Shown here: piece after piece, positions 1-64,000 of the stretch | How positions within the stretch are numbered: the stretch's first letter is position 1 | Layout of the letters: each line of letters starts with the position of its first letter | NCBI GenBank assembly: GCA_035518715.1 | Contig: DATIXJ010000027.1 | Coordinates: 85,657-149,656, forward strand | Origin: Bacteroidota bacterium | GTDB taxonomy: Bacteria; Bacteroidota; Ignavibacteria; UBA10030; SZUA-254 | Reading direction: 5' to 3' | DNA: 64,000 nucleotides | Made by a program: the position numbers and the translations under genes | Notes under the pieces: generated by a model | The model's input: the letters and a program-made list of their open reading frames with translations, nothing else | The model's database searches: none | What the model was told of the DNA's origin: nothing

Positions 1-288
1 GCGGCCGTAGTGACAGGTTGCCCAGCCGAACGGCTCATTCGAAATCCAGTACCATCCGTAATCGGTCCATGCCCATCGGCCGTACATATACGGCCTCCAG
101 CCGTGGCTCACGTGAAGCGGTCTCCACACGTATCCGCCGTTGATCTGTATCCATTCTCCGTACGGTGCAAGAGAGGAATAGAAAAACCCCACGTTTCCCG
201 ATCTGATGGCAAAACTGATGGGTTTTTTGGCTTCGGCAGTCACAGCAAGCCCGCCGATCATTAAAAGCACCAGAAGAATTTTTTTCAT
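1..288 (-). CDS. Secreted Trp/Gly/Tyr-rich repeat protein (resembles the DUF6600 / YXWGXW-repeat family). The 3' end is cut by the window edge and the gene is absent from the ORF track.
   Basis: My own translation of the reverse strand from ATG at 288-286 gives MKKILLVLLMIGGLAVTAEAKKPISFAIRSGNVGFFYSSLAPYGEWIQINGGYVWRPLHVSHGWRPYMYGRWAWTDYGWYWISNEPFGWATCHYGR. These 96 codons have no stop down to position 1. There is a signal-peptide-like N-terminus, and an AGGAG sits just upstream (297-293 on the minus strand). Confidence 0.6.
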   Translation of the reverse strand, partial: MKKILLVLLMIGGLAVTAEAKKPISFAIRSGNVGFFYSSLAPYGEWIQINGGYVWRPLHVSHGWRPYMYGRWAWTDYGWYWISNEPFGWATCHYGR

Positions 289-574
289 GTCCAAACTCCT
301 CGATTTTCCTGATTCTGTATTCCAGGTCAGACATCTGCAACGGCTGTGCCATTCAAAAATTCCCTCAATATTTATGCATTTCGGAGTGATTATGAGGAAA
401 ATGTCCTCAAATGCGACCAGTATTGTTTCGGATTCAAGACGCTGAAAGTTGTGATTTGGATGCTTGACTTTATCGTTGTCTTGAACTACCTTAATGAGAG
501 CAAACGCCTCCCATAGAAAATTCCGTCACAGATAAATCTCGGGACGGATTTTTTTTCAAAACAAAAGGTCATCT

Positions 575-2305
575 TTGTCTCAGCGAACAACAATCGTTGG
601 TATTCTATTCCTTTCTCTGATCGTTCTGCAGGTTGGCGGTGCACATCCCAATCTGCGCGGTGACAGTTTTCATGCCTTTATTTCCGATCTCGGGACACAA
701 CTTCCCCGCGAATATTCGGGAATCTACACGGTCCCGTCGGAAGATGACCTCAAGACCTGGAATGCGATTTTTTCTCTCTTCAGGATGAAGAAATATGACA
801 GCTGCAAAGCTCTCCTGCGGAAGTTCGACTACACGCTCTTTTCATTAACGGACAGCAAGTCGGGAAACGTCTATCAGATCATCCGCGAGCAACTGCCCAT
901 CCACCGCGGATGGGGTACGTTCGTGTACAATCCGGGATTCTCGAAACGACTGAACATCGACATTAATCACCCCGTCGATGACGGATACGTTCTTCAATTC
1001 GGCGCAGAGTTCTTCCGGAGATCCAATGCCGAGTGGCTGTTGATCGGTGGAACAAGCAGGAATGCTCTTGCCGTTCGCGGTGCCGCGGACGCGGGCAAAC
1101 TCAGACGATCGGTGTATGAGCGGTGGCACGAGTTGACTTCCGATCTTACGCACATCTCACTCTCGATTCACGGTTTCGACGAGACGACATATCCTTTTCC
1201 GATCCGTATGTCGGACTGCATCGTGAGCAACGGGAAGACCTCCGATGAGCAATGGGGGATATCGCAGATCAGTCTCGGGTTCCGGGATACGCTTCGCCGG
1301 GCCGGCTATCACTGCGGGCTCGCGATGTACGATTCTGGATACGCACGGCTGGCAGGCGGCTGGAATATTCAGGGCGTTTTCTCCAACGACAGTCTCGGGT
1401 TCGGCCACTGGCTTTACCTTGAGCTGTCCGGCGCTCTTCGATCACAGCCGGTGCTTTATGAGCCGCTGATGACAGCCCTGGATCATGCCCTCGATATCAC
1501 CGGAAAAAGAATCTCGCAGCAGGTGAACCGGGCATTCGGTCTGGTTTCGCCCCGCGTCGTGCGTGTCGATTCGCTCCACCGCATGCTCTTTCCGCCGCCG
1601 TCGTTCGAAACATATCGCATTATCTCGTTCAATACCACGAACTCCCGGAACGATACGATCGATGTCCGCCTCGGGGATTGGATGGATTTTATGGGATCCC
1701 GTAAATCCATGGCAAGCGTCACGCGGATGGATACCGGGAAAGGTTCCGTCGATCGCAACGGCATTCCTCTGCCTCAGCGGGATCCGGAATCAGTGTTGGC
1801 AAAAATCTCTGATGCGGGAGAAGCCATACTCCCCTCCGTCAGGAAATTTGCCAGGAGCCAGCATGCAGATTCTCTTGTCGGCGAGGATGAACGGAATGCC
1901 GAAGAACCGCTCCAGGTCCACCGAATTCCGTTACAACCCGTTCTTGCCACCACATTCTCATTCGCATCCTTGGCACCGTCGGCAACCACGTTTCGCTGGA
2001 ACGGGGAAATCGCATCCGGTTTCAACCCGCGTATTCCCACCTTCCAGATGAGCCGGTCGGAAGAGGTAAGCGAAGCAGCCGTTTCAAGAAGCTTCCCCAA
2101 ATTCCTGATTCCTCTTATCAGCTCCTATCACTCCGCGGACGGAAAGTACGTCGGCATACAGATGACCGAGATTCTCGTGAAAGAAATTGCACGGCTGGTC
2201 ACGGAACACCGTGAGGCGGGCAAGGATATCGGACTCCTCGCTGAACAGGGCGATGAGGGAAACTTCTATCTCCGGATATTCCCCAGCTCGGCAAAATCCC
2301 GCTGA
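575..2305 (+). CDS. Hypothetical secreted protein (576 aa), function unknown
   Basis: Longest ORF in this region. It has a TTG start and a hydrophobic N-terminal signal-like segment (IVGILFLSLIVLQVGGA). The antisense ORFs are short and low-complexity. I recognised no family motif. Confidence 0.6.
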   Translation: MSQRTTIVGILFLSLIVLQVGGAHPNLRGDSFHAFISDLGTQLPREYSGIYTVPSEDDLKTWNAIFSLFRMKKYDSCKALLRKFDYTLFSLTDSKSGNVYQIIREQLPIHRGWGTFVYNPGFSKRLNIDINHPVDDGYVLQFGAEFFRRSNAEWLLIGGTSRNALAVRGAADAGKLRRSVYERWHELTSDLTHISLSIHGFDETTYPFPIRMSDCIVSNGKTSDEQWGISQISLGFRDTLRRAGYHCGLAMYDSGYARLAGGWNIQGVFSNDSLGFGHWLYLELSGALRSQPVLYEPLMTALDHALDITGKRISQQVNRAFGLVSPRVVRVDSLHRMLFPPPSFETYRIISFNTTNSRNDTIDVRLGDWMDFMGSRKSMASVTRMDTGKGSVDRNGIPLPQRDPESVLAKISDAGEAILPSVRKFARSQHADSLVGEDERNAEEPLQVHRIPLQPVLATTFSFASLAPSATTFRWNGEIASGFNPRIPTFQMSRSEEVSEAAVSRSFPKFLIPLISSYHSADGKYVGIQMTEILVKEIARLVTEHREAGKDIGLLAEQGDEGNFYLRIFPSSAKSR

Positions 2306-2409
2306 TGCGCCTGCGGCCCTGTCCGCGGCGTTTCATTCCCGTCTCTCCCGCGAATTTTCATTAGTCAACGAGGTTTTGTATATTGTGCACGTATCAAATG
2401 AACTAGAAC

Positions 2410-2676
2410 ATGACAACGAAACCGCCGTCAACTGTCAGAGAGTTTGCCCCGGAAGCAATTGAGAAGATTGCCTACGGTTGTGTGAGCGAAATCCCTACCC
2501 AGGAGCCGAACGACCGCAACCGGCTTGGTTATCACGTCTGGCGCCTGCTCACCACGAAACAGGGTACGCTCGAACAGACTATTGTGGAGTCCGGCGCCCG
2601 CATTTCAATTCCGCGCGAAGAAGCACGCCGAATGATCGCAGAAGCTCTTGCCAAACACGGCATCACGCTTCCCTGA
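2410..2676 (+). CDS. Small hypothetical protein (88 aa)
   Basis: The ORF has a protein-like composition and fills the gap between two + strand genes. I saw no recognisable motif and no clear RBS. Confidence 0.4.
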   Translation: MTTKPPSTVREFAPEAIEKIAYGCVSEIPTQEPNDRNRLGYHVWRLLTTKQGTLEQTIVESGARISIPREEARRMIAEALAKHGITLP

Positions 2677-2713
2677 CCGATCCAACCAAATCGTACAATC
2701 TTGTTGAGAAGAT

Positions 2714-2789
2714 TTGACATCCTCGGGGCATTATTGTATATTGATTGCGACAAATTTGTCGTCCTGTGTGAATTTCGGAGACAAATTTG
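2714..2789 (+). promoter_or_regulatory. Sigma70-like promoter plus a repeated palindromic operator candidate upstream of the S24 repressor
   Basis: TTGACA at 2714-2719, a 17-nt spacer, then TATATT at 2737-2742. The perfect 12-bp palindrome GACAAATTTGTC lies at 2749-2760. A second copy of GACAAATTTG lies at 2780-2789. Confidence 0.45.
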
Positions 2790-2807
2790 GCGAGAAAGGA
2801 AAATGCC

Positions 2808-3464
2808 GTGAAATCAATTTCGATTGCCGAACGCCTGCGAACAGCCCGGGAGAATAAGGGAATGGATCAGCGTGCGCTCTCGGCAAGAGTGGATGTGGCC
2901 GTTCGGACTCTCCAGCGCTGGGAGAAAGGAGAGCAGGTTCCCGACAGCAACTATCTTGTACGGCTGGCGAGATCGACGGGCGTGCGGCCCGAATGGCTGT
3001 TGACCGGTATCGGTGAAATGTACCCGACGCCGCCGCCGCAGGGAAAAATCATCCCGTTGCATAAAGATGCTTCGCTGCACCGGGTTAATCTTGTCGATAT
3101 TCCGTTGTTGTCTTCGGTTCCCGCCGGCAGGACTGCGGCCATCTTCCATCCTGACCATGTGGAACGATATGTAACAGTCGATAATATCAAGGATCAGAAT
3201 GCCTTTGCCCTTGTGGTAAAAGGTAAAAGCATGTCTCCCCGGATCGAGGATGGAGATATTGTAGTTGTCAGCCCACAGCAGGAGGTGCGAAGCGGTGATA
3301 TTTGTGTAGTTCGCGTAAATGATGAAGATGTGTTAAAGAAGGTAATAATTGATGAACATTATGTTCATCTGATACCGCTGAATACCACTTTTGAACCAGT
3401 TACCGTGCGGAAGAGAGACGTCATGATTATCTGGAAAGTCATCAGAGTCATCAAGAATCTCTGA
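2808..3464 (+). CDS. XRE-family HTH plus S24 peptidase repressor (LexA/phage-CI-like)
   Basis: The N-terminal HTH reads IAERLRTARENKGMDQRALSARVDVAVRTLQRWEKGEQVP. The C-terminal S24 fold has a Ser motif (VKGKSMSPRIEDGDIVVV) and Lys (VLKKV). I prefer the GTG start at 2808, which has AAGGA about 8 nt upstream. The track ORF starts at TTG 2787, inside the second operator copy. Confidence 0.85.
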   Translation: MKSISIAERLRTARENKGMDQRALSARVDVAVRTLQRWEKGEQVPDSNYLVRLARSTGVRPEWLLTGIGEMYPTPPPQGKIIPLHKDASLHRVNLVDIPLLSSVPAGRTAAIFHPDHVERYVTVDNIKDQNAFALVVKGKSMSPRIEDGDIVVVSPQQEVRSGDICVVRVNDEDVLKKVIIDEHYVHLIPLNTTFEPVTVRKRDVMIIWKVIRVIKNL

Positions 3465-3594
3465 GATCCGCATGCTCTGAATCACACAACGGAATTCTTC
3501 CCGAATTCCTTCCAAAAACAGCTCTTTTCCGTCCCAAGTCCGTGGAAAATCTTACCGCGCCGGTGACAATTATCACTCCCTGAATGAGTAGACC

Positions 3595-4314
3595 ATGTAT
3601 ATTGGAAACAAGATCTTATTGCATACATCATTAGGGCCAGTAATGGTTGAATATCGTCAAAGTCCGAACGGATTGAAGCTCGCAACTGTGTACCGGAAAC
3701 CGATGAGCGTCGGTTTGGTGGCGAAGATCTGCCGCGTGAGCAAGAAAACCGTGCTGAACTGGATCTACCGGGACGCGTTGAAGGCGTTCACGACCTACGG
3801 CGGCCATTATCGTGTATGGCCCGGCGATCTCAAGGAATTCATGATGAAGGCCGGCCTCGACGTCCCGTATCAGTTTGTGGATGAACGGCAGACCACCTTT
3901 CTTATCATTGATGACGACAAAGCGTTCAGTCTGACGCTGAAGGAGGCCATCTGCACCCAGTATCCCGATGCCGATGTGATCATCACGGATGACGGGTACG
4001 AAGCGCTCCTCCTGATCGGTGAGCGGAAGCCGCGCGTCGTTTTTCTGGATATCAAAATGCCGAAGATCGACGGCCTCCAGGTCCTCGAGCTTCTGAAGCA
4101 CCGGAAGAAAGACAATTCCATGAAGATCGTTGTCCTTTCAGGATATCTTGATGAACAGATCCGTGAGCGGCTTGCCCAGACCGTTGCCGACGAGGTGTGG
4201 GAGAAAGGAAAGGATCTCTGGGAATTGCTCCGCTCATTTAAGTCGTTCTTCCTGACCGCTCAGGAGGTCCGAAAACCGGCACAACGCACATACTCTCAGG
4301 TTTCACAATCTTGA
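3595..4314 (+). CDS. Response regulator with an N-terminal excisionase/MerR-type HTH and a C-terminal receiver domain
   Basis: The HTH reads MSVGLVAKICRVSKKTVLNWIYRD. The receiver has LIIDDD, the phospho-acceptor context VVFLDIKMP, and VVLSG. The exact start is uncertain because there are several in-frame Met codons. Confidence 0.75.
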   Translation: MYIGNKILLHTSLGPVMVEYRQSPNGLKLATVYRKPMSVGLVAKICRVSKKTVLNWIYRDALKAFTTYGGHYRVWPGDLKEFMMKAGLDVPYQFVDERQTTFLIIDDDKAFSLTLKEAICTQYPDADVIITDDGYEALLLIGERKPRVVFLDIKMPKIDGLQVLELLKHRKKDNSMKIVVLSGYLDEQIRERLAQTVADEVWEKGKDLWELLRSFKSFFLTAQEVRKPAQRTYSQVSQS

Positions 4315-4332
4315 TTCTCGACATCCGCCACC

Positions 4333-5031
4333 ATGAAAACGTTCCGTGTGTTACTGATAGACGGGTCTCCCGTCTATCAGAAACTTCTCAGCCGTCGCCT
4401 CGAAAATCCGGAGTCAGTCCGGTTTAAGGTTACCTATTCCAGAAGCGATGAAGCGGAAGTCATTGTCCGCGACTTCACCAATCAGATCGATATTGTCGTT
4501 TTCGGCGATTCGATTCCGACGGCGACCATACTGCAGCTGACGAAGGTCTTTCGTTCGTACAATCTTGCCATCCCGATTTTTGTTCTTACCAGAAAGAACG
4601 ATGCGCACGTTCCCCGGAATCTCAAGAAAGCGGGGATCGATAACATGATGCGGATATCGGAAATGGGGACGCCGCTCTTCGCCTGGTCATTTATCAGCAC
4701 CGTGGAAGAGGTCATCCTCAAGAAGAAGGCGAAAGAGTACGATGTGCTTCACGGGAGATTGCGCGCGGTGAGCTCATCCCTTGCAACGCTCACGCATGAT
4801 ATCAACAATCCGCTGAGCGTTATCCGTCTTGCCCTCTATCATCTCCAGAACCGGACGCTGGCAAAAGAGAAACGCGAATTGTTCATCAAGCTCCTGCTCG
4901 ACAATATTGAGCGCATCGACAATCAGATGAAGGAGCTCACGGCTATCCGTCGCCAGCTGAATGACGCGCACCATCACCGCGCAAAGGTTCTCACGCTGAA
5001 AATCCGTCAGGACGCCGCCGCCGGCACGTAA
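4333..5031 (+). CDS. Receiver-like domain fused to a HisKA dimerisation/phosphoacceptor domain, with no HATPase_c domain
   Basis: The N-terminus reads VLLIDGS...IDIVVFGDSIP...IFVLTRK. The H-box is LATLTHDINNPLSVIRL. The protein ends about 70 aa after the H-box, and no N/G1/F/G2 ATP-binding boxes are present. Confidence 0.7.
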   Translation: MKTFRVLLIDGSPVYQKLLSRRLENPESVRFKVTYSRSDEAEVIVRDFTNQIDIVVFGDSIPTATILQLTKVFRSYNLAIPIFVLTRKNDAHVPRNLKKAGIDNMMRISEMGTPLFAWSFISTVEEVILKKKAKEYDVLHGRLRAVSSSLATLTHDINNPLSVIRLALYHLQNRTLAKEKRELFIKLLLDNIERIDNQMKELTAIRRQLNDAHHHRAKVLTLKIRQDAAAGT

Positions 5032-5126
5032 CATTCCTTTTCGGACTCCGAAAGGCATGTTGGAAGAGAAGGAAAATCTCGCTACCTTTTCCTCATCCAA
5101 TTTTTTCCTCGCAGCTTGAGTTCGCC

Positions 5127-6224
5127 ATGGGTTTTAACTGTGGAATTGTGGGACTTCCCAACGTGGGGAAGTCCACACTTTTTAATGCGATTACCGCAGC
5201 GGGAGCCGCTGCCGAAAATTATCCCTTCTGTACGATCGACCCGAATGTGGGGATCGTCCCTGTTCCCGACACGCGGCTTGAAACTGTTGCCCGGATCTAT
5301 TCTTCGCCCTCCATCACACCAACTTCCATTGAGTTTGTCGATATCGCGGGCCTTGTCCGGGGAGCGAGCAAAGGTGAAGGCCTCGGCAATCAGTTTCTCT
5401 CGCATATCCGGGATGTTCATGCCGTCTGCCATGTTGTCCGCTGCTTTGAGGACGAGAATGTGGTGCATGTCGACGGCAACGTGAATCCCAAACGCGATAT
5501 CGAGGTTGTCGAGACAGAGTTGATTCTCAAAGACGTCGAGACGGTGGACAAGAAGCTCGCCGACGCAGAAAAACGCGGCAAGAGCGGCGACAAGAAAGTG
5601 CGTGCGGAGGCGGATTATCTTGCGAGGATTCGCGCACATCTCCTCGGCGGACGGCTCGCAGTATATGAACATCCTGAGTCGCCCGATGAAGTCTTCTGGT
5701 TCAGGGACCTTCACCTCCTGACTGCAAAGCCCGTTCTCTACATTGCAAATGTGGATGACCAGCATCTTCTCAGCGAGGACCGTTTCGTGAAGGAAGTGCG
5801 CGAAGTTGCCGCAAAGGAGGGAGCAAGAGTTGTGGTTGCCTGTACAAAAATGGAGGCAGAAATTGCGGCCATGCCGTATGCCGAACGCGAGGCCTTCCTG
5901 AAAGATCTCGGTATCGCGGAATCAGGCCTCGATCAGGTCATCCATGAGGGATATACGCTTCTCAATCTTATCACGTTTTTTACCGCCGGACCGAAAGAGG
6001 CGCGGGCCTGGACGATTCGCAAAGGATCCCATGCTCCGCAGGCGGCGGGCGAAATTCACTCCGATTTTGAGCGCGGGTTCATCCGTGCGGAGGTGGTTCG
6101 GTACGAGGATCTTGAGCGCCTGGGATCGGAACACCTGGTGAAGGAAAAAGGACTGCTCTGGCTCGAAGGCAAGGAGTACGTCGTTCAGGACGGCGACATC
6201 ATCTTCTTCCGGTTCAACGTGTAA
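5127..6224 (+). CDS. ychF: Ribosome-binding ATPase YchF
   Basis: The sequence starts MGFNCGIVGLPNVGKSTLFNAIT (P-loop). The TGS-like C-terminus reads EGKEYVVQDGDIIFFRFNV. The length, 365 aa, is typical. Confidence 0.95.
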   Translation: MGFNCGIVGLPNVGKSTLFNAITAAGAAAENYPFCTIDPNVGIVPVPDTRLETVARIYSSPSITPTSIEFVDIAGLVRGASKGEGLGNQFLSHIRDVHAVCHVVRCFEDENVVHVDGNVNPKRDIEVVETELILKDVETVDKKLADAEKRGKSGDKKVRAEADYLARIRAHLLGGRLAVYEHPESPDEVFWFRDLHLLTAKPVLYIANVDDQHLLSEDRFVKEVREVAAKEGARVVVACTKMEAEIAAMPYAEREAFLKDLGIAESGLDQVIHEGYTLLNLITFFTAGPKEARAWTIRKGSHAPQAAGEIHSDFERGFIRAEVVRYEDLERLGSEHLVKEKGLLWLEGKEYVVQDGDIIFFRFNV

Positions 6225-6233
6225 CGGACGCCG

Positions 6234-7289
6234 TTAGCCGAAAAGCTCCGCCTGCTTTCCCCTGTCATTCCGGAAGTGTTCCGTCGTGAGGACGGGATGA
6301 TGCTTCTCGAATCCGAACTTTTTACAGTTGAGCTCAAAGAGTCGGTTCACGGTTTCGGACCACATTCCTTCGCCGCTCATGCGAAGTCCCCAGCGTCCGT
6401 CATCCAGCGTTCCGCGGTGTGTTTCTTTGATGCGGCGGAGGATCTTCTGCGCTTTTCCCGGCAACGAACGCTCCACCCATTCGAAGAATAACGTCCCGAC
6501 CGCTCCCGGCAGGCGCACAAGCGTGTAACTTGCCCGCGTTGCTCCCCGTTTAGCCGCAGCTTTCAGAATTGCCGGGATCTCCTCATCGTTGAGCCCCGGT
6601 ATGATGGGTGAGATGTTGATATTGACGGGAACGCCATTCTTCAGGAGAAGCTCCACCGCGTCGAAACGTTTTGCGGGCGTTGTCGTGCGCGGCTCCATCA
6701 GACGGACGAGGTCTGCATCCAGACTGGTGATGGAGATCGTCACGTCGACAAGATTCATGGCGCTCAGATTCTTCAGGATATCGAGATCGCGTGTCACGAG
6801 GTAATTTTTCGTGATGATGCCGAGCGGGTTGCGGAACCGGAGAAAGACCTCGAGGCATCGCCTTGTCAGACGAAGCGATCTTTCCGCCGGTTGATAACAA
6901 TCGGTATTTCCCGACAGGCAAACCCACTGCGGCTTCCAGCTTTTCCTGTTCAGCTCTTTTGCGAGAAGTTCAGGGGCATCGTGCTTGACGAGAATTTTGG
7001 TCTCAAAGTCGAGCCCGGCAGAGAATCCGAGATATTCGTGGCTCGGCCTTGCATAGCAATAAATGCAGCCGTGCTCACATCCCCGGTACGGGTTGAGACT
7101 GTACGTGAAGGGGACGTCGGGACTGTCGTTGCGGGCGAGAACGGATTTGGAGGTGTCTTTATAGAAGATGGTCCGGACGGGGCGGTCGCCGTCGTCCTGC
7201 GATTCAACTTCCATCGGTTCGAGATGGAGGGCTTCAAACTTGTTCGGTGTATTGAAGCGTGCCCCTCGTCCTTTGGCCGGTGACCGCAT
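6234..7289 (-). CDS. Radical SAM protein, PA0069 / SplB-like family
   Basis: KGRGA..N..NRF-type N-terminus, and a CxxxCxxC cluster in NPYRGCEHGCIYCYARPSHEYLG. Confidence 0.9.
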   Translation of the reverse strand: MRSPAKGRGARFNTPNKFEALHLEPMEVESQDDGDRPVRTIFYKDTSKSVLARNDSPDVPFTYSLNPYRGCEHGCIYCYARPSHEYLGFSAGLDFETKILVKHDAPELLAKELNRKSWKPQWVCLSGNTDCYQPAERSLRLTRRCLEVFLRFRNPLGIITKNYLVTRDLDILKNLSAMNLVDVTISITSLDADLVRLMEPRTTTPAKRFDAVELLLKNGVPVNINISPIIPGLNDEEIPAILKAAAKRGATRASYTLVRLPGAVGTLFFEWVERSLPGKAQKILRRIKETHRGTLDDGRWGLRMSGEGMWSETVNRLFELNCKKFGFEKHHPVLTTEHFRNDRGKQAELFG

Positions 7290-7313
7290 GCCGGGTTCCT
7301 CAGAGATCGGGTA

Positions 7314-7643
7314 CTACTTGACTCCCAGTTTCTTTTTTGCCTCCGGACTCATCATGGCCGGACTCCAGACCGGATCCCAGACGATGCGGACGTCGCATTC
7401 GTGGACACCGGGAAGTTCGAGAACTTTTTCGCGGACCTGATTGGCAATGGCGCCACCCATGCCGCATCCGGGTGTCGTCAGCGTCATCTTCACGCCGACC
7501 CAGTCGTCGATGATCTTCACATCATAGACGAGCCCGAGATCCACAATACTCACGGGGATTTCGGGATCGAAAACCTGCTTCATGGCTCCATACACATCGG
7601 TCTCGCTGATATTTGCTTCGGGAGGAATCGTTTGTTCGGTCAT
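7314..7643 (-). CDS. sufT: Fe-S cluster assembly factor SufT / DUF59 (MIP18 family)
   Basis: The motifs DPEIPVSIVDLGLVYDV and TLTTPGCGMG are typical of DUF59. Length is 109 aa. Confidence 0.85.
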   Translation of the reverse strand: MTEQTIPPEANISETDVYGAMKQVFDPEIPVSIVDLGLVYDVKIIDDWVGVKMTLTTPGCGMGGAIANQVREKVLELPGVHECDVRIVWDPVWSPAMMSPEAKKKLGVK

Positions 7644-7748
7644 GGTAAATCCTTTCCTGTACTAAAGTACGCCTTTTGAAAATCGATTGCAATCCGGGGG
7701 GATGAAAAGCTTCGCCGGGATGTTGACGCTGCCGGCGCGAAGAATCAC

Positions 7749-9032
7749 TTATTTTGCAGGTGTGATCTCAAAATATTTCCGCTGTGCCCGGAGATCGGCC
7801 AGCCGGATTTCGATATTGCCGGTGTGCATCCGCGCGGGGAGATAGATCGGCGTGCAGCCGTTCCCTTCCATTGACCCGCTGTTCTCATCGTTGGCGGTTG
7901 TATCCTCAACGGCGGGATGAAGTTTGCTCAGAGGCGAAGTGGCATCGCATTGGGAGCAAACCAGCTCGCCGTCTTTCAGATAATAATGGCCGTAGCTGTA
8001 GCAGGCATGGCACGCATCGAACGCAGTTGCAAACGTTCCGAGACCGGTCCGGATGACGAAAAATCGGATTTCCAGACCGTTGTCCTCGATGGCATACCGA
8101 TGAAGGTTGCCGTCGCCAACCTGTCCGATCGGAATCTGGAATAGGCCCGACGCCGGGATGGGAATCCGGACAGAGGAGAGGTCCATTGCCGTACCGGAAG
8201 AAAAGATCTCGCCGACGCCGAGGAAGGAGATGATGACGACAGAAAGCGCCACGGCACTCAGCTGCCAGCGGCGCTGTGAAGTCATTGTGCCGGACGCCAT
8301 CCTCTTTCTGCTCGGAAAGACGAGCATGAAGACCGGGATGCTCAGAATTGCGACGATGAAGAGGACGTCGTGCTGAACGATGGGTCCGAGGATTCCCATC
8401 ATGGACGGACTTGCCGGAAGTATACCGTATTCGTAGAACTCATGAACGCCATTGAGGAGGAGCTGGAGGGTGAAGATCATCAGCGTGACGGCAGTGATTT
8501 TCAGGAATCGGCCGATGTCGATGCGCACGCTGCCGCGGATGAAGAGCACGGCAAAGACCGTTGCCAGTGCCAGCCCGATTATCGTTCCGAGGGCGCTCTG
8601 CCACGCGCCGGTGCTCAGTGCCACCGCCTGCAGGAAAATTGCGGTTTCGATTCCCTCACGCACGATCATCAGAAATGTAAATGAGAGGATCCCGGCGTGG
8701 GCCTTCCAGGACGAGCGCACCGCGATGGTGCCGACTTTTTCCTCGATCTCACCGCGGATCTTTCTGGCGGTGATCCACATCCAGACGATCATCGAGATGA
8801 CAAAAATCGCGGCCGCCATCATGAAGAATCCTTCGAGCGATTCCTGGTCGATGGCAAGTTTCTGGAGGAGGTATGCTCCTCCAAAGCTCGCAAGAACTGC
8901 CAGCACCAGACCAATGTAGACGGATATCACCAGCGATTCCCTCTCGATCTTCCTCAGGTAGACAATGACAATTCCGAGGACGAGGGCAATTTCGATGCCT
9001 TCGCGAAGTGCGATAATAAGGGATTCTATCAT
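7749..9032 (-). CDS. FTR1/EfeU-family iron permease fused to a C-terminal Cys-rich DUF2318-like domain
   Basis: Two REGIE motifs (ALREGIEIAL and VREGIETAIF) sit in a polytopic N-terminal half. The C-terminal approx. 170 aa contain FDACHACYSYGHYYLKDGELVCSQCD. Confidence 0.85.
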   Translation of the reverse strand: MIESLIIALREGIEIALVLGIVIVYLRKIERESLVISVYIGLVLAVLASFGGAYLLQKLAIDQESLEGFFMMAAAIFVISMIVWMWITARKIRGEIEEKVGTIAVRSSWKAHAGILSFTFLMIVREGIETAIFLQAVALSTGAWQSALGTIIGLALATVFAVLFIRGSVRIDIGRFLKITAVTLMIFTLQLLLNGVHEFYEYGILPASPSMMGILGPIVQHDVLFIVAILSIPVFMLVFPSRKRMASGTMTSQRRWQLSAVALSVVIISFLGVGEIFSSGTAMDLSSVRIPIPASGLFQIPIGQVGDGNLHRYAIEDNGLEIRFFVIRTGLGTFATAFDACHACYSYGHYYLKDGELVCSQCDATSPLSKLHPAVEDTTANDENSGSMEGNGCTPIYLPARMHTGNIEIRLADLRAQRKYFEITPAK

Positions 9033-9065
9033 TTCGTCATCCCTGCCTTCATAGTTGCTTCTCCT

Positions 9066-9509
9066 TCACTTTTTCTTCGACTGACACTTTGCGCAAATGC
9101 CGAAAATCTGCAGGGTCGAATTCTGCAGGAGGAATTTTTTCCCCTCGCAGACCTCCTTCTGCAGTTTATCCAGCTTCTCACTGACGAACTCGATAATATC
9201 CCCGCATTCGAGGCAGATAAGGTGATCGTGCCGCGGTTTCCCGAACGCTTTTTCGTATCTGGAGTGGTTCTCGCCGAAACGGTACTTTGAGATAAGGCCG
9301 CAATCGACGAGAAGGTCGAGCGTATTATAGACCGTTGCCCGGGATGCTTTCAGGCCCTTGGCGGTCAGAGCCGCAAAGAGCTCGTCCGCATCGAAATGGT
9401 CATTCGTCTTCATGATCTCTTCGAGAAGGACCAGCCGTTCCCGCGTCGAGCGAAGCTTCTTCTCTGCGAGGTATTTTGCCAGGGTTTCCTTTGCAGCCCG
9501 GATATCCAC
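9066..9509 (-). CDS. fur: Fur-family transcriptional regulator
   Basis: Winged-helix region: RSTRERLVLLEEIMKTNDHFDADELFAALTAKGLKASRATVYNTLDLL. Metal site: HDHLICLECGDIIEF...CAKCQ. I prefer the GTG start at 9509, which gives 147 aa. The longest ORF extends to 9614 and would overlap the divergent promoter region. Confidence 0.85.
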   Translation of the reverse strand: MDIRAAKETLAKYLAEKKLRSTRERLVLLEEIMKTNDHFDADELFAALTAKGLKASRATVYNTLDLLVDCGLISKYRFGENHSRYEKAFGKPRHDHLICLECGDIIEFVSEKLDKLQKEVCEGKKFLLQNSTLQIFGICAKCQSKKK

Positions 9510-9521
9510 GAGATACCTTAA

Positions 9522-9540
9522 ATTTAGAATCAGTCTAAAT
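9522..9540. promoter_or_regulatory. Candidate operator: 7-bp perfect inverted repeat ATTTAGA-N5-TCTAAAT in the fur/SDR divergent spacer
   Basis: ATTTAGAATCAGTCTAAAT lies 13 nt upstream of the proposed fur GTG. It is AT-rich and Fur-box-like in architecture, but it does not match the classical consensus. Confidence 0.3.
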
Positions 9541-9635
9541 ATATAAATTCCCTGTTCCAGAGTCAAGATTCCGGCTTGTATCCCATTCTCCCATCCCGTA
9601 CATTCTTTCATCAAAAAAACCCCGAAGACTGCGCC

Positions 9636-10397
9636 ATGATGATCAATCTTTCCAACCAGGTTGTCTGTATTTCCGGCGGATCCCGCGGAATTGGAGCTGC
9701 AACTGCACGCCTTTTTGCCCGCTCAGGGGCCAGTGTGGCGATTCTTTTTTCACAAAATAAACGCGAAGCAGGCCATGTTATTGACAGTGTTGAGGAGTAT
9801 GGAAGGGATGCAGAGGCGTTTCGCTGCCGCGTTGAACAATTGGATGACTGCCAAAAGGCAATTCGATCGGTTCTCAGGCATTTCGGAAAAATCGATATAC
9901 TAGTCAATTCCGCTGGAATCTGGGAGTTCGGGAAAATCGGAGAGCTGAGCGAACGGAACTGGAAGAAAACACTCGATGTGAATCTCACGGGCACGTTCAA
10001 CCTCTGTAATGAGGTTGTTCCGATCATGAAGCGGCGAAAGTACGGGAGGATTATCAATATTTCGAGTACAGCGGGCCAACGCGGCGAGCCGTTTCATTCG
10101 CACTATGCAGCATCAAAAGGCGGAATCATCGCGTTCACGAAATCCATTGCGGCCGAGCTGATACGGGATGGAATCCGGGTAAATTGTGTAGCTCCGGGCT
10201 GGGTAGACACCGATATGGTGGCCGGGGCGTTGAGAAACCGCCGTGCACGCAAGGAAATTGAACAATCGATCCCCCGAAATAAAATCGCGACTCCGGAAGA
10301 CATTGCCGGACCAATCCTCTTTCTGGCTTCAGACTTGTCGGATCATATCGTTGGCGAGGTCATAAATGTCAACGGTGGGTCTGTGCTCTGCGGCTAA
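9636..10397 (+). CDS. Short-chain dehydrogenase/reductase, FabG-like
   Basis: Cofactor motif ISGGSRGIG, NSAG, and catalytic S...YAASK. I prefer the ATG start at 9636; the track ORF starts at 9576. Confidence 0.9.
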   Translation: MMINLSNQVVCISGGSRGIGAATARLFARSGASVAILFSQNKREAGHVIDSVEEYGRDAEAFRCRVEQLDDCQKAIRSVLRHFGKIDILVNSAGIWEFGKIGELSERNWKKTLDVNLTGTFNLCNEVVPIMKRRKYGRIINISSTAGQRGEPFHSHYAASKGGIIAFTKSIAAELIRDGIRVNCVAPGWVDTDMVAGALRNRRARKEIEQSIPRNKIATPEDIAGPILFLASDLSDHIVGEVINVNGGSVLCG

Positions 10398-10545
10398 AAC
10401 TCTATAAATCTGCACGAAATCAGCGATTTTTCATCACCCCTCAAATTCATTCCGTTTTGCAATTATTTCCCTTGCTTAATTCTGCGAAATTATTATATTT
10501 CAGCCGGTTTATTGATTAGGGAATTCTTATAGTAATTCAGATTAG

Positions 10546-11658
10546 ATGAATAGAGCTAAACGCAATCTCTTAAAGGGAAAGAAGATCGTCCCGAGGCCGA
10601 TACCGAAGAACGTTTCGGTTTTGAAGTTGGTGGATGATTACTTCCAGGCGTACAATTCCGGCAGATTGCGTGAGGGAATTCATCTCTATTCACAAAAAAT
10701 GCTGGCTGCTGACTCAACTGTGGGAATGAGCATCACGGGGGCGCTGACGCCGGCAGGTTTGGGCGGATCATGCATTGTTCCGTTGATTGAAGCCGGGTTC
10801 GTCGACTGGATTGTGAGCACAGGCGCAAATCTCTATCATGACACGCATTTTGCAATCGGCCACTCGCTGCACCGCGGGATGCCGTTCAACGACGACCGGG
10901 TGCTTCGTGATGAGGGGATCATCCGGATCTACGACATACTCTTCAAATATGATGTTCTTCTCTCAACTGATGCGTTTTTCCGTCAGCTTCTGACACTCCC
11001 CGAGTTTCAACGGGAAATGGGGACTGCAGAATTGCATTATCGTCTGGGAAAATATATTGCGGAGCGTGAAAAAGTACTCGGCATGCGGCACAGCAGTCTG
11101 ATTGCAACAGCATATCGGTGCGGGGTACCGGTGTATACATCATCGCCGGGTGACAGTTCCATCGGGATGAATATTGCGGGAGTCGCGCTCACAGGAAACA
11201 AACTCCGGATAGATGTCTTTCTCGATGTGAACGAAACAGCGGCAATTGTGTTGAACGCGAAGCGAAAACGGGGAAAGAGCAGCGTTATTATCCTGGGCGG
11301 CGGGTCGCCGAAGAATTTTGTGCTCCAGACCGAACCGCAGATTCAGGAGGTACTTGGGATTGATGAGCGGGGGCACGATTACTTCCTTCAGATAACGGAT
11401 GCTCGTCCGGATACGGGCGGGCTTTCGGGTGCGACGCCGGCCGAGGCGGTGACCTGGGGGAAAGTCGATCCCGATCGCCTTCCGGATGCTGTGGTGGCGT
11501 ATCTTGATTCGACGGTTGCTCTTCCCATTCTGACGTCATACGCTCTCGGGAAAGTGAAGCCGCGTCCCCTGAAGCGTCTCTATGACCGCCGCCGTGAGCT
11601 GGTCGACCGGCTCTATGTGGAATTCGAAAAAGCGCAGCACAAAAAGACGAGATGTTAG
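10546..11658 (+). CDS. Deoxyhypusine synthase family protein (bacterial DHS-like / homospermidine-synthase-like)
   Basis: Motifs: [28 protein letters not shown] and [10 protein letters not shown]. Length is 370 aa. Confidence 0.85.
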
Positions 11659-11734
11659 GACAAATTCACAAACCAATCCCACAAGGGACTCGCTCGATGA
11701 GCGGGATATTTTCACATTCATATGGAGGGTTACC

Positions 11735-11935
11735 ATGAGCAGATTCACGGAACTACGCGACTTGCTGACCAGCTTCGAAAAGGACTTCATCAAGTTCTAC
11801 GAGAAGGGAAACAAGTCGGCGGGGACACGCGTCCGGAAACAAATGAACGAGTTAAAGAAGAAGGCGCAGGAGATCCGTAAGGAAATCCAGGAGATCAAGG
11901 CGAAGGCAAAGGAAGCCGAAGGCGGCGCACAGTAA
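11735..11935 (+). CDS. Histone H1-like small basic DNA-binding protein
   Basis: MSRFTELRDLLTSFEKDFIKFYEKGNKSAGTRVRKQMNELKKKAQEIRKEIQEIKAKAKE. GGAGGG lies 8 nt upstream of the ATG at 11735. A strong terminator follows the gene. Confidence 0.8.
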   Translation: MSRFTELRDLLTSFEKDFIKFYEKGNKSAGTRVRKQMNELKKKAQEIRKEIQEIKAKAKEAEGGAQ

Positions 11936-11953
11936 TCGCCGGTTTTGATTTTT

Positions 11954-11992
11954 GAGAGACCCTCGCGAGCGGGGGTCTCTCTTCATTTTTTT
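11954..11992 (+). terminator. Rho-independent terminator
   Basis: Stem GAGAGACCC (11954-11962) pairs with GGGTCTCTC (11973-11981). It is followed by TTCATTTTTTT. Confidence 0.8.
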
Positions 11993-12094
11993 GGAGGCGG
12001 ACCCGCACAACGAAGTTTTCGCATCGGACGGGGAGACCTCCTTTGATTCTCACTCAATAATATCGTATTTTGAACAAAAATCCTTGAGTGTGAA

Positions 12095-13255
12095 ATGGAC
12101 GATCAACGTAACGAACCAACTTCCGCGCCAGCCGAGCCCCAGGTAAATCCTCCATCCCCCGTTTCCGAGCAGGTTCGTCCTTCCGAAGGGGAGAGGAAAG
12201 AGCAGGAGCAGCCGTCCCAGCAACAACCCCAGCAGCAATCGAAGGACCGGAGATTCCGGCATCAGCGCCAGCGCAACCAGGGCTTCCGCCATGAAGGTCA
12301 GCAGCAGCAACAGCAGCGCGATGGCAAGAAAGAGATCTCCGTGGTCATCCCTCTGCTCAATGAGGAACAGTCGCTCCCGGAACTCTACGACAAGCTCAGA
12401 TCCGCCCTGAACCGGTTTGGAAGGTTCGAGCTCATTTTTGTAGATGACGGAAGTACCGACGGGTCGCACCGCGTTCTTCAGGATTTGCGCCGGCGTGACC
12501 GCCGGGTGAAGATTATCCGGTTCCGGAGGAATTACGGAAAATCGGCCGCTCTCTCCGTGGGATTCGCGAACGCCACCGGAGACATCGTCATTACGATGGA
12601 TGCCGATCTGCAGGATGATCCGGCGGAGATTCCCAATCTTATCAGTGAAATCAAGAAGGGGTATGATCTCGTTTCGGGGTGGAAGAAGAAGCGCCGCGAT
12701 CCGATCACCAAGACGATTCCGTCGCGATTTTTCAATTTTGTCACCTCCGTGATGACGGGAATCAAGCTCCACGACTTCAACTGCGGACTGAAAGCATACC
12801 GGAAAGAAGTGACGAAGGACGTGAAGATCTACGGCGAGCTTCACCGCTATATTCCGGTGCTGGCACAGTGGGCGGGGTATAAGATCGGGGAGATACCAGT
12901 TCAGCACCATGCCCGGAAATTCGGCAAGACGAAATTCGGCCTCGGAAGGTTCTGGAAGGGCTTTCTCGATCTCCTGACCGTTATCTTCACGACGCGGTAT
13001 ATGCAGCGACCGCTCCATCTCTTCGGTTTCTGGGGAATTGTCTTCTTTCTCGCAGGATTTGCCATCGACCTTTATCTCGCGATTTTGAAGTTTGCCGACG
13101 GGATGTCGCTGAGCAACCGTCCGCTCTTCCTTGGCGGGATCCTGCTCATTATTGTCGGTATACAGTTCATCTCCGTTGGCCTCATCGGCGAACTTGTGAC
13201 GAAAACTCGCCCGACCGACGAGAAGGAATATTCCATCCGGGAAATCTGGAAATAG
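12095..13255 (+). CDS. GT2 polyprenol-phosphate glycosyltransferase (GtrB/CsbB/ArnC-like) with a Gln-rich N-terminal extension of about 95 aa
   Basis: Motifs: VVIPLLNEEQSL, FVDDGSTDGS, TMDADLQDDP. There are two C-terminal TM helices (LHLFGFWGIVFFLAGF and LFLGGILLIIVGIQFISVGLIG). Confidence 0.9.
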   Translation: MDDQRNEPTSAPAEPQVNPPSPVSEQVRPSEGERKEQEQPSQQQPQQQSKDRRFRHQRQRNQGFRHEGQQQQQQRDGKKEISVVIPLLNEEQSLPELYDKLRSALNRFGRFELIFVDDGSTDGSHRVLQDLRRRDRRVKIIRFRRNYGKSAALSVGFANATGDIVITMDADLQDDPAEIPNLISEIKKGYDLVSGWKKKRRDPITKTIPSRFFNFVTSVMTGIKLHDFNCGLKAYRKEVTKDVKIYGELHRYIPVLAQWAGYKIGEIPVQHHARKFGKTKFGLGRFWKGFLDLLTVIFTTRYMQRPLHLFGFWGIVFFLAGFAIDLYLAILKFADGMSLSNRPLFLGGILLIIVGIQFISVGLIGELVTKTRPTDEKEYSIREIWK

Positions 13256-13369
13256 GGCATACCCGTAAGTCATCCGATGAATCCCACTCTTGCGATCCGT
13301 CACAGACTTGCGCGACGTTTTTCGCGATCTTTATGATTTCACTTTCGTTAACGGAACCTCTCGCATTGC

Positions 13370-14470
13370 ATGACGATAACAGTTAAGGACCTGAAGACGG
13401 ACTGCCGTCATTTCCGGGCAGATCTCCCATGCAAACCGCATAAGCAGCACGGGGTTCACTGCGTCGATGATCAGGGCAAGGACTGCAGCTATTATGATCT
13501 GACCGACAAGCGAATTCTCATCATCAAGCTCGGTGCGATCGGCGATGTCATCCGCACGACGCCACTGCTCCGGAAGCTGAAAGAGGTGGAGCCCCACGCG
13601 GAAATCTGGTGGCTGACCCATACGCCCGAAGTGCTCCCGAAAGATTCGATCGATGTCCTTCTCCCGTTCACACCGCAGAGTCTCGCAACGCTGCAGGCGA
13701 CGACATTTGACACCTTGTACTGTCTGGATAAAGACCGCGATGCCTGCGCGCTGAATCTCACGCTTTCCGCGCGCGTGAAGAAGGGCTACACGCTGGCGAA
13801 CGGCAAGTGCGTGCCGGTCGATGCCGATGCGGAGCACAAATATCTCACCGGCGTTTTTGATGATATCAGCAAGGCGAACGTCAAAAGCTACCAGGAGGAG
13901 ATCTTCGAGATCTGCGGCTTCCGGTTCAATGGTGAAGAAAATATCATGCCGCCCGTGGACGGGTACAAGTGGAAGCTTCCGAAGAAGAAGGTGGTTGTCG
14001 GACTGAACACCGGCTGTGGCGGCCGGTGGACATCGCGGCTTTGGCCCGACAAGTACTGGGTCTCACTGGCGAAAAAACTGAAGAAGGCGGGGTATGTGCC
14101 GCTCCTTCTTGGCGGAGAACAGGAACACGAGAAGAACAAGAAGCTCGCAAAGGCAAGCGGCGCGCTCTATCTCGGACATTTCCCGCTGAAGCACTTCATC
14201 AGTGAAGTCGATCAGTGCGATCTCGTCGTCACCGCCGTGACGATGGCGATGCATCTCACCATCGGTTTGCGGAAGAAGATCGTCCTCTTCAACAATATCT
14301 TCAACAAGCATGAATTTGAGCTGTACGGCCGCGGTGAGATCCTCGAACCGGATTTCGACTGCGACTGCTATTATACCCCGGTCTGTCCGAACAACTGCAT
14401 GCAGTACCTATCGGTTGACCGCGTTTTCGACGCATGCCGGCGGCTGATAAAAGCCCCGCATTCGTCCTGA
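13370..14470 (+). CDS. Glycosyltransferase family 9 (heptosyltransferase-like) with a Cys-rich N-terminal segment
   Basis: ILIIKLGAIGDVIRTTPLLRKLKE is the GT9 N-terminal signature. Also LNTGCGGRW and VTAVTMAMHL. Confidence 0.85.
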   Translation: MTITVKDLKTDCRHFRADLPCKPHKQHGVHCVDDQGKDCSYYDLTDKRILIIKLGAIGDVIRTTPLLRKLKEVEPHAEIWWLTHTPEVLPKDSIDVLLPFTPQSLATLQATTFDTLYCLDKDRDACALNLTLSARVKKGYTLANGKCVPVDADAEHKYLTGVFDDISKANVKSYQEEIFEICGFRFNGEENIMPPVDGYKWKLPKKKVVVGLNTGCGGRWTSRLWPDKYWVSLAKKLKKAGYVPLLLGGEQEHEKNKKLAKASGALYLGHFPLKHFISEVDQCDLVVTAVTMAMHLTIGLRKKIVLFNNIFNKHEFELYGRGEILEPDFDCDCYYTPVCPNNCMQYLSVDRVFDACRRLIKAPHSS

Positions 14471-14476
14471 CCGCTC

Positions 14477-16771
14477 ATGGCTAAATCCCAACAGCGTGGT
14501 CAGCCTCAAGCCGGCACACGGGCGCTCTGGCAGCCGAAAGACTGGCACGCGATCCTTTTCATGGTTGCGGCTGCGGCATTCTTTTTCCGCGATATCCTCT
14601 TCCAGCAGGCCTATTTCTGGGAGGATTTTCTCTATTACTTTTATCCCGTCCGGAATCTTGCCGCGGTCTCGCTTGCCGGCGGTCAGCTTCCGCTCTGGAA
14701 CCCGTTCACCTTCTGCGGTATGCCGTTCCAGGCAGATATCCAGACCGCACTTTTTTACATCCCGAATCTTCTTCTCACGTTCTTCGTCTCCAACGGGCAT
14801 CTGAATTTTTACTGGCTGGAAGTTCAGATCATCCTTCATTACGCCCTCGCGGGCGTGACGATGTATTATCTCGCGAAGGAATTCGGCATTGAGCGCCTGT
14901 ACGCCATGTTTTCCGGATTGGCATTCATGCTGTCCGGATTTATGGTCATGCATGCGATCCACCAGGTGGTGATCTGCCAGGTTGCGTGGTTCCCGCTGGT
15001 GGTCGTGCTCTTCCACCGTGCACTCCATCGGAAGTCGCTCCTGCACATGATTCTCGGCGGGCTGGTCCTGGGTCACGCCGTCCTAGCCGGCTATCCGCAG
15101 GTCACGCTCTATATTTTTCTCTTCCTCTTCATCTATTTTCTGGCGGAACTCGGTCACTCCGTTTCCACGCATGGATGGAAAGAAAGTATCCCGGCAATCC
15201 TGATAGGAGCGGGATTCATTCTCTTCGCGGTCGGAATCACCGGCGTGCAGCTTTTTCCCACGATCGAGCTGGCACCGCTTTCGCAGCGCGCGGAAATCAC
15301 CTACCAAAAATCCCTTGAGGGTTCATTGTCGTGGGATCGCCTTGTCACGCTGGTTGTCCCGAAATTTTTCGGAACGAGCAACTCGCAGGGGACTACCTTC
15401 TGGCTTCCAAAGCCATACTGGGAATACTGGGAGACGTGCGTCTATGCCGGCATTGCCGTTCTTGCGCTGGCGATCGTCGCCGTCACAAAATTCCGGAAGA
15501 ACCGTACCATCGCGTTCTTTTCCGCAGTCGCACTCTTTGCACTCATTTACAGTCTGGGAGACGATGGTCTCCTTCACAAATTCTTTTTTTCCGTAGTTCC
15601 GGGTTTCAGCAAATTCCGGAACCCGGCGCGCATGTCGCTTCTTCTCGCATTTTCACTCTCGATCCTTTCTGGATACGGGCTGCAGGAAGTTGCGCATGCG
15701 GTCTCGGCAAAATCGAAACGCTTCATGCTCATTGTCGGATCGATCGCCGGGGCAGGCATTGTTCTCCGCCTGATCATCAGCGGCGGGGCATTCCAGCCCA
15801 CCAACAGCGCGCAGTTCATGCAGCAGCTTCAGCCGATGGTCTCGTCGGAGGCGACGACCGCACTGGTGCTGATCATCGTCGTGGCGGGAATACTCTTCCT
15901 CTGGTATCGTTCCGCGGTTTCCGGGACTGCAGCCGTCATTCTGCTTCTTGCAGTCCAGTTCATCGACATGCACATGTTTGGATTCAGCCAGAACAATTCG
16001 CCGCAAAATCCGCAGGCATATTTTGAACAGACCAAACCTCTCGTGGATATGGTGAAGGACGAAGGTACGCGGGAATATTTCCGCGTGAACTCGCGCAGCG
16101 GAAGTGCCATGATTCTTGACCGCAATCAGGGAATGATCGACCGGATCTGGCTGGTGGAAGGATACACCCCGTTAGCGCTTCAGCGTATTTATCCGCCCGC
16201 GAAAGACTGGCAGCAGCAGTGCGACAGGATGAACGCCAAGATTCATACAGTGGTGGATGAGAGAACGCACGCCGCACACGTGGGAACTTCCACGACGTAC
16301 AGCCCGCGCGTCTATTGTGTTTTCCGGGATACCGTTTTGCCGCAGGATGCAGATATGAAAGCGTTTATGGAAGGCGACAGGTATCAGCCGGATTCGATTG
16401 CAGTGCTTGAAGCTCCTTTACGCGAGCCGTTGGACGGAAGCGGGAAAGGGAGTGCGACGATTACGTCGTACCTCATGAACTCAATGTCCGTGGATGTGAA
16501 TGCCGATAAGAACTGCTATCTCATCTTCGCGGAGGTCTATTACCCCGGCTGGAATGCCTACATCGATGGAGCCCGTGCACCTCTTTTCCGTACAAACTGG
16601 TGCATGCGGGGAGTACCGGTGCCTGCGGGAATTCATCGTGTGGAATTGCGGTTCGAGCCGGACTCGTTCCGCCACGGATTGTGGATCACGATGATAACGG
16701 TGGTGCTTGCAGCCGTTGGAATCGGCTATTCTTCAAGAAAAACCCGCCCTGCCTCCAAACCTCCCGCTTAA
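14477..16771 (+). CDS. YfhO-family polytopic membrane glycosyltransferase (GT-C fold)
   Basis: Multi-TM N-terminal two-thirds with GQLPLWNPFTFCGMPFQADIQ. The C-terminal motif is AEVYYPGWNAYIDG...GIHRVELRFEP followed by a terminal TM helix. Confidence 0.9.
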   Translation: MAKSQQRGQPQAGTRALWQPKDWHAILFMVAAAAFFFRDILFQQAYFWEDFLYYFYPVRNLAAVSLAGGQLPLWNPFTFCGMPFQADIQTALFYIPNLLLTFFVSNGHLNFYWLEVQIILHYALAGVTMYYLAKEFGIERLYAMFSGLAFMLSGFMVMHAIHQVVICQVAWFPLVVVLFHRALHRKSLLHMILGGLVLGHAVLAGYPQVTLYIFLFLFIYFLAELGHSVSTHGWKESIPAILIGAGFILFAVGITGVQLFPTIELAPLSQRAEITYQKSLEGSLSWDRLVTLVVPKFFGTSNSQGTTFWLPKPYWEYWETCVYAGIAVLALAIVAVTKFRKNRTIAFFSAVALFALIYSLGDDGLLHKFFFSVVPGFSKFRNPARMSLLLAFSLSILSGYGLQEVAHAVSAKSKRFMLIVGSIAGAGIVLRLIISGGAFQPTNSAQFMQQLQPMVSSEATTALVLIIVVAGILFLWYRSAVSGTAAVILLLAVQFIDMHMFGFSQNNSPQNPQAYFEQTKPLVDMVKDEGTREYFRVNSRSGSAMILDRNQGMIDRIWLVEGYTPLALQRIYPPAKDWQQQCDRMNAKIHTVVDERTHAAHVGTSTTYSPRVYCVFRDTVLPQDADMKAFMEGDRYQPDSIAVLEAPLREPLDGSGKGSATITSYLMNSMSVDVNADKNCYLIFAEVYYPGWNAYIDGARAPLFRTNWCMRGVPVPAGIHRVELRFEPDSFRHGLWITMITVVLAAVGIGYSSRKTRPASKPPA

Positions 16772-17520
16772 CGGCCCGGCTTTTCTGCAACAAGAATAAT
16801 ATTCTTTCCGATCGGCGGCGTGATGAGCGATTCGATGCTGCGGGAAACGGGTACGAAGAGCCTGTCGTAGAGCCGCACGGCGCGCTCGTTCAAAGAACCG
16901 TCGGAGGTGAATTTGTTGTACACCGCAGCGAAGTATCCGAGAAAATCATCATACTTGCTGACCAGGATATCAAATCCTGCACTTCTCACTTTCCCGCGGA
17001 GATCGTTCAGGCGGTACCGGCGATAGTGCCCGATGCTTGCGTCGAACTTTGAATAGAGTTCCGGCCGGGCGGGAACGTAGACCAGGAGACGGCCCCCGGA
17101 CTGGAGCGACGAGAACAGCTCTTTCAGAATTTCGTCGTCGTGTTCGATGTGTTCGAGAACATCGATCGTGAAGATGTAATCGACCGGTGCGGGGAGTTCC
17201 GACAATGTACGGTATGCGGCGTGCTTGCTTCGGAGGTGCTGAAGATATCCGTCGTCGAGCTCAACCGCGAGGGTCCTGATATTCGGATGTCCGGCGAACC
17301 GGTCGATGAATTCTCCCGATCCTGCTCCGAATTCGAGAACGGCTGCCTGTGCGCGAAGATCGTTCAATCCGAAATACCGCACAATAAGTTCCTCGACCGC
17401 GTTATTCCGGTTGACGGCGCAGTCCGACATCACCTCGAGAACGCTCTTTCCCTGATATTTGAACGGCTCTTCCATGATTCGGGTACAAGGTTCGAAGGCA
17501 ATGTAATGAAACGTCCCCAA
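16768..17520 (-). CDS. Class I SAM-dependent methyltransferase
   Basis: Motif I is VLEFGAGSGEF. The downstream motifs are IFTIDVLEHIEHD and SGGRLLVYVP. The stop overlaps the yfhO stop by 4 nt (convergent genes). Confidence 0.85.
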   Translation of the reverse strand: MGTFHYIAFEPCTRIMEEPFKYQGKSVLEVMSDCAVNRNNAVEELIVRYFGLNDLRAQAAVLEFGAGSGEFIDRFAGHPNIRTLAVELDDGYLQHLRSKHAAYRTLSELPAPVDYIFTIDVLEHIEHDDEILKELFSSLQSGGRLLVYVPARPELYSKFDASIGHYRRYRLNDLRGKVRSAGFDILVSKYDDFLGYFAAVYNKFTSDGSLNERAVRLYDRLFVPVSRSIESLITPPIGKNIILVAEKPGR

Positions 17521-17596
17521 ACGTACAATCCTGAAGGATGCTTCTGGATTGTGACAGATGAGAATTGTATATTGGACAGGATTTCAACGGACCGAT

Positions 17597-18514
17597 ATGT
17601 ATTCGATCATCATTCCGATCTATAACGAGAACGATATTATCCCCGAGCTCTACCGCCGGTTGAAGCTGGCTGCGGATTCGCTCGACGCTCCGGCCGAATT
17701 CATCTTTGTCGACGATGCCAGCAGCGACGAGTCGTTTCTCCGGCTCGAAGAACTTCATGCATCGGATCCGCGCATCAAGGTAATCCGGCTGTCAAGGAAT
17801 TTCGGGCACCAGGTGGCAATCACGGCAGGCCTGGATCATGCGAACGGCGATGCGGTGATGATGATGGACGGAGATTTGCAGGATCCGCCGGAGCTCCTTC
17901 CACAGCTCGCGGCCCGCTGGAAAGAGGGGTTTCAGGTTGTGTACACGGTGAAGAGAAGCAGGAAGGAACATTTTCTGATGCGCCTTGCGTTCTCGACTTT
18001 TTACCGGGTGATGCATGCTTTTTCGCCGATAGCGATTCCAATGGAAGCCGGAAATTTTTCGCTCCTCGACCGGCGCGTTGTTGAGGTATTCCGCAGAATG
18101 CCGGAACGCAACCGCTATATCAGCGGGATGCGCGCATGGGCGGGATTCAAACAGACCGGCATCGAATTCGACCGCGGCGCGCGGTTCGCCGGGAAGCCCA
18201 AGATGACACTCCGGCGTCTCATCAATCTCGCGCTCGACGGGGTGATATCGTTTTCCAATGCGCCGCTTCGACTATCCATCTATGTCGGCATCGGCACCGC
18301 GGGATTGTCGTTCGTCATCACCGGCTACGTTCTGTACGCGAAACTCTTTACCAATACTGCTATCCTCGGCTGGGCATCAACCATCGCCGCTGTCACGTTC
18401 ATCGGCGGCATGATCCTCCTGACACTTGGCGTCATCGGCGAGTACATCGGCAGGATCTACGATGAGGTCAAACAGCGGCCGATCTATATTGTGAAGGATA
18501 AGGTCGGCTTATAA
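17597..18514 (+). CDS. GT2 polyprenol-phosphate glycosyltransferase (GtrB/ArnC-like)
   Basis: Motifs: MYSIIIPIYNE, FVDDASSDES, MMDGDLQDPPE. The C-terminal TM helices are LSIYVGIGTAGLSFVITGYV and IAAVTFIGGMILLTLGVIG. Confidence 0.9.
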   Translation: MYSIIIPIYNENDIIPELYRRLKLAADSLDAPAEFIFVDDASSDESFLRLEELHASDPRIKVIRLSRNFGHQVAITAGLDHANGDAVMMMDGDLQDPPELLPQLAARWKEGFQVVYTVKRSRKEHFLMRLAFSTFYRVMHAFSPIAIPMEAGNFSLLDRRVVEVFRRMPERNRYISGMRAWAGFKQTGIEFDRGARFAGKPKMTLRRLINLALDGVISFSNAPLRLSIYVGIGTAGLSFVITGYVLYAKLFTNTAILGWASTIAAVTFIGGMILLTLGVIGEYIGRIYDEVKQRPIYIVKDKVGL

Positions 18515-18546
18515 GTCGTCACCGCGTTGACCCGCCGCGCACACAC

Positions 18547-18918
18547 ATGAGTCCAATTCTGCGGAAAACGCCTCCTGCTCTTCTGCTTCTCGGCTCGCTC
18601 ATCCTCGCCACCATACCCGTGCATGCGCAGCACCCCGTATCGGTGAGCTCCGGAAATCAATCCGTCACGTTTCAATGGACTCGGATCGGATTCGATGCAG
18701 ACAGGAACCGGTACGGTATCGGATGGACATTCGAAAACACCTCCCCCGACAGTCTCGTCTTCAGATATCTGATCGTGAGCAGCTGCAGGGATACGCTGAC
18801 GGGCATCATGACTCTTCTCTCACACCGTCATCGGATGGGCGGAGCGCTTTGTTCCTGCGATTCCATTGCCGGTATCTCAATCAGTGTGCTGAATGAGCGG
18901 AAGGGGAGAGCCAGGTGA
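18547..18918 (+). CDS. Small hypothetical secreted protein
   Basis: Signal peptide MSPILRKTPPALLLLGSLILATIPVHAQ. The stop overlaps the start of the next gene (GTGA). Confidence 0.45.
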   Translation: MSPILRKTPPALLLLGSLILATIPVHAQHPVSVSSGNQSVTFQWTRIGFDADRNRYGIGWTFENTSPDSLVFRYLIVSSCRDTLTGIMTLLSHRHRMGGALCSCDSIAGISISVLNERKGRAR

Positions 18919-20837
18919 GCGCAGGCTCTTTCAACATCAGGCAGCTTTCTACATCCCGCATTCTCTACCTTGCCGCCGCCTGCTGGGTGATACTCTATGC
19001 CGCTGCATCGTTTCTTCCCGATTCACCTCTCTGGGGATTAAACCACCTCGCATTCTTCCCCGGAGCTGAACGGATCGGCATCCTCCTTCTTGCAATTGTC
19101 CTCCTGATTCCGAAGGTCAGTTCGCTCTACCTCTCCGCCGCAGAGAATCTTTTCGAACGCGTCCAGCGGACGCAAATGCTCAGGTCGGCCGTGACGATTC
19201 TTCTCGGAACCGCTTCGATGCTGATATTTTTCCGGTTGAGGATTGTGACGGACATCTACGGTGATACGCGCACTCTTCTCTCATGGTTGAGCAGATATCA
19301 CTACTCCCTGGTGGATCTTCTTGATCCGAAAGAGACCGAGCCGCTCACGCGTATGATCCACCAATCGGTTGCTGACTGGTTTCATCTCGATTTGAAATTC
19401 ACATTTCAGGTCGTTGGAGTTCTCGCCGGCGGTATTGCCGTGATGACCTATCTCATGGCCGTACAGTATGTGCGCGGTCCGGCGCCATGGAAGCTCTTCG
19501 TTCTTCTTGTGGGCCTCACCGCGGGTGTCAATCAGCTCTATTTCGGGCACGTTGAAGATTACACCCTCTTCCATTTGTGGTCCCTCTTCTTTCTCATCGT
19601 GCTCTGGGTATCGTTTGAGGGGAAAAATGTCGTTCTCCTGATGGTCGCGTCCCTTGTGGTGGGGGCACGTCTTCACGTCGAAGCGGTATTTTTTATACCG
19701 ACCTGCATCTACGCCGTTCTCCACGCCTCGAAAGAGACATCCTCCCGGGTGCGGCGGTGGATTGAACCGCGTGCGATCGGAGTGTTCGTGGGCAGCACTG
19801 TAGTGGCCGGCACGCTGGCGTATTTCTTCTATTTCCATGCAGATCACTATGTCGTCGGCGACCGGGATGAGGTCTTCAAGAAACTCTTTCTTCCCATGGT
19901 CAATTTTCACCTGCCGCCGCATTCCTATTCCCTCCTATCGTGGAAACACGTTTCTGACTGGATCCAGGAGATCCTCTTCACCGTCTCGCCGGCTGCGGTA
20001 GGCATGTTCGTTCTCGCGATCGTCTTTCGCCGGCGTATCGACTGGAAAGATCCGAAAATTCTTTGCTATGGACTTGCGTCATTCTATTTTCTGCTCTTCA
20101 ACATGACCATCAATCCGATGCTCACGCCAATCCGGGACTGGGATTTTCTCTCTCTTGCTGCGGATCCGCTCACGTTTCTTGCGATCGCACTCTCGCAACA
20201 GATCTTTCTGATGTTCAAGGAACCCGGGGATCAGAGAACCATCCTTGCCATCGGTGTCGCTCTTGCAGTCATCTCATGCTCGATCTTCCTTGTCAATGCC
20301 GATCCCGTGAAGGTGAGCCGGCGTCTCGAAGGGACCGGAACATGGGCTTATCATGGCTTTTATTCCGGTTCTTCGTATATTATCAACGTCGGCGAGAAAA
20401 TGATCACTGATCCCGGCGAGCAGATTACGCGACGCGAGGAAGAGATCCGGAAGCTGGAACCCTCCGCGTCGCATCCCGACCTCGAATTGGGCGTGCTCTA
20501 TCACAAACTGGGCGAGGCGGCACTGGTGGCACATCAATATGACCTGGCAATGAATACGTTCACGCTGGCCTATGCCAATGATTCAACCAATGCATCTGCC
20601 ATTCGCTCGCTCGGACTCATTGCCATGCTGAACGGACGCTATGATGACGCAGAAGAGATGCTGGACTATTATAATGAAAACCTCAATCGGCCGATCGTCC
20701 GGGATTTCGGGGCGCTGGTTCTTGCGCAGGAGCTTGCACACCTTCGAATGCTTGAAGCAGATCACGCCGATTCCTCTGCGATCCGGCGCCAGCGGGAAGA
20801 CGTCACTGCGTTTTATGTCGGCGAATATTATAAATAG
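18915..20837 (+). CDS. Polytopic membrane protein with C-terminal TPR-like repeats (possible GT-C / polymerase-like)
   Basis: It has at least 10 hydrophobic segments in the first approx. 460 aa. The soluble tail reads LGVLYHKLGEAALVAHQYDLAMNTFTLAYANDSTNASAIRSLGLIAMLNGRYDDAEEML. Confidence 0.7.
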   Translation: MSAGSFNIRQLSTSRILYLAAACWVILYAAASFLPDSPLWGLNHLAFFPGAERIGILLLAIVLLIPKVSSLYLSAAENLFERVQRTQMLRSAVTILLGTASMLIFFRLRIVTDIYGDTRTLLSWLSRYHYSLVDLLDPKETEPLTRMIHQSVADWFHLDLKFTFQVVGVLAGGIAVMTYLMAVQYVRGPAPWKLFVLLVGLTAGVNQLYFGHVEDYTLFHLWSLFFLIVLWVSFEGKNVVLLMVASLVVGARLHVEAVFFIPTCIYAVLHASKETSSRVRRWIEPRAIGVFVGSTVVAGTLAYFFYFHADHYVVGDRDEVFKKLFLPMVNFHLPPHSYSLLSWKHVSDWIQEILFTVSPAAVGMFVLAIVFRRRIDWKDPKILCYGLASFYFLLFNMTINPMLTPIRDWDFLSLAADPLTFLAIALSQQIFLMFKEPGDQRTILAIGVALAVISCSIFLVNADPVKVSRRLEGTGTWAYHGFYSGSSYIINVGEKMITDPGEQITRREEEIRKLEPSASHPDLELGVLYHKLGEAALVAHQYDLAMNTFTLAYANDSTNASAIRSLGLIAMLNGRYDDAEEMLDYYNENLNRPIVRDFGALVLAQELAHLRMLEADHADSSAIRRQREDVTAFYVGEYYK

Positions 20838-20852
20838 GCGGCCCGGACCGGT

Positions 20853-21983
20853 GTGAAAATCATTATCGTGGGAACGGCGTTTCCTCTCCGCGGCGGCATC
20901 GCACACTTCAACGCACTGCTTGCATCACACCTCAAACTCAGGCATGGGGTGGAGACCGTTACATTCAAACGCCAGTATCCGAAGCTGCTGTTTCCCGGAA
21001 AAACGCAGGAGGAATCCGGAGAGCAGGCTGGTATTGAGCCCGCGCCACAGCTCGTTGATTCGATTAACCCGTTCAACTGGTGGAGTGTTGCTCGTCAGAT
21101 TGCGGCACGGCATCCCGATCTTCTCATCTTCAAGTACTGGCTTCCTTTTTTCGGCCCCTGTTTCGGAACGATTGCCGGAAGCGTGAAGAAGAGAAGCGGT
21201 GCGAAGGTTATTTACATCTGCGACAATATCATTCCCCACGAACGGCGGCCGGGAGATGTGGCATTCACGCGGTATGCGTTCCGCCGGGCGGATGGGTTTA
21301 TTGTCCAGTCGGATGCGGTCGAAAAAGATCTCCGGACGCATTTTCCCGGTTCGCATTACCGGAAAGTCCCGCATCCGGTATATGAGAATTTTGGAACGGC
21401 GATTCCGAAGGAAACGGCCAGGAAGAAACTGGGGATTCGTGCTGAAAGGATCATGTTGTTTTTTGGATATGTCCGTGCATATAAGGGACTATTTGTCCTG
21501 ATCGATGCGATGAGCCATTTGAAAGATGCCGGTATCCATCTTCTTGTCGTCGGCGAGTTTTATGATGATGAGCAGAAATACCGTTCACGTGTGGAAGGCC
21601 TTGGGCTTGGATCGAGCGTGACGTTTGTATCGGAATATGTTCCGAACGATCGGGTGGGTGAATATTTCAGCGCCGCGGATGTGGTGGTGCTTCCGTATCT
21701 TTCCGCGACGCAGAGCGGGATCGTGCAGATCGCATACAATTTCGACAAGCCGGTCATTGCAACAACCACAGGCGGACTGGTAGAAGTCGTGGTGGAAGGA
21801 AAAACCGGTTTTCTTGTTCCCCCCGGTTCTCCAAAGGAGCTTGCCGGATCTATACGAAGATTTTATGATGAAAAAAAGGAAGCCGCGTTTGTGGAACATG
21901 TGAAAACCGAAAAGAAGAAATACAGCTGGGATTCACTCGTGGAAAATATTGAGGCACTGGCAGCGGAAGTATCGGGATCATAA
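20853..21983 (+). CDS. Glycosyltransferase family 4 (GT-B)
   Basis: Motifs: FGYVRAYKG, VVLPYLSATQSGIVQIAYNFDKPVIATTTGGLVEVVVEGKTGFLVPP (E-X7-E region). GTG start. Confidence 0.9.
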   Translation: MKIIIVGTAFPLRGGIAHFNALLASHLKLRHGVETVTFKRQYPKLLFPGKTQEESGEQAGIEPAPQLVDSINPFNWWSVARQIAARHPDLLIFKYWLPFFGPCFGTIAGSVKKRSGAKVIYICDNIIPHERRPGDVAFTRYAFRRADGFIVQSDAVEKDLRTHFPGSHYRKVPHPVYENFGTAIPKETARKKLGIRAERIMLFFGYVRAYKGLFVLIDAMSHLKDAGIHLLVVGEFYDDEQKYRSRVEGLGLGSSVTFVSEYVPNDRVGEYFSAADVVVLPYLSATQSGIVQIAYNFDKPVIATTTGGLVEVVVEGKTGFLVPPGSPKELAGSIRRFYDEKKEAAFVEHVKTEKKKYSWDSLVENIEALAAEVSGS

Positions 21984-22768
21984 TGGAAATTACCGAAGCG
22001 GGAAGAAAATACTGGCAGTATGAGTATGATGTGATGGCGCAGTATCTGCTGCCGCTGATGCGTGAGTGGGGTGTGAAGATCGAAGGCGCCACTGTTCTCG
22101 ACGTCGGCTGCGGCGACGGCGGCGGCATCAGCGCGATGTATGATGCGGGAATGCACTGCAAGGGTTTCGATATCACACAGCCGTACATCGACCTTGCCCA
22201 TGCCATGAGCGAAGGGAGGAAGATGGAGATGTTTGTCGGCTCCATCTACGCGAATCCCATCCCGCTGGAAGGTGAGCGGTTCGATGTGGTGATACTCCAC
22301 GATGTGTTTGAACATCTCGAACGGAAGACGTACGTCCTGGAAACTCTCAAGAAGTATCTGCTTCCGTCCGGGCAGCTGGTAATTACCTTCCCGCCGTATT
22401 ATTCCGCATTCGGGGCGCATCAGCAATTTCTCTCCGCCCGATACGGCAAGATTCCCTTCTTTCATCTTATGCCGTTTGCAGTTTCCGGTATCATCCCAAA
22501 ACTGAAGAACGAGCAGCCTCATCTCGTCGAGGAGATTCAGAAACTTGCACGCCTGAAAATGGGGATAGGAAACTTCGAGCACCTGCTTCGGGAAACAAAT
22601 TATCGGATCGAGAAGAAGAAATTCTATACGATCGGTCCGAATCATATCCGTTTCGGATTGAAACCGCTTGGTGCAGGCGTCGTCGGAAGCATACCGGGGC
22701 TGCGTGAGCTTCTCGTGTCCGGTGTCGTTTATCTTCTCTCCGCGGGGAATGGAGGGCGGGCGAAGTGA
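21983..22768 (+). CDS. Class I SAM-dependent methyltransferase
   Basis: Motifs: VLDVGCGDGGG, FDVVILHDVFEHL, PSGQLVITFP. The start overlaps the upstream stop (ATAATG). Confidence 0.85.
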   Translation: MEITEAGRKYWQYEYDVMAQYLLPLMREWGVKIEGATVLDVGCGDGGGISAMYDAGMHCKGFDITQPYIDLAHAMSEGRKMEMFVGSIYANPIPLEGERFDVVILHDVFEHLERKTYVLETLKKYLLPSGQLVITFPPYYSAFGAHQQFLSARYGKIPFFHLMPFAVSGIIPKLKNEQPHLVEEIQKLARLKMGIGNFEHLLRETNYRIEKKKFYTIGPNHIRFGLKPLGAGVVGSIPGLRELLVSGVVYLLSAGNGGRAK

Positions 22769-23880
22769 AGACTGCCGTGGTATTCGGAACGCGTCCCGAG
22801 ACGATAAAGCTTGCACCGGTAGTGAAAGAGCTGGAGAAGCGCAAGCTCGATCATGCCGTCATTGTTACGGCACAGCACAGGGAGATGCTCGACCAGGAGC
22901 TTGGCGTTTTTAACATCACGCCGCATCATGATCTCAATATCATGCAGCACAACCAGGATCTCTTTCATGTAACGACTGCCGTACTCAATCACATCAAACC
23001 GGTCCTGGCGAAGGAGATGCCGGATGTGCTCCTTGTCCAGGGAGACACGACGACGACATTTGCGGCAAGCTTAGCGGCATTCTACCTGAAAATTCCCGTT
23101 GGGCATGTGGAGGCGGGGCTCCGGACGTGGAACAAGTTCAATCCGTGGCCCGAGGAATTGAACCGCCAGCTCACGACACGCCTGACGGATTTCCATTTCG
23201 CACCGACGGAATGGGCCGGAAAGAACCTGCGAAGTGAGGGCATCGAGAAAGAGCGGATTTACGTAACCGGAAATACGGTCATCGATGCGCTGCTCATGAT
23301 CGTCGATCCGAATTACAAGTTCACCGAAGCGCCTCTCGATAAGATCGATTTTGAGAAGAAGCGGATCATCGTACTCACTTCGCACAGGCGTGAGAATTTC
23401 GGCGACCCGATGGGACAGATATTCACGGCGTGCAGGATGCTGGTGGAAAAATATCCTGACACGGAATTGATTTATCCCGTGCATCCGAATCCGAACGTGC
23501 AGAAGAAAGCGAAGGAAATCCTCGCCGGTGTTCCGCGGATTCACCTGATCAAGCCGATGGAGTATCGGCCTTTCGTTCAGCTGATGAACAAATGTTACCT
23601 GATTCTGACGGATTCTGGCGGCGTGCAGGAAGAAGCGCCCTCGCTCGGGAAGCCGGTGCTCGTACTCCGGAAGACGACGGAGCGTCCCGAGGCGATCGAA
23701 GCCGGCACGGCAAAGCTGGTGGGTACCGACCGCGATCCCATTTTCCGTGAGGCCGACAAGCTTCTCTCCGACCGCAAAGCGTATCTTGAGATGTCGACAA
23801 AGGCGAACCCGTACGGCGACGGCAAGGCATCGGAGCGGATCGTCGACATACTTCTCCGGAGCGTAGTAAAGGCAACGTGA
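22765..23880 (+). CDS. wecB: UDP-N-acetylglucosamine 2-epimerase (non-hydrolysing)
   Basis: Motifs: VFGTRPETIKLAPV, VQGDTTTTFAASLAAFY, HVEAGLRT, TDSGGVQEEAPSLGKPVLVLR. Confidence 0.95.
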   Translation: MKTAVVFGTRPETIKLAPVVKELEKRKLDHAVIVTAQHREMLDQELGVFNITPHHDLNIMQHNQDLFHVTTAVLNHIKPVLAKEMPDVLLVQGDTTTTFAASLAAFYLKIPVGHVEAGLRTWNKFNPWPEELNRQLTTRLTDFHFAPTEWAGKNLRSEGIEKERIYVTGNTVIDALLMIVDPNYKFTEAPLDKIDFEKKRIIVLTSHRRENFGDPMGQIFTACRMLVEKYPDTELIYPVHPNPNVQKKAKEILAGVPRIHLIKPMEYRPFVQLMNKCYLILTDSGGVQEEAPSLGKPVLVLRKTTERPEAIEAGTAKLVGTDRDPIFREADKLLSDRKAYLEMSTKANPYGDGKASERIVDILLRSVVKAT

Positions 23881-24782
23881 TGCCTCAGCAGTTTCCTCTC
23901 GTCTATTGCAACGTCCTGACGCTGAACGGCAGGGACGTCCTCGTCGAGACACTCGATACCATCCGTGCAATGACCTATCCCAATTTCAAAGTGCTTGTGG
24001 TGGATAACGGCTCGACGGACGGGTCGCAGAAGTTCCTGAAAGAGAAGTACCCGTGGGTTCATCTCATTGAGAACGGGGAAAACCTCGGCGTCACCGGCGG
24101 GCGGAATGTGGGAATGAAGTACGCTCTTGAACATGGAGCGGAGTGGATTCATCATATCGACAACGATGTAAAGGTCGATCCGGAGCTGTTGAGCGAGCTG
24201 ATGCGTGCCGCAGCGACCGATTCCAAGATCGGAATACTCGGCTCCAAGATCTTCTATTATGCGAAACCGGACACACTCTGGTATGCGGGAGGAAACGTAA
24301 ACTACTGGACCGGCATGGTGACGCACCGCGGCTTGCGGCAGAAGGATACGGGTAAATACGACAGGTTCGAAGACACCGCGTATGTTGTGGGGTGCTCTTT
24401 CTGTCTGAGCCGCAACGTTCTCGAAACCGTGGGGATGTTTGATCCCATTTTTAATCCGTTCTACACGGAAGATTCCGACATGTGTGCACGGGCGGTGAGG
24501 TCGGGGTTCCGCGTGGTCTATGTCCCGACGGCGAAGCTCTGGCACCGCGTCTCGACTTCGAGCGGCGGTATCATCACACCGAAGCGGATGACGCTGAAGA
24601 TCGAGTACAATCTTATTTATTTCAAGCGCTACGCCCGCTGGTACCACTGGCTGACGATCCCGTGGTGCATCGGCTTCCTGACGCTTGTCTTCCTGGTCAA
24701 GGAGCTTGCCAAAGGCAAATTCAGCACAATTCCCGCGCTGGCGAAGGGATTTGTCAAGGCGGTGAAACAGCTCTTCGGGTAA
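23877..24782 (+). CDS. GT2 glycosyltransferase (rhamnosyltransferase-like)
   Basis: Motifs: VVDNGSTDGS, NLGVTGGRNVG, IDNDV, FYTEDSDMC. Overlaps the wecB stop by 4 nt. Confidence 0.9.
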   Translation: MMPQQFPLVYCNVLTLNGRDVLVETLDTIRAMTYPNFKVLVVDNGSTDGSQKFLKEKYPWVHLIENGENLGVTGGRNVGMKYALEHGAEWIHHIDNDVKVDPELLSELMRAAATDSKIGILGSKIFYYAKPDTLWYAGGNVNYWTGMVTHRGLRQKDTGKYDRFEDTAYVVGCSFCLSRNVLETVGMFDPIFNPFYTEDSDMCARAVRSGFRVVYVPTAKLWHRVSTSSGGIITPKRMTLKIEYNLIYFKRYARWYHWLTIPWCIGFLTLVFLVKELAKGKFSTIPALAKGFVKAVKQLFG

Positions 24783-25173
24783 GTTCTTATCTCCGTTCTT
24801 TCCAATAATTCCAGCCCATCTTCAATTTCGCTTGAAGATTCGCAAATAATTCGTTACCATTCTTCATGTGTCGAATTTTTGGGGGATGAAATTCGACGCT
24901 CCCTTGACGACTGATGTCCGGTTGAATCAGTGCGGGGGTCTTTCGAAATGAATTCGACGGTGACCGCAGATCTGCGATTCCCGTCGGGTTACCACCACAG
25001 CGTTTATCATCTGGCTCTTTTTCTGTTTTGATTTTCATTGTTCCGGGGATTTTGCTTCAGTTTACCGACAACGATAATGAGGCTTCTTCCGTGGACAACT
25101 AAAAGTGTCAAACACGCCGTGTGGCGAAATGCCAAACGTTATGTGCAATTGCTTCGCGGTCAAGGGAAAAAAC

Positions 25174-26547
25174 ATGAAGTCAACACATGATACTCATTGG
25201 AAGCTTTGGATCATCTTACTCGTTGCTTTCCTCAATGGCTTATTGATGAATCGGGGTTCAGCCTGTCAGTGTTTTTCTGGCCCTCCATGCGAGGCCTACA
25301 AATACTCAGGTGTGATATTCATTGGTGAACTGCTGACTCAACAAAACTCTGGTTTCGGCGGGAGGATTGGAATTCTCTATTCTTTCAAGGTCACAAAATT
25401 GTACAAAGGGAAACGATCAGGTGAAATGAAGATCATGTCAGGGTTTGGCGGAGGGGATTGTGGCTATCCTTTTGAGAAAGGAATTCCTTATTTGATATAT
25501 GCTGATTCTATCCAGGGTGGTGTGCTATATACCGACATCTGTACTCGAACCCGTCAAGTAAGAGAAGCCGCTCTCGACCTATCGTACCTCGACAATTTGC
25601 CGAAATCAGCTGAGCAAACTCACGCCTGGGGTAGTATAATGCAGTTTGATAGTCTCACTGACTATTACATAAAATTCAAACCTTCACCCGGTGTCCAAAT
25701 CAGTACAGTTGCCAATGGTCAGCGTCTCAAAACCTTTTCCGATAGCCTCGGCAATTTCGAATTTGTCAATCTTCCCCCCGACAGTTACAAATTCAGTATC
25801 ACCGTACCCCACAATTTTATGCTGGAATACGGCGATGCTTATACTGAAGTTCGATTGGCACCATCGGGTTGTGCAATGATTCCCCTTACGCTTGTTCCCG
25901 ATGGCCGCATTAGTGGTCGGGTATTAGATAACGATGGCAAATCCGTGCCGCTGATCGACGTCGATCTGATGGCAGTAGATTCTGGCTATTCAAATAATTC
26001 GTACTTGCACACCATTGGTACCCGTGGATACACAAATCGGGATGGGAGATATACGATTCGGGGAGTTCCTCCAGGCAAATATTATGTTGGGGTGAACTTG
26101 ATACATGAGCCCAGGGGAAGACAGCCCTTCCCTCCAACATTCTATCCTGGAGTGACAGACAGATCGCAAGCACGAAAGATTGAAATGAAACTTGGCGATG
26201 CAAGAGATTCCACTGACATTCTCATGCAACAACAATATGCGGTAAAAAAAATCGAAGGAATCCTCAAGTACTCCGATGGGAGCGCTGTCCGAGGTGGCTA
26301 TGTTACATTTGACGAAACAAGAACAAAGGTTCTGGCAGCAAAACAATATGCTGAGAGCGCCGTCGATTCCACTGGCCATTTCTCACTCCCCGCATTGAGA
26401 AACCAGAAAGGCTGGATCCACGCAACAATCAATCCTGATCCGGCATTAAAAAATTTCGTTGTAACGAATCCGGAACCAATCGAGATTACAGCGAGCGAAG
26501 GTACTCGGGTGTTTATTATCAAATTTGCCCTGAAACCAAATAGATAA
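25174..26547 (+). CDS. Secreted protein with an N-terminal TIMP/NTR-like domain followed by CarboxypepD_reg-like beta-sandwich domains
   Basis: The signal peptide ends ...NRGSA, and the predicted mature end is CQC. TIMP-like blocks are YSFKVTKLYKG and DCGYPFEKGIPYLIYADSIQGGVLYTDIC. Later blocks are GRISGRVLDNDGKSVP and RDGRYTIRGVPPGKYYV. I prefer the ATG start at 25174; the track ORF starts at 25105. Confidence 0.7.
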   Translation: MKSTHDTHWKLWIILLVAFLNGLLMNRGSACQCFSGPPCEAYKYSGVIFIGELLTQQNSGFGGRIGILYSFKVTKLYKGKRSGEMKIMSGFGGGDCGYPFEKGIPYLIYADSIQGGVLYTDICTRTRQVREAALDLSYLDNLPKSAEQTHAWGSIMQFDSLTDYYIKFKPSPGVQISTVANGQRLKTFSDSLGNFEFVNLPPDSYKFSITVPHNFMLEYGDAYTEVRLAPSGCAMIPLTLVPDGRISGRVLDNDGKSVPLIDVDLMAVDSGYSNNSYLHTIGTRGYTNRDGRYTIRGVPPGKYYVGVNLIHEPRGRQPFPPTFYPGVTDRSQARKIEMKLGDARDSTDILMQQQYAVKKIEGILKYSDGSAVRGGYVTFDETRTKVLAAKQYAESAVDSTGHFSLPALRNQKGWIHATINPDPALKNFVVTNPEPIEITASEGTRVFIIKFALKPNR

Positions 26548-26549
26548 TC

Positions 26550-26611
26550 GATCAACATCGCAAAGCAGCTGCGCACGTTATGCGCCATGAACGGCGGCAG
26601 CTGTGTTCTGC
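26550..26611 (+). other. attC-like imperfect palindrome (weak candidate)
   Basis: GATCAAC (26550-26556) ... GTTCTGC (26605-26611). The inner arms CAGCTGC/GCAGCTG pair. The centre is GCGCA-cgtta-TGCGC and contains ACGTTATGCG, which recurs at 29385-29394. The flanking 7-mers are non-canonical. Confidence 0.25.
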
Positions 26612-26644
26612 ATTGGCCGTTTTTCATCCTGAGGATTCGACCAG

Positions 26645-27253
26645 ATGTCAACTGACAATAGTAAAAACGAGGTGGAACATTTCAACCGGTGGTCCCGCAC
26701 ATATGACAAGTCATGGATACAACGGTTCGCACTCCCTGTCCACCAAGACATGCTCGATGTTGCTGGTAATCTAGTCGCGGCTCCGCAATCGATTATCGAT
26801 ATAGGATGCGGAACCGGACAGCTTCTAATCAAAGCTTCAGCACGTTGGCCTTCGGCGTACCTTGTCGGCGTGGATCCTGCGATAGGCATGGTTGAGGTTG
26901 CACGCAGCCAAACTCGAGGTGCCACAATCTGTATCGCGAGTGCCGACTCGCTGCCGGTTGCTGACTCCTCAGCCGACATCGTCTTCAGTAGTCTCTCGTT
27001 CCATCACTGGGCTGATCAAACGAAAGGTCTTCGTGAAATAGCTCGCGTGCTGCGTCCGGCCGGTTGCCTCTGTATTGCAGACATTACAATGCCTGACTGG
27101 ATTGCTAAAATAATCCGGCGCGTCAAGGTCAAAGCACCTGTGGAGATGGCTCGTCTTCTCACCGATGCTGGTTTGATAGTCAAATTGCAGAGGCGGAGTT
27201 CTACCAGATTTGTTCTGCTGACCGTCGGAGTTAAGAACTCGGGCAGGACGTGA
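26645..27253 (+). CDS. Class I SAM-dependent methyltransferase (Methyltransf_11-like)
   Basis: Motifs: IIDIGCGTGQL, ADIVFSSLSFHHW, LRPAGCLCIAD. GAGGA lies upstream of the ATG. Confidence 0.85.
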   Translation: MSTDNSKNEVEHFNRWSRTYDKSWIQRFALPVHQDMLDVAGNLVAAPQSIIDIGCGTGQLLIKASARWPSAYLVGVDPAIGMVEVARSQTRGATICIASADSLPVADSSADIVFSSLSFHHWADQTKGLREIARVLRPAGCLCIADITMPDWIAKIIRRVKVKAPVEMARLLTDAGLIVKLQRRSSTRFVLLTVGVKNSGRT

Positions 27254-27314
27254 CCAATCAACACACTACGTTGCGGTGTAAGTGTTGATGCTGCCGTGCA
27301 CGAGCGTATAACAG

Positions 27315-27439
27315 GCCTAACAACGGCGCTCCCTCATTTTATATGGCGATGGCAACCCAAAACGAAAGCCTAAAGGATATCGCTCCATGCCGCACTCATT
27401 TAAGAGAAGAGCGCGGAGTGCGGCACGGCGTCGTTGGGC
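27315..27439 (+). other. attC-like site (best candidate), 125 bp
   Basis: The 5' end GCCTAAC (27315-27321) fits RYYYAAC. The 3' end GTTGGGC (27433-27439) fits GTTRRRY. The two 7-mers pair (6 Watson-Crick pairs and one G-U). The inner arms pair imperfectly with bulges (ACGGCG/CGGCGT, CTCC/GGAG, CTC/GAG). The site lies 62 nt after the upstream stop and ends 11 nt before the next ORF. Confidence 0.45.
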
Positions 27440-27449
27440 GAAACGGTAG

Positions 27450-28076
27450 GTGGTGAACAACCCAATGCTGATCACACTCGAGATCCTGGCGGTGGTCATC
27501 GCACCCCTCATATTTCTATACCTCAAAGGAACCTGGCATTTACGTGCTTCCATCCCGTGTCTCGTCAGCATATCTATCCTGTGGTATCTGACCTACTCGC
27601 CGATACATGAGTTGAGCCATGCTGCCGCGACATATCTGGTAGGCGGCCAGGTCACCTACATGAAGCTCATTCCCCGGTTCTGGCTCGGCGAGTATGGACG
27701 CGCATGGATCACGCCGGCCGGAATTACGGAGGGCTGGCAGCAACTCATCATGACAGCTTCTCCGTACATCATGGATGTGGCGTGTCTTACGGCAGTCATA
27801 TTCGTTCTTCAACGAGGTTTCTCGAAGAAGGCCTTTGTCGTTGGTCTTGTCTTCATGCTTCTCTGTTTGAGGCCTGCATTTGATTTCATCTGCGAGACAA
27901 TCGCGTTTCTCTCCGGCGACAGAGGAGACTTCTTCCACATAGAGATTTTGACCGGAAGCTTTATGATCCGGCTGCTCTTGCTCCTATCGCTCGGGTTATC
28001 CCTGTTTGCTATCGTGAACATTTTGAGGCGCTTTGTCGGGTTTCCTGATGCTCCATTACGTACGGCGAGCACATGA
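27450..28076 (+). CDS. Membrane protein with an HExxH motif (DUF3267-like putative zincin)
   Basis: SPIHELSHAAATYLVGG lies between TM helices, and there are about 5 hydrophobic segments. The start is either GTG 27450 or ATG 27465. Confidence 0.6.
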   Translation: MVNNPMLITLEILAVVIAPLIFLYLKGTWHLRASIPCLVSISILWYLTYSPIHELSHAAATYLVGGQVTYMKLIPRFWLGEYGRAWITPAGITEGWQQLIMTASPYIMDVACLTAVIFVLQRGFSKKAFVVGLVFMLLCLRPAFDFICETIAFLSGDRGDFFHIEILTGSFMIRLLLLLSLGLSLFAIVNILRRFVGFPDAPLRTAST

Positions 28077-28146
28077 ACAAGCAGATGCTGCACTCTGAGG
28101 CGAACGGTCGACTTGAAACTGTGTGCAACAAATTCACTCTGATGAA

Positions 28147-29217
28147 ATGAAAACACCAACGATTCTCCTGACCCTGACAATTCTCACGGCTCCCGGATGC
28201 AAAAATCCGGACGGGAACAAGGCCGCGCCTGGCGACAATGCGATTGTTCGTTCATCAGGTGAGTCAAGCGACATCGCTTTGCAAACAAGCAAACCCATTC
28301 GTTGTATACTGCAGGACAAAAGAGGAAACTACTGGTTCGGCACTGACGGCGATGGAGTGTGTCGTTACGATGGAAAATCCCTTACTTGTCTTACGGAGAA
28401 AGACGGTTTGTGTAATAATCAGGTGCGGACAATTCAAGAAGATAATCTGGGAAATCTCTGGTTCGGCACCGGTGACGGTATTTGCCGCTATGATGGAAAC
28501 ACCTTCACGAAGTTTATGGAGAACGAAAGCCCGGGTAAGGTCTGGAAGGATGAACCCGGCGAACTCTGGTTCGGCTCCCGGGACGGGGCTTGCCGCTACG
28601 ATGGCAGATCTCTCACCTGCTTTTCGCTCCCTGAGTCCGACAAGAAGTTTCCTCCTGCCAATTCCTCAACTCCCTATTCGGTCTATAGTGTATTGGAGGA
28701 CAAAAGCGGAAATCTCTGGCTGGGCACAGAGCAGAGAGGAGTGTGCCGTTACAACGGGAACCGGTTTACGTACTTCACGGAGAAGGGTTTGAGGACAGCC
28801 GCAGTTCGCTGCATCTTCCAGGACAAACATGGAAACCTCTGGTTCGGCAATAATGGCGGCGGAGTCTACCGCTATGATGGAACAACTGTATCCAATTTTA
28901 CCGAAGAACGAGGTTTGAGCAATCCGGACTTTGTAAAATCTCTCATCAGCAAACCGGGAACTCTTGCCCGTGTGTGGACAATCGCCGAAGACAAAGACGG
29001 AAATCTCTGGTTTGGTACCATCGATGCGGGCGCCTGGCGGTTTGATGGGAAGTCCCTGACGAATTTCACAACAAAGGACGGACTTGGGAGCGACGCCGTC
29101 TGGACAATCTATCGGGACAGGGCCGGAACCCTCTGGTTCGGTACGGACGGACGGGGTATCTACACGTTCGACGGGGGATCATTTCATCGTTTTGCAGGGA
29201 AAGGAAATGAGCGGTAA
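28147..29217 (+). CDS. Lipoprotein with two-component-regulator-propeller (Reg_prop) repeats
   Basis: MKTPTILLTLTILTAPGC is lipobox-like. There are at least 7 repeats of the type D..GN(L/Y)WFGT..G(V/I)CRYDG..(F/L)T.F. Confidence 0.8.
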   Translation: MKTPTILLTLTILTAPGCKNPDGNKAAPGDNAIVRSSGESSDIALQTSKPIRCILQDKRGNYWFGTDGDGVCRYDGKSLTCLTEKDGLCNNQVRTIQEDNLGNLWFGTGDGICRYDGNTFTKFMENESPGKVWKDEPGELWFGSRDGACRYDGRSLTCFSLPESDKKFPPANSSTPYSVYSVLEDKSGNLWLGTEQRGVCRYNGNRFTYFTEKGLRTAAVRCIFQDKHGNLWFGNNGGGVYRYDGTTVSNFTEERGLSNPDFVKSLISKPGTLARVWTIAEDKDGNLWFGTIDAGAWRFDGKSLTNFTTKDGLGSDAVWTIYRDRAGTLWFGTDGRGIYTFDGGSFHRFAGKGNER

Positions 29218-29248
29218 TGAACAGTAACGGACACTGAGCTGCACGAAC

Positions 29249-29393
29249 GCATAACACATCACTCACTCATCTGGTGAGGTGTGGTGGGGTCAAATGTTTG
29301 GCTCGATGGTTGGTGTTCGTTCATCGGCTCGCACACCCACGCCAGAAAAGCAAAAGCATAGTGCTCGCTGGGCGTGGTTGCGAAACGTTATGC
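29249..29393 (+). other. attC-like site candidate, 145 bp
   Basis: ACGCATAAC (29247-29255) is perfectly complementary to GTTATGCGT (29387-29395). The interior holds several imperfect hairpins (CTCAC/GTGAG and CCACGCC/GGCGTGG). The site ends 32 nt before the next start codon. Confidence 0.35.
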
Positions 29394-29425
29394 GTCAGGC
29401 CCCGGCGCTGAAATGAAAGCAGAAG

Positions 29426-30342
29426 ATGTTAACAGACGACAAAGTTAGAACAGCCGCCTTTGATTGGCTTGCGAAGCAAGCTGCTCTTCACGGTGAAGTT
29501 CTGCCAAGGAATCTCCTCCAGCACGGGTTCATCATCGAAGGAAAGCGGATTCCTTTGCTTTCTCCCCAAGGCATTTTCAGACCCGCGGTACTCCATGATG
29601 CCCCTCTTTCGATCGTAACTTCTCCCGACAGCCCGTACAATGATAGCTTCAGTCTGGATGGCCTGCTGCAGTACAAGTATCGCGGTACCAATCCTCGTCA
29701 TCGAGACAACGTGGGATTGCGGGAAGCGATGAGGAATCACATTCCACTTATTTATTTCCATGGCATTGCCCCCGAAAATATATTGCGGCCTGGCCGGTTT
29801 ATATCTTCAGTGATGATCCGACGAATCTCACATTCACAGTGATCGTGGACGATGTCGCAACCGTTACGATGCGAAGAGGAGAACAGCCCATTCAGGAGGT
29901 TCCCGATGAAGAAGCGCTCTTCAGCCGCAGAGCATACGTGACGAAACAAGTCCGACAACGACTTCACCAGCAAGCTTTTCGTGCCCGGGTTCTCGCCGCT
30001 TACCGAGAGCAATGCGCGTGTTGCAGATTACGCCACGAACAGCTGCTGGACGCTGCACACATCATTCCCGATTCAGAACCTGAAGGTGAACCTGTTGTCA
30101 GTAATGGCATCGCACTCTGCAAGCTACATCATGCAGCGTTTGATGAATTATTTATCGGCATTACACCCGACCACATTATACAAGTGAGACGCGACATCCT
30201 TGAGGAATTCGACGGCCCGATGTTATTGCATGGCCTTCAGGGATTGAATGGAAACAAAATTGTCCTGCCGCGATCACTCAGGCACCAGCCGAATCGCGAA
30301 TTTCTAGAGAGACGATTTATTCTTTTTAGGAATGCTGGATGA
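29426..30342 (+). pseudogene. HNH endonuclease (HNH_2 / putative restriction-endonuclease-like) disrupted by a 1-nt frameshift
   Basis: Track ORFs 29426-29842 and 29839-30342 are two halves of one protein. The frame changes within CCCCCGAAAA (29769-29778). Read through, the sequence is ...FHGIAPE(K)YIAAWPVYIFSDDPTNLTFTVIVDD.... The HNH core is CACCRL...LDAAHIIP...NGIALCKLHHAAFD. Confidence 0.75.
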
Positions 30343-30481
30343 TCCGCATTTTCGCACGGCATGGTGAAAACGTCTTACGCGCAAAGCACCGATAGTCCGC
30401 GGCCTCAAACAAGGGTGGGCGAGACCGCGTGCTTACGCGAACGCTAGACGCTATAACATCAGGACTTAATGAGAGACTCAT

Positions 30482-31036
30482 ATGCCTCCACACTACGTCA
30501 AAACAATTCGTGAAGAGATCCTGTATGAATATGCGAAGCTGATCTCTCGGTCCGCATACGGAACTCTCCAGCGTGGTTTCATCACCGAACGGTTTCAGAA
30601 GCTCCGCGATGGTGAAATCACCATATCTGACACAATCCGAGAGTGGGAGCGCGAGCAACAACTCCCGAAGGAATGCGTCTTCTGTGGTACGACCGACGAC
30701 CTTACAACCGACCACCTCATCCCCATAAACCGGGGAGGCGACGATTCCGCGGACAATCTCGTGCTCTCGTGCCGGACCTGCAATTCTTCACGGGGAGACA
30801 AAGGTGTCTTTGAGTGGCTTGGACTGGAAAAGAAAGACCGTCTGCATCGACTGGTCGCAGGCAAATACCTGAAACAGCTCCTGACCGTTCACGAGAGAGG
30901 CCACACCCTGGAAATAAGCAAGAGTCAAGTCGGACAACTCTGTGCATCGTGCCCGTTACCAAAGGTGTGTGAACAGTGGGGAAAGAATGAGGAGCTCACT
31001 TGCTTCTGTCTGGAAAGTGTATTGCCATACAAATGA
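30482..31036 (+). CDS. HNH endonuclease (HNH_5-like)
   Basis: CVFCGTTDDLTTDHLIPINRGGDDSADNLVLSCRTCNSSRGDK. Confidence 0.8.
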   Translation: MPPHYVKTIREEILYEYAKLISRSAYGTLQRGFITERFQKLRDGEITISDTIREWEREQQLPKECVFCGTTDDLTTDHLIPINRGGDDSADNLVLSCRTCNSSRGDKGVFEWLGLEKKDRLHRLVAGKYLKQLLTVHERGHTLEISKSQVGQLCASCPLPKVCEQWGKNEELTCFCLESVLPYK

Positions 31037-31155
31037 TTCACTTGCCACTGCTGCGACCTTCAGCGGAAAATACGATGCTTGGTCACGTACGTCTTTCCAA
31101 ACAAAATGGTGCTGTGTTGTCGGGCGAGACTTTGTACTCTATTGGGCTTCAACCA

Positions 31156-31272
31156 AGTATCCGGAGCCGTGCAATCGCCAGGGGAGTGCGGCTGGAAATC
31201 AACCGACGCTTTGCGATTGCGCAAGTTCTTTGATTACTTTCTTCCAAAGAAAGTAACAAAAGAGATTTCCAG
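31156..31272. repeat. Structured intergenic repeat, copy 1 (117 bp)
   Basis: It shares GTGCAATCGC, TGGAAATCAA, GCTTTGCGATT, GCGATTGC(G/A)CAAGTTCTTTG(A/G)TTACTTTCTTCCAAAGAAAGTAACAA and GATTTCCAG with 34804-35026. Inverted repeats are 31171-31178/31213-31220, 31192-31200/31264-31272, and a 10-bp hairpin at 31234-31256. Confidence 0.8.
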
Positions 31273-31296
31273 TTCTGAATTTTAAGAAAGTCTTTC

Positions 31297-31806
31297 ATGG
31301 ACATCCTCGGCAAAAGTCCCATCCCAATTCCAATGTTTATTGTCGGAAAGCTGGCGTTTCTCGCCTGCGCACTCTTCATTTTCATCAGATCCATTGGCGT
31401 TGACTCAATGCTCTTCGAATCCGCCTTTACCCGACAAATGGGCCTCATATTCTATGTCGGCGGATTAATTATTGTCATCGCCGCTCTTCTCCAACTCGGT
31501 CAATCTGCCGCAGTAGGAATTCCCGCAGGAAATACTGAACTTAAGACACACGGTCTCTACAGTCTTTCCAGGAATCCGGTCTACACCGGCGCGTTCATCA
31601 TGTGCATCGGATCATGCCTGTACTCTCTGCATCTCATCAATCTCTTCCTTCTTGTTCTTACCGTCGCCATTCATCACTGGATCATCATCCGGGAAGAGGT
31701 ATTCCTTGAGCAGCGGTTTGGGCGGAAATGGAACGATTACAATCAACGGGTTCCGAGATACATTGGCAGAATCAAACGAGGTGAGATTCGCGGCAAGAGC
31801 GAATAG
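31297..31806 (+). CDS. Isoprenylcysteine carboxyl / phospholipid methyltransferase family membrane protein
   Basis: LKTHGLYSLSRNPVYTGAFIMCIG and EEVFLEQRFGRKWNDY, with 4 TM segments. Confidence 0.8.
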   Translation: MDILGKSPIPIPMFIVGKLAFLACALFIFIRSIGVDSMLFESAFTRQMGLIFYVGGLIIVIAALLQLGQSAAVGIPAGNTELKTHGLYSLSRNPVYTGAFIMCIGSCLYSLHLINLFLLVLTVAIHHWIIIREEVFLEQRFGRKWNDYNQRVPRYIGRIKRGEIRGKSE

Positions 31807-31856
31807 CACGCAGCAACACGACGATGGATAATATTTTTTCAATCTCGAGCGTTCCT

Positions 31857-32576
31857 ATGATCCGAAGCTTTGTGCTTCTCATTTTCGCGTTGGCTCAATT
31901 CAACTTCTCTGCCGATTCACAGAGTAGTGCGCAAGCGCCACCCAATGGATTTCGCAGTGCCGGTGAAATCAGACTTACATTCAGTTCAAATGGGGTGGAT
32001 GGCAAACTCATCTTGCTTATCGACAACCGGCTGCCGGAGGAAATACCTGCCTGGGACTATCTCGATTCCGTCGGAGATCCTTCTGCATTGCAAAATGCTG
32101 CCTTGATCATCCTCGGTCAAGATGGCGATACCATCGTCACTGAACTTCTGGAGAGGCCATCTGCTTGGTTTCAGATAACAGACTCAATACCGGATTCTCC
32201 CACCTGGATGGCAATAACAGTGGATTATTCCTCTGGTATGGGTTCATACAACGGTCCCATTACTTCCTTTCTAGGCGTTAAGAATGCGAAAATAGAGTGG
32301 CTGGAAGTTTCCAATGTTGCCACCAATCAGCGAGAAAGGATCTTCCTCATGCGATCGCTCAAAACGCAGTGGAGGTTAGTACAGAACGATCCTCCCTACC
32401 TGCTTCAAGCGGCTTGTCGGCCGGATTTTGACAAGGGTCTAGATTCGTTTAAGTTGATTTTTACACGCGATTCGTTGAAAGGGTCAGGGTGGTTTAAATC
32501 TGAGCGAGTTGAAAGCGGTTTTTTGGAATTTGAAGATGAGAGTGATTTTCCACCCGAATCAAAATTTCCAGAATAG
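31857..32576 (+). CDS. Hypothetical secreted protein
   Basis: Signal-like MIRSFVLLIFALAQFNFSA. No recognised motif. The track ORF starts at 31824. Confidence 0.5.
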   Translation: MIRSFVLLIFALAQFNFSADSQSSAQAPPNGFRSAGEIRLTFSSNGVDGKLILLIDNRLPEEIPAWDYLDSVGDPSALQNAALIILGQDGDTIVTELLERPSAWFQITDSIPDSPTWMAITVDYSSGMGSYNGPITSFLGVKNAKIEWLEVSNVATNQRERIFLMRSLKTQWRLVQNDPPYLLQAACRPDFDKGLDSFKLIFTRDSLKGSGWFKSERVESGFLEFEDESDFPPESKFPE

Positions 32577-32623
32577 TTCGCCTGAGCGATGTGGTGCGAC
32601 TGGGGACCATGGCGTGAAGGAGA

Positions 32624-33067
32624 ATGACAATGAATGAAGTAATGTCAGCTTGCGGCATTATCTGCTCGAATTGTGCCGCATACGTTGCCGCCTCCAAAGG
32701 GCTTGATGACCGGAAGGAGGCCGCTGAGGCATGGAGCAGAATCTACGGATTTCAAACGGCTCCGGAGAAAATGTCATGCGGCGGGTGCCTCGGTTCCGAC
32801 GACAAGATCTTTCACACGAGTATCAAATGCTCTGCCCGTCGCTGCTGCCTGACCAAAGGCCTCAAGAGCTGTGCGGAGTGTCCGGAAGAATCGTGTGAAC
32901 TCCTGGCGAGAGCGCAGTCGATTTGGGATCCTGTTCCTGAAATTTGTGCGAAGTTGTCTCCGTCCGACTTTGAAAAATACGCCCAACCCTATTGCGGTGT
33001 CCGGGAGCGATTTGAGGCGGCACGGCGGGCGTTCAGATCGCGTAACAAACAAAGTGATTGCCACTAG
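32624..33067 (+). CDS. DUF3795-like Cys-rich protein
   Basis: Motifs: CGIICSNCAAY, MSCGGCLG, CSARRCCLTKGLKSCAECPEESC. Confidence 0.7.
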   Translation: MTMNEVMSACGIICSNCAAYVAASKGLDDRKEAAEAWSRIYGFQTAPEKMSCGGCLGSDDKIFHTSIKCSARRCCLTKGLKSCAECPEESCELLARAQSIWDPVPEICAKLSPSDFEKYAQPYCGVRERFEAARRAFRSRNKQSDCH

Positions 33068-33185
33068 GGCAAGTGAGAAACCAATGCCAGAGATGAAATC
33101 TACCTTCCTTGATTTCGTTCGACAAGTCGCAAATAGCGGCATCGATGAACTGTCTCGCTTGCACGAAGTGGCATTTGCGTTGCCC
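33067..33185 (+). other. attC-like imperfect palindrome (weak candidate), 119 bp
   Basis: GGGCAAG (33067-33073) ... GTTGCCC (33179-33185), with GGGCAA/TTGCCC pairing. The inner pair is AATGCCA/TGGCATT. The central hairpins are GAAATC/GATTTC and CGAC/GTCG. Caveat: a 50-codon ORF (33084-33236) also covers this stretch. Confidence 0.25.
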
Positions 33186-33252
33186 CCGGGTCGAGATTTT
33201 TCTGGATCAATTGCGGATATCCTGAAAAGATACTAGATTCGATGGATGAGTT

Positions 33253-33858
33253 ATGGAACTCCTGAAGACATTCCTTTTCCTGATCGCCGTTATTGATCCG
33301 CTGGGAACGATTCCAATCTTCCTGGTAGCGACGAAGCCGTTCGACAGGCCGATGAAACGCAAAATTGCCATCCGGGCAACGATGTTCGCTGCTTTGATAC
33401 TCGTCTTCTTCATCGTTGCTGGACAACTCATCATGGAGGCGATGGAAATCTCCCTCTCTGCATTTCAGATATCCGGCGGAGCGATCTTGTTCCTCTTTTC
33501 GTTGACCATGGTTTTCGGGCACGGGGAAGCGCATGGCGAAACCCAGGCCGTTCCAAATCATGAACATGTCACGATTTTTCCCATTGCGATGCCTTCCATA
33601 GCTTCTCCCGGAGCCATCATGGCGGTTGTCCTTCTCACCGACAACTATACGTTCTCCATCGGGCAGCAATTTATTACAACACTCATTCTCTTCCTCGTTC
33701 TCATTCTGACTTGCGGTGTTCTACTGGCCGCGAGAAAAATTCAGGAAAAGGTCGGTGACACGGGAATTACCGTCATCAGCAAGATCATGGGTCTGATTCT
33801 CGCTTCGTTTGCCGTGCAGAACGTCCTGACAGGAATCAAGGCATACTTCAGGCTCTGA
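33253..33858 (+). CDS. MarC-family (UPF0056) integral membrane protein
   Basis: FLFLIAVIDPLGTIPIFL and IFPIAMPSIASPGAIMAVV. Confidence 0.9.
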   Translation: MELLKTFLFLIAVIDPLGTIPIFLVATKPFDRPMKRKIAIRATMFAALILVFFIVAGQLIMEAMEISLSAFQISGGAILFLFSLTMVFGHGEAHGETQAVPNHEHVTIFPIAMPSIASPGAIMAVVLLTDNYTFSIGQQFITTLILFLVLILTCGVLLAARKIQEKVGDTGITVISKIMGLILASFAVQNVLTGIKAYFRL

Positions 33859-33920
33859 TGCGGGTTTATCGGGGCGGGTACGTTGCCGTAAATTCTCAAC
33901 TCCTCACCGGAAAAAGTACA

Positions 33921-34346
33921 ATGAAACAATCAGCAAAAACCTCAGGCTATTCCGGGACACCCTTGGCAAAAAAGCTCGGCATCAAGAGCAATTTCAGGGT
34001 TCGACTCGTGAATCAGCCGGATCACTACTTCGATCTCTTTACCGATCTGCCGGAAGATCTCAAGGTTGTGACCGACAGGAAATCAAAAAAGAATCTGATT
34101 CACTATTTTACGACGAGTGCTTCACGGCTGGAATCGGACATCAAACAATTGCGGAATGAGATCGAAGAAGACGGGTCAATATGGATATCCTGGCCGAAGC
34201 TGAGCGCGAACCTCAAGACTGACCTCAATGAAAATATCGTACGCGACATCGCACTCAGAAATAAACTGGTGGACGTGAAAGTCTGCGCGGTCGATGAAAC
34301 CTGGTCGGCGCTGAAGCTCGTTATCCGTCTTAAAGATAGAAAATAA
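33921..34346 (+). CDS. DUF3052-like protein
   Basis: MKQSAKTSGYSGTPLAKKLGIKSNFRVRLVNQPDHY. I prefer the ATG start at 33921; the track ORF starts at 33858. Confidence 0.7.
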   Translation: MKQSAKTSGYSGTPLAKKLGIKSNFRVRLVNQPDHYFDLFTDLPEDLKVVTDRKSKKNLIHYFTTSASRLESDIKQLRNEIEEDGSIWISWPKLSANLKTDLNENIVRDIALRNKLVDVKVCAVDETWSALKLVIRLKDRK

Positions 34347-34397
34347 TATCACCCTCACATCAGAGGGGCATCGTTCATTTGAATAAGGAGTTCATTT

Positions 34398-34766
34398 ATG
34401 TCCTTCGGAAAGACAACGCCCATTCTGCGCATATTCGATGAAGCCAGAGCTAAGGAATTTTATATCGGTTTCCTCGGATTCGAGATCGATTGGGAACACC
34501 GCTTTGAACCCGGTACGCCGATCTACATGCAGATCTCGAAGGACGGATGCGTTCTCCATTTGTCGGAGCATCACGGCGACGGATGTCCGGGCGCAGTAAT
34601 GAGGATTCAGACCAATGAACTCGACAAGTTTCACGCCGAACTCACTGCCAAAAATTACAAATATTACCGCCCCGGCATACAGAAAATGGAATGGGGTACC
34701 CGGGACATGACGGTCCAGGACCCCTTCGGCAACAAGCTGACATTTACCGATGCAATCAGCACCTAA
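34398..34766 (+). CDS. Glyoxalase / bleomycin-resistance (VOC) superfamily protein
   Basis: Motifs: ILRIFDEARAKEFYIGFLGFEIDWEHRF, LHLSEHHGDG, MTVQDPFGNKLTF. AAGGAG lies upstream. Confidence 0.85.
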   Translation: MSFGKTTPILRIFDEARAKEFYIGFLGFEIDWEHRFEPGTPIYMQISKDGCVLHLSEHHGDGCPGAVMRIQTNELDKFHAELTAKNYKYYRPGIQKMEWGTRDMTVQDPFGNKLTFTDAIST

Positions 34767-34803
34767 ACATACACCTTTTACGCTCTTGAGATGGGGAGGA
34801 CTG

Positions 34804-35026
34804 AGTATTCCAGAATATGCGGGGCTGTGCAATCGCTAGCGTTGTGCGTTTGGAAATCAATCCCCGCTTTGCGATTCCGACGGAATAGCATACAGGTCGT
34901 GTTCGCTCATTGCTTGAGCGTCGGAATCGCGCTGAACCTAAGCCGGCCGCATCGAAGCCGTGTGTTGCGATTGCACAAGTTCTTTGGTTACTTTCTTCCA
35001 AAGAAAGTAACAACAAAGATTTCCAG
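34804..35026. repeat. Structured intergenic repeat, copy 2 (223 bp, with an extra internal module of about 96 bp)
   Basis: It has the same conserved blocks as copy 1. The outer inverted repeat is TGCAATCGC (34828-34836) / GCGATTGCA (34967-34975). The extra 12-bp perfect inverted repeat is GCGATTCCGACG (34871-34882) / CGTCGGAATCGC (34919-34930). The identical hairpin lies at 34988-35010. Confidence 0.8.
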
Positions 35027-35066
35027 GCGATTTGATTTTAACATCCAGACTTAGGAAAAGCTCACC

Positions 35067-35630
35067 ATGAAAACATATATCGCCCTCTTCAGGGCCATCA
35101 ATGTCGGCGGAAAGAACGCCCTGCCAATGAAAGAGCTTGCCGTTCTTCTGCAGAAACTTGGCTGCGTGGATGTCCGAACGTATATTCAGAGCGGCAACGT
35201 CGTTCTGACATCCGCGGAGAAGAGTCCGGAACGCCTTTCCGTCCAGATCAGCAAGAACGTGAAGGCAAACTTCGGATTTGATCCGACGCTGAAGCTATTG
35301 GAAGCGCGGGAATTAGAGACAGCAATCTCGAACAACCCATTCCCGGAAGCAGCAAAGACGCCCGAGTATTTGCACGCCGGATTTCTCCTCCAGAAGCCGG
35401 TCAAACCCGATCTGCAGAAACTCGAGTCGCTGAAGCAGAACGGAGAGCGATTTCAGCTGAAGGACAAAATATTTTATTTGCACGCACCGAAGGGAGTCGG
35501 CAAGTCGAAACTGGCCGCAAGCAGTGAGAAGCTGCTTGGCGTACCGATGACTGATCGCAACTGGCGGACGGTATGTAAGATCAGGGATATGGCGAGGGAG
35601 ATCAACGAACGCCGTGCGAGCAGTCGATGA
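35067..35630 (+). CDS. DUF1697 protein
   Basis: MKTYIALFRAINVGGKNALPMKELAVLLQKLGCVDVRTYIQSGNVVL. Confidence 0.85.
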   Translation: MKTYIALFRAINVGGKNALPMKELAVLLQKLGCVDVRTYIQSGNVVLTSAEKSPERLSVQISKNVKANFGFDPTLKLLEARELETAISNNPFPEAAKTPEYLHAGFLLQKPVKPDLQKLESLKQNGERFQLKDKIFYLHAPKGVGKSKLAASSEKLLGVPMTDRNWRTVCKIRDMAREINERRASSR

Positions 35631-36114
35631 ATGATATCGATATTGAAGATCCGAGGATGAAGACATATTCGTGCCTAACTGTTTAAACATACCAGCGGAC
35701 AGTAATGAATAGGGTCAGACTTGAACGGAACCGATGGACTGGGTGTTCATTTCTTTGTTCCGCCAAAGAAATGAAGGAAAGTCCCGCGGATCGGGATCCC
35801 GCTCTTTCAAAAGTATTTTTGATGCGGGAAAAGGCGGCCGAAATCGAAACGCGCGATTCCTTCCCCTTCCGCACAATGCAGCTGCAAATCCGCTTTAAGA
35901 AGCAGAAACAAAGTGGATTTGTACCGCTTCGGATGGAATCTGTCCACCGCACAGCGCTCTCGATTTCGGTTCCTAACGCACTCATCCAAGAGGTAGGCAT
36001 GAACGGGATTATGATGTATCGCATCGATTCAATTGTAACGCGTACTATGAGGCGTATTCCTGTCATCGTGGCCGAGTCTCAATCAATCATCAGTGAAATG
36101 CAAGGAGATCGAGA

Positions 36115-36540
36115 GTGGCAGAAAACAAAACCAAGCCAACAAAAAGCAGCGTCACATCATTCCTGAACAAGATCAAGGATAAGCAGCGGCGTGATGATTG
36201 TTACGCCATTGTCGGGATGATGCAGGAAGTTTCCCGCCTGGAGCCCGTCATGTGGGGAAGCGCGATTATCGGATTCGGAACATACCATTACGTCTACGAT
36301 AGCGGCCGGGAAGGAGATACGGTAATCATCGGCTTCTCCCCGAGGAAACAGAATATTGCGATCTACCTTATGGGCGGACTGAAGCCAATCGAGGGAGAGC
36401 TCGCGAAGCTCGGCAAGCACAAAAGAGGAGGAGGGTGCCTGTATATCGATTCTCTCGCCGACGTGAACCATAAGGTCCTCACGAAGATCTTTGCAAAGGC
36501 ATTCAAAGGTGGACAGAAAAAGATCTCACAGACGGCGTGA
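36115..36540 (+). CDS. DUF1801 (YdhG-like) protein
   Basis: VTSFLNKIKDKQRRDDCYAIVGMMQEVSRLEPVMWGSAIIGFGTYHY and KQNIAIYL. Confidence 0.85.
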   Translation: MAENKTKPTKSSVTSFLNKIKDKQRRDDCYAIVGMMQEVSRLEPVMWGSAIIGFGTYHYVYDSGREGDTVIIGFSPRKQNIAIYLMGGLKPIEGELAKLGKHKRGGGCLYIDSLADVNHKVLTKIFAKAFKGGQKKISQTA

Positions 36541-36546
36541 CCGGGA

Positions 36547-37017
36547 ATGAATCCCGCATTGCTCGAGTCGCTGCGAACAACATTTGTCCCGCTCGGGTTT
36601 CGGCCGGTCGAACCCGATCGAGCCGCAGCGCCGGAGCTGCAGAGGATTCTCAAGAGACAGACCTGGAACACCAACAGAGCAATCGGGGTATTCCAGATCG
36701 AGGCGGTTCCGCCAGATTTTCACAAAGTTGTGAAAAGGTGGGGATGGAGGATTGCAAAGAAGGTCGGCTTTTTCCCTTTCTTCTATAGCCTAGGAATACA
36801 GGTCATCGTCTCTTGCAAAGGTCCCGTTGACGCGAAGATGAACCTATCACATTGCGTCAACAAAGTTGATAACCAGCTGGCAATCGTTCAAAGTATTTTT
36901 CTGATTGATGAATCAAGCAGCAGGTTCATGCAGGCAAGAACATGGGGGCAATTGATTACCGGAAAATATCAGGATGACATTGTTCGTTGTCTCCGCCAAT
37001 TTTATAAGGAGAAATGA
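36547..37017 (+). CDS. Hypothetical protein (156 aa)
   Basis: The ORF fills the gap on the same strand. I recognised no motif. Confidence 0.5.
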   Translation: MNPALLESLRTTFVPLGFRPVEPDRAAAPELQRILKRQTWNTNRAIGVFQIEAVPPDFHKVVKRWGWRIAKKVGFFPFFYSLGIQVIVSCKGPVDAKMNLSHCVNKVDNQLAIVQSIFLIDESSSRFMQARTWGQLITGKYQDDIVRCLRQFYKEK

Positions 37018-37018
37018 C

Positions 37019-37270
37019 ATGTACATGCAGGTGATCGCTATACTCGTTTTCGGACTGACTGGTTATTTCCTCGGTTCGATCAAGAAGGACAAAATTTCAA
37101 ACCGGTTCAACATTATTCTTCTCATTCTGCTTCTCTTTGCTGCAAACTCTCACGGGCTGGGATTCTCCGGTGTCGGTGAATTTGTCATGAAGGATAACGA
37201 CATACTTCAGGGGTTGATCTTCGGGATACTGCTGCGGAGAATTTCGTTCAAGCCCTCACTGGCGATTTGA
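37019..37270 (+). CDS. Small membrane protein (83 aa)
   Basis: MYMQVIAILVFGLTGYFLG and IILLILLLFAA. AAGGAG (37006-37011) lies upstream of the ATG at 37019. Confidence 0.45.
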   Translation: MYMQVIAILVFGLTGYFLGSIKKDKISNRFNIILLILLLFAANSHGLGFSGVGEFVMKDNDILQGLIFGILLRRISFKPSLAI

Positions 37271-37490
37271 ATGGGTAATTTTCTCATTCATTGATGAGAG
37301 GCGGCGCTATTGATTGATTTTATGATTCAGGCAATTTTCCATTGCTCGGATGTGGCGTTAATAAATCATTTCGAGATTGAGTCATTACAATGTACTTACG
37401 GACGATGAATTAATCGTTAATTCTTCGGGCCCATACCCAATGACATAATGAGTCAATGACAAAATCTCCCCGCCATAGTAGTGCCATGCC

Positions 37491-39212
37491 GTGAGCTGGA
37501 TATTCTCGATATCGAAGGCTGATACTCGAGCCGGGGCTCATGTGCCCTGTCATGCCCCCCTACATGTATGTTCAGGAAAAAATTTTTATCTCGCAGTGGG
37601 AGGAAATCCCGATACTGCCTTCTGGCATAATGACGGCTCCCGCGGCTGGATTGTGGCTGGGGTCGGTTTCATCCGGAAGAATTCTGATTTCTCTCTCCTC
37701 ACCAAAGCAGATTGGCATCACCTTCTCGAGCAAGAGAAGTTCGATCCGGCTCTTCTCGATGGTCACTTTGTCGTCCTTCGCTGGAATGCAGGTCGACTCG
37801 AGTGCTTCACCGACCAATTAGGGATCAGGACTCTTTACTTCGGGAAATGTGCTCATGGAATTTGCATATCGACGCGATTGGATTGGGTCGCGCAATCGCT
37901 GAAGAGCCCGGGAATCGACTATCCCTCGCTCGGCGCAAAATGGCTCCTGCTGAATCAGTTTTCATTTGAATCCGGCATCTCCGGAATCGAGCGGCTGGGA
38001 CCGTGCGGGCACGCAGCTTTCAATGCCGGGGAAGTGGTTCGGTCAGTGCCTGGAAAACGATGGATCCCTTCCTTTGAGCCAACGACACCGGATATAGCAA
38101 TACGCACCCTGCAAGAATTCGTGCGATGTGCCCTGACCCAGCGCGACCAGCCATCGCTCGGATTATCCGGAGGTCTCGATTCTCGATTTCTTCTTGCCCT
38201 GTTCGCAAACCTTTCAAAGGATGGATTCTCGACGCACACTTTCGGCGATTGCTGTGATCCGGATCTTCAGGTAGCACACCGGATCTCCATGGCGCTTGGA
38301 ATTCCCCATCGACAGTTCAATGATCCGCTTCCGGATGTTCAAACGTGCATTTCCGGTCTCAAGTCATTCGCCGCTCAGGCGGCCCTGAGTGAGCCGGCAT
38401 CATCATATCTCAAACTCCGTTATTATTCTTCGCTTCGTGCCAACGGCAAGATAATGGTGGATGGCGGATTCGGTGAGATTGCCCGAAGGAAGTTCTTTAA
38501 TCGACTCCTGAGATTCAGGAAACGTGCGCTTTTGAGAAGAGACTCGGCGCGCCTTGCAAGCTATGTCAGTGCCCACCGTGCAGATATCTTCTCGCCTGAG
38601 ATCAATACGGCACTTCAACGCGGGGCTGTTCACGACGTGGAAAAAACACTCGACAAGTTGCCGGATACCGGGAAGATTGGATTCGAGAACCTCGCAGACC
38701 TGCTTGCGATATCCGCCCGACTCCCGAATTACGTCTGCCACGAGCAGGCGCGGATCGATGGTGAGGTTCTCAACTTTATGCCATTCTTACAACCCTCATA
38801 TTTGCGTGAAGTCTTTGGCCTTCCGCTCGAAGTGAGATCGCGTGGAGGGCTCCATCACCGGTTCATCCGAGAGTTCAATTCCGATCTCACGCATTTTCCA
38901 TTGTCGAAAGGCGGTGTCACATATCCCTACGGTTCCTCGACTGCCAGGGCGATGTTCACATCAATTCTCAAATCAGGTCTTGGGAAAAAGTACACCGACC
39001 CCAAACCCGATTTACTCCTTACACACCTCCGCGAATTCGTTCTCGATACGGTCCATTCAAAAGATGTGGTGGAGAATCCGGCGTACGACTACCAGAAGGT
39101 GTCAGATGCCGTGGCGCAGTATTATTCAGGGGATTCCAGCCGACGGCTTGCAGTGGATTGGTGGCTTACATTCGAGCTGTGGAGGCAATCGTTATCGCCG
39201 CCAGCCGGTTGA
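37491..39212 (+). CDS. Asparagine synthase (AsnB)-related protein. The PP-loop is present and the N-terminal amidotransferase nucleophile is apparently absent.
   Basis: GHFVVLRWNAGRLECFTDQLGIRTLYF is GATase-like. LGLSGGLDSRFLLAL is an SGGxDS PP-loop. The N-terminus reads (V/M)SWIF instead of MCG. Confidence 0.75.
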   Translation: MSWIFSISKADTRAGAHVPCHAPLHVCSGKNFYLAVGGNPDTAFWHNDGSRGWIVAGVGFIRKNSDFSLLTKADWHHLLEQEKFDPALLDGHFVVLRWNAGRLECFTDQLGIRTLYFGKCAHGICISTRLDWVAQSLKSPGIDYPSLGAKWLLLNQFSFESGISGIERLGPCGHAAFNAGEVVRSVPGKRWIPSFEPTTPDIAIRTLQEFVRCALTQRDQPSLGLSGGLDSRFLLALFANLSKDGFSTHTFGDCCDPDLQVAHRISMALGIPHRQFNDPLPDVQTCISGLKSFAAQAALSEPASSYLKLRYYSSLRANGKIMVDGGFGEIARRKFFNRLLRFRKRALLRRDSARLASYVSAHRADIFSPEINTALQRGAVHDVEKTLDKLPDTGKIGFENLADLLAISARLPNYVCHEQARIDGEVLNFMPFLQPSYLREVFGLPLEVRSRGGLHHRFIREFNSDLTHFPLSKGGVTYPYGSSTARAMFTSILKSGLGKKYTDPKPDLLLTHLREFVLDTVHSKDVVENPAYDYQKVSDAVAQYYSGDSSRRLAVDWWLTFELWRQSLSPPAG

Positions 39213-39265
39213 GCCCCTCGAAAGAGCATAGTCCAATATCCCGTCTATCCTCCTCCTGAAAACTC

Positions 39266-39294
39266 TTGCACGCTTCACCGCGATTTCTTACAAT
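39266..39294 (+). promoter_or_regulatory. Sigma70-like promoter candidate
   Basis: TTGCAC (39266-39271), a 17-nt spacer, then TACAAT (39289-39294). AAGGAG at 39317-39322 precedes the GTG at 39328. Confidence 0.35.
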
Positions 39295-39327
39295 ATCCTC
39301 TTGTCAATTGACTATAAGGAGATTCCT

Positions 39328-40314
39328 GTGAGATCTTTCATCAGCCGTGTGCGATCAACCCGAATTTTCGTAGGCTGCATGACTGCAATCATTCTTTGCT
39401 CATGTGCGCAGCAGGGCCCGAAGCTTCTCCCCGTTGGAGAAGGGCGCATCGCCGTCCACGGCGGGAATATCTGGTACAAAATTTCTGGGAGCATCCGCGG
39501 CATACCGGTTGTCCTGCTCCACGGCGGTCCCGGCTTTTCTAGCTTCTATATGAAGCCGTTCGATGATCTCTCGGACAGCCGCCAGGTGATACGTTACGAT
39601 CAGCTCGGAGGCGGGAAATCAGACAAGATTACCGACACCACGATGTTCACTGTTGATCACTTTGTGCGCGAACTCGATTCGCTGCGCTCATATTTTGGAA
39701 TAGAAAAATGGCATATCCTGGGTCACTCGTGGGGAACAATGCTCGCCGTTGAATACTATAAGCTGCATCCCGAACATGTGGCAAGTCTCACGCTCTGCAG
39801 CGCATCGCTCGACATCCCGGCATGGGAGAAGAACGCCAGGGAGCTCATGAAGACGTTGTCGGATTCATCACAGCGCGCGATCCGCGCGGCAGAGGCAGCA
39901 AAGAAGTTTGATGATTCATCATATCAAAATGCCATTGGCGAATTCTATGGGAAATATGTTTTTCGTCACTCTGTTCAGGCAGATCTCGACAGTACCCTGG
40001 CGACCATGGCAGAAGGGCTCTACAATTACATGCAGGGGCCGAGTGAGTTCACCATTACCGGGACGCTCAGGAATTATGACGCAACACCATATCTGCACGA
40101 GATCAAAGTCCCGGTACTCTATACGGTAGGTGAATTTGACGAGGCCGGTCCGCAGCTCATCGAGCGCTTTGCGTCACTGACTCCGGGCGCGAAAATAGTG
40201 GTGCTGAAAGGTGCGGCACACATCACGCCGTGGGATGCCCATGAGGAGAATGTGAGGGTTGTGAGAGATTTCCTCCACGGGGTGGACTCAGCTTTAGCAG
40301 CGGTAAAGCAATAG
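39328..40314 (+). CDS. Alpha/beta hydrolase, proline iminopeptidase family, probable lipoprotein
   Basis: Motifs: VVLLHGGPG, GHSWGTML (nucleophile elbow), VLKGAAHIT. The signal with Cys is GCMTAIILCSC. I prefer the GTG start at 39328; the track ORF starts at TTG 39301. Confidence 0.85.
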   Translation: MRSFISRVRSTRIFVGCMTAIILCSCAQQGPKLLPVGEGRIAVHGGNIWYKISGSIRGIPVVLLHGGPGFSSFYMKPFDDLSDSRQVIRYDQLGGGKSDKITDTTMFTVDHFVRELDSLRSYFGIEKWHILGHSWGTMLAVEYYKLHPEHVASLTLCSASLDIPAWEKNARELMKTLSDSSQRAIRAAEAAKKFDDSSYQNAIGEFYGKYVFRHSVQADLDSTLATMAEGLYNYMQGPSEFTITGTLRNYDATPYLHEIKVPVLYTVGEFDEAGPQLIERFASLTPGAKIVVLKGAAHITPWDAHEENVRVVRDFLHGVDSALAAVKQ

Positions 40315-40328
40315 ATCCGGATCGTACC

Positions 40329-40757
40329 GTGAGACTCTGGAGTATACATCCCCGATATCTTGATGCGAAAGGACTCGTTGCTCTCTGGAGAGAAGGGCTC
40401 CTTGCGAAAAAGGTTCTTGAAGGCAGAACGAAGGGATACAGGCATCATCCGCAGCTCATGCGATTTCGTGAACAGATCTCTCCGGTTGCGGGTATCAACA
40501 GGTATCTTCATGAAGTCTGGATTGAATCTGCGGCAAGGGGATACTCATTCGACCGTGGTAAGTTGGCGCCCCGTCGAAAGGTGCCAAGGATTCCGGTGAC
40601 ATCCGGTCAGTTGAAGTTCGAGCTGGAACACCTCCGCGCCAAGCTTCGCCTGCGGGACACGAAACGCTTTCAGCTCCTCAGGAGTGTGAGGGAACCGCGG
40701 CCACATCCGCTTTTCAGAGTCCGAAGAGGGCGAATCGAACGATGGGAAAAGCAGTGA
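40329..40757 (+). CDS. Pyrimidine dimer DNA glycosylase (endonuclease V / DenV-like family)
   Basis: MRLWSIHPRYLDAKGLVALWREGLLAKKVL and HPQLMRF. Confidence 0.8.
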   Translation: MRLWSIHPRYLDAKGLVALWREGLLAKKVLEGRTKGYRHHPQLMRFREQISPVAGINRYLHEVWIESAARGYSFDRGKLAPRRKVPRIPVTSGQLKFELEHLRAKLRLRDTKRFQLLRSVREPRPHPLFRVRRGRIERWEKQ

Positions 40758-41107
40758 GTCGCGAGAGGGTGTCGGTGATAGGAAAGTTCGTCAATACGTG
40801 GCACCTTTCCGTTGAGGAGAGACGAGCCGTCGGTACCATTTCGGGCTCGGAAATACTTGATGCGATATTGAAGATTATTGAGAACGAGGGAAGATATCCT
40901 GTGCATTACAGTGCGGATTCAGATTACCAGGGAACGCTGCTCTACCGGAGCGACAACACATTTATCGTTGTCACGAAAGCGGAGGTGGGTGTTCAACGCT
41001 ATGCCGTGATTGAGAAAAGAGTATTTGAGAATGCCGATAGTGCTGTTCGCTATGCGGCAATGAAGATATTCCCATCGGGGTTCGACGGAGTGAAGATAGA
41101 CTGGTAA
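40742..41107 (+). CDS. Hypothetical protein (121 aa)
   Basis: The ORF overlaps the upstream stop by 16 nt. No motif was recognised. Confidence 0.4.
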   Translation: MGKAVSRERVSVIGKFVNTWHLSVEERRAVGTISGSEILDAILKIIENEGRYPVHYSADSDYQGTLLYRSDNTFIVVTKAEVGVQRYAVIEKRVFENADSAVRYAAMKIFPSGFDGVKIDW

Positions 41108-41141
41108 TGGGCGCGGGTAATTTCCCGGAGAGAAGAAACTA

Positions 41142-41492
41142 ATGATCATCGTAGTTTTAAAGGTTGAAGGATCCGAATATTCCGGGAAGGCGGAGTCGCG
41201 TCGCCGTCCGATTCTTCTTCTTGTGATGCCTGTGGCTGTTGCCACGGCAGTTGCCTGGATCGACTCGCGTCCAACCTGGGATGACGCCGGTGTCACCGCG
41301 ATGCTCCTGATTTTCACTGCAGCAGGCGGATCCCTTGGCGGCCTCTCCTGGCGGTTGGCGTCAGTCCTTGTCGGCGGGCCGATTGTACTGTGGGAAATAT
41401 GGCACGGGCCCGGAGTTCTCATCGTCGTCCCGGTCGTCGTTGCGGGGGCAATTGCAGGAATGGTTGTTCGCCGGTGGACCCGGCTTGTCTGA
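41142..41492 (+). CDS. Small hypothetical membrane protein
   Basis: Three hydrophobic segments: ILLLVMPVAVATAVAWI, AMLLIFTAAGGSLGGL and VLIVVPVVVAGAIAGMVV. The antisense 224-aa ORF is Arg/Thr/Pro-rich and low-complexity. Confidence 0.45.
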   Translation: MIIVVLKVEGSEYSGKAESRRRPILLLVMPVAVATAVAWIDSRPTWDDAGVTAMLLIFTAAGGSLGGLSWRLASVLVGGPIVLWEIWHGPGVLIVVPVVVAGAIAGMVVRRWTRLV

Positions 41493-41736
41493 GTCCTGTT
41501 GTAATTTTCTTCCATCCCCGTCTGGTTCCGAATGGGAGTAATCCTGAAGCTTCGCGTGTGATGCCTCGCAACTCCCATTGACTTTCCCGTCATATTTTCC
41601 TACCATTCTGACATCAGAATTAAGATCTTCGTGTTCAACGGATGAGAGAGAGGCTCTTCTTACGGTAACGAAGGACTTTTACACAATCTGAAATCACCAT
41701 TCTCGCCCGTTTCAATTTCCATTTTGCATTGGAGGT

Positions 41737-42567
41737 TTGACGATGAATCGCGACAGGAGTATCCGATTGATTTGTCTTCTGGTGTCATTGCTCATTTCGG
41801 ATGTCTGCGGGTTTGGTCAGGCGGTCTTCGTTCCAGATACTTCGACTTGGGAATATACATTCCGGGAAATTCCCGGATGGTTCGATGCAAATTTCTCCGA
41901 TACCAGTTTGTCCCTCGGCAAGGCTCCATTTGGAAACTACTTTGCCACAAGACATGGTTGGCACTATACGACGGAATTTCCCGAGTGGTCGACGCTCTAT
42001 GTCAGAAAGGTGTTTTCCCTTGGAAGCGATTTCGATGACATGGAAATACACGCCGGATGGGATAATATCCTGTCGCTCTATATCAATGGGGTTCGGATTG
42101 ACAGCATTGACAAGATCGGCTTTGCAGCGAAGTGGAACAGAACCATCCCGGTTCCCAACACCATCTTTACGGCGAACGCAACGAACGTGATCGCCGCGCG
42201 GGTGATCGATTACGGCGGAGGTACAGGGTTCGATCTGGAATTGACCGGGACACAAAAATTTGCCCATCCTCCATCGCCGCACCGGGTCATCGACCTAACA
42301 ATCAGGAATTCTCGTTCAGCAATACTGAGTCGTACCGTTACGATCGAATTCTCATTACCATCAGCCGCGGGAGTGAAGCTGCTGATTTATGACGGGTCCG
42401 GTAAGCTCATCCGCCGGCTCGTTGAGGACCACCTCTCCGCCGGACGCCATGTTCTGGAATGGGATCTCAGGGATGCGTATGGTCGCAGCGTTCCTCATGG
42501 CGAATATCTCTATAAACTACTTGCAGGGAAAACAACTGTAAAGAAAAAGGCATATCTCCAACGATGA
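41737..42567 (+). CDS. Secreted protein with a jelly-roll-like N-terminal domain and a C-terminal FlgD-Ig / T9SS-sorting-like domain
   Basis: Signal LICLLVSLLISDVCGFGQA. The C-terminus reads VKLLIYDGSGKLIRRLVEDHLSAGRHVLEWDLRDAYGRSVPHGEYLYKLLAGKTTVKKKAYLQR. Confidence 0.65.
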   Translation: MTMNRDRSIRLICLLVSLLISDVCGFGQAVFVPDTSTWEYTFREIPGWFDANFSDTSLSLGKAPFGNYFATRHGWHYTTEFPEWSTLYVRKVFSLGSDFDDMEIHAGWDNILSLYINGVRIDSIDKIGFAAKWNRTIPVPNTIFTANATNVIAARVIDYGGGTGFDLELTGTQKFAHPPSPHRVIDLTIRNSRSAILSRTVTIEFSLPSAAGVKLLIYDGSGKLIRRLVEDHLSAGRHVLEWDLRDAYGRSVPHGEYLYKLLAGKTTVKKKAYLQR

Positions 42568-42635
42568 TCGCCTTCACGGGCTTCGTTCCAATATCCCGGT
42601 GAAAGCCCGCACGAGCGAAAGCCATTATGCTTTCC

Positions 42636-42684
42636 GAAGCCCTGCCGGAATGAGCAGGGCTTCGTTGTTTTGTGTCGTATTTTT
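42636..42684 (+). terminator. Rho-independent terminator
   Basis: Stem GAAGCCCTGC (42636-42645) pairs with GCAGGGCTTC (42654-42663). It is followed by the T-rich run GTTGTTTTGTGTCGTATTTTT. Confidence 0.7.
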
Positions 42685-42724
42685 CACTATTATAGCGGTT
42701 TAACAGCAATCGAAGAGCTTCGAA

Positions 42725-43831
42725 ATGAGAAATCCGATACAGGTTTCAAAACCGGTTATTGCCCCCGATGAACGGGCCCGTGTCGATCAGGTACTTCAGT
42801 CGGGAATGATCGCCTCGGGGAAAGTTGTCGAAGAGTTCGAGCAAAAATTCTCCGCTTATTGCGGCTGCAAATTTGGTATTGCAACAAGCAACGGTACCAC
42901 CGCACTTCATGCCGCTCTTCAAACACTGGGGATCGGCAAGGGCGACAAGGTGCTGACGACTCCCTTCACCTTCATCGCCTCCACGAATTCGATTGCGTAC
43001 TGCGGTGCAACACCGGTCTTTGGAGATATCGACCCGAAAACCTATAACCTGGATCCGGAATCCGCCCGGGCGATCCTCGCGAAGCAAAGGGATATCAAGG
43101 CGATTCTCCTTGTCCATCTTTACGGTCTCCCGTGTGATATGGATGCATTCCTCCGGCTGAAGAAGGAGTTCGGCGTGCTTCTTATCGAGGACTGCGCTCA
43201 GGCGCACGGTGCAACATACGGCGGACGGAAAGTCGGGTCGATCGGTGACATCGGGGTGTTCAGCTTTTACGCTACGAAAAATCTTACCACCGGCGAAGGG
43301 GGCATGATCGTGACTCACGATGAATCGGTCTCCAAGTGCATCCGCAAACTTATCAATCACGGGAGAACCGGACAATATGAGCACGATATCCTCGGATACA
43401 ACTACCGGATGACGAATATTGCCGCAGCGATCGGGATCGGTCAGCTGGAAAAGCTCGATACGAACAATCGACGGAGGCAGGAAATTGCAGCCCGGTACAC
43501 GAGGGAGTTTTCAGCGCTTCCATGGTTAAAAGTTCCTCATGTCCCGGCAGGCAGTACGCACGTCTATCATCAATATACACTCCGAACTCCCAGGCGGGAT
43601 ACATTCAGGAAGTATCTGGGAGACAATCAGATCGGGAGCTTCATCGTTTACCCTCTCCCCAACTGCCAGCAGCCGCTGTACCGGGGAACGTGTGACTGCG
43701 ATCCCAAGGGCGACCGGATCTGCGGGAATTCGATCAACGCAAGTGCGGAAGTGCTGTCAATTCCGGTCCATCCATACCTCACCAAGGACGATATCGAGCA
43801 TATCGTCTCGACCGTAAAGAAGTTCCATTGA
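42725..43831 (+). CDS. DegT/DnrJ/EryC1/StrS-family PLP-dependent sugar aminotransferase
   Basis: Motifs: NGTTALHAAL, EDCAQAHGA, SFYATKNLTTGEGGMIV (PLP lysine), GYNYRMTNIAAAIG. Confidence 0.95.
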   Translation: MRNPIQVSKPVIAPDERARVDQVLQSGMIASGKVVEEFEQKFSAYCGCKFGIATSNGTTALHAALQTLGIGKGDKVLTTPFTFIASTNSIAYCGATPVFGDIDPKTYNLDPESARAILAKQRDIKAILLVHLYGLPCDMDAFLRLKKEFGVLLIEDCAQAHGATYGGRKVGSIGDIGVFSFYATKNLTTGEGGMIVTHDESVSKCIRKLINHGRTGQYEHDILGYNYRMTNIAAAIGIGQLEKLDTNNRRRQEIAARYTREFSALPWLKVPHVPAGSTHVYHQYTLRTPRRDTFRKYLGDNQIGSFIVYPLPNCQQPLYRGTCDCDPKGDRICGNSINASAEVLSIPVHPYLTKDDIEHIVSTVKKFH

Positions 43832-44784
43832 TGTCGGTACCGGCGCGCAACCCACAAGAGAAAGCTCCAGCAGTTCCACGTGTCGCAGTCATCCTGGTGC
43901 ATTTGGAGCAGGAAGTTCTTACCGCTGATTGCATCGAATCGCTTCGGCACGTCTCGTATCCGAACGTCGATATTGTCCTCGTCGACAACGGGTCAACGAA
44001 TGGGTCGGGTCTTCGGCTTCAGATGAAATTCCCCGATATTCACTTTATACGCAACGAAACGAACTCGGGTTTTGCCGGCGGAAACAACGTGGGAATCCGT
44101 CTGGCTCTGGAGCGTGGTGCTGATTACATCATGCTGCTCAATAACGACACCGTTGTGGATTCCGGCTTCATCGAACCGTTAGTCAGGTATGCAGACACCA
44201 ACTCTTCGGTTGGGGTTCAGGGTTGCAAGATTTATTTCTTTGATCCGAACGACAAGCTGTGGTTTGCGGGAGGATGCCTCAAACCCCATTCCGGCAGGGG
44301 GTACCACCGCGGACTCCTTGAGCCGGATTCCGGTCAGTATGACAACATTGAGGAAACCGACTTTGTGACCGGCTGCATGATGTTCATTGCGAGCCATGTG
44401 ATACGCGAAGTCGGGTTTCTCGACGAGCAATGGTTTCTCTACCTCGAGGATGTTGACTGGTGCATGCGTGCCCGTCGTGCCGGATATCTGATCGTGTATA
44501 ATCCTCGCTCGGTGATTTGGCATAAGGCCTCCTCTTCAACGAGGCACGACAGCCCGGTCTATCTCTACTTCACGATGCGGAATAAAATTCTCTTTGTTCG
44601 GCGGTATTCGGGAATTTTTCACTGGGGTTTGCGTATTCCCTATTTTCTTTTCTTCTACGGACGCCAATTGATACGAATGAGGATTAAATGGAAGTCAAAA
44701 GCCGGAACGCGGGCAGTTTGGGCCGGACTGATGGATGGGCTCCATGGCGTGACCGGAAAAGGGAGCATTGATTTACTAACCTGA
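43828..44784 (+). CDS. GT2 glycosyltransferase
   Basis: Motifs: VLVDNGSTNGS, NSGFAGGNNVG, LNNDT, YLEDVDWC. Overlaps the upstream stop by 4 nt. Confidence 0.9.
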   Translation: MMSVPARNPQEKAPAVPRVAVILVHLEQEVLTADCIESLRHVSYPNVDIVLVDNGSTNGSGLRLQMKFPDIHFIRNETNSGFAGGNNVGIRLALERGADYIMLLNNDTVVDSGFIEPLVRYADTNSSVGVQGCKIYFFDPNDKLWFAGGCLKPHSGRGYHRGLLEPDSGQYDNIEETDFVTGCMMFIASHVIREVGFLDEQWFLYLEDVDWCMRARRAGYLIVYNPRSVIWHKASSSTRHDSPVYLYFTMRNKILFVRRYSGIFHWGLRIPYFLFFYGRQLIRMRIKWKSKAGTRAVWAGLMDGLHGVTGKGSIDLLT

Positions 44785-44793
44785 CCATTCTCC

Positions 44794-45951
44794 ATGTCGA
44801 TATCTGACATTCTTCTCGGACCGATTCTCTGGTTCATTAAATTTCTGATCTCCGGGAAAAAGACACCGATCGTGCTGCAATCTCCGAGCCGAATTCTCGT
44901 GCTCGATTTTGCCTATGTCGGCGATATGGTGATGACGTCCCCCGTTTACCGGAATCTGAAGGAGCACTTCCCCGAAGCGTCAATTGAAGCGCTCGTTTTT
45001 CCACTCGATGCGGGAGTGATGAAGACAAACCCGTATGTCGATCAAGTACATGTCCACCCTCATGGATTCTACAGGTTCGGACTCGGGATCATCCGGAACC
45101 TCAGGAAGAGGAACTATGATCTTGGTATACAGGTCAATACTTCACTTCGGAATAATTTCATTCTCTGGCTGATCCATCCAATGTTTCGGATCGGCTATGA
45201 TTTCCGGCACCGCGGATGCTTCCATAATGTCCGGATTCCCATCGCCGCGCGAACCGCACACACGATCTATCGCGTCGATGAGGAGCTCGTTCTCCTTGAA
45301 CAGGGATTAGGGTGGACAATTACAAACCGCACCATGGTTTATCATGTTGCCGAAGAAGTGAGAGTGCGGGTAGGGGAGACTCTCAGAACGTACGGGGTTT
45401 CGGCAACAGAACTTCTCGTCGGCGTTCACTGCAATTCGCGTCAGACGCACGAATTCCGTCGGTGGGATCAGATGAAATTTGCCGAACTTCTCGACAAGAT
45501 CTCGGAATCGTACCCTGCGAAATTCATCTTCACGGGCGGCCCGTCGGATGAAGAATATGAGCAGGGGATTCTCGGGCAGCTTCGATTCCGCGACCGGGTG
45601 ATTGACGGTCCGAGGTTCAGCCTGGAAGAACTCGGGGCGTTATTCCAGCGCCTGAATCTCTTTGTGACGATCAATACCGGACCGATGCACATTGCGATCT
45701 CGCAGAATACGCCGACGCTTGCCATCATCGGCGTCGTACCAGCACGCGTCATCTATCCTTCAGGAAATCCAAGATTTCAACACGTGATGGATCCGGCTCT
45801 TGAGGTCTGGGACACAACAGCCATTCATCCGAAGTATGTACCGCGCATTGAGGAAATCGCCGTCGAGGAGGTATACCGGAAGGCGAAATATCTTCTGGAT
45901 CATTTTGCGCAACCTGCACATACGGAACCGGCACATTCACAACACCACTGA
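44794..45951 (+). CDS. Glycosyltransferase family 9 (heptosyltransferase-like), second copy
   Basis: Motifs: ILVLDFAYVGDMVMTSPVYRNLKEHFP and TINTGPMHIA. Confidence 0.85.
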   Translation: MSISDILLGPILWFIKFLISGKKTPIVLQSPSRILVLDFAYVGDMVMTSPVYRNLKEHFPEASIEALVFPLDAGVMKTNPYVDQVHVHPHGFYRFGLGIIRNLRKRNYDLGIQVNTSLRNNFILWLIHPMFRIGYDFRHRGCFHNVRIPIAARTAHTIYRVDEELVLLEQGLGWTITNRTMVYHVAEEVRVRVGETLRTYGVSATELLVGVHCNSRQTHEFRRWDQMKFAELLDKISESYPAKFIFTGGPSDEEYEQGILGQLRFRDRVIDGPRFSLEELGALFQRLNLFVTINTGPMHIAISQNTPTLAIIGVVPARVIYPSGNPRFQHVMDPALEVWDTTAIHPKYVPRIEEIAVEEVYRKAKYLLDHFAQPAHTEPAHSQHH

Positions 45952-45963
45952 TGGGAATTTGAT

Positions 45964-48531
45964 ATGAAACAAAGAGAAAAGGGAACAAAGTCGAGAGTGT
46001 CGAACGAATCCGCGACCTGGTTCGACCGGCTCACGATACGGCAGCGGGATCTCGTCTGCGTCGGTGCAATCCTGCTCGTCGTCTATATCCTCTTTTTCAA
46101 GATCGTTTTCTCGGGGTATATCTTTTCGAGCGATACCGACACTGCCGCCCAGCAAAGCTGGGCGAAGGCGATGACGCACATCGCCACGACGGAACATGTG
46201 GAGCCGCTCTGGGTTCCCTACATTTTCTGCGGAATGCCGGTGTTCGGACCGCTTCTCTTTCCGCGGACGATGAATTATCTCGAGACGATCATTCAGTGGC
46301 TTGGACGTCTCCTCTTTTTCGGTGCTGATCCGTGGCTCGTGCCGCACTATTTCCTGGCAGGGCTCTTCATGTATCTTCTTGCGCGGCAACTGAAATTCTC
46401 GCCGCTCCCGTCGCTTCTTGCTGCCTTTGTTGTCGTCCTGAACCCGTATGCGATCGGTCTCGCCCAGGCGGGGCATGGTTCCAAGCTCGTCGTGTACAGC
46501 TATTTTGCGCTCCTGTTCCTCCTGACATACCGGCTTTTTGAAAAGCGAACAATACTCAACTTCGGCCTTCTCGCAGCTGCGATCGGGATGACCCTGTTAG
46601 ACCGCCATCCGCAGATGGCTTTCTATGCATTGCTCGCCATCGGAATCTACCTCCTTTACGAAATCATCTTCGATGTGAAGGAGAAGCGGGCGGCTCTCGC
46701 GGCGACGAAGACAGGGCTGATGGCACTGGCGGTCGTTATCGGGTTCGCGGTCTACGCATGCGAATTTCTCCCGACGCAGGAGTATGCGAAGTTTTCCATT
46801 CGCGGCGGGAGCGGAAGCGGGGAAGGCGGCGGAGGATTGACATACGATTACGCTACGAACTGGTCCCTGCACCCGTTCGAGCTTGCGACCTACGTTATTC
46901 CTTCGTTCTTCGGTTTCTCGAGCAGCTATGTCACCGACTGGCAGGGACAGCAGGCTACTCTGCCGCTCTACTGGGGATGGATGCCGTTTACCGATGCACC
47001 ACCGTATATCGGACTCCTCCCCGTACTCCTCGCGATTCTGGGTCTCATGTACAAGCGGAACCGGCTGACATGGTTCTTTGCAATTCTCTCGGGGGTCGTC
47101 TTTCTCATTTCGTTCGGCAACTATTTTGGCGTGCTCTACAATCTGCTCTTCTATTATTTCCCGTACTTCAATAAATTCCGCGCACCGTCGATGATCCTCT
47201 TTCTCATCCCGATGGCATTTGGAATTCTGGCCGCATTCGGCATGACCTTCCTTCTGGACCTGAGATCGGGAGAAACGACCGTCGATACCGTGAAGTTCCG
47301 AAAACGGTTGTTCAGGATTGTCGGCGTGCTGGGAGGCTTACTTGTTGTCGGTCTTGTTGCGAAAGGCGGATTGCAGAGCTACCTTTCCGATTTCATGTTC
47401 GTGAAGCAGGGTGATCTGCAGCAGATGGGGCAGCAAACTCTGAATGTCATCAAGGAGAAACGGTTCGACCTCCTCTGGACGGATTATGTGAAGATGACGA
47501 TCATGGCGGGGGCATTCCTGTACGGAATCATTCTCCTGATCGATAAGAAGATTTCCCGCACGGTCTTTGCGGCTCTCTGCATTGCGGTGACGTGTGTCGA
47601 TCTTGTCATTCTGGATGAGAACTATATCAATCCGAAACCCGCAGTCGCCATGCAGGAACACTTCCAGCCGGACGCAACCGTGAAGTTCCTCTGGACGGAT
47701 TCATCTCTTTACAGGATTTTCCCGATCGGTGAATTGTTTCAGGACAACACCTATATGTATGATCTGATCCCGTCGATCGGCGGATACAGTCCGGCAAAAC
47801 TGAAAATGTACCAGGAGCTGATTGATTCGACATTCTATCACGGGGCGGATCCAAAATTTCCGCTCAATATGAATGTCATCAGCATGCTGAACACCAAGTA
47901 TTTCCTTGCGGCAGGGAGACTGCCGGAGGACCGTTTCACGCTCGTGAACACGGACCCGGATAAGCGGGTACTGACGTACCGAAACCCGGCATATCTTCCC
48001 CGCACGTGGTTTGTGGATACGGCCGAAGTGACGCTGTCGCGCAGGGACATGTTTTTCCGGCTCAACGATCCTTCGTGGAATCCGAGGAAGCTGGCGTACC
48101 TCGAACGCCCGCTGGTGCAGTCCGTCTCACGGCCCGATTCTTCTTCGGCCTCCATCACAAAGTTTACTTCTGCCGATATCTCGATAGATGCATATGCGTC
48201 AACGCCGGCATTGCTCGTGGTGAGCGAAGTCTACTACCCGGCAGGCTGGAAGGCATTCATCGACGGCTCGGAAACCGAGATCTACAAGACGAATTATGTT
48301 CTGCGGTCGGTTGTCGTTCCCGCGGGGAAGCACACCGTGGAGTTCCGCTTTGCGCCGGAATCGCTCGACAAGGGATACACCATAACAGAAGCGGCCTGGG
48401 GGGTAACGCTCGTTTTGATTCTCGCCGGAGCATTTCAGACACCCTGGGTGAAAAGCAAGCTCGGGATGGGGAAGAAGGGGGAGCGTGTTGATCCTGAGAA
48501 TCCGGACGAACATACGCGGCAAGGTACGTAA
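45964..48531 (+). CDS. YfhO-family polytopic membrane glycosyltransferase (GT-C), second copy
   Basis: EPLWVPYIFCGMPVFG, many TM helices, and the C-terminal motif SEVYYPAGWKAFIDG...GKHTVEFRFAPESL. Confidence 0.9.
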   Translation: MKQREKGTKSRVSNESATWFDRLTIRQRDLVCVGAILLVVYILFFKIVFSGYIFSSDTDTAAQQSWAKAMTHIATTEHVEPLWVPYIFCGMPVFGPLLFPRTMNYLETIIQWLGRLLFFGADPWLVPHYFLAGLFMYLLARQLKFSPLPSLLAAFVVVLNPYAIGLAQAGHGSKLVVYSYFALLFLLTYRLFEKRTILNFGLLAAAIGMTLLDRHPQMAFYALLAIGIYLLYEIIFDVKEKRAALAATKTGLMALAVVIGFAVYACEFLPTQEYAKFSIRGGSGSGEGGGGLTYDYATNWSLHPFELATYVIPSFFGFSSSYVTDWQGQQATLPLYWGWMPFTDAPPYIGLLPVLLAILGLMYKRNRLTWFFAILSGVVFLISFGNYFGVLYNLLFYYFPYFNKFRAPSMILFLIPMAFGILAAFGMTFLLDLRSGETTVDTVKFRKRLFRIVGVLGGLLVVGLVAKGGLQSYLSDFMFVKQGDLQQMGQQTLNVIKEKRFDLLWTDYVKMTIMAGAFLYGIILLIDKKISRTVFAALCIAVTCVDLVILDENYINPKPAVAMQEHFQPDATVKFLWTDSSLYRIFPIGELFQDNTYMYDLIPSIGGYSPAKLKMYQELIDSTFYHGADPKFPLNMNVISMLNTKYFLAAGRLPEDRFTLVNTDPDKRVLTYRNPAYLPRTWFVDTAEVTLSRRDMFFRLNDPSWNPRKLAYLERPLVQSVSRPDSSSASITKFTSADISIDAYASTPALLVVSEVYYPAGWKAFIDGSETEIYKTNYVLRSVVVPAGKHTVEFRFAPESLDKGYTITEAAWGVTLVLILAGAFQTPWVKSKLGMGKKGERVDPENPDEHTRQGT

Positions 48532-48540
48532 AACGAAAAA

Positions 48541-48565
48541 GGCCGGAAGTTCCGGCCTTTGTTTG
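48541..48565. terminator. Hairpin terminator between convergent yfhO-2 and rpsU (T-tract only on the + strand; A-run upstream could serve the minus strand)
   Basis: GGCCGGAA-GT-TCCGGCC is followed by TTTGTTTG. An A-run lies on the other side (ACGAAAAA). Confidence 0.85.
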
Positions 48566-48583
48566 TCTGAAGAGATCAACGAG

Positions 48584-48778
48584 TTACATTTCCTCCATCA
48601 ACGTCCGCTGTGAGCGGCGGATGGCTTTAATTTTCTTCATCCGTTTCTTGACGGAAGGTTTCGAAAAATACGCCCGCTTTTTCACTTCTTTCAGGATACC
48701 CGAACGTTCGTATTTCTTCTTGAAGCGGCGTATCGCGCGGTCGATGTTTTCATTCTCTTGAATGACGATGCCGACCAT
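48584..48778 (-). CDS. rpsU: 30S ribosomal protein S21
   Basis: MVGIVIQENENIDRAIRRFKKKYERSGILKEVKKRAYFSKPSVKKRMKKIKAIRR. GGAGGTG lies upstream of the ATG at 48778. Confidence 0.95.
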   Translation of the reverse strand: MVGIVIQENENIDRAIRRFKKKYERSGILKEVKKRAYFSKPSVKKRMKKIKAIRRSQRTLMEEM

Positions 48779-48811
48779 GCCCTTCACCTCCTTCCATCAG
48801 TCGAATTTGCA

Positions 48812-49204
48812 TTATGATGTCACGATATCTGTTGGTTCCGGTTTCAGATTTTCGATGAGCCGCCGCTGACCCGCTTTCTCAAATGAGACGAGGATCGATT
48901 GGCTCCCATCGGACGTTTTGTTCTTGCTCAGCACGGTGCCGACGTCGTTCCATTCCACGTGAAAGATTGCCTCGCCCACTTTAAACGTTGAAAGAGGGTT
49001 GTACGGCGTTGCCGTTGAAGCATCCAGTTTCAGGGGTTCTGCTTTCAAAGAAGATGCCGAAAGATCAAACAGCGTTGTATGATGGCATCGCGTACAGCGA
49101 AACCAGATTTTATCCTGCTGCCCGCCCATCTCTCCAACAAATTCCATTCTCGTTGCCTTGTTGCAATAGCCACAAAATCGTTCAGAGTATTTTGTTCGAG
49201 CCAT
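48812..49204 (-). CDS. Hypothetical zinc-ribbon protein
   Basis: MARTKYSERFCGYCNK...FRCTRCHH gives two CxxC pairs. It lies immediately upstream of rpsU on the same strand. Confidence 0.55.
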   Translation of the reverse strand: MARTKYSERFCGYCNKATRMEFVGEMGGQQDKIWFRCTRCHHTTLFDLSASSLKAEPLKLDASTATPYNPLSTFKVGEAIFHVEWNDVGTVLSKNKTSDGSQSILVSFEKAGQRRLIENLKPEPTDIVTS

Positions 49205-49576
49205 GCAAGACCTCACGAAGTATGTCAAGGGATAGTGAATTACCGATGAGATGCCGGAAGAATGAAATTTGATTTATGCCTACCACCCGGATCGGAAAGC
49301 GTTTCGGAGAAACCGGACGAGATGCATCTCACTTATAAAATATAGCAAAATCCTCGAATTTAGTCAACAAAAAAGGCATCAAAATTGCGAGTTTCAGCTA
49401 ATCCCCCCAGCCTGCGATGGATCCGAATCTACCAATTCTGGCTCCTTTCGCACGATGTGAACGAGGTTCCAGAGAATTTGCAAGGACGGCGTGTTAGAGG
49501 ATTAGAGGGAAGTCTCCGGAGCTGACGATCCGATCCCATGTCCAGGTGCCTTGTGCGGTAATTTTTCTCGCGAAGA

Positions 49577-50272
49577 TTATTTCTTGCGGGCAGCCACAGC
49601 CCATCCCACAGAATCTGATTCGGCCCTCTTGTCCTGATGGCGAAAGAAAAGAAAATCCAGGAAATTGAAGATCGTGATCAGGGGGTTGCAGAGCAAAAGT
49701 CTGCGGAATGAACCTCCGTAGAGTCTCAGGTTTACGTTGATCACATGAAACAGGACGAGGAACGGTCCGCCCATCGAGCGCATCTCAACCACTTCCAGTC
49801 CGTTTTCTGTGCAGATGTGTCGTAGACCTTCTTTTGTGTATCGGAAATAGTCGTTGGGCCACGAATGAAAATGCCAGTACTGCGGCGTCGTGATAAGGAG
49901 AACCCCATCCTTCTTCAGGACGCGGCTGCATTCTTTCACGGCTGCCTTCGGTTCTGCAAGGTGCTCCATCACCATGAAGAGACCGATCGTATCCGCAGAT
50001 TCATTCTCGAACGGAAGTTCATAGATCGATCCGATGAGATCTGCGCCGGGGACAATGTCAATACTCACGTAGTTCCCGAGTGTCGACAGCACTTCCCGAT
50101 ATTGCTGCTGACCTGCCCCGACATCCAGAACGGATCCGGATTTCCCGAATTTGACGAGCGACCTGACGTGCTTCAGCGGATCGCTGTATCCGGTATACGT
50201 CAGTTTGTAGCTCAGTGCGCGAAATGCTCGAACGAAACGAAGAACGGGATTATTGGATTTTGGCATCGTCAT
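49577..50272 (-). CDS. Class I SAM-dependent methyltransferase
   Basis: Motifs: VLDVGAGQQ, ADTIGLFMVMEHL, KDGVLLITTP. Confidence 0.85.
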   Translation of the reverse strand: MTMPKSNNPVLRFVRAFRALSYKLTYTGYSDPLKHVRSLVKFGKSGSVLDVGAGQQQYREVLSTLGNYVSIDIVPGADLIGSIYELPFENESADTIGLFMVMEHLAEPKAAVKECSRVLKKDGVLLITTPQYWHFHSWPNDYFRYTKEGLRHICTENGLEVVEMRSMGGPFLVLFHVINVNLRLYGGSFRRLLLCNPLITIFNFLDFLFFRHQDKRAESDSVGWAVAARKK

Positions 50273-51423
50273 CCTTGAAATAATTGCCTGTAGAATTCGC
50301 GGTACTTTGCCGAGACCTTTCCGGTGTCGAAGACTTCGGTGACACGCGCACGTCCGCGTGCAGAGATTCTTTTACACTCGTCAGGATTGCAGGCGAGAGA
50401 TCCCAACGCCCCCGCCAGGGAATAGAAGTCGTTCGGTTGAACAAGGATTCCTGCATCTCCCACCACTTCAGGGATTGATCCGCTCAATGTGGATACGACC
50501 GGCTTCCCGCACGCCATGCTTTCCACAAGAACATAACCGAACTGTTCCTGCCAATCGGGAGTTGGAATGCTCGGAAGGACAAAGACATCGGCGAGATTGT
50601 GAATGTGCGGCATCATGTCGTACGGATATGTACCGATGAGTTTGACGTCTTCTTCCATCCTCAATTTTCTGATGAGCTGATGCAGCAGAGGTCCCTCTCT
50701 GCCCTTCCCGCCGATGAGGAGCCTGAGCCGCCTGCCCGTGCGTAACCCATCGAGCAGCACCCGGAAGGCATAGAGGAGGTCATAGATTCCCTTTTCACGA
50801 TCGAGATGTGCGACAAAGAGGATAATGAGGTCATCGCGTGAGCAGCCGAATCTTTTCAGCAGTTCAGGATCTTTCTCCATCGGGTGGAAATGACGGGAAT
50901 CAATACCGGGCATCTGCACCCGGATCTTCTCCCGCGGCGCACCTTCAAGGATCAGCACCTCTTTTGCACGCTCCGAAATTGCAATATAAAGGTCGGCTTC
51001 CGAAAAGATGAGCTCCTTATGCTTAACCGTCACCGGGAGATCGTGCAGGAACGGGATATTCTCCCAAACGGTGAGGACCAGTTTGAATCCCAGGTTTTTC
51101 TTTGCACGTGCTGCCTGATAGGTGAAATAGTACATCGTGTCGGGGGCATGCACAATGTCGAATCCGCGAAGGGCACGTGCAAGTCCGACAAGGTCGTGGT
51201 AATCGCCGAGCAATCTCGTAACCGGAGCGCGGAGAGCCCGGGCTTTAAGAGATTGGCCGAGCGAAAACTTTTTTTGAACCGGAAACGGAATCGAAGAGAC
51301 GTCGAAATTATGCTGTTGACTGGCAATGCCAACCAGGTCATATTCATCCATAAGGGGAGTGAAATTCTGCATCTCCCAGCTGTTAAGATTTGATCCGCGA
51401 ACAACGGCAACTTTTCTTTTCAT
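50269..51423 (-). CDS. Glycosyltransferase family 4 (GT-B)
   Basis: Motifs: VAHLDREKG, VFVLPSIPTPDWQEQFGYVLVESMACGKPVVSTLSGSIPEVV. Confidence 0.9.
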   Translation of the reverse strand: MKRKVAVVRGSNLNSWEMQNFTPLMDEYDLVGIASQQHNFDVSSIPFPVQKKFSLGQSLKARALRAPVTRLLGDYHDLVGLARALRGFDIVHAPDTMYYFTYQAARAKKNLGFKLVLTVWENIPFLHDLPVTVKHKELIFSEADLYIAISERAKEVLILEGAPREKIRVQMPGIDSRHFHPMEKDPELLKRFGCSRDDLIILFVAHLDREKGIYDLLYAFRVLLDGLRTGRRLRLLIGGKGREGPLLHQLIRKLRMEEDVKLIGTYPYDMMPHIHNLADVFVLPSIPTPDWQEQFGYVLVESMACGKPVVSTLSGSIPEVVGDAGILVQPNDFYSLAGALGSLACNPDECKRISARGRARVTEVFDTGKVSAKYREFYRQLFQG

Positions 51424-51478
51424 TGTACAATTCTTTTCAACAGGACAACTCTGCGGTTTGGAACGTCATACGGGTCTG

Positions 51479-52927
51479 TTATTCCAAACCCATCACTCTG
51501 CGGAGCTGAAAAATCTTTCCGAGAAATTCTTTTTCCTGGTCTCCAAAACCGCTCATGGCATACAGGGCCACAAAGTACACCACTGCACCGAGAAAGATAT
51601 CCATGAAAAGATTAAGCCGGCTTGTAAACAGGAGAACGACCCCCATAATTGCCCCGGCGGCGATGATTTTCAGGAAACTCGAAAGGCGCCCGATGGTGTA
51701 CCCTGCTCTCCAGGAGCTGTAAACGTACAAAACAAAGAGAAAAATATCAACAAGCATGATTGCATACGCTGCCCCTTGAAACCCGAAACGAGGGACGAGG
51801 ATGAGATTGACTATGATTGCAACAGCTGCTCCAATAAGAGAAATCGTCATGCAGGTACGTTGGCGGTCAAGGGCGAGCAAGAATGCATAGATGATCCATC
51901 CAAGGTACACGATTGCGTCGCCGCAGATGATGACCTGGAGGACAATTGTGGCCTCGTGGAATGCCGGCGGGTAAAGGAGAGCAATAAGTTTTGGTGCGAT
52001 GATCACTGTCCCTACCCCGAGAGGGATGGAAATCTGAGCAATAACCCTGAGTGAATCTGCCAGGGCCTTCTGCAATTTCTCTCTTGCGGTCGCATAAAAA
52101 TTTGAGAAGATGGGATACACGACCTGTGATAGCGTCATGGGAATGAGAGTCAGAATGGAGATGATCTTGTATCCTGCGCTGAACAATCCGACTTCAAAAT
52201 CACCGCGCGTGTACTTCAATACTGTGGGGCCGATGAACATGTACATAGATATGCCGAGTGAGCTGATAGCGATCGGTGTGCCGGATTGCAGAAGTTCCTT
52301 CCAAAACACTTTGTCAAATTCGAACTGCGGGCGGCCCATCTGTTTCCAATAGAGTACGATGAGGAGGAGGAGGTTCCCGAAAGCCACGAGTATGTTAAAA
52401 ATCAATACCGTATTGACATAAGGGTACCTGCCGATGAGAAGAATTACGAGCACAGAAAGAGCCAGATCGTTGAAAATATTGTAGAGGGAGACAACGGTCA
52501 TTTTGCGGTGTGCCTGGAACGCGGCAAGGAAGACAGTGGAAATTCCATTGATAGCAAACACGACTGCCGTAAGGAGTATTGCCATGTTGGTGACATGAGC
52601 AAAATGGGACACTGCTCCTGCAGTCCCGACGACGAGCCCGGCAAGGAAGACAATGATTCCCTTAAGGACGGTAGCCTTCCCAAGAAATTCTCTGCTTCGC
52701 GAGAGATCGCGTGAAACATCCCGGATCAGGAGTTGAGCGATTCCGAGGTCGAAGAGAACCTGAAAGAGGGAGCAAAAGTAGAGCGCAAAGTTGAGTATGC
52801 CGAAATTCGAGACTCCCAGGAACCGGGAAAGATAATTCAAACGAATCATCCCAAGCAGGAGGCCGATGACTTTTCCTGAAAAGAGGATGACTGTATCAAA
52901 TGTTATTTTCTTTGTTTGGGAAGGCAC
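51479..52927 (-). CDS. wzx: Oligosaccharide flippase (Wzx / polysaccharide-biosynthesis-protein family)
   Basis: The protein is 482 aa with about 12-14 TM segments. The N-terminus reads FSGKVIGLLLGMIRLNYLSRFLGVSNFGILNFAL. Confidence 0.85.
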   Translation of the reverse strand: MPSQTKKITFDTVILFSGKVIGLLLGMIRLNYLSRFLGVSNFGILNFALYFCSLFQVLFDLGIAQLLIRDVSRDLSRSREFLGKATVLKGIIVFLAGLVVGTAGAVSHFAHVTNMAILLTAVVFAINGISTVFLAAFQAHRKMTVVSLYNIFNDLALSVLVILLIGRYPYVNTVLIFNILVAFGNLLLLIVLYWKQMGRPQFEFDKVFWKELLQSGTPIAISSLGISMYMFIGPTVLKYTRGDFEVGLFSAGYKIISILTLIPMTLSQVVYPIFSNFYATAREKLQKALADSLRVIAQISIPLGVGTVIIAPKLIALLYPPAFHEATIVLQVIICGDAIVYLGWIIYAFLLALDRQRTCMTISLIGAAVAIIVNLILVPRFGFQGAAYAIMLVDIFLFVLYVYSSWRAGYTIGRLSSFLKIIAAGAIMGVVLLFTSRLNLFMDIFLGAVVYFVALYAMSGFGDQEKEFLGKIFQLRRVMGLE

Positions 52928-53423
52928 AGATCAATCAATTGTGGAAGGAAGAAGAGCTTCCGCGATAAGGTGAGCATCCGATCATGACTCTGAAAGTACT
53001 AAAAAAATGAAAAAGATACTATGTATCTGCAATCTTAGTAAGCTAATAGTGAAAATAATAAGTGACATTGCTATGTCATCGCACCGGAAGCGTGCAATGA
53101 CCACCCGAGTGTGTTAGGGAGATTGAAAAAATCAGGAAATCGGCAGGCGGGGAAAGGTGTGACGGTTCTCACAGAATATACCCGTTTCGCCCTTCGATCT
53201 GAACCCTATAGATAATGGGATCTAGTTCAGAAGCCAGCGGGTTTGATTATTTCTGAGAAATAGATTACCTTATCAGGAAGTGCTGGGGGTATTTTTTCCA
53301 TTCAGTAGTACTGAAGTTCTTTCCTCAAAAATTGTCATTGCGATTTTACGAGTATCCATGATGACGCGGTCGTTGTGTCATTTGTTCATGGAGTCTTAAC
53401 ACGGTTCTCGAAAGGAGATTGCC

Positions 53424-55685
53424 ATGTCAACGCTAAGAGAGTTCTCTGCGATATTACTGTTTGTGGTGCTGATCTTTGTCTTGCCCGTTCATGGGGGACC
53501 TCAGTACTTTCAGCAGGGTGGTAAACTTGTTGGTGCCGGGGCTGTTTGGACGCCAAATGAAGGGGCCTCCGTGGCGCTCTCGGCAGATGGGAATACCGCC
53601 ATCGTCGGCGGTCCCGCAGACAATTATTATACCGGCGCTGTTTGGGTCTACACTCGGAATGGGGATGCTTGGACGCAACAGGGGGTAAAGTTGGTGGGCA
53701 CAGGATCTTCGGGATATGCAAGGCAAGGTCAAAACATCGCCCTGTCAGCTGACGGCAATACGGCGATCATCGGTGGACCTGATGACAATAATGGTGCAGG
53801 TGCGATTTGGGTGTTTGTGCGGGATTCCAGCGGGGTGTGGAGCCAACAGGGCAATAAGCTCGTTGGAACTGGGGCATCCGGTTCTGCACATCAGGCTGGT
53901 GCCGTCGCCCTTTCAGGGGATGGAAACACCGCGTTGGTGGGGGGATATACAGACAGTAATGGAATGGGCGCCGCATGGGTATTTGTCAGAAGCTCGGGTG
54001 TTTGGTTTCAGCAGGGAAACAAGCTGGTCGGAACCGGGGCTGTCAACGGTTCCTCCGGTTCGACCCAGGGAGTCGGGGTTGCTCTCTCTGCAGATGGCAA
54101 CACCGCCCTCATAACTGGAAGCGGGGACAATGACCAGTTTGGCGCTGCCTGGATCTTCACCCGAGATACCAGCGGTATCTGGACCCAGCAGGGAAATAAA
54201 CTTGTCGGCACGGGTGCGACCGGGAACGCATGGCAAGGAAGTGGCGGCACACTTTCCGCGGATGGAAATACTGCAGTGATAGGCGCGCTTGGGGACAATA
54301 ATTTTTCAGGAGCGTTATGGGTGTTCACGCGGAGCGGTGGGGTCTGGACGCAGCAGGGAAGCAAACTAGTTGCTTCGGATGAAGCAGGTAGCGCGCAAAT
54401 GGGATGGGGTGTTTCAATATCTGCCGACGGACAGACAATGATTGCAGGCGGCGTATCCGATAACAATAGTTCAGGAGCTGCTTGGGTGTTTAAGAAGAAC
54501 GGTTCTGCGTGGGAGCAATTTGGCGGCAAGCTTATCGGTGCTGGGGCGATCGGAAGCCCTGTCTGTTACGGTTGGGACATAGGCATTTCAGCCGACGGAA
54601 ACACATTGATTGTCGGAGGAATTTACGATCATAATTATATCGGTGCTGCATGGGTTTATGTGTATACAACCTCACCACCACCGCCTCCAACTCTTAACCC
54701 GATCATCCGGTCGGTAGAGGACGTTCCTCACGATCAGGGCGGCAAAGTGACGTTGATTTGGAATGCCTCGACTCTAGATGTTGATGTAAACTCGCTTCCC
54801 TTCTACAGCATTTGGCGAGCACTTTCTCCCGATTCATTGCCGCCCCGGGCAGATCTCTGCAGTGCCAGGATCACAAAGGACTTCAACGGCCGGTCAGTGA
54901 GGACGATGGCTTTGAATGGAGTGGCATACAACTGGGAGTGGATTGCCAATCAGCCGGCCCACCGGTTCGCGGCTTACTCCTATACCGCGCCGACATTGTA
55001 CGACTCGATGCCCAGTACGAACGGCATGACGTATTTTCTTGTCTCGGCGCAAACCTATGATCCGGATGTATTCTATGATTCACCGGTCGATAGCGGATAT
55101 TCGGTGGACAATCTTGCACCGATGCCTCCTCATAATCTCGCTGCGAAGGTCATTGCAAATTCACTTACTCTTCACTGGAATCCGAGCCCCGATGCAGACC
55201 TCGGAAAGTATGCAGTGTATCGAAGTCAGGACAGTATCACAAATGCGGCCGCGATGGAGCCGTATGCTTTCTCTAAGGATACCACGTTTGTTGATGGGGC
55301 ACCTCTGCCCGATGGCTTCTATCTCGTCAGGCCAATAGACATTCATGACAACTACGGGCTATCGAGCAACGAAATCCAACTCACGCTGACAGGTATGCAC
55401 GAATCTGGCGAGATGATCCCGGCGAGCTATGCTCTGTCGCAAAATTATCCGAATCCATTCAACCCATCGACGGTGATCCAATATTCACTTATCGCGCAGC
55501 AGCATGTGAAGATTTCTATATACAACATGTTAGGTGAGCAGGTGATGGTAGTCGTCGATCGAGTGGAAAACCCTGGATACAAGACGGTCGCCGTCAATAT
55601 GAGCAATCTACCCAGTGGAATCTATCTTTACAGAATTCTTGCGGGAACTTTCACCGATCTGAAGAAGATGTTGCTGATTAAGTAA
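53424..55685 (+). CDS. Repeat-rich (FG-GAP/beta-propeller-like) secreted protein with a T9SS C-terminal sorting domain
   Basis: There are at least 8 tandem repeats of about 55-60 aa of the type QQG.KLVGTGA.G...QG..VALSADGNTA..GG..DN...GA.WVF.R. The C-terminus reads NYPNPFNPSTVIQYSL...SGIYLYRILAGTFTDLKKMLLIK. Confidence 0.85.
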   Translation: MSTLREFSAILLFVVLIFVLPVHGGPQYFQQGGKLVGAGAVWTPNEGASVALSADGNTAIVGGPADNYYTGAVWVYTRNGDAWTQQGVKLVGTGSSGYARQGQNIALSADGNTAIIGGPDDNNGAGAIWVFVRDSSGVWSQQGNKLVGTGASGSAHQAGAVALSGDGNTALVGGYTDSNGMGAAWVFVRSSGVWFQQGNKLVGTGAVNGSSGSTQGVGVALSADGNTALITGSGDNDQFGAAWIFTRDTSGIWTQQGNKLVGTGATGNAWQGSGGTLSADGNTAVIGALGDNNFSGALWVFTRSGGVWTQQGSKLVASDEAGSAQMGWGVSISADGQTMIAGGVSDNNSSGAAWVFKKNGSAWEQFGGKLIGAGAIGSPVCYGWDIGISADGNTLIVGGIYDHNYIGAAWVYVYTTSPPPPPTLNPIIRSVEDVPHDQGGKVTLIWNASTLDVDVNSLPFYSIWRALSPDSLPPRADLCSARITKDFNGRSVRTMALNGVAYNWEWIANQPAHRFAAYSYTAPTLYDSMPSTNGMTYFLVSAQTYDPDVFYDSPVDSGYSVDNLAPMPPHNLAAKVIANSLTLHWNPSPDADLGKYAVYRSQDSITNAAAMEPYAFSKDTTFVDGAPLPDGFYLVRPIDIHDNYGLSSNEIQLTLTGMHESGEMIPASYALSQNYPNPFNPSTVIQYSLIAQQHVKISIYNMLGEQVMVVVDRVENPGYKTVAVNMSNLPSGIYLYRILAGTFTDLKKMLLIK

Positions 55686-55701
55686 GGTTTGGAGTGTGAT
55701 G

Positions 55702-55743
55702 TAACACGATGCCCCGGTCATATTGTACCGGGGCATCGTGTTT
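55702..55743. terminator. Strong hairpin between convergent genes (candidate bidirectional terminator; only a short T-run follows)
   Basis: A 16-bp perfect stem: AACACGATGCCCCGGT (55702-55717) pairs with ACCGGGGCATCGTGTT (55726-55741). Confidence 0.8.
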
Positions 55744-55756
55744 AGAGCCGCTCATT

Positions 55757-56452
55757 TTAATGCGAGCCAGTTAGCTTCCTTGCAAGCACCAATATATCCA
55801 TTGCTAGGGTCGGAAATATGTCGCCGGTGATCGCCAACATGGGAAGCTTCACATCGTCCACGAGATGCTGAGGAATAAATGGGACCCAATTCCCGCGTGT
55901 GCGTACGGTCGAGAAACCATGCGCAGCCAGTTGATTCTTCAATACGCCGAGCGTATATAAACGCACATGACCGCTGCCTTCGAGGTTATAATTCAGCCAC
56001 TTTGGATATACCCCAAGTGCAAGGCGAACCCGATTTTCAAAAGATGCGAGATTTGGCGTCGTAATCAGAACATGTCCCCCCGGATTCAAGCAGCGTGAAA
56101 TTTCTGTAAGGAATCGGTCGGTATCGATGAGATGTTCGATCACTTCTCCTGCAAACACCAGATCAAAATAGGCGTCGGGAAAAGGAAATGGATCGTGATT
56201 CAGATCGCAGTATTTTGCATCGATTCCACGTTGACGTGCCGTGTTCACATCTTCGTGATTAATATCGATCCCCGAGGAGTTCCATCCGCGTTCTCTCCAG
56301 AAAAGGGCCCAATCGCCATTTGTGCATCCAATATCCAAGAGCTTGCCCGGATGGAGGCCGCTCATGAGTTCTACGCACTTCCTTAAACGGCTCTCCTTGA
56401 GGTTGTAGGTGAAATCCCTGCTTGCGTTGTATGAAGAAATAGGATCCATCAC
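55757..56452 (-). CDS. Class I SAM-dependent methyltransferase
   Basis: Motifs: LLDIGCTNGDW, FDLVFAGEVIEHL, PGGHVLITTPN. Confidence 0.85.
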   Translation of the reverse strand: MMDPISSYNASRDFTYNLKESRLRKCVELMSGLHPGKLLDIGCTNGDWALFWRERGWNSSGIDINHEDVNTARQRGIDAKYCDLNHDPFPFPDAYFDLVFAGEVIEHLIDTDRFLTEISRCLNPGGHVLITTPNLASFENRVRLALGVYPKWLNYNLEGSGHVRLYTLGVLKNQLAAHGFSTVRTRGNWVPFIPQHLVDDVKLPMLAITGDIFPTLAMDILVLARKLTGSH

Positions 56453-56842
56453 TTTGTTTAAATAGTGTGCTCTTCTATCAAAATTACGATTTCAACGGAT
56501 GATTCCCCAAGAGCGGGTCGAACCATGTTCTCAAACTCTCCGGGAATGACTTTAATTGTACTCAAAATAAGAGTGTAATGCAATCAACTCCTTGCGCGCT
56601 CTTGGAAGTTTTTTGGATGGCTTGCCTTCAAATTTGGGAGAACCATTTCAGAGAGGTGGTCAGCCACATCTGCACAATCTCCGCCCAGCTGGGTGTCAAC
56701 TCTATCTGGGGCAGCATTGCAATGATTCCGAGATATTCATACATTTCGTAAGGTTGCGGCAGATATTCGTCAGAAGATCCTCCATGATATGAGAGATAGC
56801 AGATTGGCAAACTGGAGGGAGTGGGAATGGTCGAATTGTATT

Positions 56843-56916
56843 GGGCCCTTAGCTCAGTTGGTTAGAGCAGCTGACTCATAATCAGCTGGTCGCAGGTTCG
56901 AGTCCTGCAGGGCCCA
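56843..56916 (+). tRNA. tRNA with anticodon CAT (elongator Met or lysidine-modified Ile2)
   Basis: Hand-folded cloverleaf. The acceptor stem GGGCCCT/AGGGCCC is perfect. The D arm is GCTC/GAGC. The anticodon arm is GCTGA-CTCATAA-TCAGC. The T arm is GCAGG-TTCGAGT-CCTGC. The discriminator is A. Total length is 74 nt and CCA is not encoded. Confidence 0.95.
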
Positions 56917-56997
56917 CAATCGATATGAATCACCAAGAAAGCCACGCTAAATATCGAGCATGTTTGGCGTGTCTATTTTTGGGGGGAATTCATTTGG

Positions 56998-57507
56998 TCA
57001 TCTTTCCATGTAATCGTCAAAATTGTACCCCGCTCTTGCCAGGGCGCGACGCGTAGCGTCGATGACATATGCCTTATTGTTGAAAGGCATGACGGGAACG
57101 TCGGGAAATTTCTGCAATTTTTCCAGGAGCGTTGTTACTTCGTCTTCTGTAAGTCTCTCACAGGTCTCGTATAAACCGGCAGGTTGCTCCTCCAGCAGAT
57201 CATGTTTGGCCAGGATATCACGGAGTGCTGCAATAATCGTTGCCGAGGGCGGCGGAACCATCAGTGCTGCGATGGCTCCATGGTCTAGACGGATCTTCGC
57301 GGCAATCGGAAGGGGGGTACCGCCAAGGCGTCGTTGGGCTGCCGGCAGCAAGATTTTCTCCTCCATGCCGATGTGCTTCAGCAGGCCGGCGCGAAACCGG
57401 GCATAGAGGTCCATCTCGAACTCACCATGTTCGCGTACCGCCCGATCCAGAAGGTTCTCCAGGCGGCGATGGTCACTGGCGAAATAATCGTAAAGTCTGC
57501 CACGCAT
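56998..57507 (-). CDS. Hemerythrin-like (HHE cation-binding) domain protein
   Basis: Motifs: FASDHRRLENLL, LLKHIGMEEKILLP, RLDHGAI. Confidence 0.75.
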   Translation of the reverse strand: MRGRLYDYFASDHRRLENLLDRAVREHGEFEMDLYARFRAGLLKHIGMEEKILLPAAQRRLGGTPLPIAAKIRLDHGAIAALMVPPPSATIIAALRDILAKHDLLEEQPAGLYETCERLTEDEVTTLLEKLQKFPDVPVMPFNNKAYVIDATRRALARAGYNFDDYMER

Positions 57508-57723
57508 GGGTCTCGAAATTTGTGAAATTCTCTACTCAATTTCCAGAATCCCGGGGAGAGAATCAACCCGGTCGACCTCTCTCGTTTTGACTTCTCCTGA
57601 ATCTTCCCTATCTTGTCTGACACTTATGCTCGCTGCCTGGAAGATACGGGCAACATCACGCAGTACGAACTCCGGGCACACCAATCAAACCTCAATTCAT
57701 TCACCAGAGGAAGAGTATACTCC

Positions 57724-59769
57724 ATGAAACCCTCGACCGTACTTGTACTCCTGACACTTGCCGCATCAACAATCTTCACATCATGCGGTCCGAAATCGAA
57801 TGCGCCTGCCAATGATTTTCTAGTGAGAAATCTCGATACTACCGTGAGCCCTGCCAAAGATTTCTTCCGTTATGCCAATGGCGGATGGCTGAAAGCAAAT
57901 CCGATTCCTCCGAGCGAGCGAATGTGGGGAGTCGGAAATTTGGTACAGGAAAAGATTTATACGCAGATGAAGGATGTCTGCGAGCAGGCCGCGGCAGATA
58001 CGACTGCTCAGAAGGGGAGCATACGGCAGAAGATCGGGGATTTTTATGCGACCGTGATGGATTCGAACCGGACGGAATCGCTCGGATCGTCACCTCTGAA
58101 ACCGGAGCTTGACCGCATCGCATCAATTAACAATATTCAGGACCTGCGGAATGTCCTTGCGCTCTATCAGACGTATCGCATTTCTCCACTCTTCTTTCCA
58201 TCCGTCGACCAGGACGAAAAGAACAGCTCGGTCTATTCGTATCATCTGTATCAGGGCGGGCTCGGTCTTCCGAACCGCGATTATTATTTCCGCACCGATC
58301 AGCGCACGCAGAACATCCGGAGCGAGTACCTCAAGCATGTCGCAAAAATGCTGACGCTTCTCGGTGAGGATCCGGCCTCGGCTGGAAAACACAGCGAGTC
58401 GATCATGGCGCTGGAAACGCGGCTCGCGAAAGCATCGCGTAAACTCGAGGACCTGCGCGATCCCTACCGCAACTATAACAAGATGTCTGTTGCACAACTG
58501 GGTCGTCTTACTCCTGCCCTTGACTGGAAATCACTCCTTCCAGCAATGTCGATTTCAAAGATCGATTCTGTTGTTGTCGGTCAACCCGAATTCTATAAAG
58601 AGGTTCAACAGGAACTCACGACGGTTCCGATGGATGAGTGGAAAGAATATCTCCGGTGGAACCTGGTAAACCGGTTTTCGTCGACACTGGACAGCGCTCT
58701 GGCAAACGAACATTTTCATTTTTACGGCACGGTTCTGTCCGGCGTCAAGGAACAGCGTCCGCGATGGAAACGCGCCCTCGATGCCGAGGAACGTGCCATC
58801 GGAGACCTGCTCGGTCAGCAGTATGTTGCACAGTACGTCCCTGCCGCAATGCGCGCACGGTATGAGGAAGTCGTGAAAAACATGTTCGCCTCGTACGCCG
58901 ACCGGATCAAGAAACTCGACTGGATGTCAGAAGAAACGAAGACGAAAGCTCTTGCCAAACTTGAGGCAGTCAGGAAGAAAGTCTGCTATCCCGATAAGTG
59001 GAAGGATTATTCGTCCCTGGAATTCGACAGAAGCTCATACTTTGCGAATCAGCTTCGCGCCAATCAGTGGCTGTACCAGTATTTCGTCCAGAAACTCGGG
59101 AAGCCGGTCGATCGGACCGAATGGGATATGACGCCGCAGACCTATAACGCCTACTATAATCCGTCGAACAACGAAATCGTTCTTCCCGCTGCGGGTCTGC
59201 TGATTCCGGATCTTGCCGATTCACTTGCCGACGATGCCCTGATTTACGGGTATGCGGGTGCTTCCACGATCGGGCATGAAGTCACTCATGGATTTGATGA
59301 TGAAGGGCGCCAATTTGATGCAGAGGGCAACCTTCGCAACTGGTGGTCGAAGGACGATGAGAAACAATTCAACCAGCGTGCCCAGAAAATGGTTGATCAG
59401 TTCGACGCGTACATAGTGCTGGACAGTCTTCATGTTAACGGGAAAGCGTGCCTTGGAGAGAATATTGCTGATCTCGGCGGCGTGGTGATCGGGTATGATG
59501 CGTTCAAGCATACAAAGGAAGGTCAGACGGATACGCTCATCGACGGCCTGACTCCGGACCAGAGATTCTTTCTCGCCTACGCATATTCGTGGCTCGGGCA
59601 GAAGCGCGACGCAGCGCTGCAGCAGCAGATCTTGACGGATGTGCACTCACCCGAGTTTCTCCGTGTGAACGGTCCGCTCTCGAATGTACCGGAGTTTTAT
59701 CACGCGTTCGGCGTGAAACCCGGTGACCCGATGTGGAGACCGGATAGTCTCAGAGTGAAGATCTGGTAG
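57724..59769 (+). CDS. pepO: M13-family zinc metallopeptidase (PepO / neprilysin-like), lipoprotein
   Basis: Signal MKPSTVLVLLTLAASTIFTSC, NAYYNPSNNEIVLPA, HExxH in TIGHEVTHGFDDEGRQFD, and GENIADLGG. The C-terminus reads W. The track ORF starts at 57613. Confidence 0.95.
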   Translation: MKPSTVLVLLTLAASTIFTSCGPKSNAPANDFLVRNLDTTVSPAKDFFRYANGGWLKANPIPPSERMWGVGNLVQEKIYTQMKDVCEQAAADTTAQKGSIRQKIGDFYATVMDSNRTESLGSSPLKPELDRIASINNIQDLRNVLALYQTYRISPLFFPSVDQDEKNSSVYSYHLYQGGLGLPNRDYYFRTDQRTQNIRSEYLKHVAKMLTLLGEDPASAGKHSESIMALETRLAKASRKLEDLRDPYRNYNKMSVAQLGRLTPALDWKSLLPAMSISKIDSVVVGQPEFYKEVQQELTTVPMDEWKEYLRWNLVNRFSSTLDSALANEHFHFYGTVLSGVKEQRPRWKRALDAEERAIGDLLGQQYVAQYVPAAMRARYEEVVKNMFASYADRIKKLDWMSEETKTKALAKLEAVRKKVCYPDKWKDYSSLEFDRSSYFANQLRANQWLYQYFVQKLGKPVDRTEWDMTPQTYNAYYNPSNNEIVLPAAGLLIPDLADSLADDALIYGYAGASTIGHEVTHGFDDEGRQFDAEGNLRNWWSKDDEKQFNQRAQKMVDQFDAYIVLDSLHVNGKACLGENIADLGGVVIGYDAFKHTKEGQTDTLIDGLTPDQRFFLAYAYSWLGQKRDAALQQQILTDVHSPEFLRVNGPLSNVPEFYHAFGVKPGDPMWRPDSLRVKIW

Positions 59770-59868
59770 CACCGGCGTCGGGGCCGGCGTTTGGAAATTG
59801 TTGTGGAAGTCACCGTAATGGGGAAACAGATCATTGATGGGTTCCGCCGCATCCTGCTTTACCGCAGG

Positions 59869-61158
59869 ATGCGGCATTCTCTCACCGTAGTGTCCTGCCT
59901 CCTTCTCTCCACAGGCGCATTTTGTCAGAAAACGTTAACGCTTGACGGCTGCCTTCAAACGGCGCTCGAACACAATGTTGCCTATCTCATCGCCTCGAAT
60001 GAGCATCAATCGGCGCAGCTTGCAAAGGATGAGCTTGCGAAGACCGCCCTCCCGGAAGTGCGGATCGGAGGGAAGGCGTTGGATGCTCCACATTCCGAAC
60101 TGCACGGGTACGACCCTGCATCCACTGACGGCGGAATCTTTTCTGCACAGCTCGAATTACAGGAACTGCTCTATGATGGGGGAGCGCGCGGCACAAAATC
60201 GCAGCAGCTGTCCGTCGATATCGACCGCCTCGGCATCGAACAGCGGCGTGCTGAACGGGATCTTCGCTACGCGGTGACATCTGCATTTCTCGACGCACTG
60301 GAATCCCGCGAAGAGCTTACGCTCGAACAGGATCAGGAAAAAGAACTCGCCGAATACTCCGATCTCGTGACCCGGCTTTACCACGGTGGCGGAATCAGCT
60401 ACACTGATGTTCTGAAAACAGATCTCAGTCTCCAGAATGCGCATCTTGCCGTCGAGCGGGCGTATCAGTCATACGCGGGGGCAAAAATCGCACTCGCCGC
60501 AGCGATGGGAACCCCGCAAGACACGTCATTTTCCCTGCAGGGAGAGATCGGTGTTCCCGACAGTGCCGGGACGTTCGCACTTCTGGAGAAGGCAACGTCC
60601 GATTCATCTGCGAATCTCGATCTGCAGTCGGCGGATCTTGCAGCACAACGGAGCCAGTTCGATGTCGATCTCGCGAAAAGCGAGCGGCTTCCTTCCGTTG
60701 TTCTGACCGGTGATGTGGGATTTCTCTCATCGGGGGATAACCTGAACCTGCCGTCGGACCAACGCTTCAATTCACTCGGCTATTCTGTAGGGTTTTCGAT
60801 TGAAAACCTCCTCGCAAACTGGGGGGCGACAGATTTACGTATCCAGCAGCGGGAACTTGATGCCCAGAATATCCGGCTGGCGTTTGAGCAGCAATTGAGA
60901 GCTCTGCGGGGTGATGTTGAACGAATGCGCACCGACCTGGTGAGCGGGTACAGCCAGGTGAGAATGATCCAGAAAATCCTGAAAGTGTCGGCGGATAATT
61001 ATATGGTGACAAAAGCCCAGTATGCAGGAGGAGCTTCGAGTGCACTGGAGGTGTTATCCGCACAGCAGTCGCTGGCGGAAAACCGGATATCTGATCTTCA
61101 CACGAGGGCCACACTCCAGCGGCTGGTCGCAAAACTCAACCAGGTTCTCGCCCGGTGA
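59869..61158 (+). CDS. TolC-family outer-membrane efflux protein
   Basis: Signal MRHSLTVVSCLLLSTGAFCQ, then LTLDGCLQTALEHN and the coiled-coil repeat structure typical of OMFs. The start is uncertain (TTG 59791, ATG 59818 or ATG 59869). Confidence 0.8.
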   Translation: MRHSLTVVSCLLLSTGAFCQKTLTLDGCLQTALEHNVAYLIASNEHQSAQLAKDELAKTALPEVRIGGKALDAPHSELHGYDPASTDGGIFSAQLELQELLYDGGARGTKSQQLSVDIDRLGIEQRRAERDLRYAVTSAFLDALESREELTLEQDQEKELAEYSDLVTRLYHGGGISYTDVLKTDLSLQNAHLAVERAYQSYAGAKIALAAAMGTPQDTSFSLQGEIGVPDSAGTFALLEKATSDSSANLDLQSADLAAQRSQFDVDLAKSERLPSVVLTGDVGFLSSGDNLNLPSDQRFNSLGYSVGFSIENLLANWGATDLRIQQRELDAQNIRLAFEQQLRALRGDVERMRTDLVSGYSQVRMIQKILKVSADNYMVTKAQYAGGASSALEVLSAQQSLAENRISDLHTRATLQRLVAKLNQVLAR

Positions 61159-62171
61159 AGAGAGGAAGAATGAAAATTCAACTGTACAGCACGGTGATTG
61201 CATGTTCCCTGCTCGTCTGCCTCTGGGGATGCAATAAGCCCAAAGCCGATGATGACGATGAAGCGGTTTCCGGAAATGTGCGTGTGCCGGTACACGTGCA
61301 ATCCCTGAGCCGCGGAAATATCGAAGATGCGGTTTCTGCCGTCGGAGAGACCGAAGCCCTGCGGAAAGAGAAGGTGCTTTCGCCGGTCGCGGGGAGAATC
61401 ATCACGCTGAATGTTCTTGAAGGATTGCAGGTGCATAAGGGCGATGTGCTGGTCGTGCTGAGGACGCGTGAGGCACAGGCGGCTGTCGACGGTGCAAAGA
61501 TGCTGTTGCAGTCTGCCACAACGGACCGGCAGCGCGAGGAAGCCGAACATACGCTGGTGCTCACCGATTCCCTCCAGCCGCGGGTGGTGCTTCGTGCTTC
61601 GTTCGACGGGACCGTGGCTTCCCGGAATGTGATGGAAGGCGAGCTTGTTTCGGAGCAGGCAGAGCTGCTGACGCTGATCGATCCGGCGACTATTATGTTT
61701 ATTGCCGAGGTGCCGATCCAGAATATCATTTCCGTACACCCGGGTCTTCCCGCCAAAGTACATTTTGCACAGCTTCCTCTCGGCGAGTTGAATGCCGTTG
61801 TGGATGCCGTGACTCCCCAGGCAGAATCACAAAGCCAATCCGTCAAGGTGCGCCTCCGGTTTACCGGCCTGACGGCAAAGCAGGAACAAGTACTCAAGGT
61901 GAATGTTCCCGGAAACGCGCGCATCATCGTCGGAGTGCGCCGTGATGTCTTGGTCATCGGACGCTCAGCCCTTCTGCATGATGATGAATCCGATGCCTAT
62001 TCCGTCGTCATCATGACGCCGGATTCGCTGGCGAAGATTGTACCGGTGACTGTGGGGATCCGGTCGGATACCCTCCTCGAAATCCAGAGCGGGATGCTCC
62101 ATCCCGGTGATCGGATCATTACGCACGGCCAGTATGCTCTTGCCGATTCGACGAGGGTGACGGTCGAATAG
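61155..62171 (+). CDS. Efflux RND periplasmic adaptor (membrane fusion protein)
   Basis: Lipobox LLVCLWGC, then V.SPVAGRIITLNVLEGLQVHKGDVLVVL (lipoyl-like hairpin). Overlaps the upstream stop. Confidence 0.85.
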   Translation: MKRGRMKIQLYSTVIACSLLVCLWGCNKPKADDDDEAVSGNVRVPVHVQSLSRGNIEDAVSAVGETEALRKEKVLSPVAGRIITLNVLEGLQVHKGDVLVVLRTREAQAAVDGAKMLLQSATTDRQREEAEHTLVLTDSLQPRVVLRASFDGTVASRNVMEGELVSEQAELLTLIDPATIMFIAEVPIQNIISVHPGLPAKVHFAQLPLGELNAVVDAVTPQAESQSQSVKVRLRFTGLTAKQEQVLKVNVPGNARIIVGVRRDVLVIGRSALLHDDESDAYSVVIMTPDSLAKIVPVTVGIRSDTLLEIQSGMLHPGDRIITHGQYALADSTRVTVE

Positions 62172-62173
62172 AC

Positions 62174-64000
62174 ATGGGTCTGTTTTCCTACTGCAGGCGT
62201 CACGCGAAAGCACTGCTGTTCACGATGGCAGTCTTTGCGATTGGGGGCGTGGCGATGATGCTGCATCTTCCCGTCTCACTCTTTCCCGATATTACGTTTC
62301 CCCGCATCGTCATTCTCGGTGACAACGGCGAAGAGCCGGCGGAACGCATGATGGTGGAAGTCACGAAACCGCTCGAAGAAGTCGCAATTGCCGTTCCCGG
62401 TGTGCGCACGGTACGATCCACAACTTCACGCGGATCGACGGAAATATCCATTGGTCTCGACTGGAGTTCTGACGTTCAACAAACGCTGGGGTTGCTCCAA
62501 GGACGGATCGCCAATATCCGCAATGAACTTCCGGCGACCGCGTCGGTGCAGTCCGAGCAGATGACGGTGGCGGTCTTTCCCATCATCGGCTACAGTCTTA
62601 CCTCCGACACGCTTTCGCTCGTCGAGCTGCGTGATATCGCCCTCTATCAAATCCGCCCGGCGCTGCTTCGAGTTGCGGGAGTCGCGCGTGTGGAGATTAC
62701 CGGAGGAGAATCCCGGGAGTTTCTGGTGAAGGTGAACCCCGACCGGCTCGCATCGTACGGTATGACAATCCAGCAGGTCTCCGATGCCGTGGAGGAAACG
62801 AACTTCGTGGAATCCACAGGCCTCATGAGCGATAATTACCAGCTCTATCTCTCGCTCGTTTCCGGCTTGCTGAAAACAAGAGAGGATGTTGCAAACATCG
62901 TCATAACAGCCCGCGGCGGCGTTCCGATCCGGGTGAGCGACGTTGCGTCGGTCGAAAAATCGGTCGCAGATCAGTATATCCGTACCACTGCCCACGGCCG
63001 CAGTGCAGTACTGATCAATGTTCTTAAACAGCCGACCGCAAGTACCGTGCGGATCGGCGCGGATATTTCGGATGTCATCCATGGATTGACCCTGCCTGGG
63101 GGTGCTCACCTTGAGATCTTCTATGATCAGGGGGATTTCATCCGGTCCTCCATTGCTGGTGTTCGTGACAGCATGCTTATCGGTATTGCCCTCGCCATGG
63201 TCATCGTCTTCGTCTTTCTCAGGAGCTGGCGCCTGACACTGGTTGTGCTGATTATCGTCCCGGTGACCATCGCGATGACATTTCTCTGCCTCGGGGCACT
63301 CGGAAAAACGATCAACATCATGACGCTGGGCGGGATTGCTGCCGCGGTCGGACTGATCATAGATGATTCGATCGTTATCATAGAATTTATCTTTACGAAG
63401 TTCGCGTCTCTTTCGACTGCGGATCGGACACCTCTGGGATACGCCCGCGCGGTCGAACAAGCCATCCACTCGCTCATGCCTGCAATCATCGGTTCGACCG
63501 CAAGTACGATCGTGATCCATATTCCTCTCGCATTTCTCGGAGGGGTGACGGGCGCTTTCTTCACTTCGCTCTCGATCACCATGGTCTGCGCCCTGACCAT
63601 TTCCTTCCTTCTCTCCATCACGCTCGCACCGCTGCTGGCGTTGATCCTGCTCCGCAGTGAGGATATCGAACGGGAAATTACGCATGAACATCGCGGATCG
63701 CGCATTGCACAGCTTTACGAAGATACTACCCGTAGATTGCTTCGTCATAAAATTCTCGTCGTCCCCTTCGTAATCGGCATTCTCGCCGTGGCGTTCCTTC
63801 TTTATTCACAGCTTGGGTCCAGCTTTATGCCCGAAATGGACGAGGGAACATTCATCCTCGATTACATTTCTCCCGCCGGGACGTCTCTCGCGGAAACCAA
63901 CCGGATACTCACACACGTGGAGAATATCCTGCAATCCATACCTGAAGTGGAATCGTATTCACGTCGAACCGGAACACAGCTTGGTTTTTTCATCACTGAA
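62174..64000 (+). CDS. RND efflux transporter permease (AcrB/CusA/CzcA family). The 3' end is cut by the window edge and the gene is absent from the ORF track.
   Basis: My own translation from ATG at 62174 gives MGLFSYCRRHAKALLFTMAVFAIGGVAMMLHLPVSLFPDITFPRIVILGDNG...GIAAAVGLIIDDSIVIIE. The frame stays open for 609 codons to position 64000. The long antisense ORFs there are shadows. Confidence 0.9.
   Translation, partial: MGLFSYCRRHAKALLFTMAVFAIGGVAMMLHLPVSLFPDITFPRIVILGDNGEEPAERMMVEVTKPLEEVAIAVPGVRTVRSTTSRGSTEISIGLDWSSDVQQTLGLLQGRIANIRNELPATASVQSEQMTVAVFPIIGYSLTSDTLSLVELRDIALYQIRPALLRVAGVARVEITGGESREFLVKVNPDRLASYGMTIQQVSDAVEETNFVESTGLMSDNYQLYLSLVSGLLKTREDVANIVITARGGVPIRVSDVASVEKSVADQYIRTTAHGRSAVLINVLKQPTASTVRIGADISDVIHGLTLPGGAHLEIFYDQGDFIRSSIAGVRDSMLIGIALAMVIVFVFLRSWRLTLVVLIIVPVTIAMTFLCLGALGKTINIMTLGGIAAAVGLIIDDSIVIIEFIFTKFASLSTADRTPLGYARAVEQAIHSLMPAIIGSTASTIVIHIPLAFLGGVTGAFFTSLSITMVCALTISFLLSITLAPLLALILLRSEDIEREITHEHRGSRIAQLYEDTTRRLLRHKILVVPFVIGILAVAFLLYSQLGSSFMPEMDEGTFILDYISPAGTSLAETNRILTHVENILQSIPEVESYSRRTGTQLGFFITE

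Follow-up and report, generated by a model that had tools for sequence, protein, structure and literature searches.

A predicted TIMP-homologous domain at the N-terminus of a stalked bacterial protein, a candidate exported zinc-endopeptidase inhibitor

The reviews of TIMP evolution that were consulted regard the family as a metazoan one (PMC9409782, PMC4860685). The original prediction for the gene described here called prokaryotic TIMP-like proteins barely characterised, which is correct, and no experimental study of bacterial TIMP relatives was found in the literature; however, such sequences had already been mentioned in print, where they are given one line, citing Brew and Nagase 2010, in PMC3516229. 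A TIMP-like lipoprotein, Tim, is encoded by Listeria monocytogenes in a phage-derived locus, interacts with a zinc metalloprotease, the metzincin Mtz, and is cleaved by this operon partner (PMC8235301). In the inhibitors of family I38, N-terminal residues enter the protease cleft and the N-terminal amine nears the zinc, as in TIMPs (PMC8235301).

The gene under study lies within an open reading frame at 25105..26547 of the window, the whole 64-kb stretch of DNA that was analysed; this frame and the parts of the gene given below are on the + strand. The ATG at 25174 is the most plausible start and yields a gene (25174..26547, stop codon counted in) for a 457-residue precursor, with other in-frame starts at 25105 (GTG) and at 25129 (ATG), the latter being the one chosen in an ENA gene call. 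The first 30 residues (25174..25263) are predicted to form a signal peptide with n-region MKSTHDTHWK, h-region LWIILLVAFLNGLLM (best 10-residue Kyte-Doolittle mean of 3.21) and c-region NRGSA, and signal peptidase I is predicted to cut after Ala30. All of the strings quoted in the original prediction are found in the translation, namely ...LLMNRGSA before CQCFSGPPCEAYKYSGVIFIGE, YSFKVTKLYKG and DCGYPFEKGIPYLIYADSIQGGVLYTDICTRT, and codon 25264-25266 indeed specifies the first Cys past the predicted cleavage site. By sequence rules alone, cleavage at GSA is predicted to leave CQC at the mature terminus, such that Cys1-Gln2-Cys3 (25264..25272) would have a free N-terminus and be the counterpart of TIMP Cys1-Thr/Ser2-Cys3.

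The mature protein comprises 427 residues, which form a 118-residue head and a stalk of three CarboxypepD_reg/CnaB-like beta-sandwiches. The head, a TIMP/NTR-like OB-fold domain (mature residues 1-118; 25264..25617) recognised by profile, model and shuffle control, carries the motifs F-K-V-T-K-L-Y-K-G, GGGDCGY and ICTRTR; the interval originally assigned to it, 25264-25600, corresponds to mature residues 1-112. Its third Cys, Cys9 (25288..25290), resides in helix 8-14 and falls 3 residues ahead of the TIMP Cys13 position in the profile alignment. The remaining two are Cys66 (25459..25461) in GGGDCGY, which aligns with TIMP-2 Cys72 (TIMP-1 Cys70), and Cys93 (25540..25542) in ICTRT, which aligns with TIMP-2 Cys101 (TIMP-1 Cys99). 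We infer by homology that Cys66 and Cys93 are the disulfide partners of Cys1 and Cys3, respectively.

Sandwich 1 of the stalk (mature 119-212; 25618..25899) is SdrD_B/CarboxypepD_reg-like and holds Cys203 (25870-25872). All of 25 full-length relatives have this residue, which probably pairs with Cys9. Sandwich 2 (mature 215-325; 25906..26238) includes the best CarboxypepD_reg match, at precursor residues 246-307, and sandwich 3 (mature 327-427; 26242..26544) is also present in Acidobacteriota relatives. The claimed fusion to CarboxypepD_reg-like domains was borne out by a PF13620 match in three stretches (E 1.3e-17; 64.4 bits versus a gathering cutoff of 32.3), and these sandwiches are most like pilins and adhesin B-repeats. 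Pfam and NCBIfam scans of the protein gave no match at E <= 10 to the T9SS C-terminal sorting domain (TIGR04183 / PF18962) and detected no other sorting or cell-anchoring signal, and inspection by eye revealed no TM helix in the C-terminal sequence.

The profile match to TIMP that had been anticipated holds at the level of the family (E 6.6e-8 to TIMP-2), but not for the window's sequence alone. When searched individually, this sequence aligns in register with Pfam TIMP (residues 1-97 against profile positions 3-111) at E 0.18 and 12.0 bits, below the cutoff of 23.1, and phmmer compares the domain with N-TIMP-3 at E 0.65. In contrast, the seven best PDB matches to a profile built from 50 relatives are all TIMPs, as evident from the values for TIMP-2 (6.6e-8), TIMP-3 (2.6e-7) and TIMP-1 (6.4e-5). 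This alignment runs co-linearly from residue 1 to approximately residue 100, matches C1, C3, C72 and C101, and takes in the F-K-G and CG[YV] motifs, with negligible composition bias. Moreover, the resemblance to TIMP proved to be beyond chance: TIMP-2 and TIMP-3 score 35.5 and 33.9 bits, respectively, with the family profile, whereas shuffled TIMPs (for each, 1,000 complete shuffles plus 1,000 that preserve cysteine positions) average -0.4 to -0.9 bits and never exceed 15.9. Among the 50 members, 27 touch Pfam TIMP (best E 3.3e-7) and three touch NTR PF01759.

An AlphaFold2 model of high predicted quality (pLDDT 92.2, pTM 0.87) likewise adopts the NTR/OB fold, in agreement with the original prediction. 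TIMPs constitute the 19 best Foldseek matches in the PDB (TM 0.60-0.78), with N-TIMP-3 reaching TM 0.78 at an rmsd of 2.8 A. Other NTR modules rank after them (E 3.6e-4 to 2e-2, TM 0.5-0.6), and generic OB folds such as those of SSB, RPA and LEF-3 are far below (TM 0.35-0.45); viral structural relatives are restricted to generic OB folds with E > 0.01. Three outcomes had been named beforehand as refuting the TIMP reading, namely no profile match, a cleavage that does not expose Cys as residue 1, and a model other than an OB fold bearing the Cys1-Cys(CGY) disulfide. What was found is a family-level profile match, a predicted Cys1 terminus and an NTR/OB model, and this reading is therefore supported. 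Judged from profile and model, the first 118 mature residues are truly homologous to the inhibitory N-domain of animal TIMPs.

The bacterial TIMP-like family comprises 4,232 clusters at 50% identity, and the relatives are all annotated as 'hypothetical'. Among the 118 relatives whose alignment starts at position 1, 116 have Cys1-x-Cys3 (median position 25.5), which agrees with the earlier expectation that cleavage leaves Cys as residue 1. Every one of 115 members has a hydrophobic h-region, small residues occupy -3/-1 in 104, and 67 carry AxA at the cleavage site. Positions C1, C3, G49, C66, C93, R95 and T96 are invariant throughout the family and GGGD is nearly so; the four invariant cysteines correspond to TIMP Cys1, Cys3, Cys70 and Cys99, and the conserved positions map to the N-terminal ridge. 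Residues 2 and 4 are variable, as expected of specificity positions, with residue 2 being Ser in 80 of 113 members, Gln in 10 (as in the window's protein) and Thr in 9.

Five cysteines are found in the isolated domain of 98 of 115 members. The 118-residue domain lacks a sixth Cys and so cannot contain a TIMP-type Cys13-Cys124 disulfide. However, a conserved sixth Cys is located about 110 residues past Cys93, in the following domain (the first sandwich), and co-occurs with Cys9 in 56 of the 58 proteins long enough to judge; cysteine counts are consequently even. This pattern suggests that a disulfide probably links the first helix, via Cys9, to Cys203 of sandwich 1.

In comparison with the N-domains of animal TIMP-1 to TIMP-4 (PF00965, MEROPS I35; 3CKI, 1BR9, 3MA2), the window's domain thus shares the NTR/OB fold (TM up to 0.78), the mature Cys1-x-Cys3 terminus right after the signal peptide, the four aligned cysteines, and the F/Y-K/R-G and C-G-Y motifs. 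Ser/Thr is favoured at residue 2 across the bacterial family as in TIMPs, but the window's protein has Gln2. The bacterial proteins also differ by the near-invariant GGGD ahead of Cys66 and R-T after Cys93, and by a third disulfide partner that is probably in the next domain (Cys203) rather than at the domain end. Furthermore, the C-terminal domain of full-length TIMP, with its three further disulfides, is absent, and three sandwiches (310 residues) are present instead. Unlike animal TIMPs, the protein belongs to a bacterial host, is only 15-22% identical to TIMPs, scores below the Pfam cutoff, and is known here from sequence. Listeria Tim resembles it in being bacterial with a predicted TIMP-like fold (PMC8235301), whereas the window's protein is a predicted signal-peptidase-I substrate with sequence-level TIMP homology and no partner. 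Additional NTR modules (PCOLCE NTR 1UAP, agrin NtA 1JB3/1PXU, meteorin NTR, complement C345C; PF01759) belong to the same fold superfamily but give weaker matches. To our knowledge, most of these modules occupy C-terminal or internal positions and have no functional free Cys1.

A sister branch of this family provides a possible biological context. Five Rhs proteins (L014, L071, L068, L069, L072) share a C-terminal domain, 50-100% identical among them, with an invariant HExxH-R-D...E signature. This domain has no Pfam match and no PDB match by profile, and it is the HExxH motif that suggests it may be a peptidase. A TIMP-like gene with a signal peptide begins 2-30 nt past each of the five Rhs genes, and its product scores 90-112 bits to the family profile. 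The encoded proteins, in which the signal peptide is followed by C[ST]C and the GGGDCGY and ICQRT motifs, are mostly single-domain proteins of 150-170 aa without Cys9 or stalk; the one adjoining L014 is 41% identical to the window's domain. As judged from gene order, the arrangement resembles a toxin-immunity layout, and this branch appears to serve as immunity to Rhs-delivered HExxH toxins.

The Rhs-linked genes form a clade within the 4-Cys branch, and the window's protein lies in the other main branch (split support 100/97). Therefore, any functional transfer from the Rhs pairs holds at the family level only. The window's protein is of the same domain family, but adds Cys9 and the stalk and has no toxin neighbour. 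Its gene is flanked upstream by a GT2 glycosyltransferase and downstream by a methyltransferase, and the position typical of polymorphic-toxin immunity is seen for sister-branch members only.

Other searches of the surrounding DNA yielded no protease partner. An M13 peptidase is encoded in the window at 57613-59769, as originally reported, and had been proposed as a target for inhibition. However, it is 31 kb distant and is a gluzincin, so nothing ties it to the TIMP-like gene and we rejected it. A downstream HELSH membrane protein (27450-28076) was also considered as a partner, but it has a weak M50B-like match (E 4.6e-4) and is not recurrent at other loci. All-against-all clustering of 557 ORFs from 66 loci placed no neighbour family in more than 4 of them, and no conserved neighbour emerged across 60 loci, where the most widely distributed family reaches 4. 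An HExxH motif occurs in 7 of 179 ORFs within 3 kb (a DUF4953 metzincin, two M1 proteins, an M50, an MA-TPR, an FGGY kinase and an Rhs), just one of which is a metzincin.

The closest homologue, P0003 (77% identical), likewise shows no synteny, its neighbours being an OMP, an M1 peptidase and genes for arsenic resistance. The co-directional array at 26645-42567 is not supported as an 'orphan-immunity island': Pfam reveals no recognised immunity families there, and instead identifies methyltransferases, a Reg_prop propeller, HNH nucleases, PEMT, MarC, DUF1697, DUF1801, DUF3795, an alpha/beta hydrolase, Pyr_excise and FlgD_ig. No paralogue of the TIMP-like gene is present within the window. A scan for promoters and terminators was uninformative, and used a sigma-70 consensus that is inappropriate for the phylum.

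From the sequence and model data, we favour a role for this protein as a Sec-exported TIMP-like head on a stalk that would act as a protective zinc-endopeptidase inhibitor in the periplasm or envelope, a reading to which we assign a probability of roughly 0.55. Inhibition of a zinc peptidase is itself a likely property of the protein, and the Rhs/TIMP-like gene pairs of the sister branch speak indirectly for such a role at the level of the family. After Sec export, signal peptidase I would cut directly ahead of Cys1, and the Cys1-Cys66 and Cys3-Cys93 disulfides would fasten the N-terminal strand to the two loops that carry GGGDCGY and ICxRT to create a TIMP-like wedge-shaped ridge. This ridge could then enter the active-site cleft of a zinc endopeptidase for tight, non-covalent 1:1 inhibition, in which Cys1 would chelate the catalytic zinc through its alpha-amino and carbonyl groups, and residue 2 (Gln in the window's protein, Ser in 71% of the family) would be placed at the S1' pocket. 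Its targets would be zinc peptidases of foreign origin or those of the cell itself during transit.

Because there is no linked protease gene and no recognised outer-membrane export signal in this diderm host, the protein is probably a free-standing inhibitor of the periplasm or envelope, similar in this respect to ecotin or AprI. This comparison with ecotin and with family I38 (Pseudomonas AprI, Serratia/Erwinia Inh), which are exported envelope-protecting inhibitors, is a working analogy only; their folds and sequences are unrelated, and the window's protein has no Pfam Inh match. The AprI gene adjoins the gene of its protease.

Several observations count against an inhibitor, including the sub-threshold Pfam TIMP score of the window's sequence, its Gln2 in place of Ser/Thr, and a closest homologue that resides in a different genomic context. 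Some of the remaining ones are those that would be expected if the NTR head were instead a non-inhibitory domain for protein or glycan recognition or for adhesion, mounted on a CnaB-like stalk. NTR modules of agrin (NtA), netrin, PCOLCE and complement (C345C) bind partners without protease inhibition, and such modules also match the model structurally. The near-invariant GGGD and R-T are family-specific features missing from animal TIMPs that could serve another ligand, adhesin-like domains stand in place of the TIMP C-terminal domain, and no protease partner is conserved. However, non-inhibitory NTR modules need no free Cys1, whereas this domain always abuts the signal peptide and preserves CxC in 116 of 118 relatives. 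Also, TIMPs outrank every other NTR module in both sequence and fold, the sister branch holds the immunity position after HExxH Rhs toxins, and Pfam and NCBIfam scans showed no signal that would anchor an adhesin to the cell. We consequently view a pure binding role as rather unlikely.

Alternative fates for the N-terminal cysteines seem far less plausible than zinc-peptidase inhibition. Acylation of Cys1 after cleavage by signal peptidase II would produce a lipoprotein with a membrane-proximal NTR domain and a blocked N-terminus, thereby excluding the TIMP mechanism. A Cys immediately past the signal peptide, with Ser and Ala at -2/-1, fits a lipobox, and inhibitors of the Bacteroidota type, potempins among them, are lipoproteins (PMC9890683). 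Nevertheless, the window's G-S-A-C site places Gly at -3 of the [LVI][ASTVI][GAS]C consensus, even a relaxed lipobox pattern matches just 9 of 115 members, an incompatible charged or bulky residue occupies -2 in 66 of 115, and Cys1 is invariant along with its proposed disulfide partner Cys66, all of which make this fate very improbable. We give similarly little credence to the notion that Cys-x-Cys forms no structural disulfides and operates with Cys9 as a metal site or thiol-disulfide centre. The cysteines do cluster near the N-terminus and are odd in number in the isolated domain (5 in 98/115), but the fifth pairs with a sixth in 56 of 58 proteins, which restores even counts, and the four invariant cysteines align one-to-one with those of the TIMP disulfides. 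Moreover, exported proteins normally form disulfides in the oxidising periplasm. The proposal that a generic OB fold acquired a TIMP-like cysteine pattern by accident or convergence is largely refuted. The single-sequence matches (E 0.18 and 0.65) and the 15-22% identity are indeed weak, yet chance would have to account for a profile E of 6.6e-8, a score of 35.5 bits against at most 15.9 for Cys-preserving shuffles, and a co-linear alignment of about 100 residues that includes F-K-G and CG[YV], while the SSB, RPA and LEF-3 folds remain far lower at TM 0.35-0.45.

A broader scenario, which we regard as speculative and on balance doubtful, is that the entire family of more than 4,000 clusters (at 50% identity) is made up of TIMP-type inhibitors that chelate zinc and serve in conflict between bacteria. 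Immunity to Rhs-delivered zincin toxins would fall to the 4-Cys branch, while the stalked 6-Cys branch, which includes the window's gene, would form a free-standing periplasm or envelope shield. The prokaryotic pool would then be the source of the metazoan TIMP/NTR module, rather than this module being an animal invention. If inhibition via a free Cys1 is true, then an inhibitor design of importance in medicine has an ancient and large reservoir in prokaryotes, from which new, stable, single-domain metalloprotease inhibitors could be drawn. In that case a concrete role, immunity or shielding in bacterial warfare, would be supplied by the Rhs pairs. Each TIMP-like protein together with the Rhs C-terminal domain encoded ahead of it offers a putative toxin-antidote system directly testable in E. 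coli. The window's gene contributes the stalked architecture with its probable inter-domain disulfide. Among sequencing runs, no RNA run holds this gene, and it is present in just four wetland metagenome DNA runs.

The only open reading frame that spans the region originally proposed to carry a TIMP-like domain extends from 25105 to 26547 on the forward strand, and translation from the ATG at 25174 yields a 457-amino-acid protein whose N-terminal sequence is MKSTHDTHWKLWIILLVAFLNGLLMNRGSA, followed by CQCFSGPPCEAYKYSGVIFIGE. All protein strings quoted in the original prediction are present in this translation, including YSFKVTKLYKG and DCGYPFEKGIPYLIYADSIQGGVLYTDICTRT, and codon 25264 indeed specifies a Cys residue located directly after the predicted signal peptide cleavage site. 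An ENA gene call (P0002) begins 15 codons upstream of 25174, and relative P0004 begins at the equivalent of 25174; the core of the signal peptide is identical with either start. The protein sequence specified by the 15 in-frame codons preceding the ATG (25129-25173, forward strand; MPNVMCNCFAVKGKN) is conserved in P0003 (VMCNCFAVNGKV), the closest homolog; these codons may hold the true start or form a conserved 5′ leader.

When the whole protein is compared with Pfam, only CarboxypepD_reg and related sandwich families are matched (E = 1.3e-17), all within its C-terminal two thirds, and no match is found in NCBIfam. For the mature N-terminal 118 residues, or head domain, the matches are sub-threshold but fully co-linear: residues 1-97 align with positions 3-111 of the Pfam TIMP profile (E = 0.18) and with residues 1-99 of N-TIMP-3 from the PDB (E = 0.65). 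These matches are no evidence by themselves. Exhaustive searching of 1.84 billion cluster representatives with phmmer yielded 4,232 relatives at E ≤ 1e-3 (404 at E ≤ 1e-10), and the domains of 50 of these were used to build an alignment and profile (A1) in which C1, C3, G49, C66, C93, R95 and T96 are invariant and the GGGD preceding C66 is nearly so. The best seven matches of this profile among all PDB sequences are exclusively TIMPs (TIMP-2, 6.6e-8; TIMP-3, 2.6e-7; TIMP-1, 6.4e-5), with alignments that span residue 1 to approximately residue 100 and that place C1, C3, the Cys of CG[YV] and the last Cys in register. Pfam TIMP is matched individually by 27 of the 50 A1 members (best E-value 3.3e-7), and the general NTR model by three. 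In a control using 1,000 full and 1,000 fixed-cysteine shuffles each of TIMP-2 and TIMP-3, mean scores against A1 were about -0.5 bits with a maximum of 15.9, versus 35.5 and 33.9 bits for the real TIMP-2 and TIMP-3 sequences. The profile similarity to TIMPs that had been anticipated is therefore significant at the level of the family, as evident by the TIMP-2 match.

Structure prediction agrees with this assignment. AlphaFold2 run on A1 produced a confident model (pLDDT 92.2, pTM 0.87) in which a helix at residues 8-14 precedes a beta-barrel, with two further helices at the C-terminus. The 19 best Foldseek matches in the PDB are TIMP-1, -2 and -3 (best E-value 1.6e-6), and the closest superposition, with N-TIMP-3 from its complex with TACE, has a TM score of 0.78 and an rmsd of 2.8 Å, as would be expected from the original proposal. 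Next in order are the other NTR modules (PCOLCE, agrin NtA, meteorin and complement C345C), followed by generic OB folds. No solved bacterial member of the family is present among these PDB matches, and a comparison with viral protein models returned nothing past generic OB folds.

Animal TIMPs reportedly need a free Cys1 for zinc chelation. Among the 118 relatives whose alignments begin at query position 1, 116 carry Cys-x-Cys at this position (median residue 25.5). All 115 relatives examined for a cleavage site have a hydrophobic h-region, 104 carry small residues at -3 and -1 (A-x-A in 67), the -2 position is charged or bulky in 66, and only nine fit even a relaxed lipobox. These counts argue that signal peptidase I cleaves family members immediately ahead of Cys1, and the site predicted for the protein in the window, G-S-A|C, would likewise expose Cys as residue 1. 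Residue 2 among 113 members is most commonly Ser (80), with Gln in ten and Thr in nine; the window protein carries Gln2, and residue 4 is variable across the family. Profile matches, fold, cleavage-site conservation and Pfam hits thus support the view that this gene encodes a TIMP/NTR-like module with an exposed Cys1 and fused CarboxypepD_reg sandwiches. We assign a probability of roughly 0.9 to the protein being a true TIMP homolog with a free Cys1. Across the family Cys1 keeps its position at the cleavage site, and the other TIMP-equivalent cysteines, C3, C66 and C93, are conserved as well.

A fifth cysteine, Cys9, is located in the first helix, and five cysteines are present in 98 of 115 domains. 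Among the 58 proteins that have Cys9 and are long enough to judge, 56 also carry a conserved Cys within [DE]-R-G-C-[AG] approximately 110 residues past Cys93; the corresponding position, Cys203 in the mature window protein, is invariant in 25 full-length relatives. A Cys9-Cys203 disulfide may therefore staple the head to the first sandwich, and would be analogous to the Cys13-Cys124 disulfide of TIMPs. Cys9 sits three residues before the Cys13 position and lacks a partner within its own domain. The full-length model (pLDDT 85.7, pTM 0.72) comprises the head and three sandwiches (mature residues 119-212, 215-325 and 327-425) that are similar to pilin, SdrD-B and TIE-type stalk repeats. Neither a TM helix nor a sortase motif nor a C-terminal T9SS domain was detected, and in a diderm host the protein would therefore by default reside in the periplasm or envelope.

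The inhibitor fold is already known and a bacterial family has been noted, albeit uncharacterized; here it comes with a stalked, six-cysteine architecture. According to PMC3516229, which refers to Brew and Nagase (2010), TIMPs are present in ‘various Eubacteria’, and two articles on TIMP evolution (PMC9409782, PMC4860685) leave bacteria out of consideration. In the literature searched, neither ‘bacterial TIMP’ nor ‘prokaryotic TIMP’ was found, and the word TIMP is absent from the papers listed on polymorphic toxins and immunity proteins, including a 2012 polymorphic-toxin survey in which ‘netrin’, ‘tissue inhibitor’ and ‘OB-fold’ do not occur either. Listeria Tim is distinct from this family, being a lipoprotein whose likeness is by fold prediction only.

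The inferred role as a zinc-peptidase inhibitor is somewhat favored. We examined 66 loci from species-representative genomes, mostly of Acidobacteriota, with some Ignavibacteriaceae, Bacteroidota and Chloroflexota and two Bacillaceae. Clustering of 557 neighboring ORFs revealed no family in more than four of 60 loci, and HExxH occurs in only seven of 179 ORFs within 3 kb (by Pfam, one DUF4953 metzincin, two M1 and one M50 peptidase, an MA-type TPR protein, a sugar kinase and an Rhs protein). Therefore, the family as a whole is not an operon-linked inhibitor. The 60 loci hold 63 TIMP-like ORFs in total, and just three loci have more than one; at one of these three, an acidobacterial locus, two divergent TIMP-like genes for proteins of 449 and 374 amino acids are 450 nucleotides apart.

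The Rhs protein proved informative. In an Acidobacteria MAG (L014, 619-8920), a 1,748-amino-acid RHS-repeat protein carries DPTGM followed by a 202-residue C-terminal domain with HEQVH, and a 154-amino-acid TIMP-like protein whose signal peptide ends VIFA|CTCE is encoded beginning nine nucleotides after the Rhs gene. A search with this domain found six Rhs proteins that are 44-97% identical within it, and the contigs of five (P0158 to P0162) were inspected. For four of these (50-80% identity), the next gene is 2-30 nucleotides downstream or overlapping and codes for a signal-peptide protein that starts with C[ST]C and scores 90-112 bits on A1, making five pairs with L014 (the others at L068, L069, L071 and L072). 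Only the most distant Rhs protein (44%, HEQSH) is followed by an unrelated gene. The Rhs C-terminal domains (~200 amino acids) have in common an invariant H-E-x-x-H-R-D with a Glu 11 residues after it and Y and Q beyond that. This pattern is zincin-like, but the domains have no relatives in Pfam or the PDB. The arrangement is the one typical of polymorphic toxins and their immunity genes, and it provides the first link by gene context between bacterial TIMP-like proteins and a domain that resembles zinc peptidases. In a maximum-likelihood tree, the five Rhs-linked proteins form one clade (100/98) within a 4-Cys branch and the window protein belongs to the other main branch (split support 100/97), and therefore the Rhs association extends to the window gene at the family level only. 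A second Rhs tip in L014, an orphan one (6373-8352), has a separate exported partner of 187 amino acids.

Within the window, the gene is preceded by glycan-synthesis genes (YfhO, GT2, GT4, a methyltransferase, UDP-GlcNAc 2-epimerase and a second GT2) and followed by a methyltransferase, a HELSH membrane protein and a Reg_prop propeller. The polytopic HELSH protein (27450-28076, forward strand), two genes downstream, has a weak, sub-threshold match to Peptidase_M50B (E = 4.6e-4), and no counterpart recurs as a neighbor at other loci. Pfam matches identify unrelated small co-directional genes from 29426 to 42567 (forward strand), including two HNH nucleases, PEMT-like, DUF3795, MarC, DUF1697 and DUF1801 proteins, an Asn-synthase-like protein, an alpha/beta hydrolase, a pyrimidine-dimer glycosylase (Pyr_excise) and a FlgD_ig protein. 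G+C content here is 0.49-0.51, slightly lower than in the preceding glycan-gene region (0.52-0.56, up to 24000) and slightly under that of the far end of the window. This stretch looks like a variable, cassette-like region rather than an immunity island, of which the genes after the TIMP-like gene give no sign. As originally proposed, the gene lies in a variable region, judging from these unrelated neighbors, the lower G+C content and the different context of P0003 (77% identical, from a Bacteroidota MAG), whose neighbors are arsenic-resistance genes (ArsC/ACR3), an OMP barrel and an M1 peptidase that has a T9SS tail. The M13 peptidase named as a possible target is real (57613-59769, forward strand; neprilysin-type; Peptidase_M13_N, 9.8e-116; Peptidase_M13, 1.9e-61), but it lies 31 kb away and nothing connects the two genes, so we rejected it as a linked partner.

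P0003 itself (L067:1767-9112, MAG contig DATJGD010000099) stops early, at 401 amino acids, and its gene may be disrupted, because a second contig shows a separate ORF of 197 amino acids after it. Nineteen nucleotides past the stop codon of the window gene, an imperfect 14-nucleotide inverted repeat that lacks a T-run (CAGCTGCGCACGTT / AACGGCGGCAGCTG; 26566-26603) could form a terminator-like or recombination-site-like hairpin.

Follow-up and report, generated by a model that had tools for sequence, protein, structure and literature searches.

In the 64-kb stretch of DNA analysed here (64,000 nt, below simply the window), the spacer between a methyltransferase gene and the gene of a HExxH membrane protein carries, at about 27297-27452, a sequence that is best read, with a probability of around 60%, as an attC-derived, non-canonical and probably inactive site within a cassette island that has no integrase. 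The initial annotation had pointed to a shorter unit of 125 nt (27315-27439), bounded by the 7-mers GCCTAAC and GTTGGGC, as the R'' and R' boxes of an attC site. The general idea of an integron-type boundary between gene cassettes has held, and the assignment of these two 7-mers as R'' and R' has not: they most likely form an L-box-like helix inside a larger element of ~150 nt, whose real outer boxes, to judge by comparison of sequences, are most likely GCGTATAAC (27304-27312) and GGTAGGT (27445-27451). All features described here lie on the plus strand of the window.

The two 7-mers were located correctly, since a direct check of the sequence places GCCTAAC at 27315-27321 and GTTGGGC at 27433-27439, and their fit to RYYYAAC and GTTRRRY is indeed exact. 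The reported placement, after a stop codon at 27253 and before the next gene, is also confirmed. The downstream gene has three in-frame starts (GTG 27450, GTG 27453 and ATG 27465), among which homology to L097 favours GTG 27453 (L-numbers denote comparison loci from other genomes or metagenomic arrays), and the spacer that separates it from the methyltransferase gene is 196-199 nt long. Pairs of RYYYAAC and GTTRRRY at distances of 50-160 nt are found three times in the 64-kb window, against ~1.3 expected; when 14 island spacers were shuffled with preserved dinucleotides, the probability of at least one consensus pair was 0.118, and that of at least one pair with 6/7 complementary positions was 0.049, so that the 7-mers by themselves are only marginally above chance.

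The base-pairing that had been described for the 7-mers stands on one strand and not on the other. Specifically, the arms 27315-27328 (GCCTAACAACGGCG, holding GCCTAAC) and 27426-27439 (CGGCGTCGTTGGGC, holding GTTGGGC) can pair at 12 of their 14 positions, through 11 Watson-Crick pairs and one G-T, to give a helix with two mismatches, no bulge and no extrahelical base. In the top strand these ends do pair, leaving no unpaired spacer if the 7-mers are taken as the boxes, or roughly 2 + 5 nt if the outer boxes are. In the bottom strand, which is the recombinogenic one, the long-range helix is absent from the predicted folds and the 7-mers are unpaired, with a C.A mismatch. The centroid folds of both strands are dominated by a local hairpin in the variable centre (27385-27428), made up of CCATGCCGCACTC, an 18-nt loop and GAGTGCGGCACGG, with 13-nt arms (27385-27397 and 27416-27428) that are 92% complementary; the inner CTCC/GGAG pairing that had been proposed has to compete with this much stronger structure. 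Part of the hairpin region (27389-27407) resembles positions 2248-2268 of L096. The fold z-scores of the flagged site are only -1.5 and -1.75, which is not unusual for its composition.

By the published definition (PMC5027507), each arm of a canonical attC has 5-6 unpaired nucleotides as a spacer, and two or three bases, 6 bp from one another, are extrahelical. For comparison with these sites a covariance model (R1) was built from 14 genuine sites of L010; its structure comprises the R box, the spacer and an L box in which one base is bulged, and it is our own model, not that of IntegronFinder, with incomplete sensitivity for divergent sites. With filters off, R1 detects attC sites in L012, L141, L155, L156, L159, L161, L162, L167, L169, L171 and L172 at 13-50 bits, and the attC of L157 at 9.7 bits. 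Over the whole window, no R1 match with E <= 10 covers the flagged site, and in the spacer alone nothing was reported for 27315-27439 down to -3.5 bits, which puts the 125-nt unit below noise. The fold, likewise, has no canonical paired R box, no 5-6-nt unpaired spacer and no L box with extrahelical bases. The initial annotation had named beforehand a model score below noise and a fold without this geometry as the outcomes that would speak against it; both were obtained, so that by this standard the 125-nt unit does not count as a canonical attC. A second covariance model (R2), restricted to the arms of 20 diverse sites in the form of mini-attCs, was built on an alignment in which 92% of the cells are paired, with 10 pairs showing compensatory changes and a distance of 6 bp between its two bulges, but it missed all the natural attCs held out as positive control, and its negative result in the window is thus uninformative. 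Sequence profiles of canonical attC arms alone, run over the window, did not rank either arm of the site. Since the site fails the canonical definition, it is not filed as a canonical member.

More was learned when all spacers of the island were compared with each other. The spacer in question (spacer B, 27254-27452) and a second one, spacer C (29218-29425), contain co-linear elements of ~150 nt whose 5' ends (TGCACGARCGYATAACA) and 3' ends (GCGAAAC-GKTA) agree while their centres are unrelated, and the distance between the conserved blocks is 152 nt in B and 150 nt in C. At the 5' end, TGCACGAGCGTATAACA (27297-27313) is identical at 15 of 17 positions to TGCACGAACGCATAACA (29240-29256), a score reached in 3 of 1000 shuffles; at the 3' end, the score of GGCGTCGTTGGGCGAAACGGTA in B against GGCGTGGTT--GCGAAACGTTA in C was reached in none of 1000. 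Cross-comparisons of the 5' end of one with the 3' end of the other remained at noise level. The 3' arm of the long-range helix falls within the conserved 3' block common to both spacers, and positions 27440-27452 of B, comprising GAAAC and the R'-type box, align with GCGAAACGTTATGCG of spacer C. This homology reaches past both 7-mers, which moves the boundaries of the element outward to ~27297-27452, and the combination of conserved ends, a variable centre and constant length is the signature of a host-specific attC family.

The sister element in spacer C (29240-29395) begins with TGCACGAACGCATAACA and ends with GCGAAAC-GTTATGCGT, and its end 9-mers are perfectly complementary. It also folds better than the flagged site, which had been called the best attC-like one, with z-scores of -3.4 and -3.5 on the two strands and no equally stable fold in 200 shuffles (29247-29395). 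Under R1, its segment 29248-29394 scores 3.2 bits, which is noise; the B and C sites, 1.9 kb apart, thus both fail to pass the canonical model. Clear copies of the family in the window number two only, which counts against the preferred reading.

The anatomy of site B under the preferred reading would be as follows: the outer R''-like box GCGTATAAC (27304-27312, within the conserved 5' end TGCACGAGCGTATAACA), a 2-nt spacer, the 14-nt long-range helix enclosing the variable centre with its hairpin, the spacer GAAAC (27440-27444) and the R'-type box GGTAGGT (27445-27451, within the 3' part 27440-27452). The outer boxes do not fit RYYYAAC and GTTRRRY: the R'' box reads GTATAAC, and the R' box has GGT in place of GTT, where C reads GTTATGC. 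The AAC/GTT triplet is the sole stretch conserved across all attC sites and provides the micro-homology for strand transfer (PMC5027507); in every site compared here the crossover triplet is GTT, and in B it is GGT.

It may be argued that the 125-nt unit is nevertheless a self-contained attC, possibly recombinogenic, with the outer boxes being leftovers of a neighbouring or earlier site. Both of its 7-mers do agree exactly with the published consensus, AAC and GTT included, and the stretch GCCTAAC-AACG-GCGCTCCC resembles the R''-spacer-L'' part of two genuine attC sites, namely GCCTAAC-GA-GGCGCTCCCT in L093 (5/300 shuffles) and the 5' end of the attC that follows a homologous methyltransferase gene in L012 (12/300 shuffles). 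In addition, its GTT lies 20 nt before GTG 27453, the distance between R' and ATG in the short-leader homologs of L155, L161, L167 and L148. This reading is nonetheless unlikely, as the unit lies below noise under R1, the helix runs straight on from the 7-mers without an unpaired spacer, the CTCC/GGAG pairing of the putative L box needs a 7-nt bulge and uses bases that are locked in the stronger hairpin, the bulged bases are on the wrong arm compared with canonical sites, the R box has the C.A mismatch on the bottom strand, and the homology with spacer C continues outside both 7-mers. Given the attC-like 5' end and the position of GTT relative to the start codon, B could also be a composite of two site ends.

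Other borders of the island hold what may be remnants of similar sites. Upstream of the methyltransferase gene, spacer A has kept an R' box alone, ACGTTATGCGCC (26575-26586, with GTTATGC at 26577-26583), located 61 nt before the ATG; its similarity to the 3' end of spacer C was reached in 11 of 1000 shuffles. Downstream, spacer D has kept only an R''-type box, GACGCTATAACA (30447-30458), at the end of a frameshifted HNH cassette, the remainder of the site being missing; taken alone, this box shows no significant likeness to the 5' ends of B and C. An R'-type box, AAACGTTATGTGC (25134-25146), lies at the island's left edge, where it overlaps the initial codons of the first gene. The spacer that follows the membrane-protein gene contains only a decayed form of AAACGGCGCATAAC, the ending seen after homologs of that gene. 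The hallmark of a cassette, an upstream R' complementary to the downstream R'', was also looked for inside the window, and nothing was found beyond the shared consensus.

Evidence for a cassette boundary also comes from the two flanking genes, both of which are mobile gene cassettes in other genomes. The upstream gene (26645-27253) encodes a class I SAM-dependent methyltransferase of 202 aa (Pfam Methyltransf_11, E 5e-22). Exact copies of it occur only in seven contigs of the same species, with identical synteny, and homologs with 59-75% identity are found in four different arrays, all of them co-directional and composed of small unrelated genes. Its relatives are spread over Ignavibacteriota, Bacteroidota, Acidobacteriota, Chloroflexota, Spirochaetota, Nitrospirota and archaeal MAGs. 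In L010 and L012 the methyltransferase homolog is flanked by genuine attC sites of ~150 nt. L010, specifically, is a textbook sedentary integron array, with a conserved attC of ~152 nt after each gene and the methyltransferase homolog as one of the cassettes; the distal R' part of each site corresponds to R'' of the site that follows it, which is the signature of circular cassettes. In the methyltransferase cassettes of L010, L012, L013 and L014 an R' box, GTTAGGC, precedes the ATG by ~60 nt, and ACGTTATGCGCC in the window holds the position relative to the ATG that this box has in L010, L012 and L013. By its sequence and placement, ACGTTATGCGCC would thus mark the 5' border of the methyltransferase cassette.

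The downstream gene (27453-28076) encodes a HExxH membrane protein with weak likeness to Peptidase_M50B (Pfam E 4.6e-4). It has 455 homologs, which stand in different arrays in L091-L093; in 80 metagenome loci where homologs occur, many are bounded directly by attC sites. Taken together, homologs of the two neighbouring genes are bounded by attC sites in L010, L012, L091, L108 and many of the loci L094-L173.

The ends of B have counterparts at cassette borders in these other loci. Its 5' end aligns over 34 nt with a repeated site of L092, L092-b (z 6.5, 0/300 shuffles), and GCGTATAAC also ends cassettes in L108 and L092. Its 3' end, GCGAAACGGTAGGTG, is identical at 14 of 15 positions to GCGAAACGTTAGGTG, with which an R1-detected attC of L141 ends (GCGAAAC-GTTAGGTG). 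The 3' arm of B also resembles positions 758-786 of L096 (22 of 28 identical), just downstream of an integrase fragment. A 12-mer identical to ACGTTATGCGCC bounds a cassette in L091 and L115, and the conserved leaders of L115, L103, L099 and L097 begin with this R' box. In L091 the membrane-protein homolog is bounded by ACGTTATGCGCC and GGCGCATAAC, which are complementary over 10 nt, and in L108 an ORF of 147 codons is bounded by GTTATGCGCC and GGCGTATAAC; complementarity of the bounding boxes in these two loci extends over 9-10 nt.

Several of these external sites share a geometry with short spacers. In L108, L160, L099 and L092-b an R'' box is followed after 1-3 nt by one arm of a helix with 9-10 of 12 positions paired, then by the arm that matches it, a stretch of 4-5 nt whose last bases are mostly AAC (otherwise GAC or AAG) and GTTAKGY. 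The type was defined here as R''(..ATAAC), 1-3 nt, a helix of at least 9/12, 4-5 nt and GTTAKGY; it rests on ~8 sites, some of which were found with patterns derived from the window, and is defined by sequence only. Site B has the R'' box, the helix (10/12, or 12/14 over its full length) and the GAAAC spacer of this type, with GGT replacing GTT. When weight matrices for the end motifs, derived from external sites, were combined with a helix term and run over both strands of the whole window, the C site came first (36.8) and B second (31.9), against a maximum of 28.3 in 200 shuffled windows, a scan that is not fully independent because several of the external sites had been found with patterns derived from B and C. 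The outer R' end of B contributes 12.4 bits despite its GGT, and the site at AAACGTTATGTGC ranks third by combined score, its 3' box having 18.2 bits.

These matches also bear on a further alternative, namely that there is no recombination site here at all, and that an ordinary spacer carries palindromes for transcription or RNA stability (as a leader or an mRNA 3' structure) or a small dispersed repeat, with a chance match to the consensus. The 7-mer pair alone would arise by chance with a probability of ~0.05-0.12, the local hairpin is the dominant structure, homologs of the downstream gene often have a conserved leader of ~115 nt, and the site is invariant across strains. Against this, the spacer belongs to no Rfam family (the best match, a SAH riboswitch, has E 0.4 and 18.7 bits against a threshold of 37), the profile of the ~115-nt leader matches 27442-27466 only (E 6.7), no terminator or notable promoter is called, and both the homology with C that is confined to the ends and the matches to cassette-border sites elsewhere are left unexplained. 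An ordinary spacer is hence an improbable explanation.

The regulatory candidates examined individually gave little. A search of the whole window for Rfam elements, together with a permissive local scan, returned only a tRNA-Met at 56843 and the sub-threshold SAH riboswitch. Neither an intrinsic terminator nor a sigma-70 promoter was called in the spacer, and the local hairpin at 27385-27428, which is followed by no T-run, was not called by the terminator scan. The notion that GTTGGGC merely forms part of a conserved leader is unsupported, as the leader profile is limited to 27442-27466, and a match of the leader to L111 (z 5.1) was lost after correction for 76 comparisons.

The preferred reading, that of an attC-derived site in an integrase-less island, also takes in the wider setting. 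The island (~24.8-42.7 kb) is a run of co-directional, small, unrelated genes, including methyltransferase, HNH, PEMT, DUF3795, MarC, glyoxalase, DUF1697 and DUF1801 genes, and it interrupts a glycan-synthesis cluster, with a GT2 gene (23877-24782) on its left and a DegT gene (42725-43831) on its right. No Pfam match to Phage_integrase was obtained among ~50 ORFs of the window, and a six-frame scan of the 64 kb found no box II motif of tyrosine recombinases. In the seven contigs of the same species, which come from different samples, the site is identical, without sequence or structural variation, and no recombination joints were seen in Logan contigs of four runs, at low depth and thin coverage. 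The organism is Ignavibacteria-like, its YchF sharing 78% identity with proteins labelled Ignavibacteria bacterium. The window also encodes type IX secretion sorting domains, and the same species is found in wetland and peat metagenomes. A contig of a sister species (L174, with YchF 89% identical) ends just before the island.

Excision and insertion of cassettes at sites of this kind would proceed by folding of a single strand and cleavage of R' at G|TT by a tyrosine recombinase. The site in B probably descends from a functional attC-type site, as its ends and layout suggest. Given the GGT triplet, the lack of extrahelical bases and the lack of a recombinase nearby, it is most likely a fossil; we infer that it is now inactive, and the present copy would serve only as an intergenic spacer. 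The island as a whole appears to be a decaying, integrase-less array.

A more adventurous possibility is that B still works, as part of a cassette system in Ignavibacteria and Bacteroidota that is separate from IntI and has a site geometry of its own and an Xer-like recombinase encoded elsewhere in the genome. The geometry common to L108, L160, L099 and L092 is indeed non-canonical. In L096, moreover, a C-terminal Phage_integrase fragment (83 residues, E 1.5e-15) is encoded in the same direction as the cassettes, and the block that begins 13 nt after it (758-786) is identical to the 3' end of B at 22 of 28 positions. However, this fragment of 83 residues is too short to be typed as IntI or Xer, and the GGT in R' speaks against current activity of B. 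In L160, a short-spacer site occurs in one locus with what appears by eye to be the 5' end of a canonical attC following the membrane-protein gene, which, if real, suggests a single system; R1, for its part, gave no match in L160 at E <= 0.5. A working non-IntI site is accordingly very unlikely.

Among known systems, the attC sites (59-base elements) of sedentary chromosomal integrons, for which PMC5027507 gives the definition and PMC9024848 the detection by IntegronFinder, come closest to the attC-derived site proposed here. Like them, B closes off, on the 3' side, a promoterless and co-directional gene known as a cassette from other genomes, has end boxes of the AAC and GTT type around a variable centre, has arms that pair imperfectly over a long range, and shares with its sister site a length of ~150 nt, comparable to host-specific attC families. 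It departs from canonical sites in its spacers (~2 and 5 nt, against 5-6 nt per arm), in having two mismatches without extrahelical bases, in its R'' (GTATAAC) and its R' (GGTAGGT, which lacks GTT), and in falling below noise in a model made from genuine attCs. The attC family of L010, with members in L012, L156, L159, L162, L167, L171 and others, flanks homologs of both genes next to B. The R' end of this family, CCGTTAGG, has the CGTTA core also present in A and C of the window, where B has CGGTA, and the L141 attC whose 3' end is nearly that of B is a relative of the family. The family differs from B in its spacer of 5-7 nt, in its L box (GCT-C-AAGCTG-A-CGG / CCG-CAGCTT-AGC) and in its two extrahelical bases 6 bp apart with strong covariation, none of which is seen in B.

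Integrons have been recorded in Ignavibacteriae, and clusters of attC without an integrase (CALINs) have been proposed to be degraded integrons (PMC9024848). The island resembles a CALIN in being a co-directional set of small unrelated genes with no recombinase within 64 kb, and in having borders that are variously decayed, with half sites in A and D, a mutated R' in B and the best-kept site in C. It differs in that a CALIN is defined by at least two attC sites detected by a model, and none of the sites in the window passes under R1; the label can thus be applied by analogy only.

The flagged site is a modest and mostly ordinary find, but it bears on the reach of integron-type gene capture beyond Proteobacteria and on the share of it that standard detectors miss. 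The perfect match of the 7-mers to the consensus was not, on the preferred reading, the real boundary of the element, and comparing spacer with spacer told more than matching a consensus did. The border sites of the island fail the canonical model and yet match, in their ends and geometry, border sites of other wetland arrays. Surveys with covariance models would undercount cassette arrays in Ignavibacteria and Bacteroidota if sites that are decayed or divergent in this way are common, and some islands of accessory genes would then be fossil integrons. It is conceivable, though doubtful, that B, C and the look-alikes in L092, L099, L108 and L160 belong to a distinct kind of folded cassette recombination site that has so far gone unrecognised in Ignavibacteria and Bacteroidota. 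Such sites would have an AAC|GTT junction and asymmetric, very short spacers, and would lack extrahelical bases; canonical attC models would miss them, and the tyrosine recombinase acting on them might not be of the classical IntI type. Should this prove true, many islands that seem to have neither integrase nor attC, including the present one and the L008 and L009 islands, would have arisen through an active gene-capture system.

The left border of the island, the co-directional run of small genes at about 24.8-42.7 kb of the window, may be marked by an R'-type box (AAACGTTATGTGC, 25134-25146), overlapping the opening codons of the island's first gene, which encodes a CarboxypepD_reg-domain protein. 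Further inside the island, the attC-like site B lies between the methyltransferase gene and the HExxH membrane-protein gene, and a stretch in its centre (GCCGCACTCATTTAAGAGA, 27389-27407) is a near-match to GCCGCACTCATTCAAAGAGA at 2248-2268 of L096, one of the compared loci. There, an ORF6N-domain gene begins with GCCGCACTCATTCAAAGAGA, directly after a PEMT gene. The centre of site B might contain a remnant of the 5′ end of a lost cassette. At 494-790 the same locus carries a tyrosine-recombinase fragment from the C-terminal part of the protein (Phage_integrase, E 1.5e-15), oriented in the same direction as the cassettes, and 13 nt after it a block, ACAGCGTTGTTGGGCGAATTGTTATGTG, that resembles the 3′ end of site B, with the GTT intact; the fragment and this block may together represent the head of a decayed array.

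In six loci (L091, L097, L099, L103, L113 and L115) the membrane-protein homologs are preceded by a conserved leader, about 115 nt long, which starts exactly with the R' box (AACGTTATGCGCCATTTGCCTCAGC...) and ends in ...ATTCACTTTTCCCTGAAAGCTGGCTCATG. Across genomes this leader moves together with the membrane-protein cassette, and it could serve as a regulatory RNA or as a promoter carried on the cassette; in the window it is mostly absent.

Two other features of the island concern a disrupted gene and a second type of intergenic repeat. The HNH_2 gene at 29426-30342 is split by a frameshift (at about 29773), at which position a contig of the same species (L003) has one additional base, giving an intact gene of 305 aa; the additional base is also present in sequencing run X3. 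The repeat is structured, occurs in two copies (31156-31272 and 34804-35026) with the order GTGCAATCGC...GGAAATCAA...GCGATTGC..AAGTTCTTTGRTTACTTTCTTCCAAAGAAAGTAACAA..AGATTTCCAG, and is followed in each case by a start codon 25-40 nt past its end. It bears no relation to the family formed by site B and its sister element, site C.

Homologs of the methyltransferase occur in other loci. Those in L008 and L009 belong to two long arrays of small, closely spaced accessory genes, all read in one direction, in which no recognisable attC, of either the canonical or the short-spacer kind, was found. Both arrays are like the rest of the island in the window. L010, a genuine integron array, has its methyltransferase cassette between two copies of one 290-aa cassette (6835-7707 and 8807-9679); the leaders and attC sites of the copies are identical, and the cassette appears to have been duplicated recently. 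Methanoregula and Bathyarchaeota MAGs from the same peat and wetland sample types also encode close relatives of the bacterial cassette methyltransferase (loci L017, L021, L024, L027-L031, L035, L063 and L067), and these archaeal proteins, 39-54% identical to it, hint at a cross-domain spread of the cassette gene.

Follow-up and report, generated by a model that had tools for sequence, protein, structure and literature searches.

The window, a 64,000-nt stretch of a Bacteroidota contig (DATIXJ010000027.1), carries three copies of a structured element. Copy 1 precedes a run of co-directional small genes encoding, in order, a PEMT-like methyltransferase, an unknown protein, a DUF3795 protein, MarC, a second unknown protein and a glyoxalase-family protein, with the first start codon at 31297. 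Copy 2 precedes a DUF1697 gene that starts at 35067, both starts agreeing with the original prediction, and because copy 3 lies on the minus strand, convergent copies bracket the DUF1697 gene. The same bracketing is found in a syntenic relative (L073), whose DUF1697 protein is 91% identical. The features of the region are as follows.

31156..31272, + strand: copy 1, internally deleted form (covariance model R1, 96.6 bits, E 1.8e-23)
31169-31178 with 31213-31222, + strand: P1 of copy 1
31225-31233, + strand: boxA-like motif of copy 1, GUUCUUUGA
31234-31256, + strand: hairpin of copy 1
31297..34766, + strand: co-directional small genes behind copy 1
34804..35026, + strand: copy 2, full-length element (model R1 match 34820-35020)
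34827..34836, + strand: P1 5' strand of copy 2, GUGCAAUCGC, partner 34967-34976
34837..34870, + strand: unpaired junction J1/2 (..GUUGUGCGUUUGGAAAUCAAUCCCCGCUUU), including block B (see below)
34871..34930, + strand: P2 hairpin, stems 34871-34882 and 34919-34930, apical part variable
34967..34976, + strand: P1 3' strand, GCGAUUGCAC, with a conserved GCCGUGUGUU just before it
34979..34987, + strand: single-stranded boxA-like motif, GUUCUUUGG, family-invariant
34987..35011, + strand: terminal hairpin, G-UUACUUUCUU, loop CCA, AAGAAAGUAA-C
35012..35026, + strand: tail, AACAAAGAUUUCCAG, including block B' (see below)
35067..35630, + strand: DUF1697 gene, with copy 2 upstream (+) and copy 3 downstream (-)
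35746..35976, - strand: copy 3, diverged and inverted (model R1, 33.8 bits)

The original prediction described two copies; the same element does occupy both sites, but a third was missed at 35746-35976 on the minus strand. Copies 1 and 2 share a 62-nt block of 94% identity (31211-31272 with 34965-35026) and a 64-nt block of 80% identity (31158-31221 with 34816-34879), as located by a repeat search. The perfect 10-bp hairpin that had been noted at 31234-31256 recurs at 34988-35010, where the chance expectation for this 23-nt sequence in the window is 0.00, and both copies fold more stably than their shuffles (z of -3.2 for copy 1 and -4.0 for copy 2). Copy 2, whose outer limits are the extent of its likeness to copy 1, covers model positions 1-201 with 185.1 bits (E 3.5e-46). 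Missing from copy 1 are 96 model positions, 52-147 (P2 and J2/1), between two GCGATT repeats, and copy 1 is a deletion derivative of the full-length form typified by copy 2; it retains P1, the boxA-like motif and the hairpin, and may still be active.

The full-length element is a folded, non-coding RNA of about 200 nt. Seventeen full-length copies fit one model (115-198 bits) and have in common P1, P2, a single-stranded G(U/C)UCUUUG and the terminal hairpin. On the + strand, the long-range helix P1 closes a domain of conserved unpaired junctions and P2; a linker of 2-4 nt, G(U/C)UCUUUG(G/C/A) and a final conserved hairpin, rich in pyrimidines on its 5' arm, come next; sequence conservation stops 6-8 nt past this hairpin. 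P1 and P2 covary strongly across the 17 copies. Base pairing is found in 91-92% of cells in P1, with both-side changes in 5 of 10 pairs, and in 93% of cells in P2, with both-side changes in 10 of 12. For the two helices together, pairing holds in 95% of cells, compared with 82% in shuffles, and 72 cells are changed on both sides against 24.8 expected, a number reached by none of 500 shuffles, although the alignment behind these counts was fitted to the model and so leans towards structure. Sliding the 3' partners along reduces pairing to 33-49%. Because G-U pairs exceed A-C pairs 7 to 1, the + strand is the folded strand. The terminal hairpin likewise carries compensatory changes in other copies. 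In L073 the 3' core is almost identical, whereas decay has set in across the 5' part and the P2 loop; the apical part of P2 has diverged and its stems are kept.

Pattern scans recovered about 45 relatives across several phyla, contrary to the suggestion of a lineage-specific element. The carriers include Bacteroidota, a Chlorobiaceae-labelled genome, Bacillota, Desulfobacterota, Lentisphaeria, and soil and wetland metagenomes, with two further loci assigned by label to a Woesearchaeota MAG. Cultured carriers include Parapedobacter sp. DT-150, Olivibacter ginsenosidimutans JCM 18200 and Subdoligranulum variabile. Of 30 genome loci, 20 have relatives with the same terminal hairpin, as do 26 metagenome loci, and the relatives are variously single, tandem or inverted. 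Gene-free tandem arrays (L038, L049, L053, L003) and inverted pairs (L018, L043, L055) give the element the look of a repeat family rather than of a leader. The earlier description of a structured, repeated intergenic element outside any named family holds, in that a search of Rfam 15 gave no match; as far as sequence comparison goes, the family is widespread and absent from Rfam 15.

The motif between P1 and the terminal hairpin shares its G(U/C)UCUUUG core with the rRNA-operon boxA of Prevotella nigrescens (leader cGTTCTTTGAt, spacer cGTTCTTTGAc) and of the B. subtilis rRNA spacer, in which a hairpin is followed by GAAACGU-GTTCTTTGAAAAC. An Oscillospiraceae copy (L014), with hairpin-GCAAACG-UUCUUUGC, is near the Bacillus spacer. 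Two boxA consensus sequences are in print, GYTCTTTAANA (PMC5725501) and AUGAUCUUUGAAA (PMC13753749), the second described as 'immediately downstream of a small hairpin'. Variants reading GCUCUUUGG (L033, and Subdoligranulum at 24609) differ at the position given as Y in the consensus. The canonical 3' half of boxA (AANA, or GAAAA) is unmatched, the element having GGUUA inside the hairpin stem. The first G is replaced by A or U in about 30% of copies (AUUCUUUGG, UUUCUUUGG), and in Sphingobacteriia copies the motif is AGUCUUUGG. boxA is itself not uniform across Bacillota, because that of the C. difficile rRNA operon differs (AACUUUGAAAA). The CAAAGA of the tail is able to pair with the motif, and 45% of copies, compared with 26% of shuffles, have such a lower stem of at least 5 bp; as it is not universal, pairing with CAAAGAA does not explain the invariance of the motif.

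The boxA match points to transcription control through the accessory genes behind the element, and the analysis favors, tentatively and at a probability of about 0.35, a nut-like module that acts in cis and loads Nus factors. The element would be co-transcribed with the genes behind it, and its boxA would recruit NusB-S10, and thereby NusG, NusA and the remaining Nus complex, to elongating RNA polymerase. The polymerase would then resist Rho-dependent and intrinsic termination over poorly translated or foreign accessory genes, or over non-coding arrays of the element. The flanking helices could present or mask boxA, and the P1-P2 domain may give another factor a place to bind. In a close variant, the helix and TTCTTT would instead form a NusG-dependent pause or termination signal. 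By crude ORF calls, a co-oriented ORF starts 30-380 nt downstream in the window and at about 11 of 13 single full-length copies. Furthermore, the intrinsic terminator that follows the hairpin in Subdoligranulum implies transcription in the orientation of the element. On the other side, L011, L016, L023 and L029 are placed between convergent genes or antisense to their neighbors, and archaea are not known to have NusB, which stands against a nut-like function given the Woesearchaeota-labelled loci. Nus binding does not account for how strongly the sequence of the hairpin stem is conserved.

Compared with the rRNA antiterminator (boxB hairpin, boxA and boxC), the element shares the boxA core, and the motif is unpaired beside a helix as in rRNA leaders (PMC13753749). 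The arrangement of lambda nut, boxA with a boxB hairpin, is similar in that an unpaired boxA is followed by a hairpin, and in both systems, as here, the signal lies upstream of genes and is co-oriented with them. In contrast to those systems, the element does not precede rRNA or phage genes, its boxA has a different 3' half, hidden inside the hairpin, a P1-P2 domain of 150-200 nt comes before it, it is found in tandem arrays, and Nus binding is putative. Moreover, its loop is variable and its stem conserved, whereas lambda N reads the loop of boxB. A single boxA modulates Rho-dependent termination on non-rRNA transcripts in the suhB 5' UTR and in the leaders of CRISPR arrays (PMC5725501; PMC13753749, which cites the CRISPR work), and boxA upstream of non-coding CRISPR arrays (PMC13753749) is a published precedent for a boxA before arrays. 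The element resembles these in having a single boxA on non-rRNA transcripts, including non-coding arrays, with a putative role; unlike them, bare sites tied to one gene family, it is portable, structured, multi-copy and placed before unrelated genes.

A selfish non-autonomous repeat of the REP/BIME, REPIN or IS200/IS605-PATE kind is the strongest competitor, if an unlikely one. The hairpin and its 5' flank would be recognized, as single-stranded DNA, by an HUH (TnpA/RAYT-type) enzyme whose gene lies elsewhere, and the folded domain would be a passenger spread by transposition and tandem duplication. Such repeats are, like the element, intergenic, hairpin-forming and biased to the transcribed strand, with conserved bases 5' of the stem; they too are single, tandem or inverted and break assemblies. 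The conserved bases 5' of the hairpin and the short tail (CAACAA) resemble the right end of IS200/IS605 elements. The tandem arrays and inverted pairs, the bracketing of the DUF1697 gene by inverted copies, the patchy spread across phyla including an archaeal-labelled MAG, the 27 places with the element in three Subdoligranulum variabile records, and the known deleted or decayed copies (copy 1, L073) all favor a selfish repeat. So do 80%-identical copies in unrelated gene contexts and the behavior of the 3' core in wetland assemblies, where it is a repeat node at which contigs break, with a summed word depth that reaches about 180, compared with 8 for this organism. However, no transposase or other protein recurs near the roughly 50 loci; the left end has no matching second hairpin; and the copy limits show neither terminal inverted repeats nor target-site duplications in the window sequence, which also makes the classical MITE once suggested unlikely. 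REPs are 20-40 nt and species-specific, whereas the element is about 200 nt, with conserved unpaired junctions and a cross-phylum distribution; it has no RAYT, TnpA or TnpB linkage and few copies in this genome, whose own sample yields the window copies only. Within-genome copies have diverged, yet compensated helices and junction motifs are kept, which argues for selection on the fold rather than recent transposition. The excess of G-U over A-C pairs and the orthologous, syntenic copy beside the 91%-identical DUF1697 protein also speak against it.

It is rather improbable that the element acts in trans as a free-standing RNA, or as the RNA component of an RNP, with its own promoter and no relation to the next gene; examples would be a TnpB/IscB omega-like guide RNA, with the variable 3' sequence as guide, or a protein sponge. 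A multi-helix architecture with conserved junctions exceeds the needs of a simple leader, gene-free arrays and copies antisense or convergent to their neighbors fit such an RNA, and terminator-like hairpins follow the Subdoligranulum, Phascolarctobacterium and Lentisphaeria copies. Like omega RNAs, the element has a multi-helix scaffold, a conserved end hairpin and a short conserved tail before variable sequence, and the stop in conservation just past the hairpin resembles a scaffold-guide junction. Yet no nuclease gene is adjacent at any locus, no partner gene is linked, no conserved promoter is seen before P1, neither HEARO, the IS605-orfB motifs nor other Rfam families match, and single full-length copies are oriented with downstream genes. 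Orphan RNAs such as raiA and ROOL are comparable in being known by conservation and covariation only and patchy across phyla, but the element differs from them in fold and sequence, in being multi-copy and in arrays, and in its recognizable transcription signal.

The main interpretation of the original prediction, a riboswitch or attenuator whose interleaved A-B-A'-hairpin-B' controls the next gene, is now very improbable. The motifs exist at the positions reported, A as GCAATCGC (31171-31178), A' as GCGATTGC (31213-31220), B as CTGGAAATC (31192-31200) and B' as GATTTCCAG (31264-31272), and A-A' proved to be a real helix, P1 of the family, preserved by compensatory changes. The interleaved order is not the native layout, the A' of copy 1 being a deletion fusion of the P2 5' and P1 3' strands. 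The predicted pseudoknot or mutually exclusive folds depend on B-B' pairing, which was rejected: neither the closest relative (L040) nor any of the other 15 full-length copies has B' behind the hairpin, and in L073 B' carries an uncompensated change. Block B (GGAAAUCAA) is instead a conserved unpaired junction motif, with a J1/2 consensus of GGCuGUGuGcGuGGaaaaAUCAAuCaaaGCUUU in the model alignment, and B-B' pairing is confined to this lineage. P1 does close a junction of conserved unpaired bases, aptamer-like, ahead of a hairpin; in copy 1, P1 followed by UUCUUUGAUU scores as terminator-like; and the GCGAUU/AAUCGC common to the P1 and P2 stems of many copies permits alternative pairings, although the alternative P1/P2 pairing is not retained in L049-type copies. 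Against a riboswitch, conservation is highest in the hairpin that would serve as expression platform, the reverse of the pattern in riboswitches, some arrays lack genes, and downstream genes are unrelated (from their translations PEMT-like, DUF1697, redoxin-like, AlaX-like, MiaB-like, TolC-like and others).

A site-specific recombination site bounding gene cassettes, integron attC-like or dif-like, is scarcely credible: an island of co-directional small unrelated genes, gene blocks flanked by copies (one gene between inverted copies) and a nearly palindromic core suggest it, but 24000-43500 holds a single R''/R' attC-like site, the element lacks the RYYYAAC...GTTRRRY frame, its roughly 200-nt multi-helix fold far exceeds attC size, a tyrosine-recombinase core would need a longer spacer than the 3 nt of the palindrome, a Pfam screen found no integrase among the ORFs of 25105-39212, most relatives are single between ordinary genes, and four metagenome runs gave no excision or reshuffling of the 31273-34803 block.

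Copy 3 has an E-value of 2.5e-7 in the window, or 7.8e-8 once filters are switched off. It has lost the upper hairpin and retains P1 (CCGAAAUCGA/UCGAUUUCGG), J1/2 and P2; ORFs overlapping it have no Pfam hit. About 65 nt beyond the rest of this copy lies a short hairpin, UUCAUUUCUUUG-GCGGAA-CAAAGAAAUGAA (35746-35775), that is 100% conserved in L073.

The full form of the element, as described by a covariance model (R1) built from 16 sequences, has the following parts in 5' to 3' order.

Parts 1-2: 5' strand of the long-range helix P1; conserved unpaired junction GGCuGUGuGcGuGG..AUCAA..GCUUU
Parts 3-5: internal hairpin P2, with a variable apex; second junction ending GCCGUGCGUU; 3' strand of P1
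Parts 6-9: linker AA; GUUCUUUGG; terminal hairpin; CAACAAAG

Scores against this model place the element in the window at the following positions.

31156-31272, forward strand: copy 1, 97 bits, with model positions 52-147 absent
34804-35026, forward strand: copy 2, 185 bits over the whole model length
35815-35976, reverse strand: model match of copy 3, 33.8 bits, E 2.5e-7 (7.8e-8 with filters off)
35746-35775, reverse strand: short hairpin of copy 3, UUCAUUUCUUUG-GCGGAA-CAAAGAAAUGAA, about 65 nt beyond the model match

Copies 1 and 2 had been noticed in the original prediction as near-identical repeats, and all of the motifs listed there are present and in place. The two copies share a 62-nt block with 94% identity (31211-31272 versus 34965-35026) and a second block of 64 nt with 80% identity (31158-31221 versus 34816-34879), both carry the perfect 23-nt hairpin TTACTTTCTT-CCA-AAGAAAGTAA (at 31234 and 34988; chance expectation in the window, 0.00), and they end 24 nt and 40 nt before the next ATG (31297 and 35067, respectively). 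Both are also more stable than dinucleotide shuffles, with z values of -3.2 and -4.0 for copies 1 and 2. Because copy 1 matches the model without positions 52-147, it is, by the model, a deletion derivative of the full form; the deletion lies between two GCGATT repeats, one in the P2 5' strand and the other in the P1 3' strand, and the segment that appears as extra in copy 2 relative to copy 1 is present in all relatives; copy 2 contains no nested insert. The diverged copy 3 retains P1, the junction motif, and P2, and its inverted position downstream means that the DUF1697 gene is bracketed by convergent copies. The region that contains it, 35640-36110 between the DUF1697 and DUF1801 genes, is probably non-coding, and ORFs overlapping copy 3 (35705-36166 on the forward strand and 35683-36066 on the reverse) have no Pfam matches.

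The surrounding genes are small, co-directional, and unrelated, comprising two HNH endonuclease genes, a PEMT-like methyltransferase, DUF3795, MarC, a glyoxalase-family gene, DUF1697, and DUF1801. The HNH_2 (167 aa) and HNH/HNH_5 (184 aa) genes, at 29839-31036, lie directly 5' of copy 1, and an HNH gene adjoining the element did not recur in other loci. Elsewhere in the window, a 753-aa ORF (53424-55685) has six in-frame repeats at 53499-54382 with a period of ~165-177 nt, and further repeats, in 28123-29217, match up with the Reg_prop ('two component regulator propeller') Pfam hits on that ORF.

Evidence that the fold is under selection comes from a covariation test on 17 full-length matches, in an alignment that was fitted to the model and so leans towards structure. 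Standard pairs fill 95% of cells, compared to 82% in shuffles, and 72 cells are changed on both sides where 24.8 are expected; none of 500 shuffles reached either value. The compensatory changes fall in 15 pairs, all within P1 and P2, with examples including GCAAUCGC/GCGAUUGC, GCGAAACCGA/UCGGUUUCGC, and GCGGAAUCGG/CCGAUUCCGC in P1, and GCGAUUCCGACG/CGUCGGAAUCGC, GUAAUUUCGA/UCGAAAUUAC, and UAGGUUUCGGUGC/GCACCGAAACCUA in P2. Sliding the 3' partners reduces pairing to 33-49%. Across P1 and P2 there are 7 G-U against 1 A-C combinations, an excess which identifies the folded strand as the one running with the genes. The terminal hairpin is invariant in the 17-copy set because it was fixed by the search pattern, and other copies in the same loci supply compensatory variants (CCUACUUUCUU/AAGAAAGUAGG, GUUACUUUUUU/AAAAAAGUAA, GUACUUUUCUU/AAGAAAAGUAC, and GUUCCUUUUGU/ACAAAAGGAAC), with a closing pair that alternates between G-C and C-G. 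Beyond P1, P2, and the hairpin, RNAalifold returned one isolated pair only. A 10-bp pairing between J1/2 and J2/1 was considered as a further helix and rejected as not general: it occurs in relatives of the L049 and L007 types.

The first inverted repeat of the original prediction, A-A', is therefore real, as it is the covarying helix P1, and the 10-bp hairpin was likewise correctly drawn. The second, B-B', did not survive comparison: B (GGAAAUCAA) lies within the unpaired junction that the family conserves, and its complement B', 3' of the hairpin, is present only in the window's two copies. Neither the nearest relative (L040, 80% identical) nor the other full-length copies have B', and in the syntenic relative L073 it carries an uncompensated T-to-G change. 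For these reasons, the pseudoknot or switch that had been proposed from the interleaved order of the repeats is rejected.

Relatives were sought by pattern scans of public collections. The hairpin alone, with any loop, was found at 30 loci in species-representative genomes, 20 of which have TTCTTTG(G/C) or a near variant 5' of it, and 26 more, from soil, wetland, and gut, came from a scan of metagenomes. Relaxing the pattern brought up a further type, with a 6-nt loop, which three Subdoligranulum variabile records contain at 27 places. Copies in the family include Firmicutes, Sphingobacteriia, and 'AAAAGGCG' types. According to record titles, the carriers of the 20 genome loci are as follows.

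Bacteroidota: Chitinophagales, Olivibacter, Parapedobacter, and several others
Bacillota: Oscillospiraceae, Subdoligranulum, Phascolarctobacterium
Other: a Chlorobiaceae-labelled MAG, Desulfobacteraceae, Lentisphaeria, and one Woesearchaeota-labelled MAG

This spread across several phyla contradicts the suggestion that the element is lineage-specific. The element matches no named family, as first supposed: a scan of the window at gathering thresholds found only a tRNA, E-value scans of Rfam 15 with both copies and 10 related loci gave chance-level matches (E > 0.1), and literature searches with the hairpin sequence retrieved only unrelated shRNA or primer matches. The element is thus a real and structured member of a widespread family without a match in Rfam 15 or in the literature searched.

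The locus of the syntenic relative L073 shows which part of the element is constrained. Its DUF1697 protein is 91% identical to that of the window and is bracketed by copies in the same arrangement, and the short hairpin of copy 3 is 100% identical there. In the upstream element of L073, the 5' strand of P1 is no longer present and the P2 apex has diverged, and there is almost no change between the start of the P2 3' strand and the end of the hairpin. Constraint falls on the 3' core of the element.

This core includes an invariant unpaired stretch, G(U/C)UCUUUG(G/C/A), which lies between P1 and the hairpin and has the same core as the boxA of rRNA operons. The 8-9-nt core GUUCUUUG(A/G) is identical to the rrn boxA of Prevotella and B. 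subtilis, with the 3' part (AANA/GAAAA) unmatched, and copy 1 has 10 consecutive bases in common with the Prevotella leader boxA. The sites compared are listed here.

Prevotella nigrescens rrn leader: boxA, cGTTCTTTGAt
Prevotella nigrescens 16S-23S spacer: boxA, cGTTCTTTGAc
B. subtilis spacer: hairpin, GAAACGU, GTTCTTTGAAAAC

The gamma-proteobacterial consensus is GYTCTTTAANA (PMC5725501, where a C4U/U6C change of boxA was tested), and variants within the family (GCUCUUUGG) change exactly at the Y position. In B. subtilis, the leader consensus AUGAUCUUUGAAA is immediately 3' of a small hairpin and has been shown to bind NusB (PMC13753749); in the copy from Oscillospiraceae (L014), the order hairpin-GCAAACG-UUCUUUGC is similar to that of the Bacillus spacer. 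The motif can pair with a downstream CAAAGAA in 45% of copies, as against 26% of shuffles, and with only 45% paired, base pairing does not explain the invariance of the motif, which points to recognition of a putatively single-stranded sequence. In the window and for most single full-length copies, an ORF in the same orientation begins 30-380 nt further on, the exceptions being loci L011, L016, L023, and L029.

The helix-boxA-helix layout of rrn antiterminators and lambda nut sites is also that of the element. On the strength of this layout and of the boxA core, we propose that the element may be a module acting in cis to load Nus factors, and that it would thereby shield the transcription of downstream accessory genes or of its own arrays; boxA in CRISPR leaders, as cited in PMC13753749, would be a parallel to such a role. 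An rrn-type boxA module is the best mechanistic hypothesis, at low-to-moderate confidence. In the fullest version of the idea, to which we give a probability of roughly one in five, the family would be a new class of structured RNA that crosses phyla and has its own rRNA-type boxA, a portable Nus-loading 'nut site with a body'. Bacteria, or the element itself as a semi-selfish unit, would position it ahead of horizontally acquired genes and non-coding arrays to protect their transcription from Rho, and the P1-P2 domain would bind a further factor.

Several observations weigh against boxA. The 3' half of boxA is unmatched and falls in the hairpin stem, the first G is missing in ~30% of copies, the C. 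difficile rrn boxA is different, and some copies converge with their neighbors or lie antisense to them. In Sphingobacteriia copies the motif reads AGUCUUUGG. Of the sites sought for comparison, an rrn boxA record for Subdoligranulum did not appear among the matches listed. A match of a 9-mer in the hairpin 3' arm to the 5' end of Prevotella 23S (GAAAGUAAC) was set aside as chance-level for the search space, by our own estimate; the 23S 5' terminus of Prevotella nigrescens (L071, position 3199) reads GGAAAGUAAC and contains that 9-nt match.

A less likely alternative is that the element is a selfish repeat. This accords with tandem arrays that lack genes and repeat every 300-420 nt (L038, L049, L053, and L003), with inverted pairs (L018, L043, and L055), with high copy number in Subdoligranulum, and with the behavior of the 3' core (34957-35024) in wetland samples, where it piles up to a summed word depth of ~180 in three runs, compared to ~8 for the source organism, and contigs break at it. 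Known forms of such repeats, REP/REPIN or IS200/IS605 PATE, have short subterminal hairpins at both ends, recognised by a TnpA/RAYT, and a high copy number, and the element resembles them in part: it has no similar left-end hairpin, no transposase lies near ~50 loci, and copy number is low in the source genome but high in Subdoligranulum. The low copy number was judged from the window and Logan contigs of the source sample: in the run with the best assembly of the source organism, the core is carried by the window's own copies only, so the element is low-copy and local there. A trans-acting RNA is likewise a less likely reading, and neither it nor a selfish repeat excludes a boxA on the element. 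Pausing that depends on NusG at TTCTTT is established from B. subtilis, and TTCTTT behind a helix could be such a pause signal instead of boxA.

Other identities fared worse. A riboswitch or attenuator is rejected on the grounds of unrelated downstream genes, a hairpin 'platform' that is the most conserved part, and the non-conservation of B-B'. A TnpB/IscB omega RNA is not supported, for want of a recurrent neighbor protein and an Rfam match; all-against-all BLAST of ORFs from ~50 loci found no recurrent neighboring protein, whether nuclease, transposase, or any other. The MITE option of the original prediction fails on structure, at least for a classical MITE, as the ends (AGTATYC... and ...GATTTCCAG) do not form an inverted repeat and the flanks (CAACCA and TTCTGA; GGACTG and GCGATT) show no target-site duplication. 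An integron attC does not fit, the element being ~200 nt with a branched fold compared to an imperfect hairpin of 55-150 nt that is framed by R'' (RYYYAAC) and R' (GTTRRRY) and recurs after each cassette near an IntI integrase. The only attC-like candidate in 24000-43500, with none at the element, is at 27315-27439 (GCCTAAC...GTTGGGC, 125 nt, folding strongly on either strand), and with this single site the co-directional island is not a classical integron cassette array. Phage origin is rejected, with 0 matches of the full core in IMG/VR and none in phage records; half-pattern matches in viral-called contigs were mostly one Subdoligranulum-type repeat plus unrelated matches. Four metagenome runs showed no deletion or inversion joints between copies, the single 'goes back' joint being copy 1 mapping onto copy 2, no RNA run contains the region, and no convincing sigma-70, sigma-54, or Bacteroidota-type promoter was found 5' of P1.

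Documented targets of boxA control beyond rRNA operons and lambdoid phages are few, suhB and CRISPR leaders among them (PMC5725501, PMC13753749). If the Nus-loading proposal is true, Nus-factor loading would be a movable module for accessory genes across Bacteroidota, Chlorobi-like, Bacillota, and other lineages, and would offer a handle on how foreign or untranslated transcripts are protected from termination outside Proteobacteria. Even if boxA fails, there is a well-supported family absent from Rfam 15, with a defined fold, strong covariation, and a 3' core so abundant in wetland metagenomes that assemblies break at it. It also has cultured carriers open to direct tests, such as Olivibacter ginsenosidimutans JCM 18200, Parapedobacter sp. 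DT-150, and Subdoligranulum variabile.

The loci of relatives also hold other elements. A second element, ending TTTTTG-GTTCCTTTTGT-CGTGTA-ACAAAAGGAAC, occurs in L003 (reverse strand, ~6460-6830), L014 (2165), and L015 (4111); it has the same design of helix, U-rich motif, and hairpin with a different sequence, and arrays in gut Firmicutes, repeating every ~360 nt, consist of it and Firmicutes-type copies in tail-to-tail alternation. Locus L018 (4640-4730, reverse strand) has three hairpin units, CCTACTTTCTT-TC-AAGAAAGTA, in direct tandem behind one Firmicutes-type copy, and a second complete copy is head-to-head ~100 nt off, with terminator-like hairpins between. In L070 (Subdoligranulum variabile OY725847.1, a record filed as plasmid and unannotated), the hairpin module is inside a composite repeat of >700 nt that contains several more hairpins; 25 nt 3' of the module's hairpin lies an intrinsic terminator (GGCCCCGCGAAAGCGGGGGCC plus a U-rich run). 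In L053 (1-1110), what appears from translation to be an IS3-family two-ORF transposase element sits at the 3' end of one array unit. In L049 (1-1000, reverse strand), a two-unit array of the element is interspersed with other GC-rich hairpin repeats, TGTAGGGACATGCCTCCGGCATGTCC among them, and occupies the region upstream of a glmS-like (glutamine-fructose-6-phosphate aminotransferase) gene, from which it diverges.
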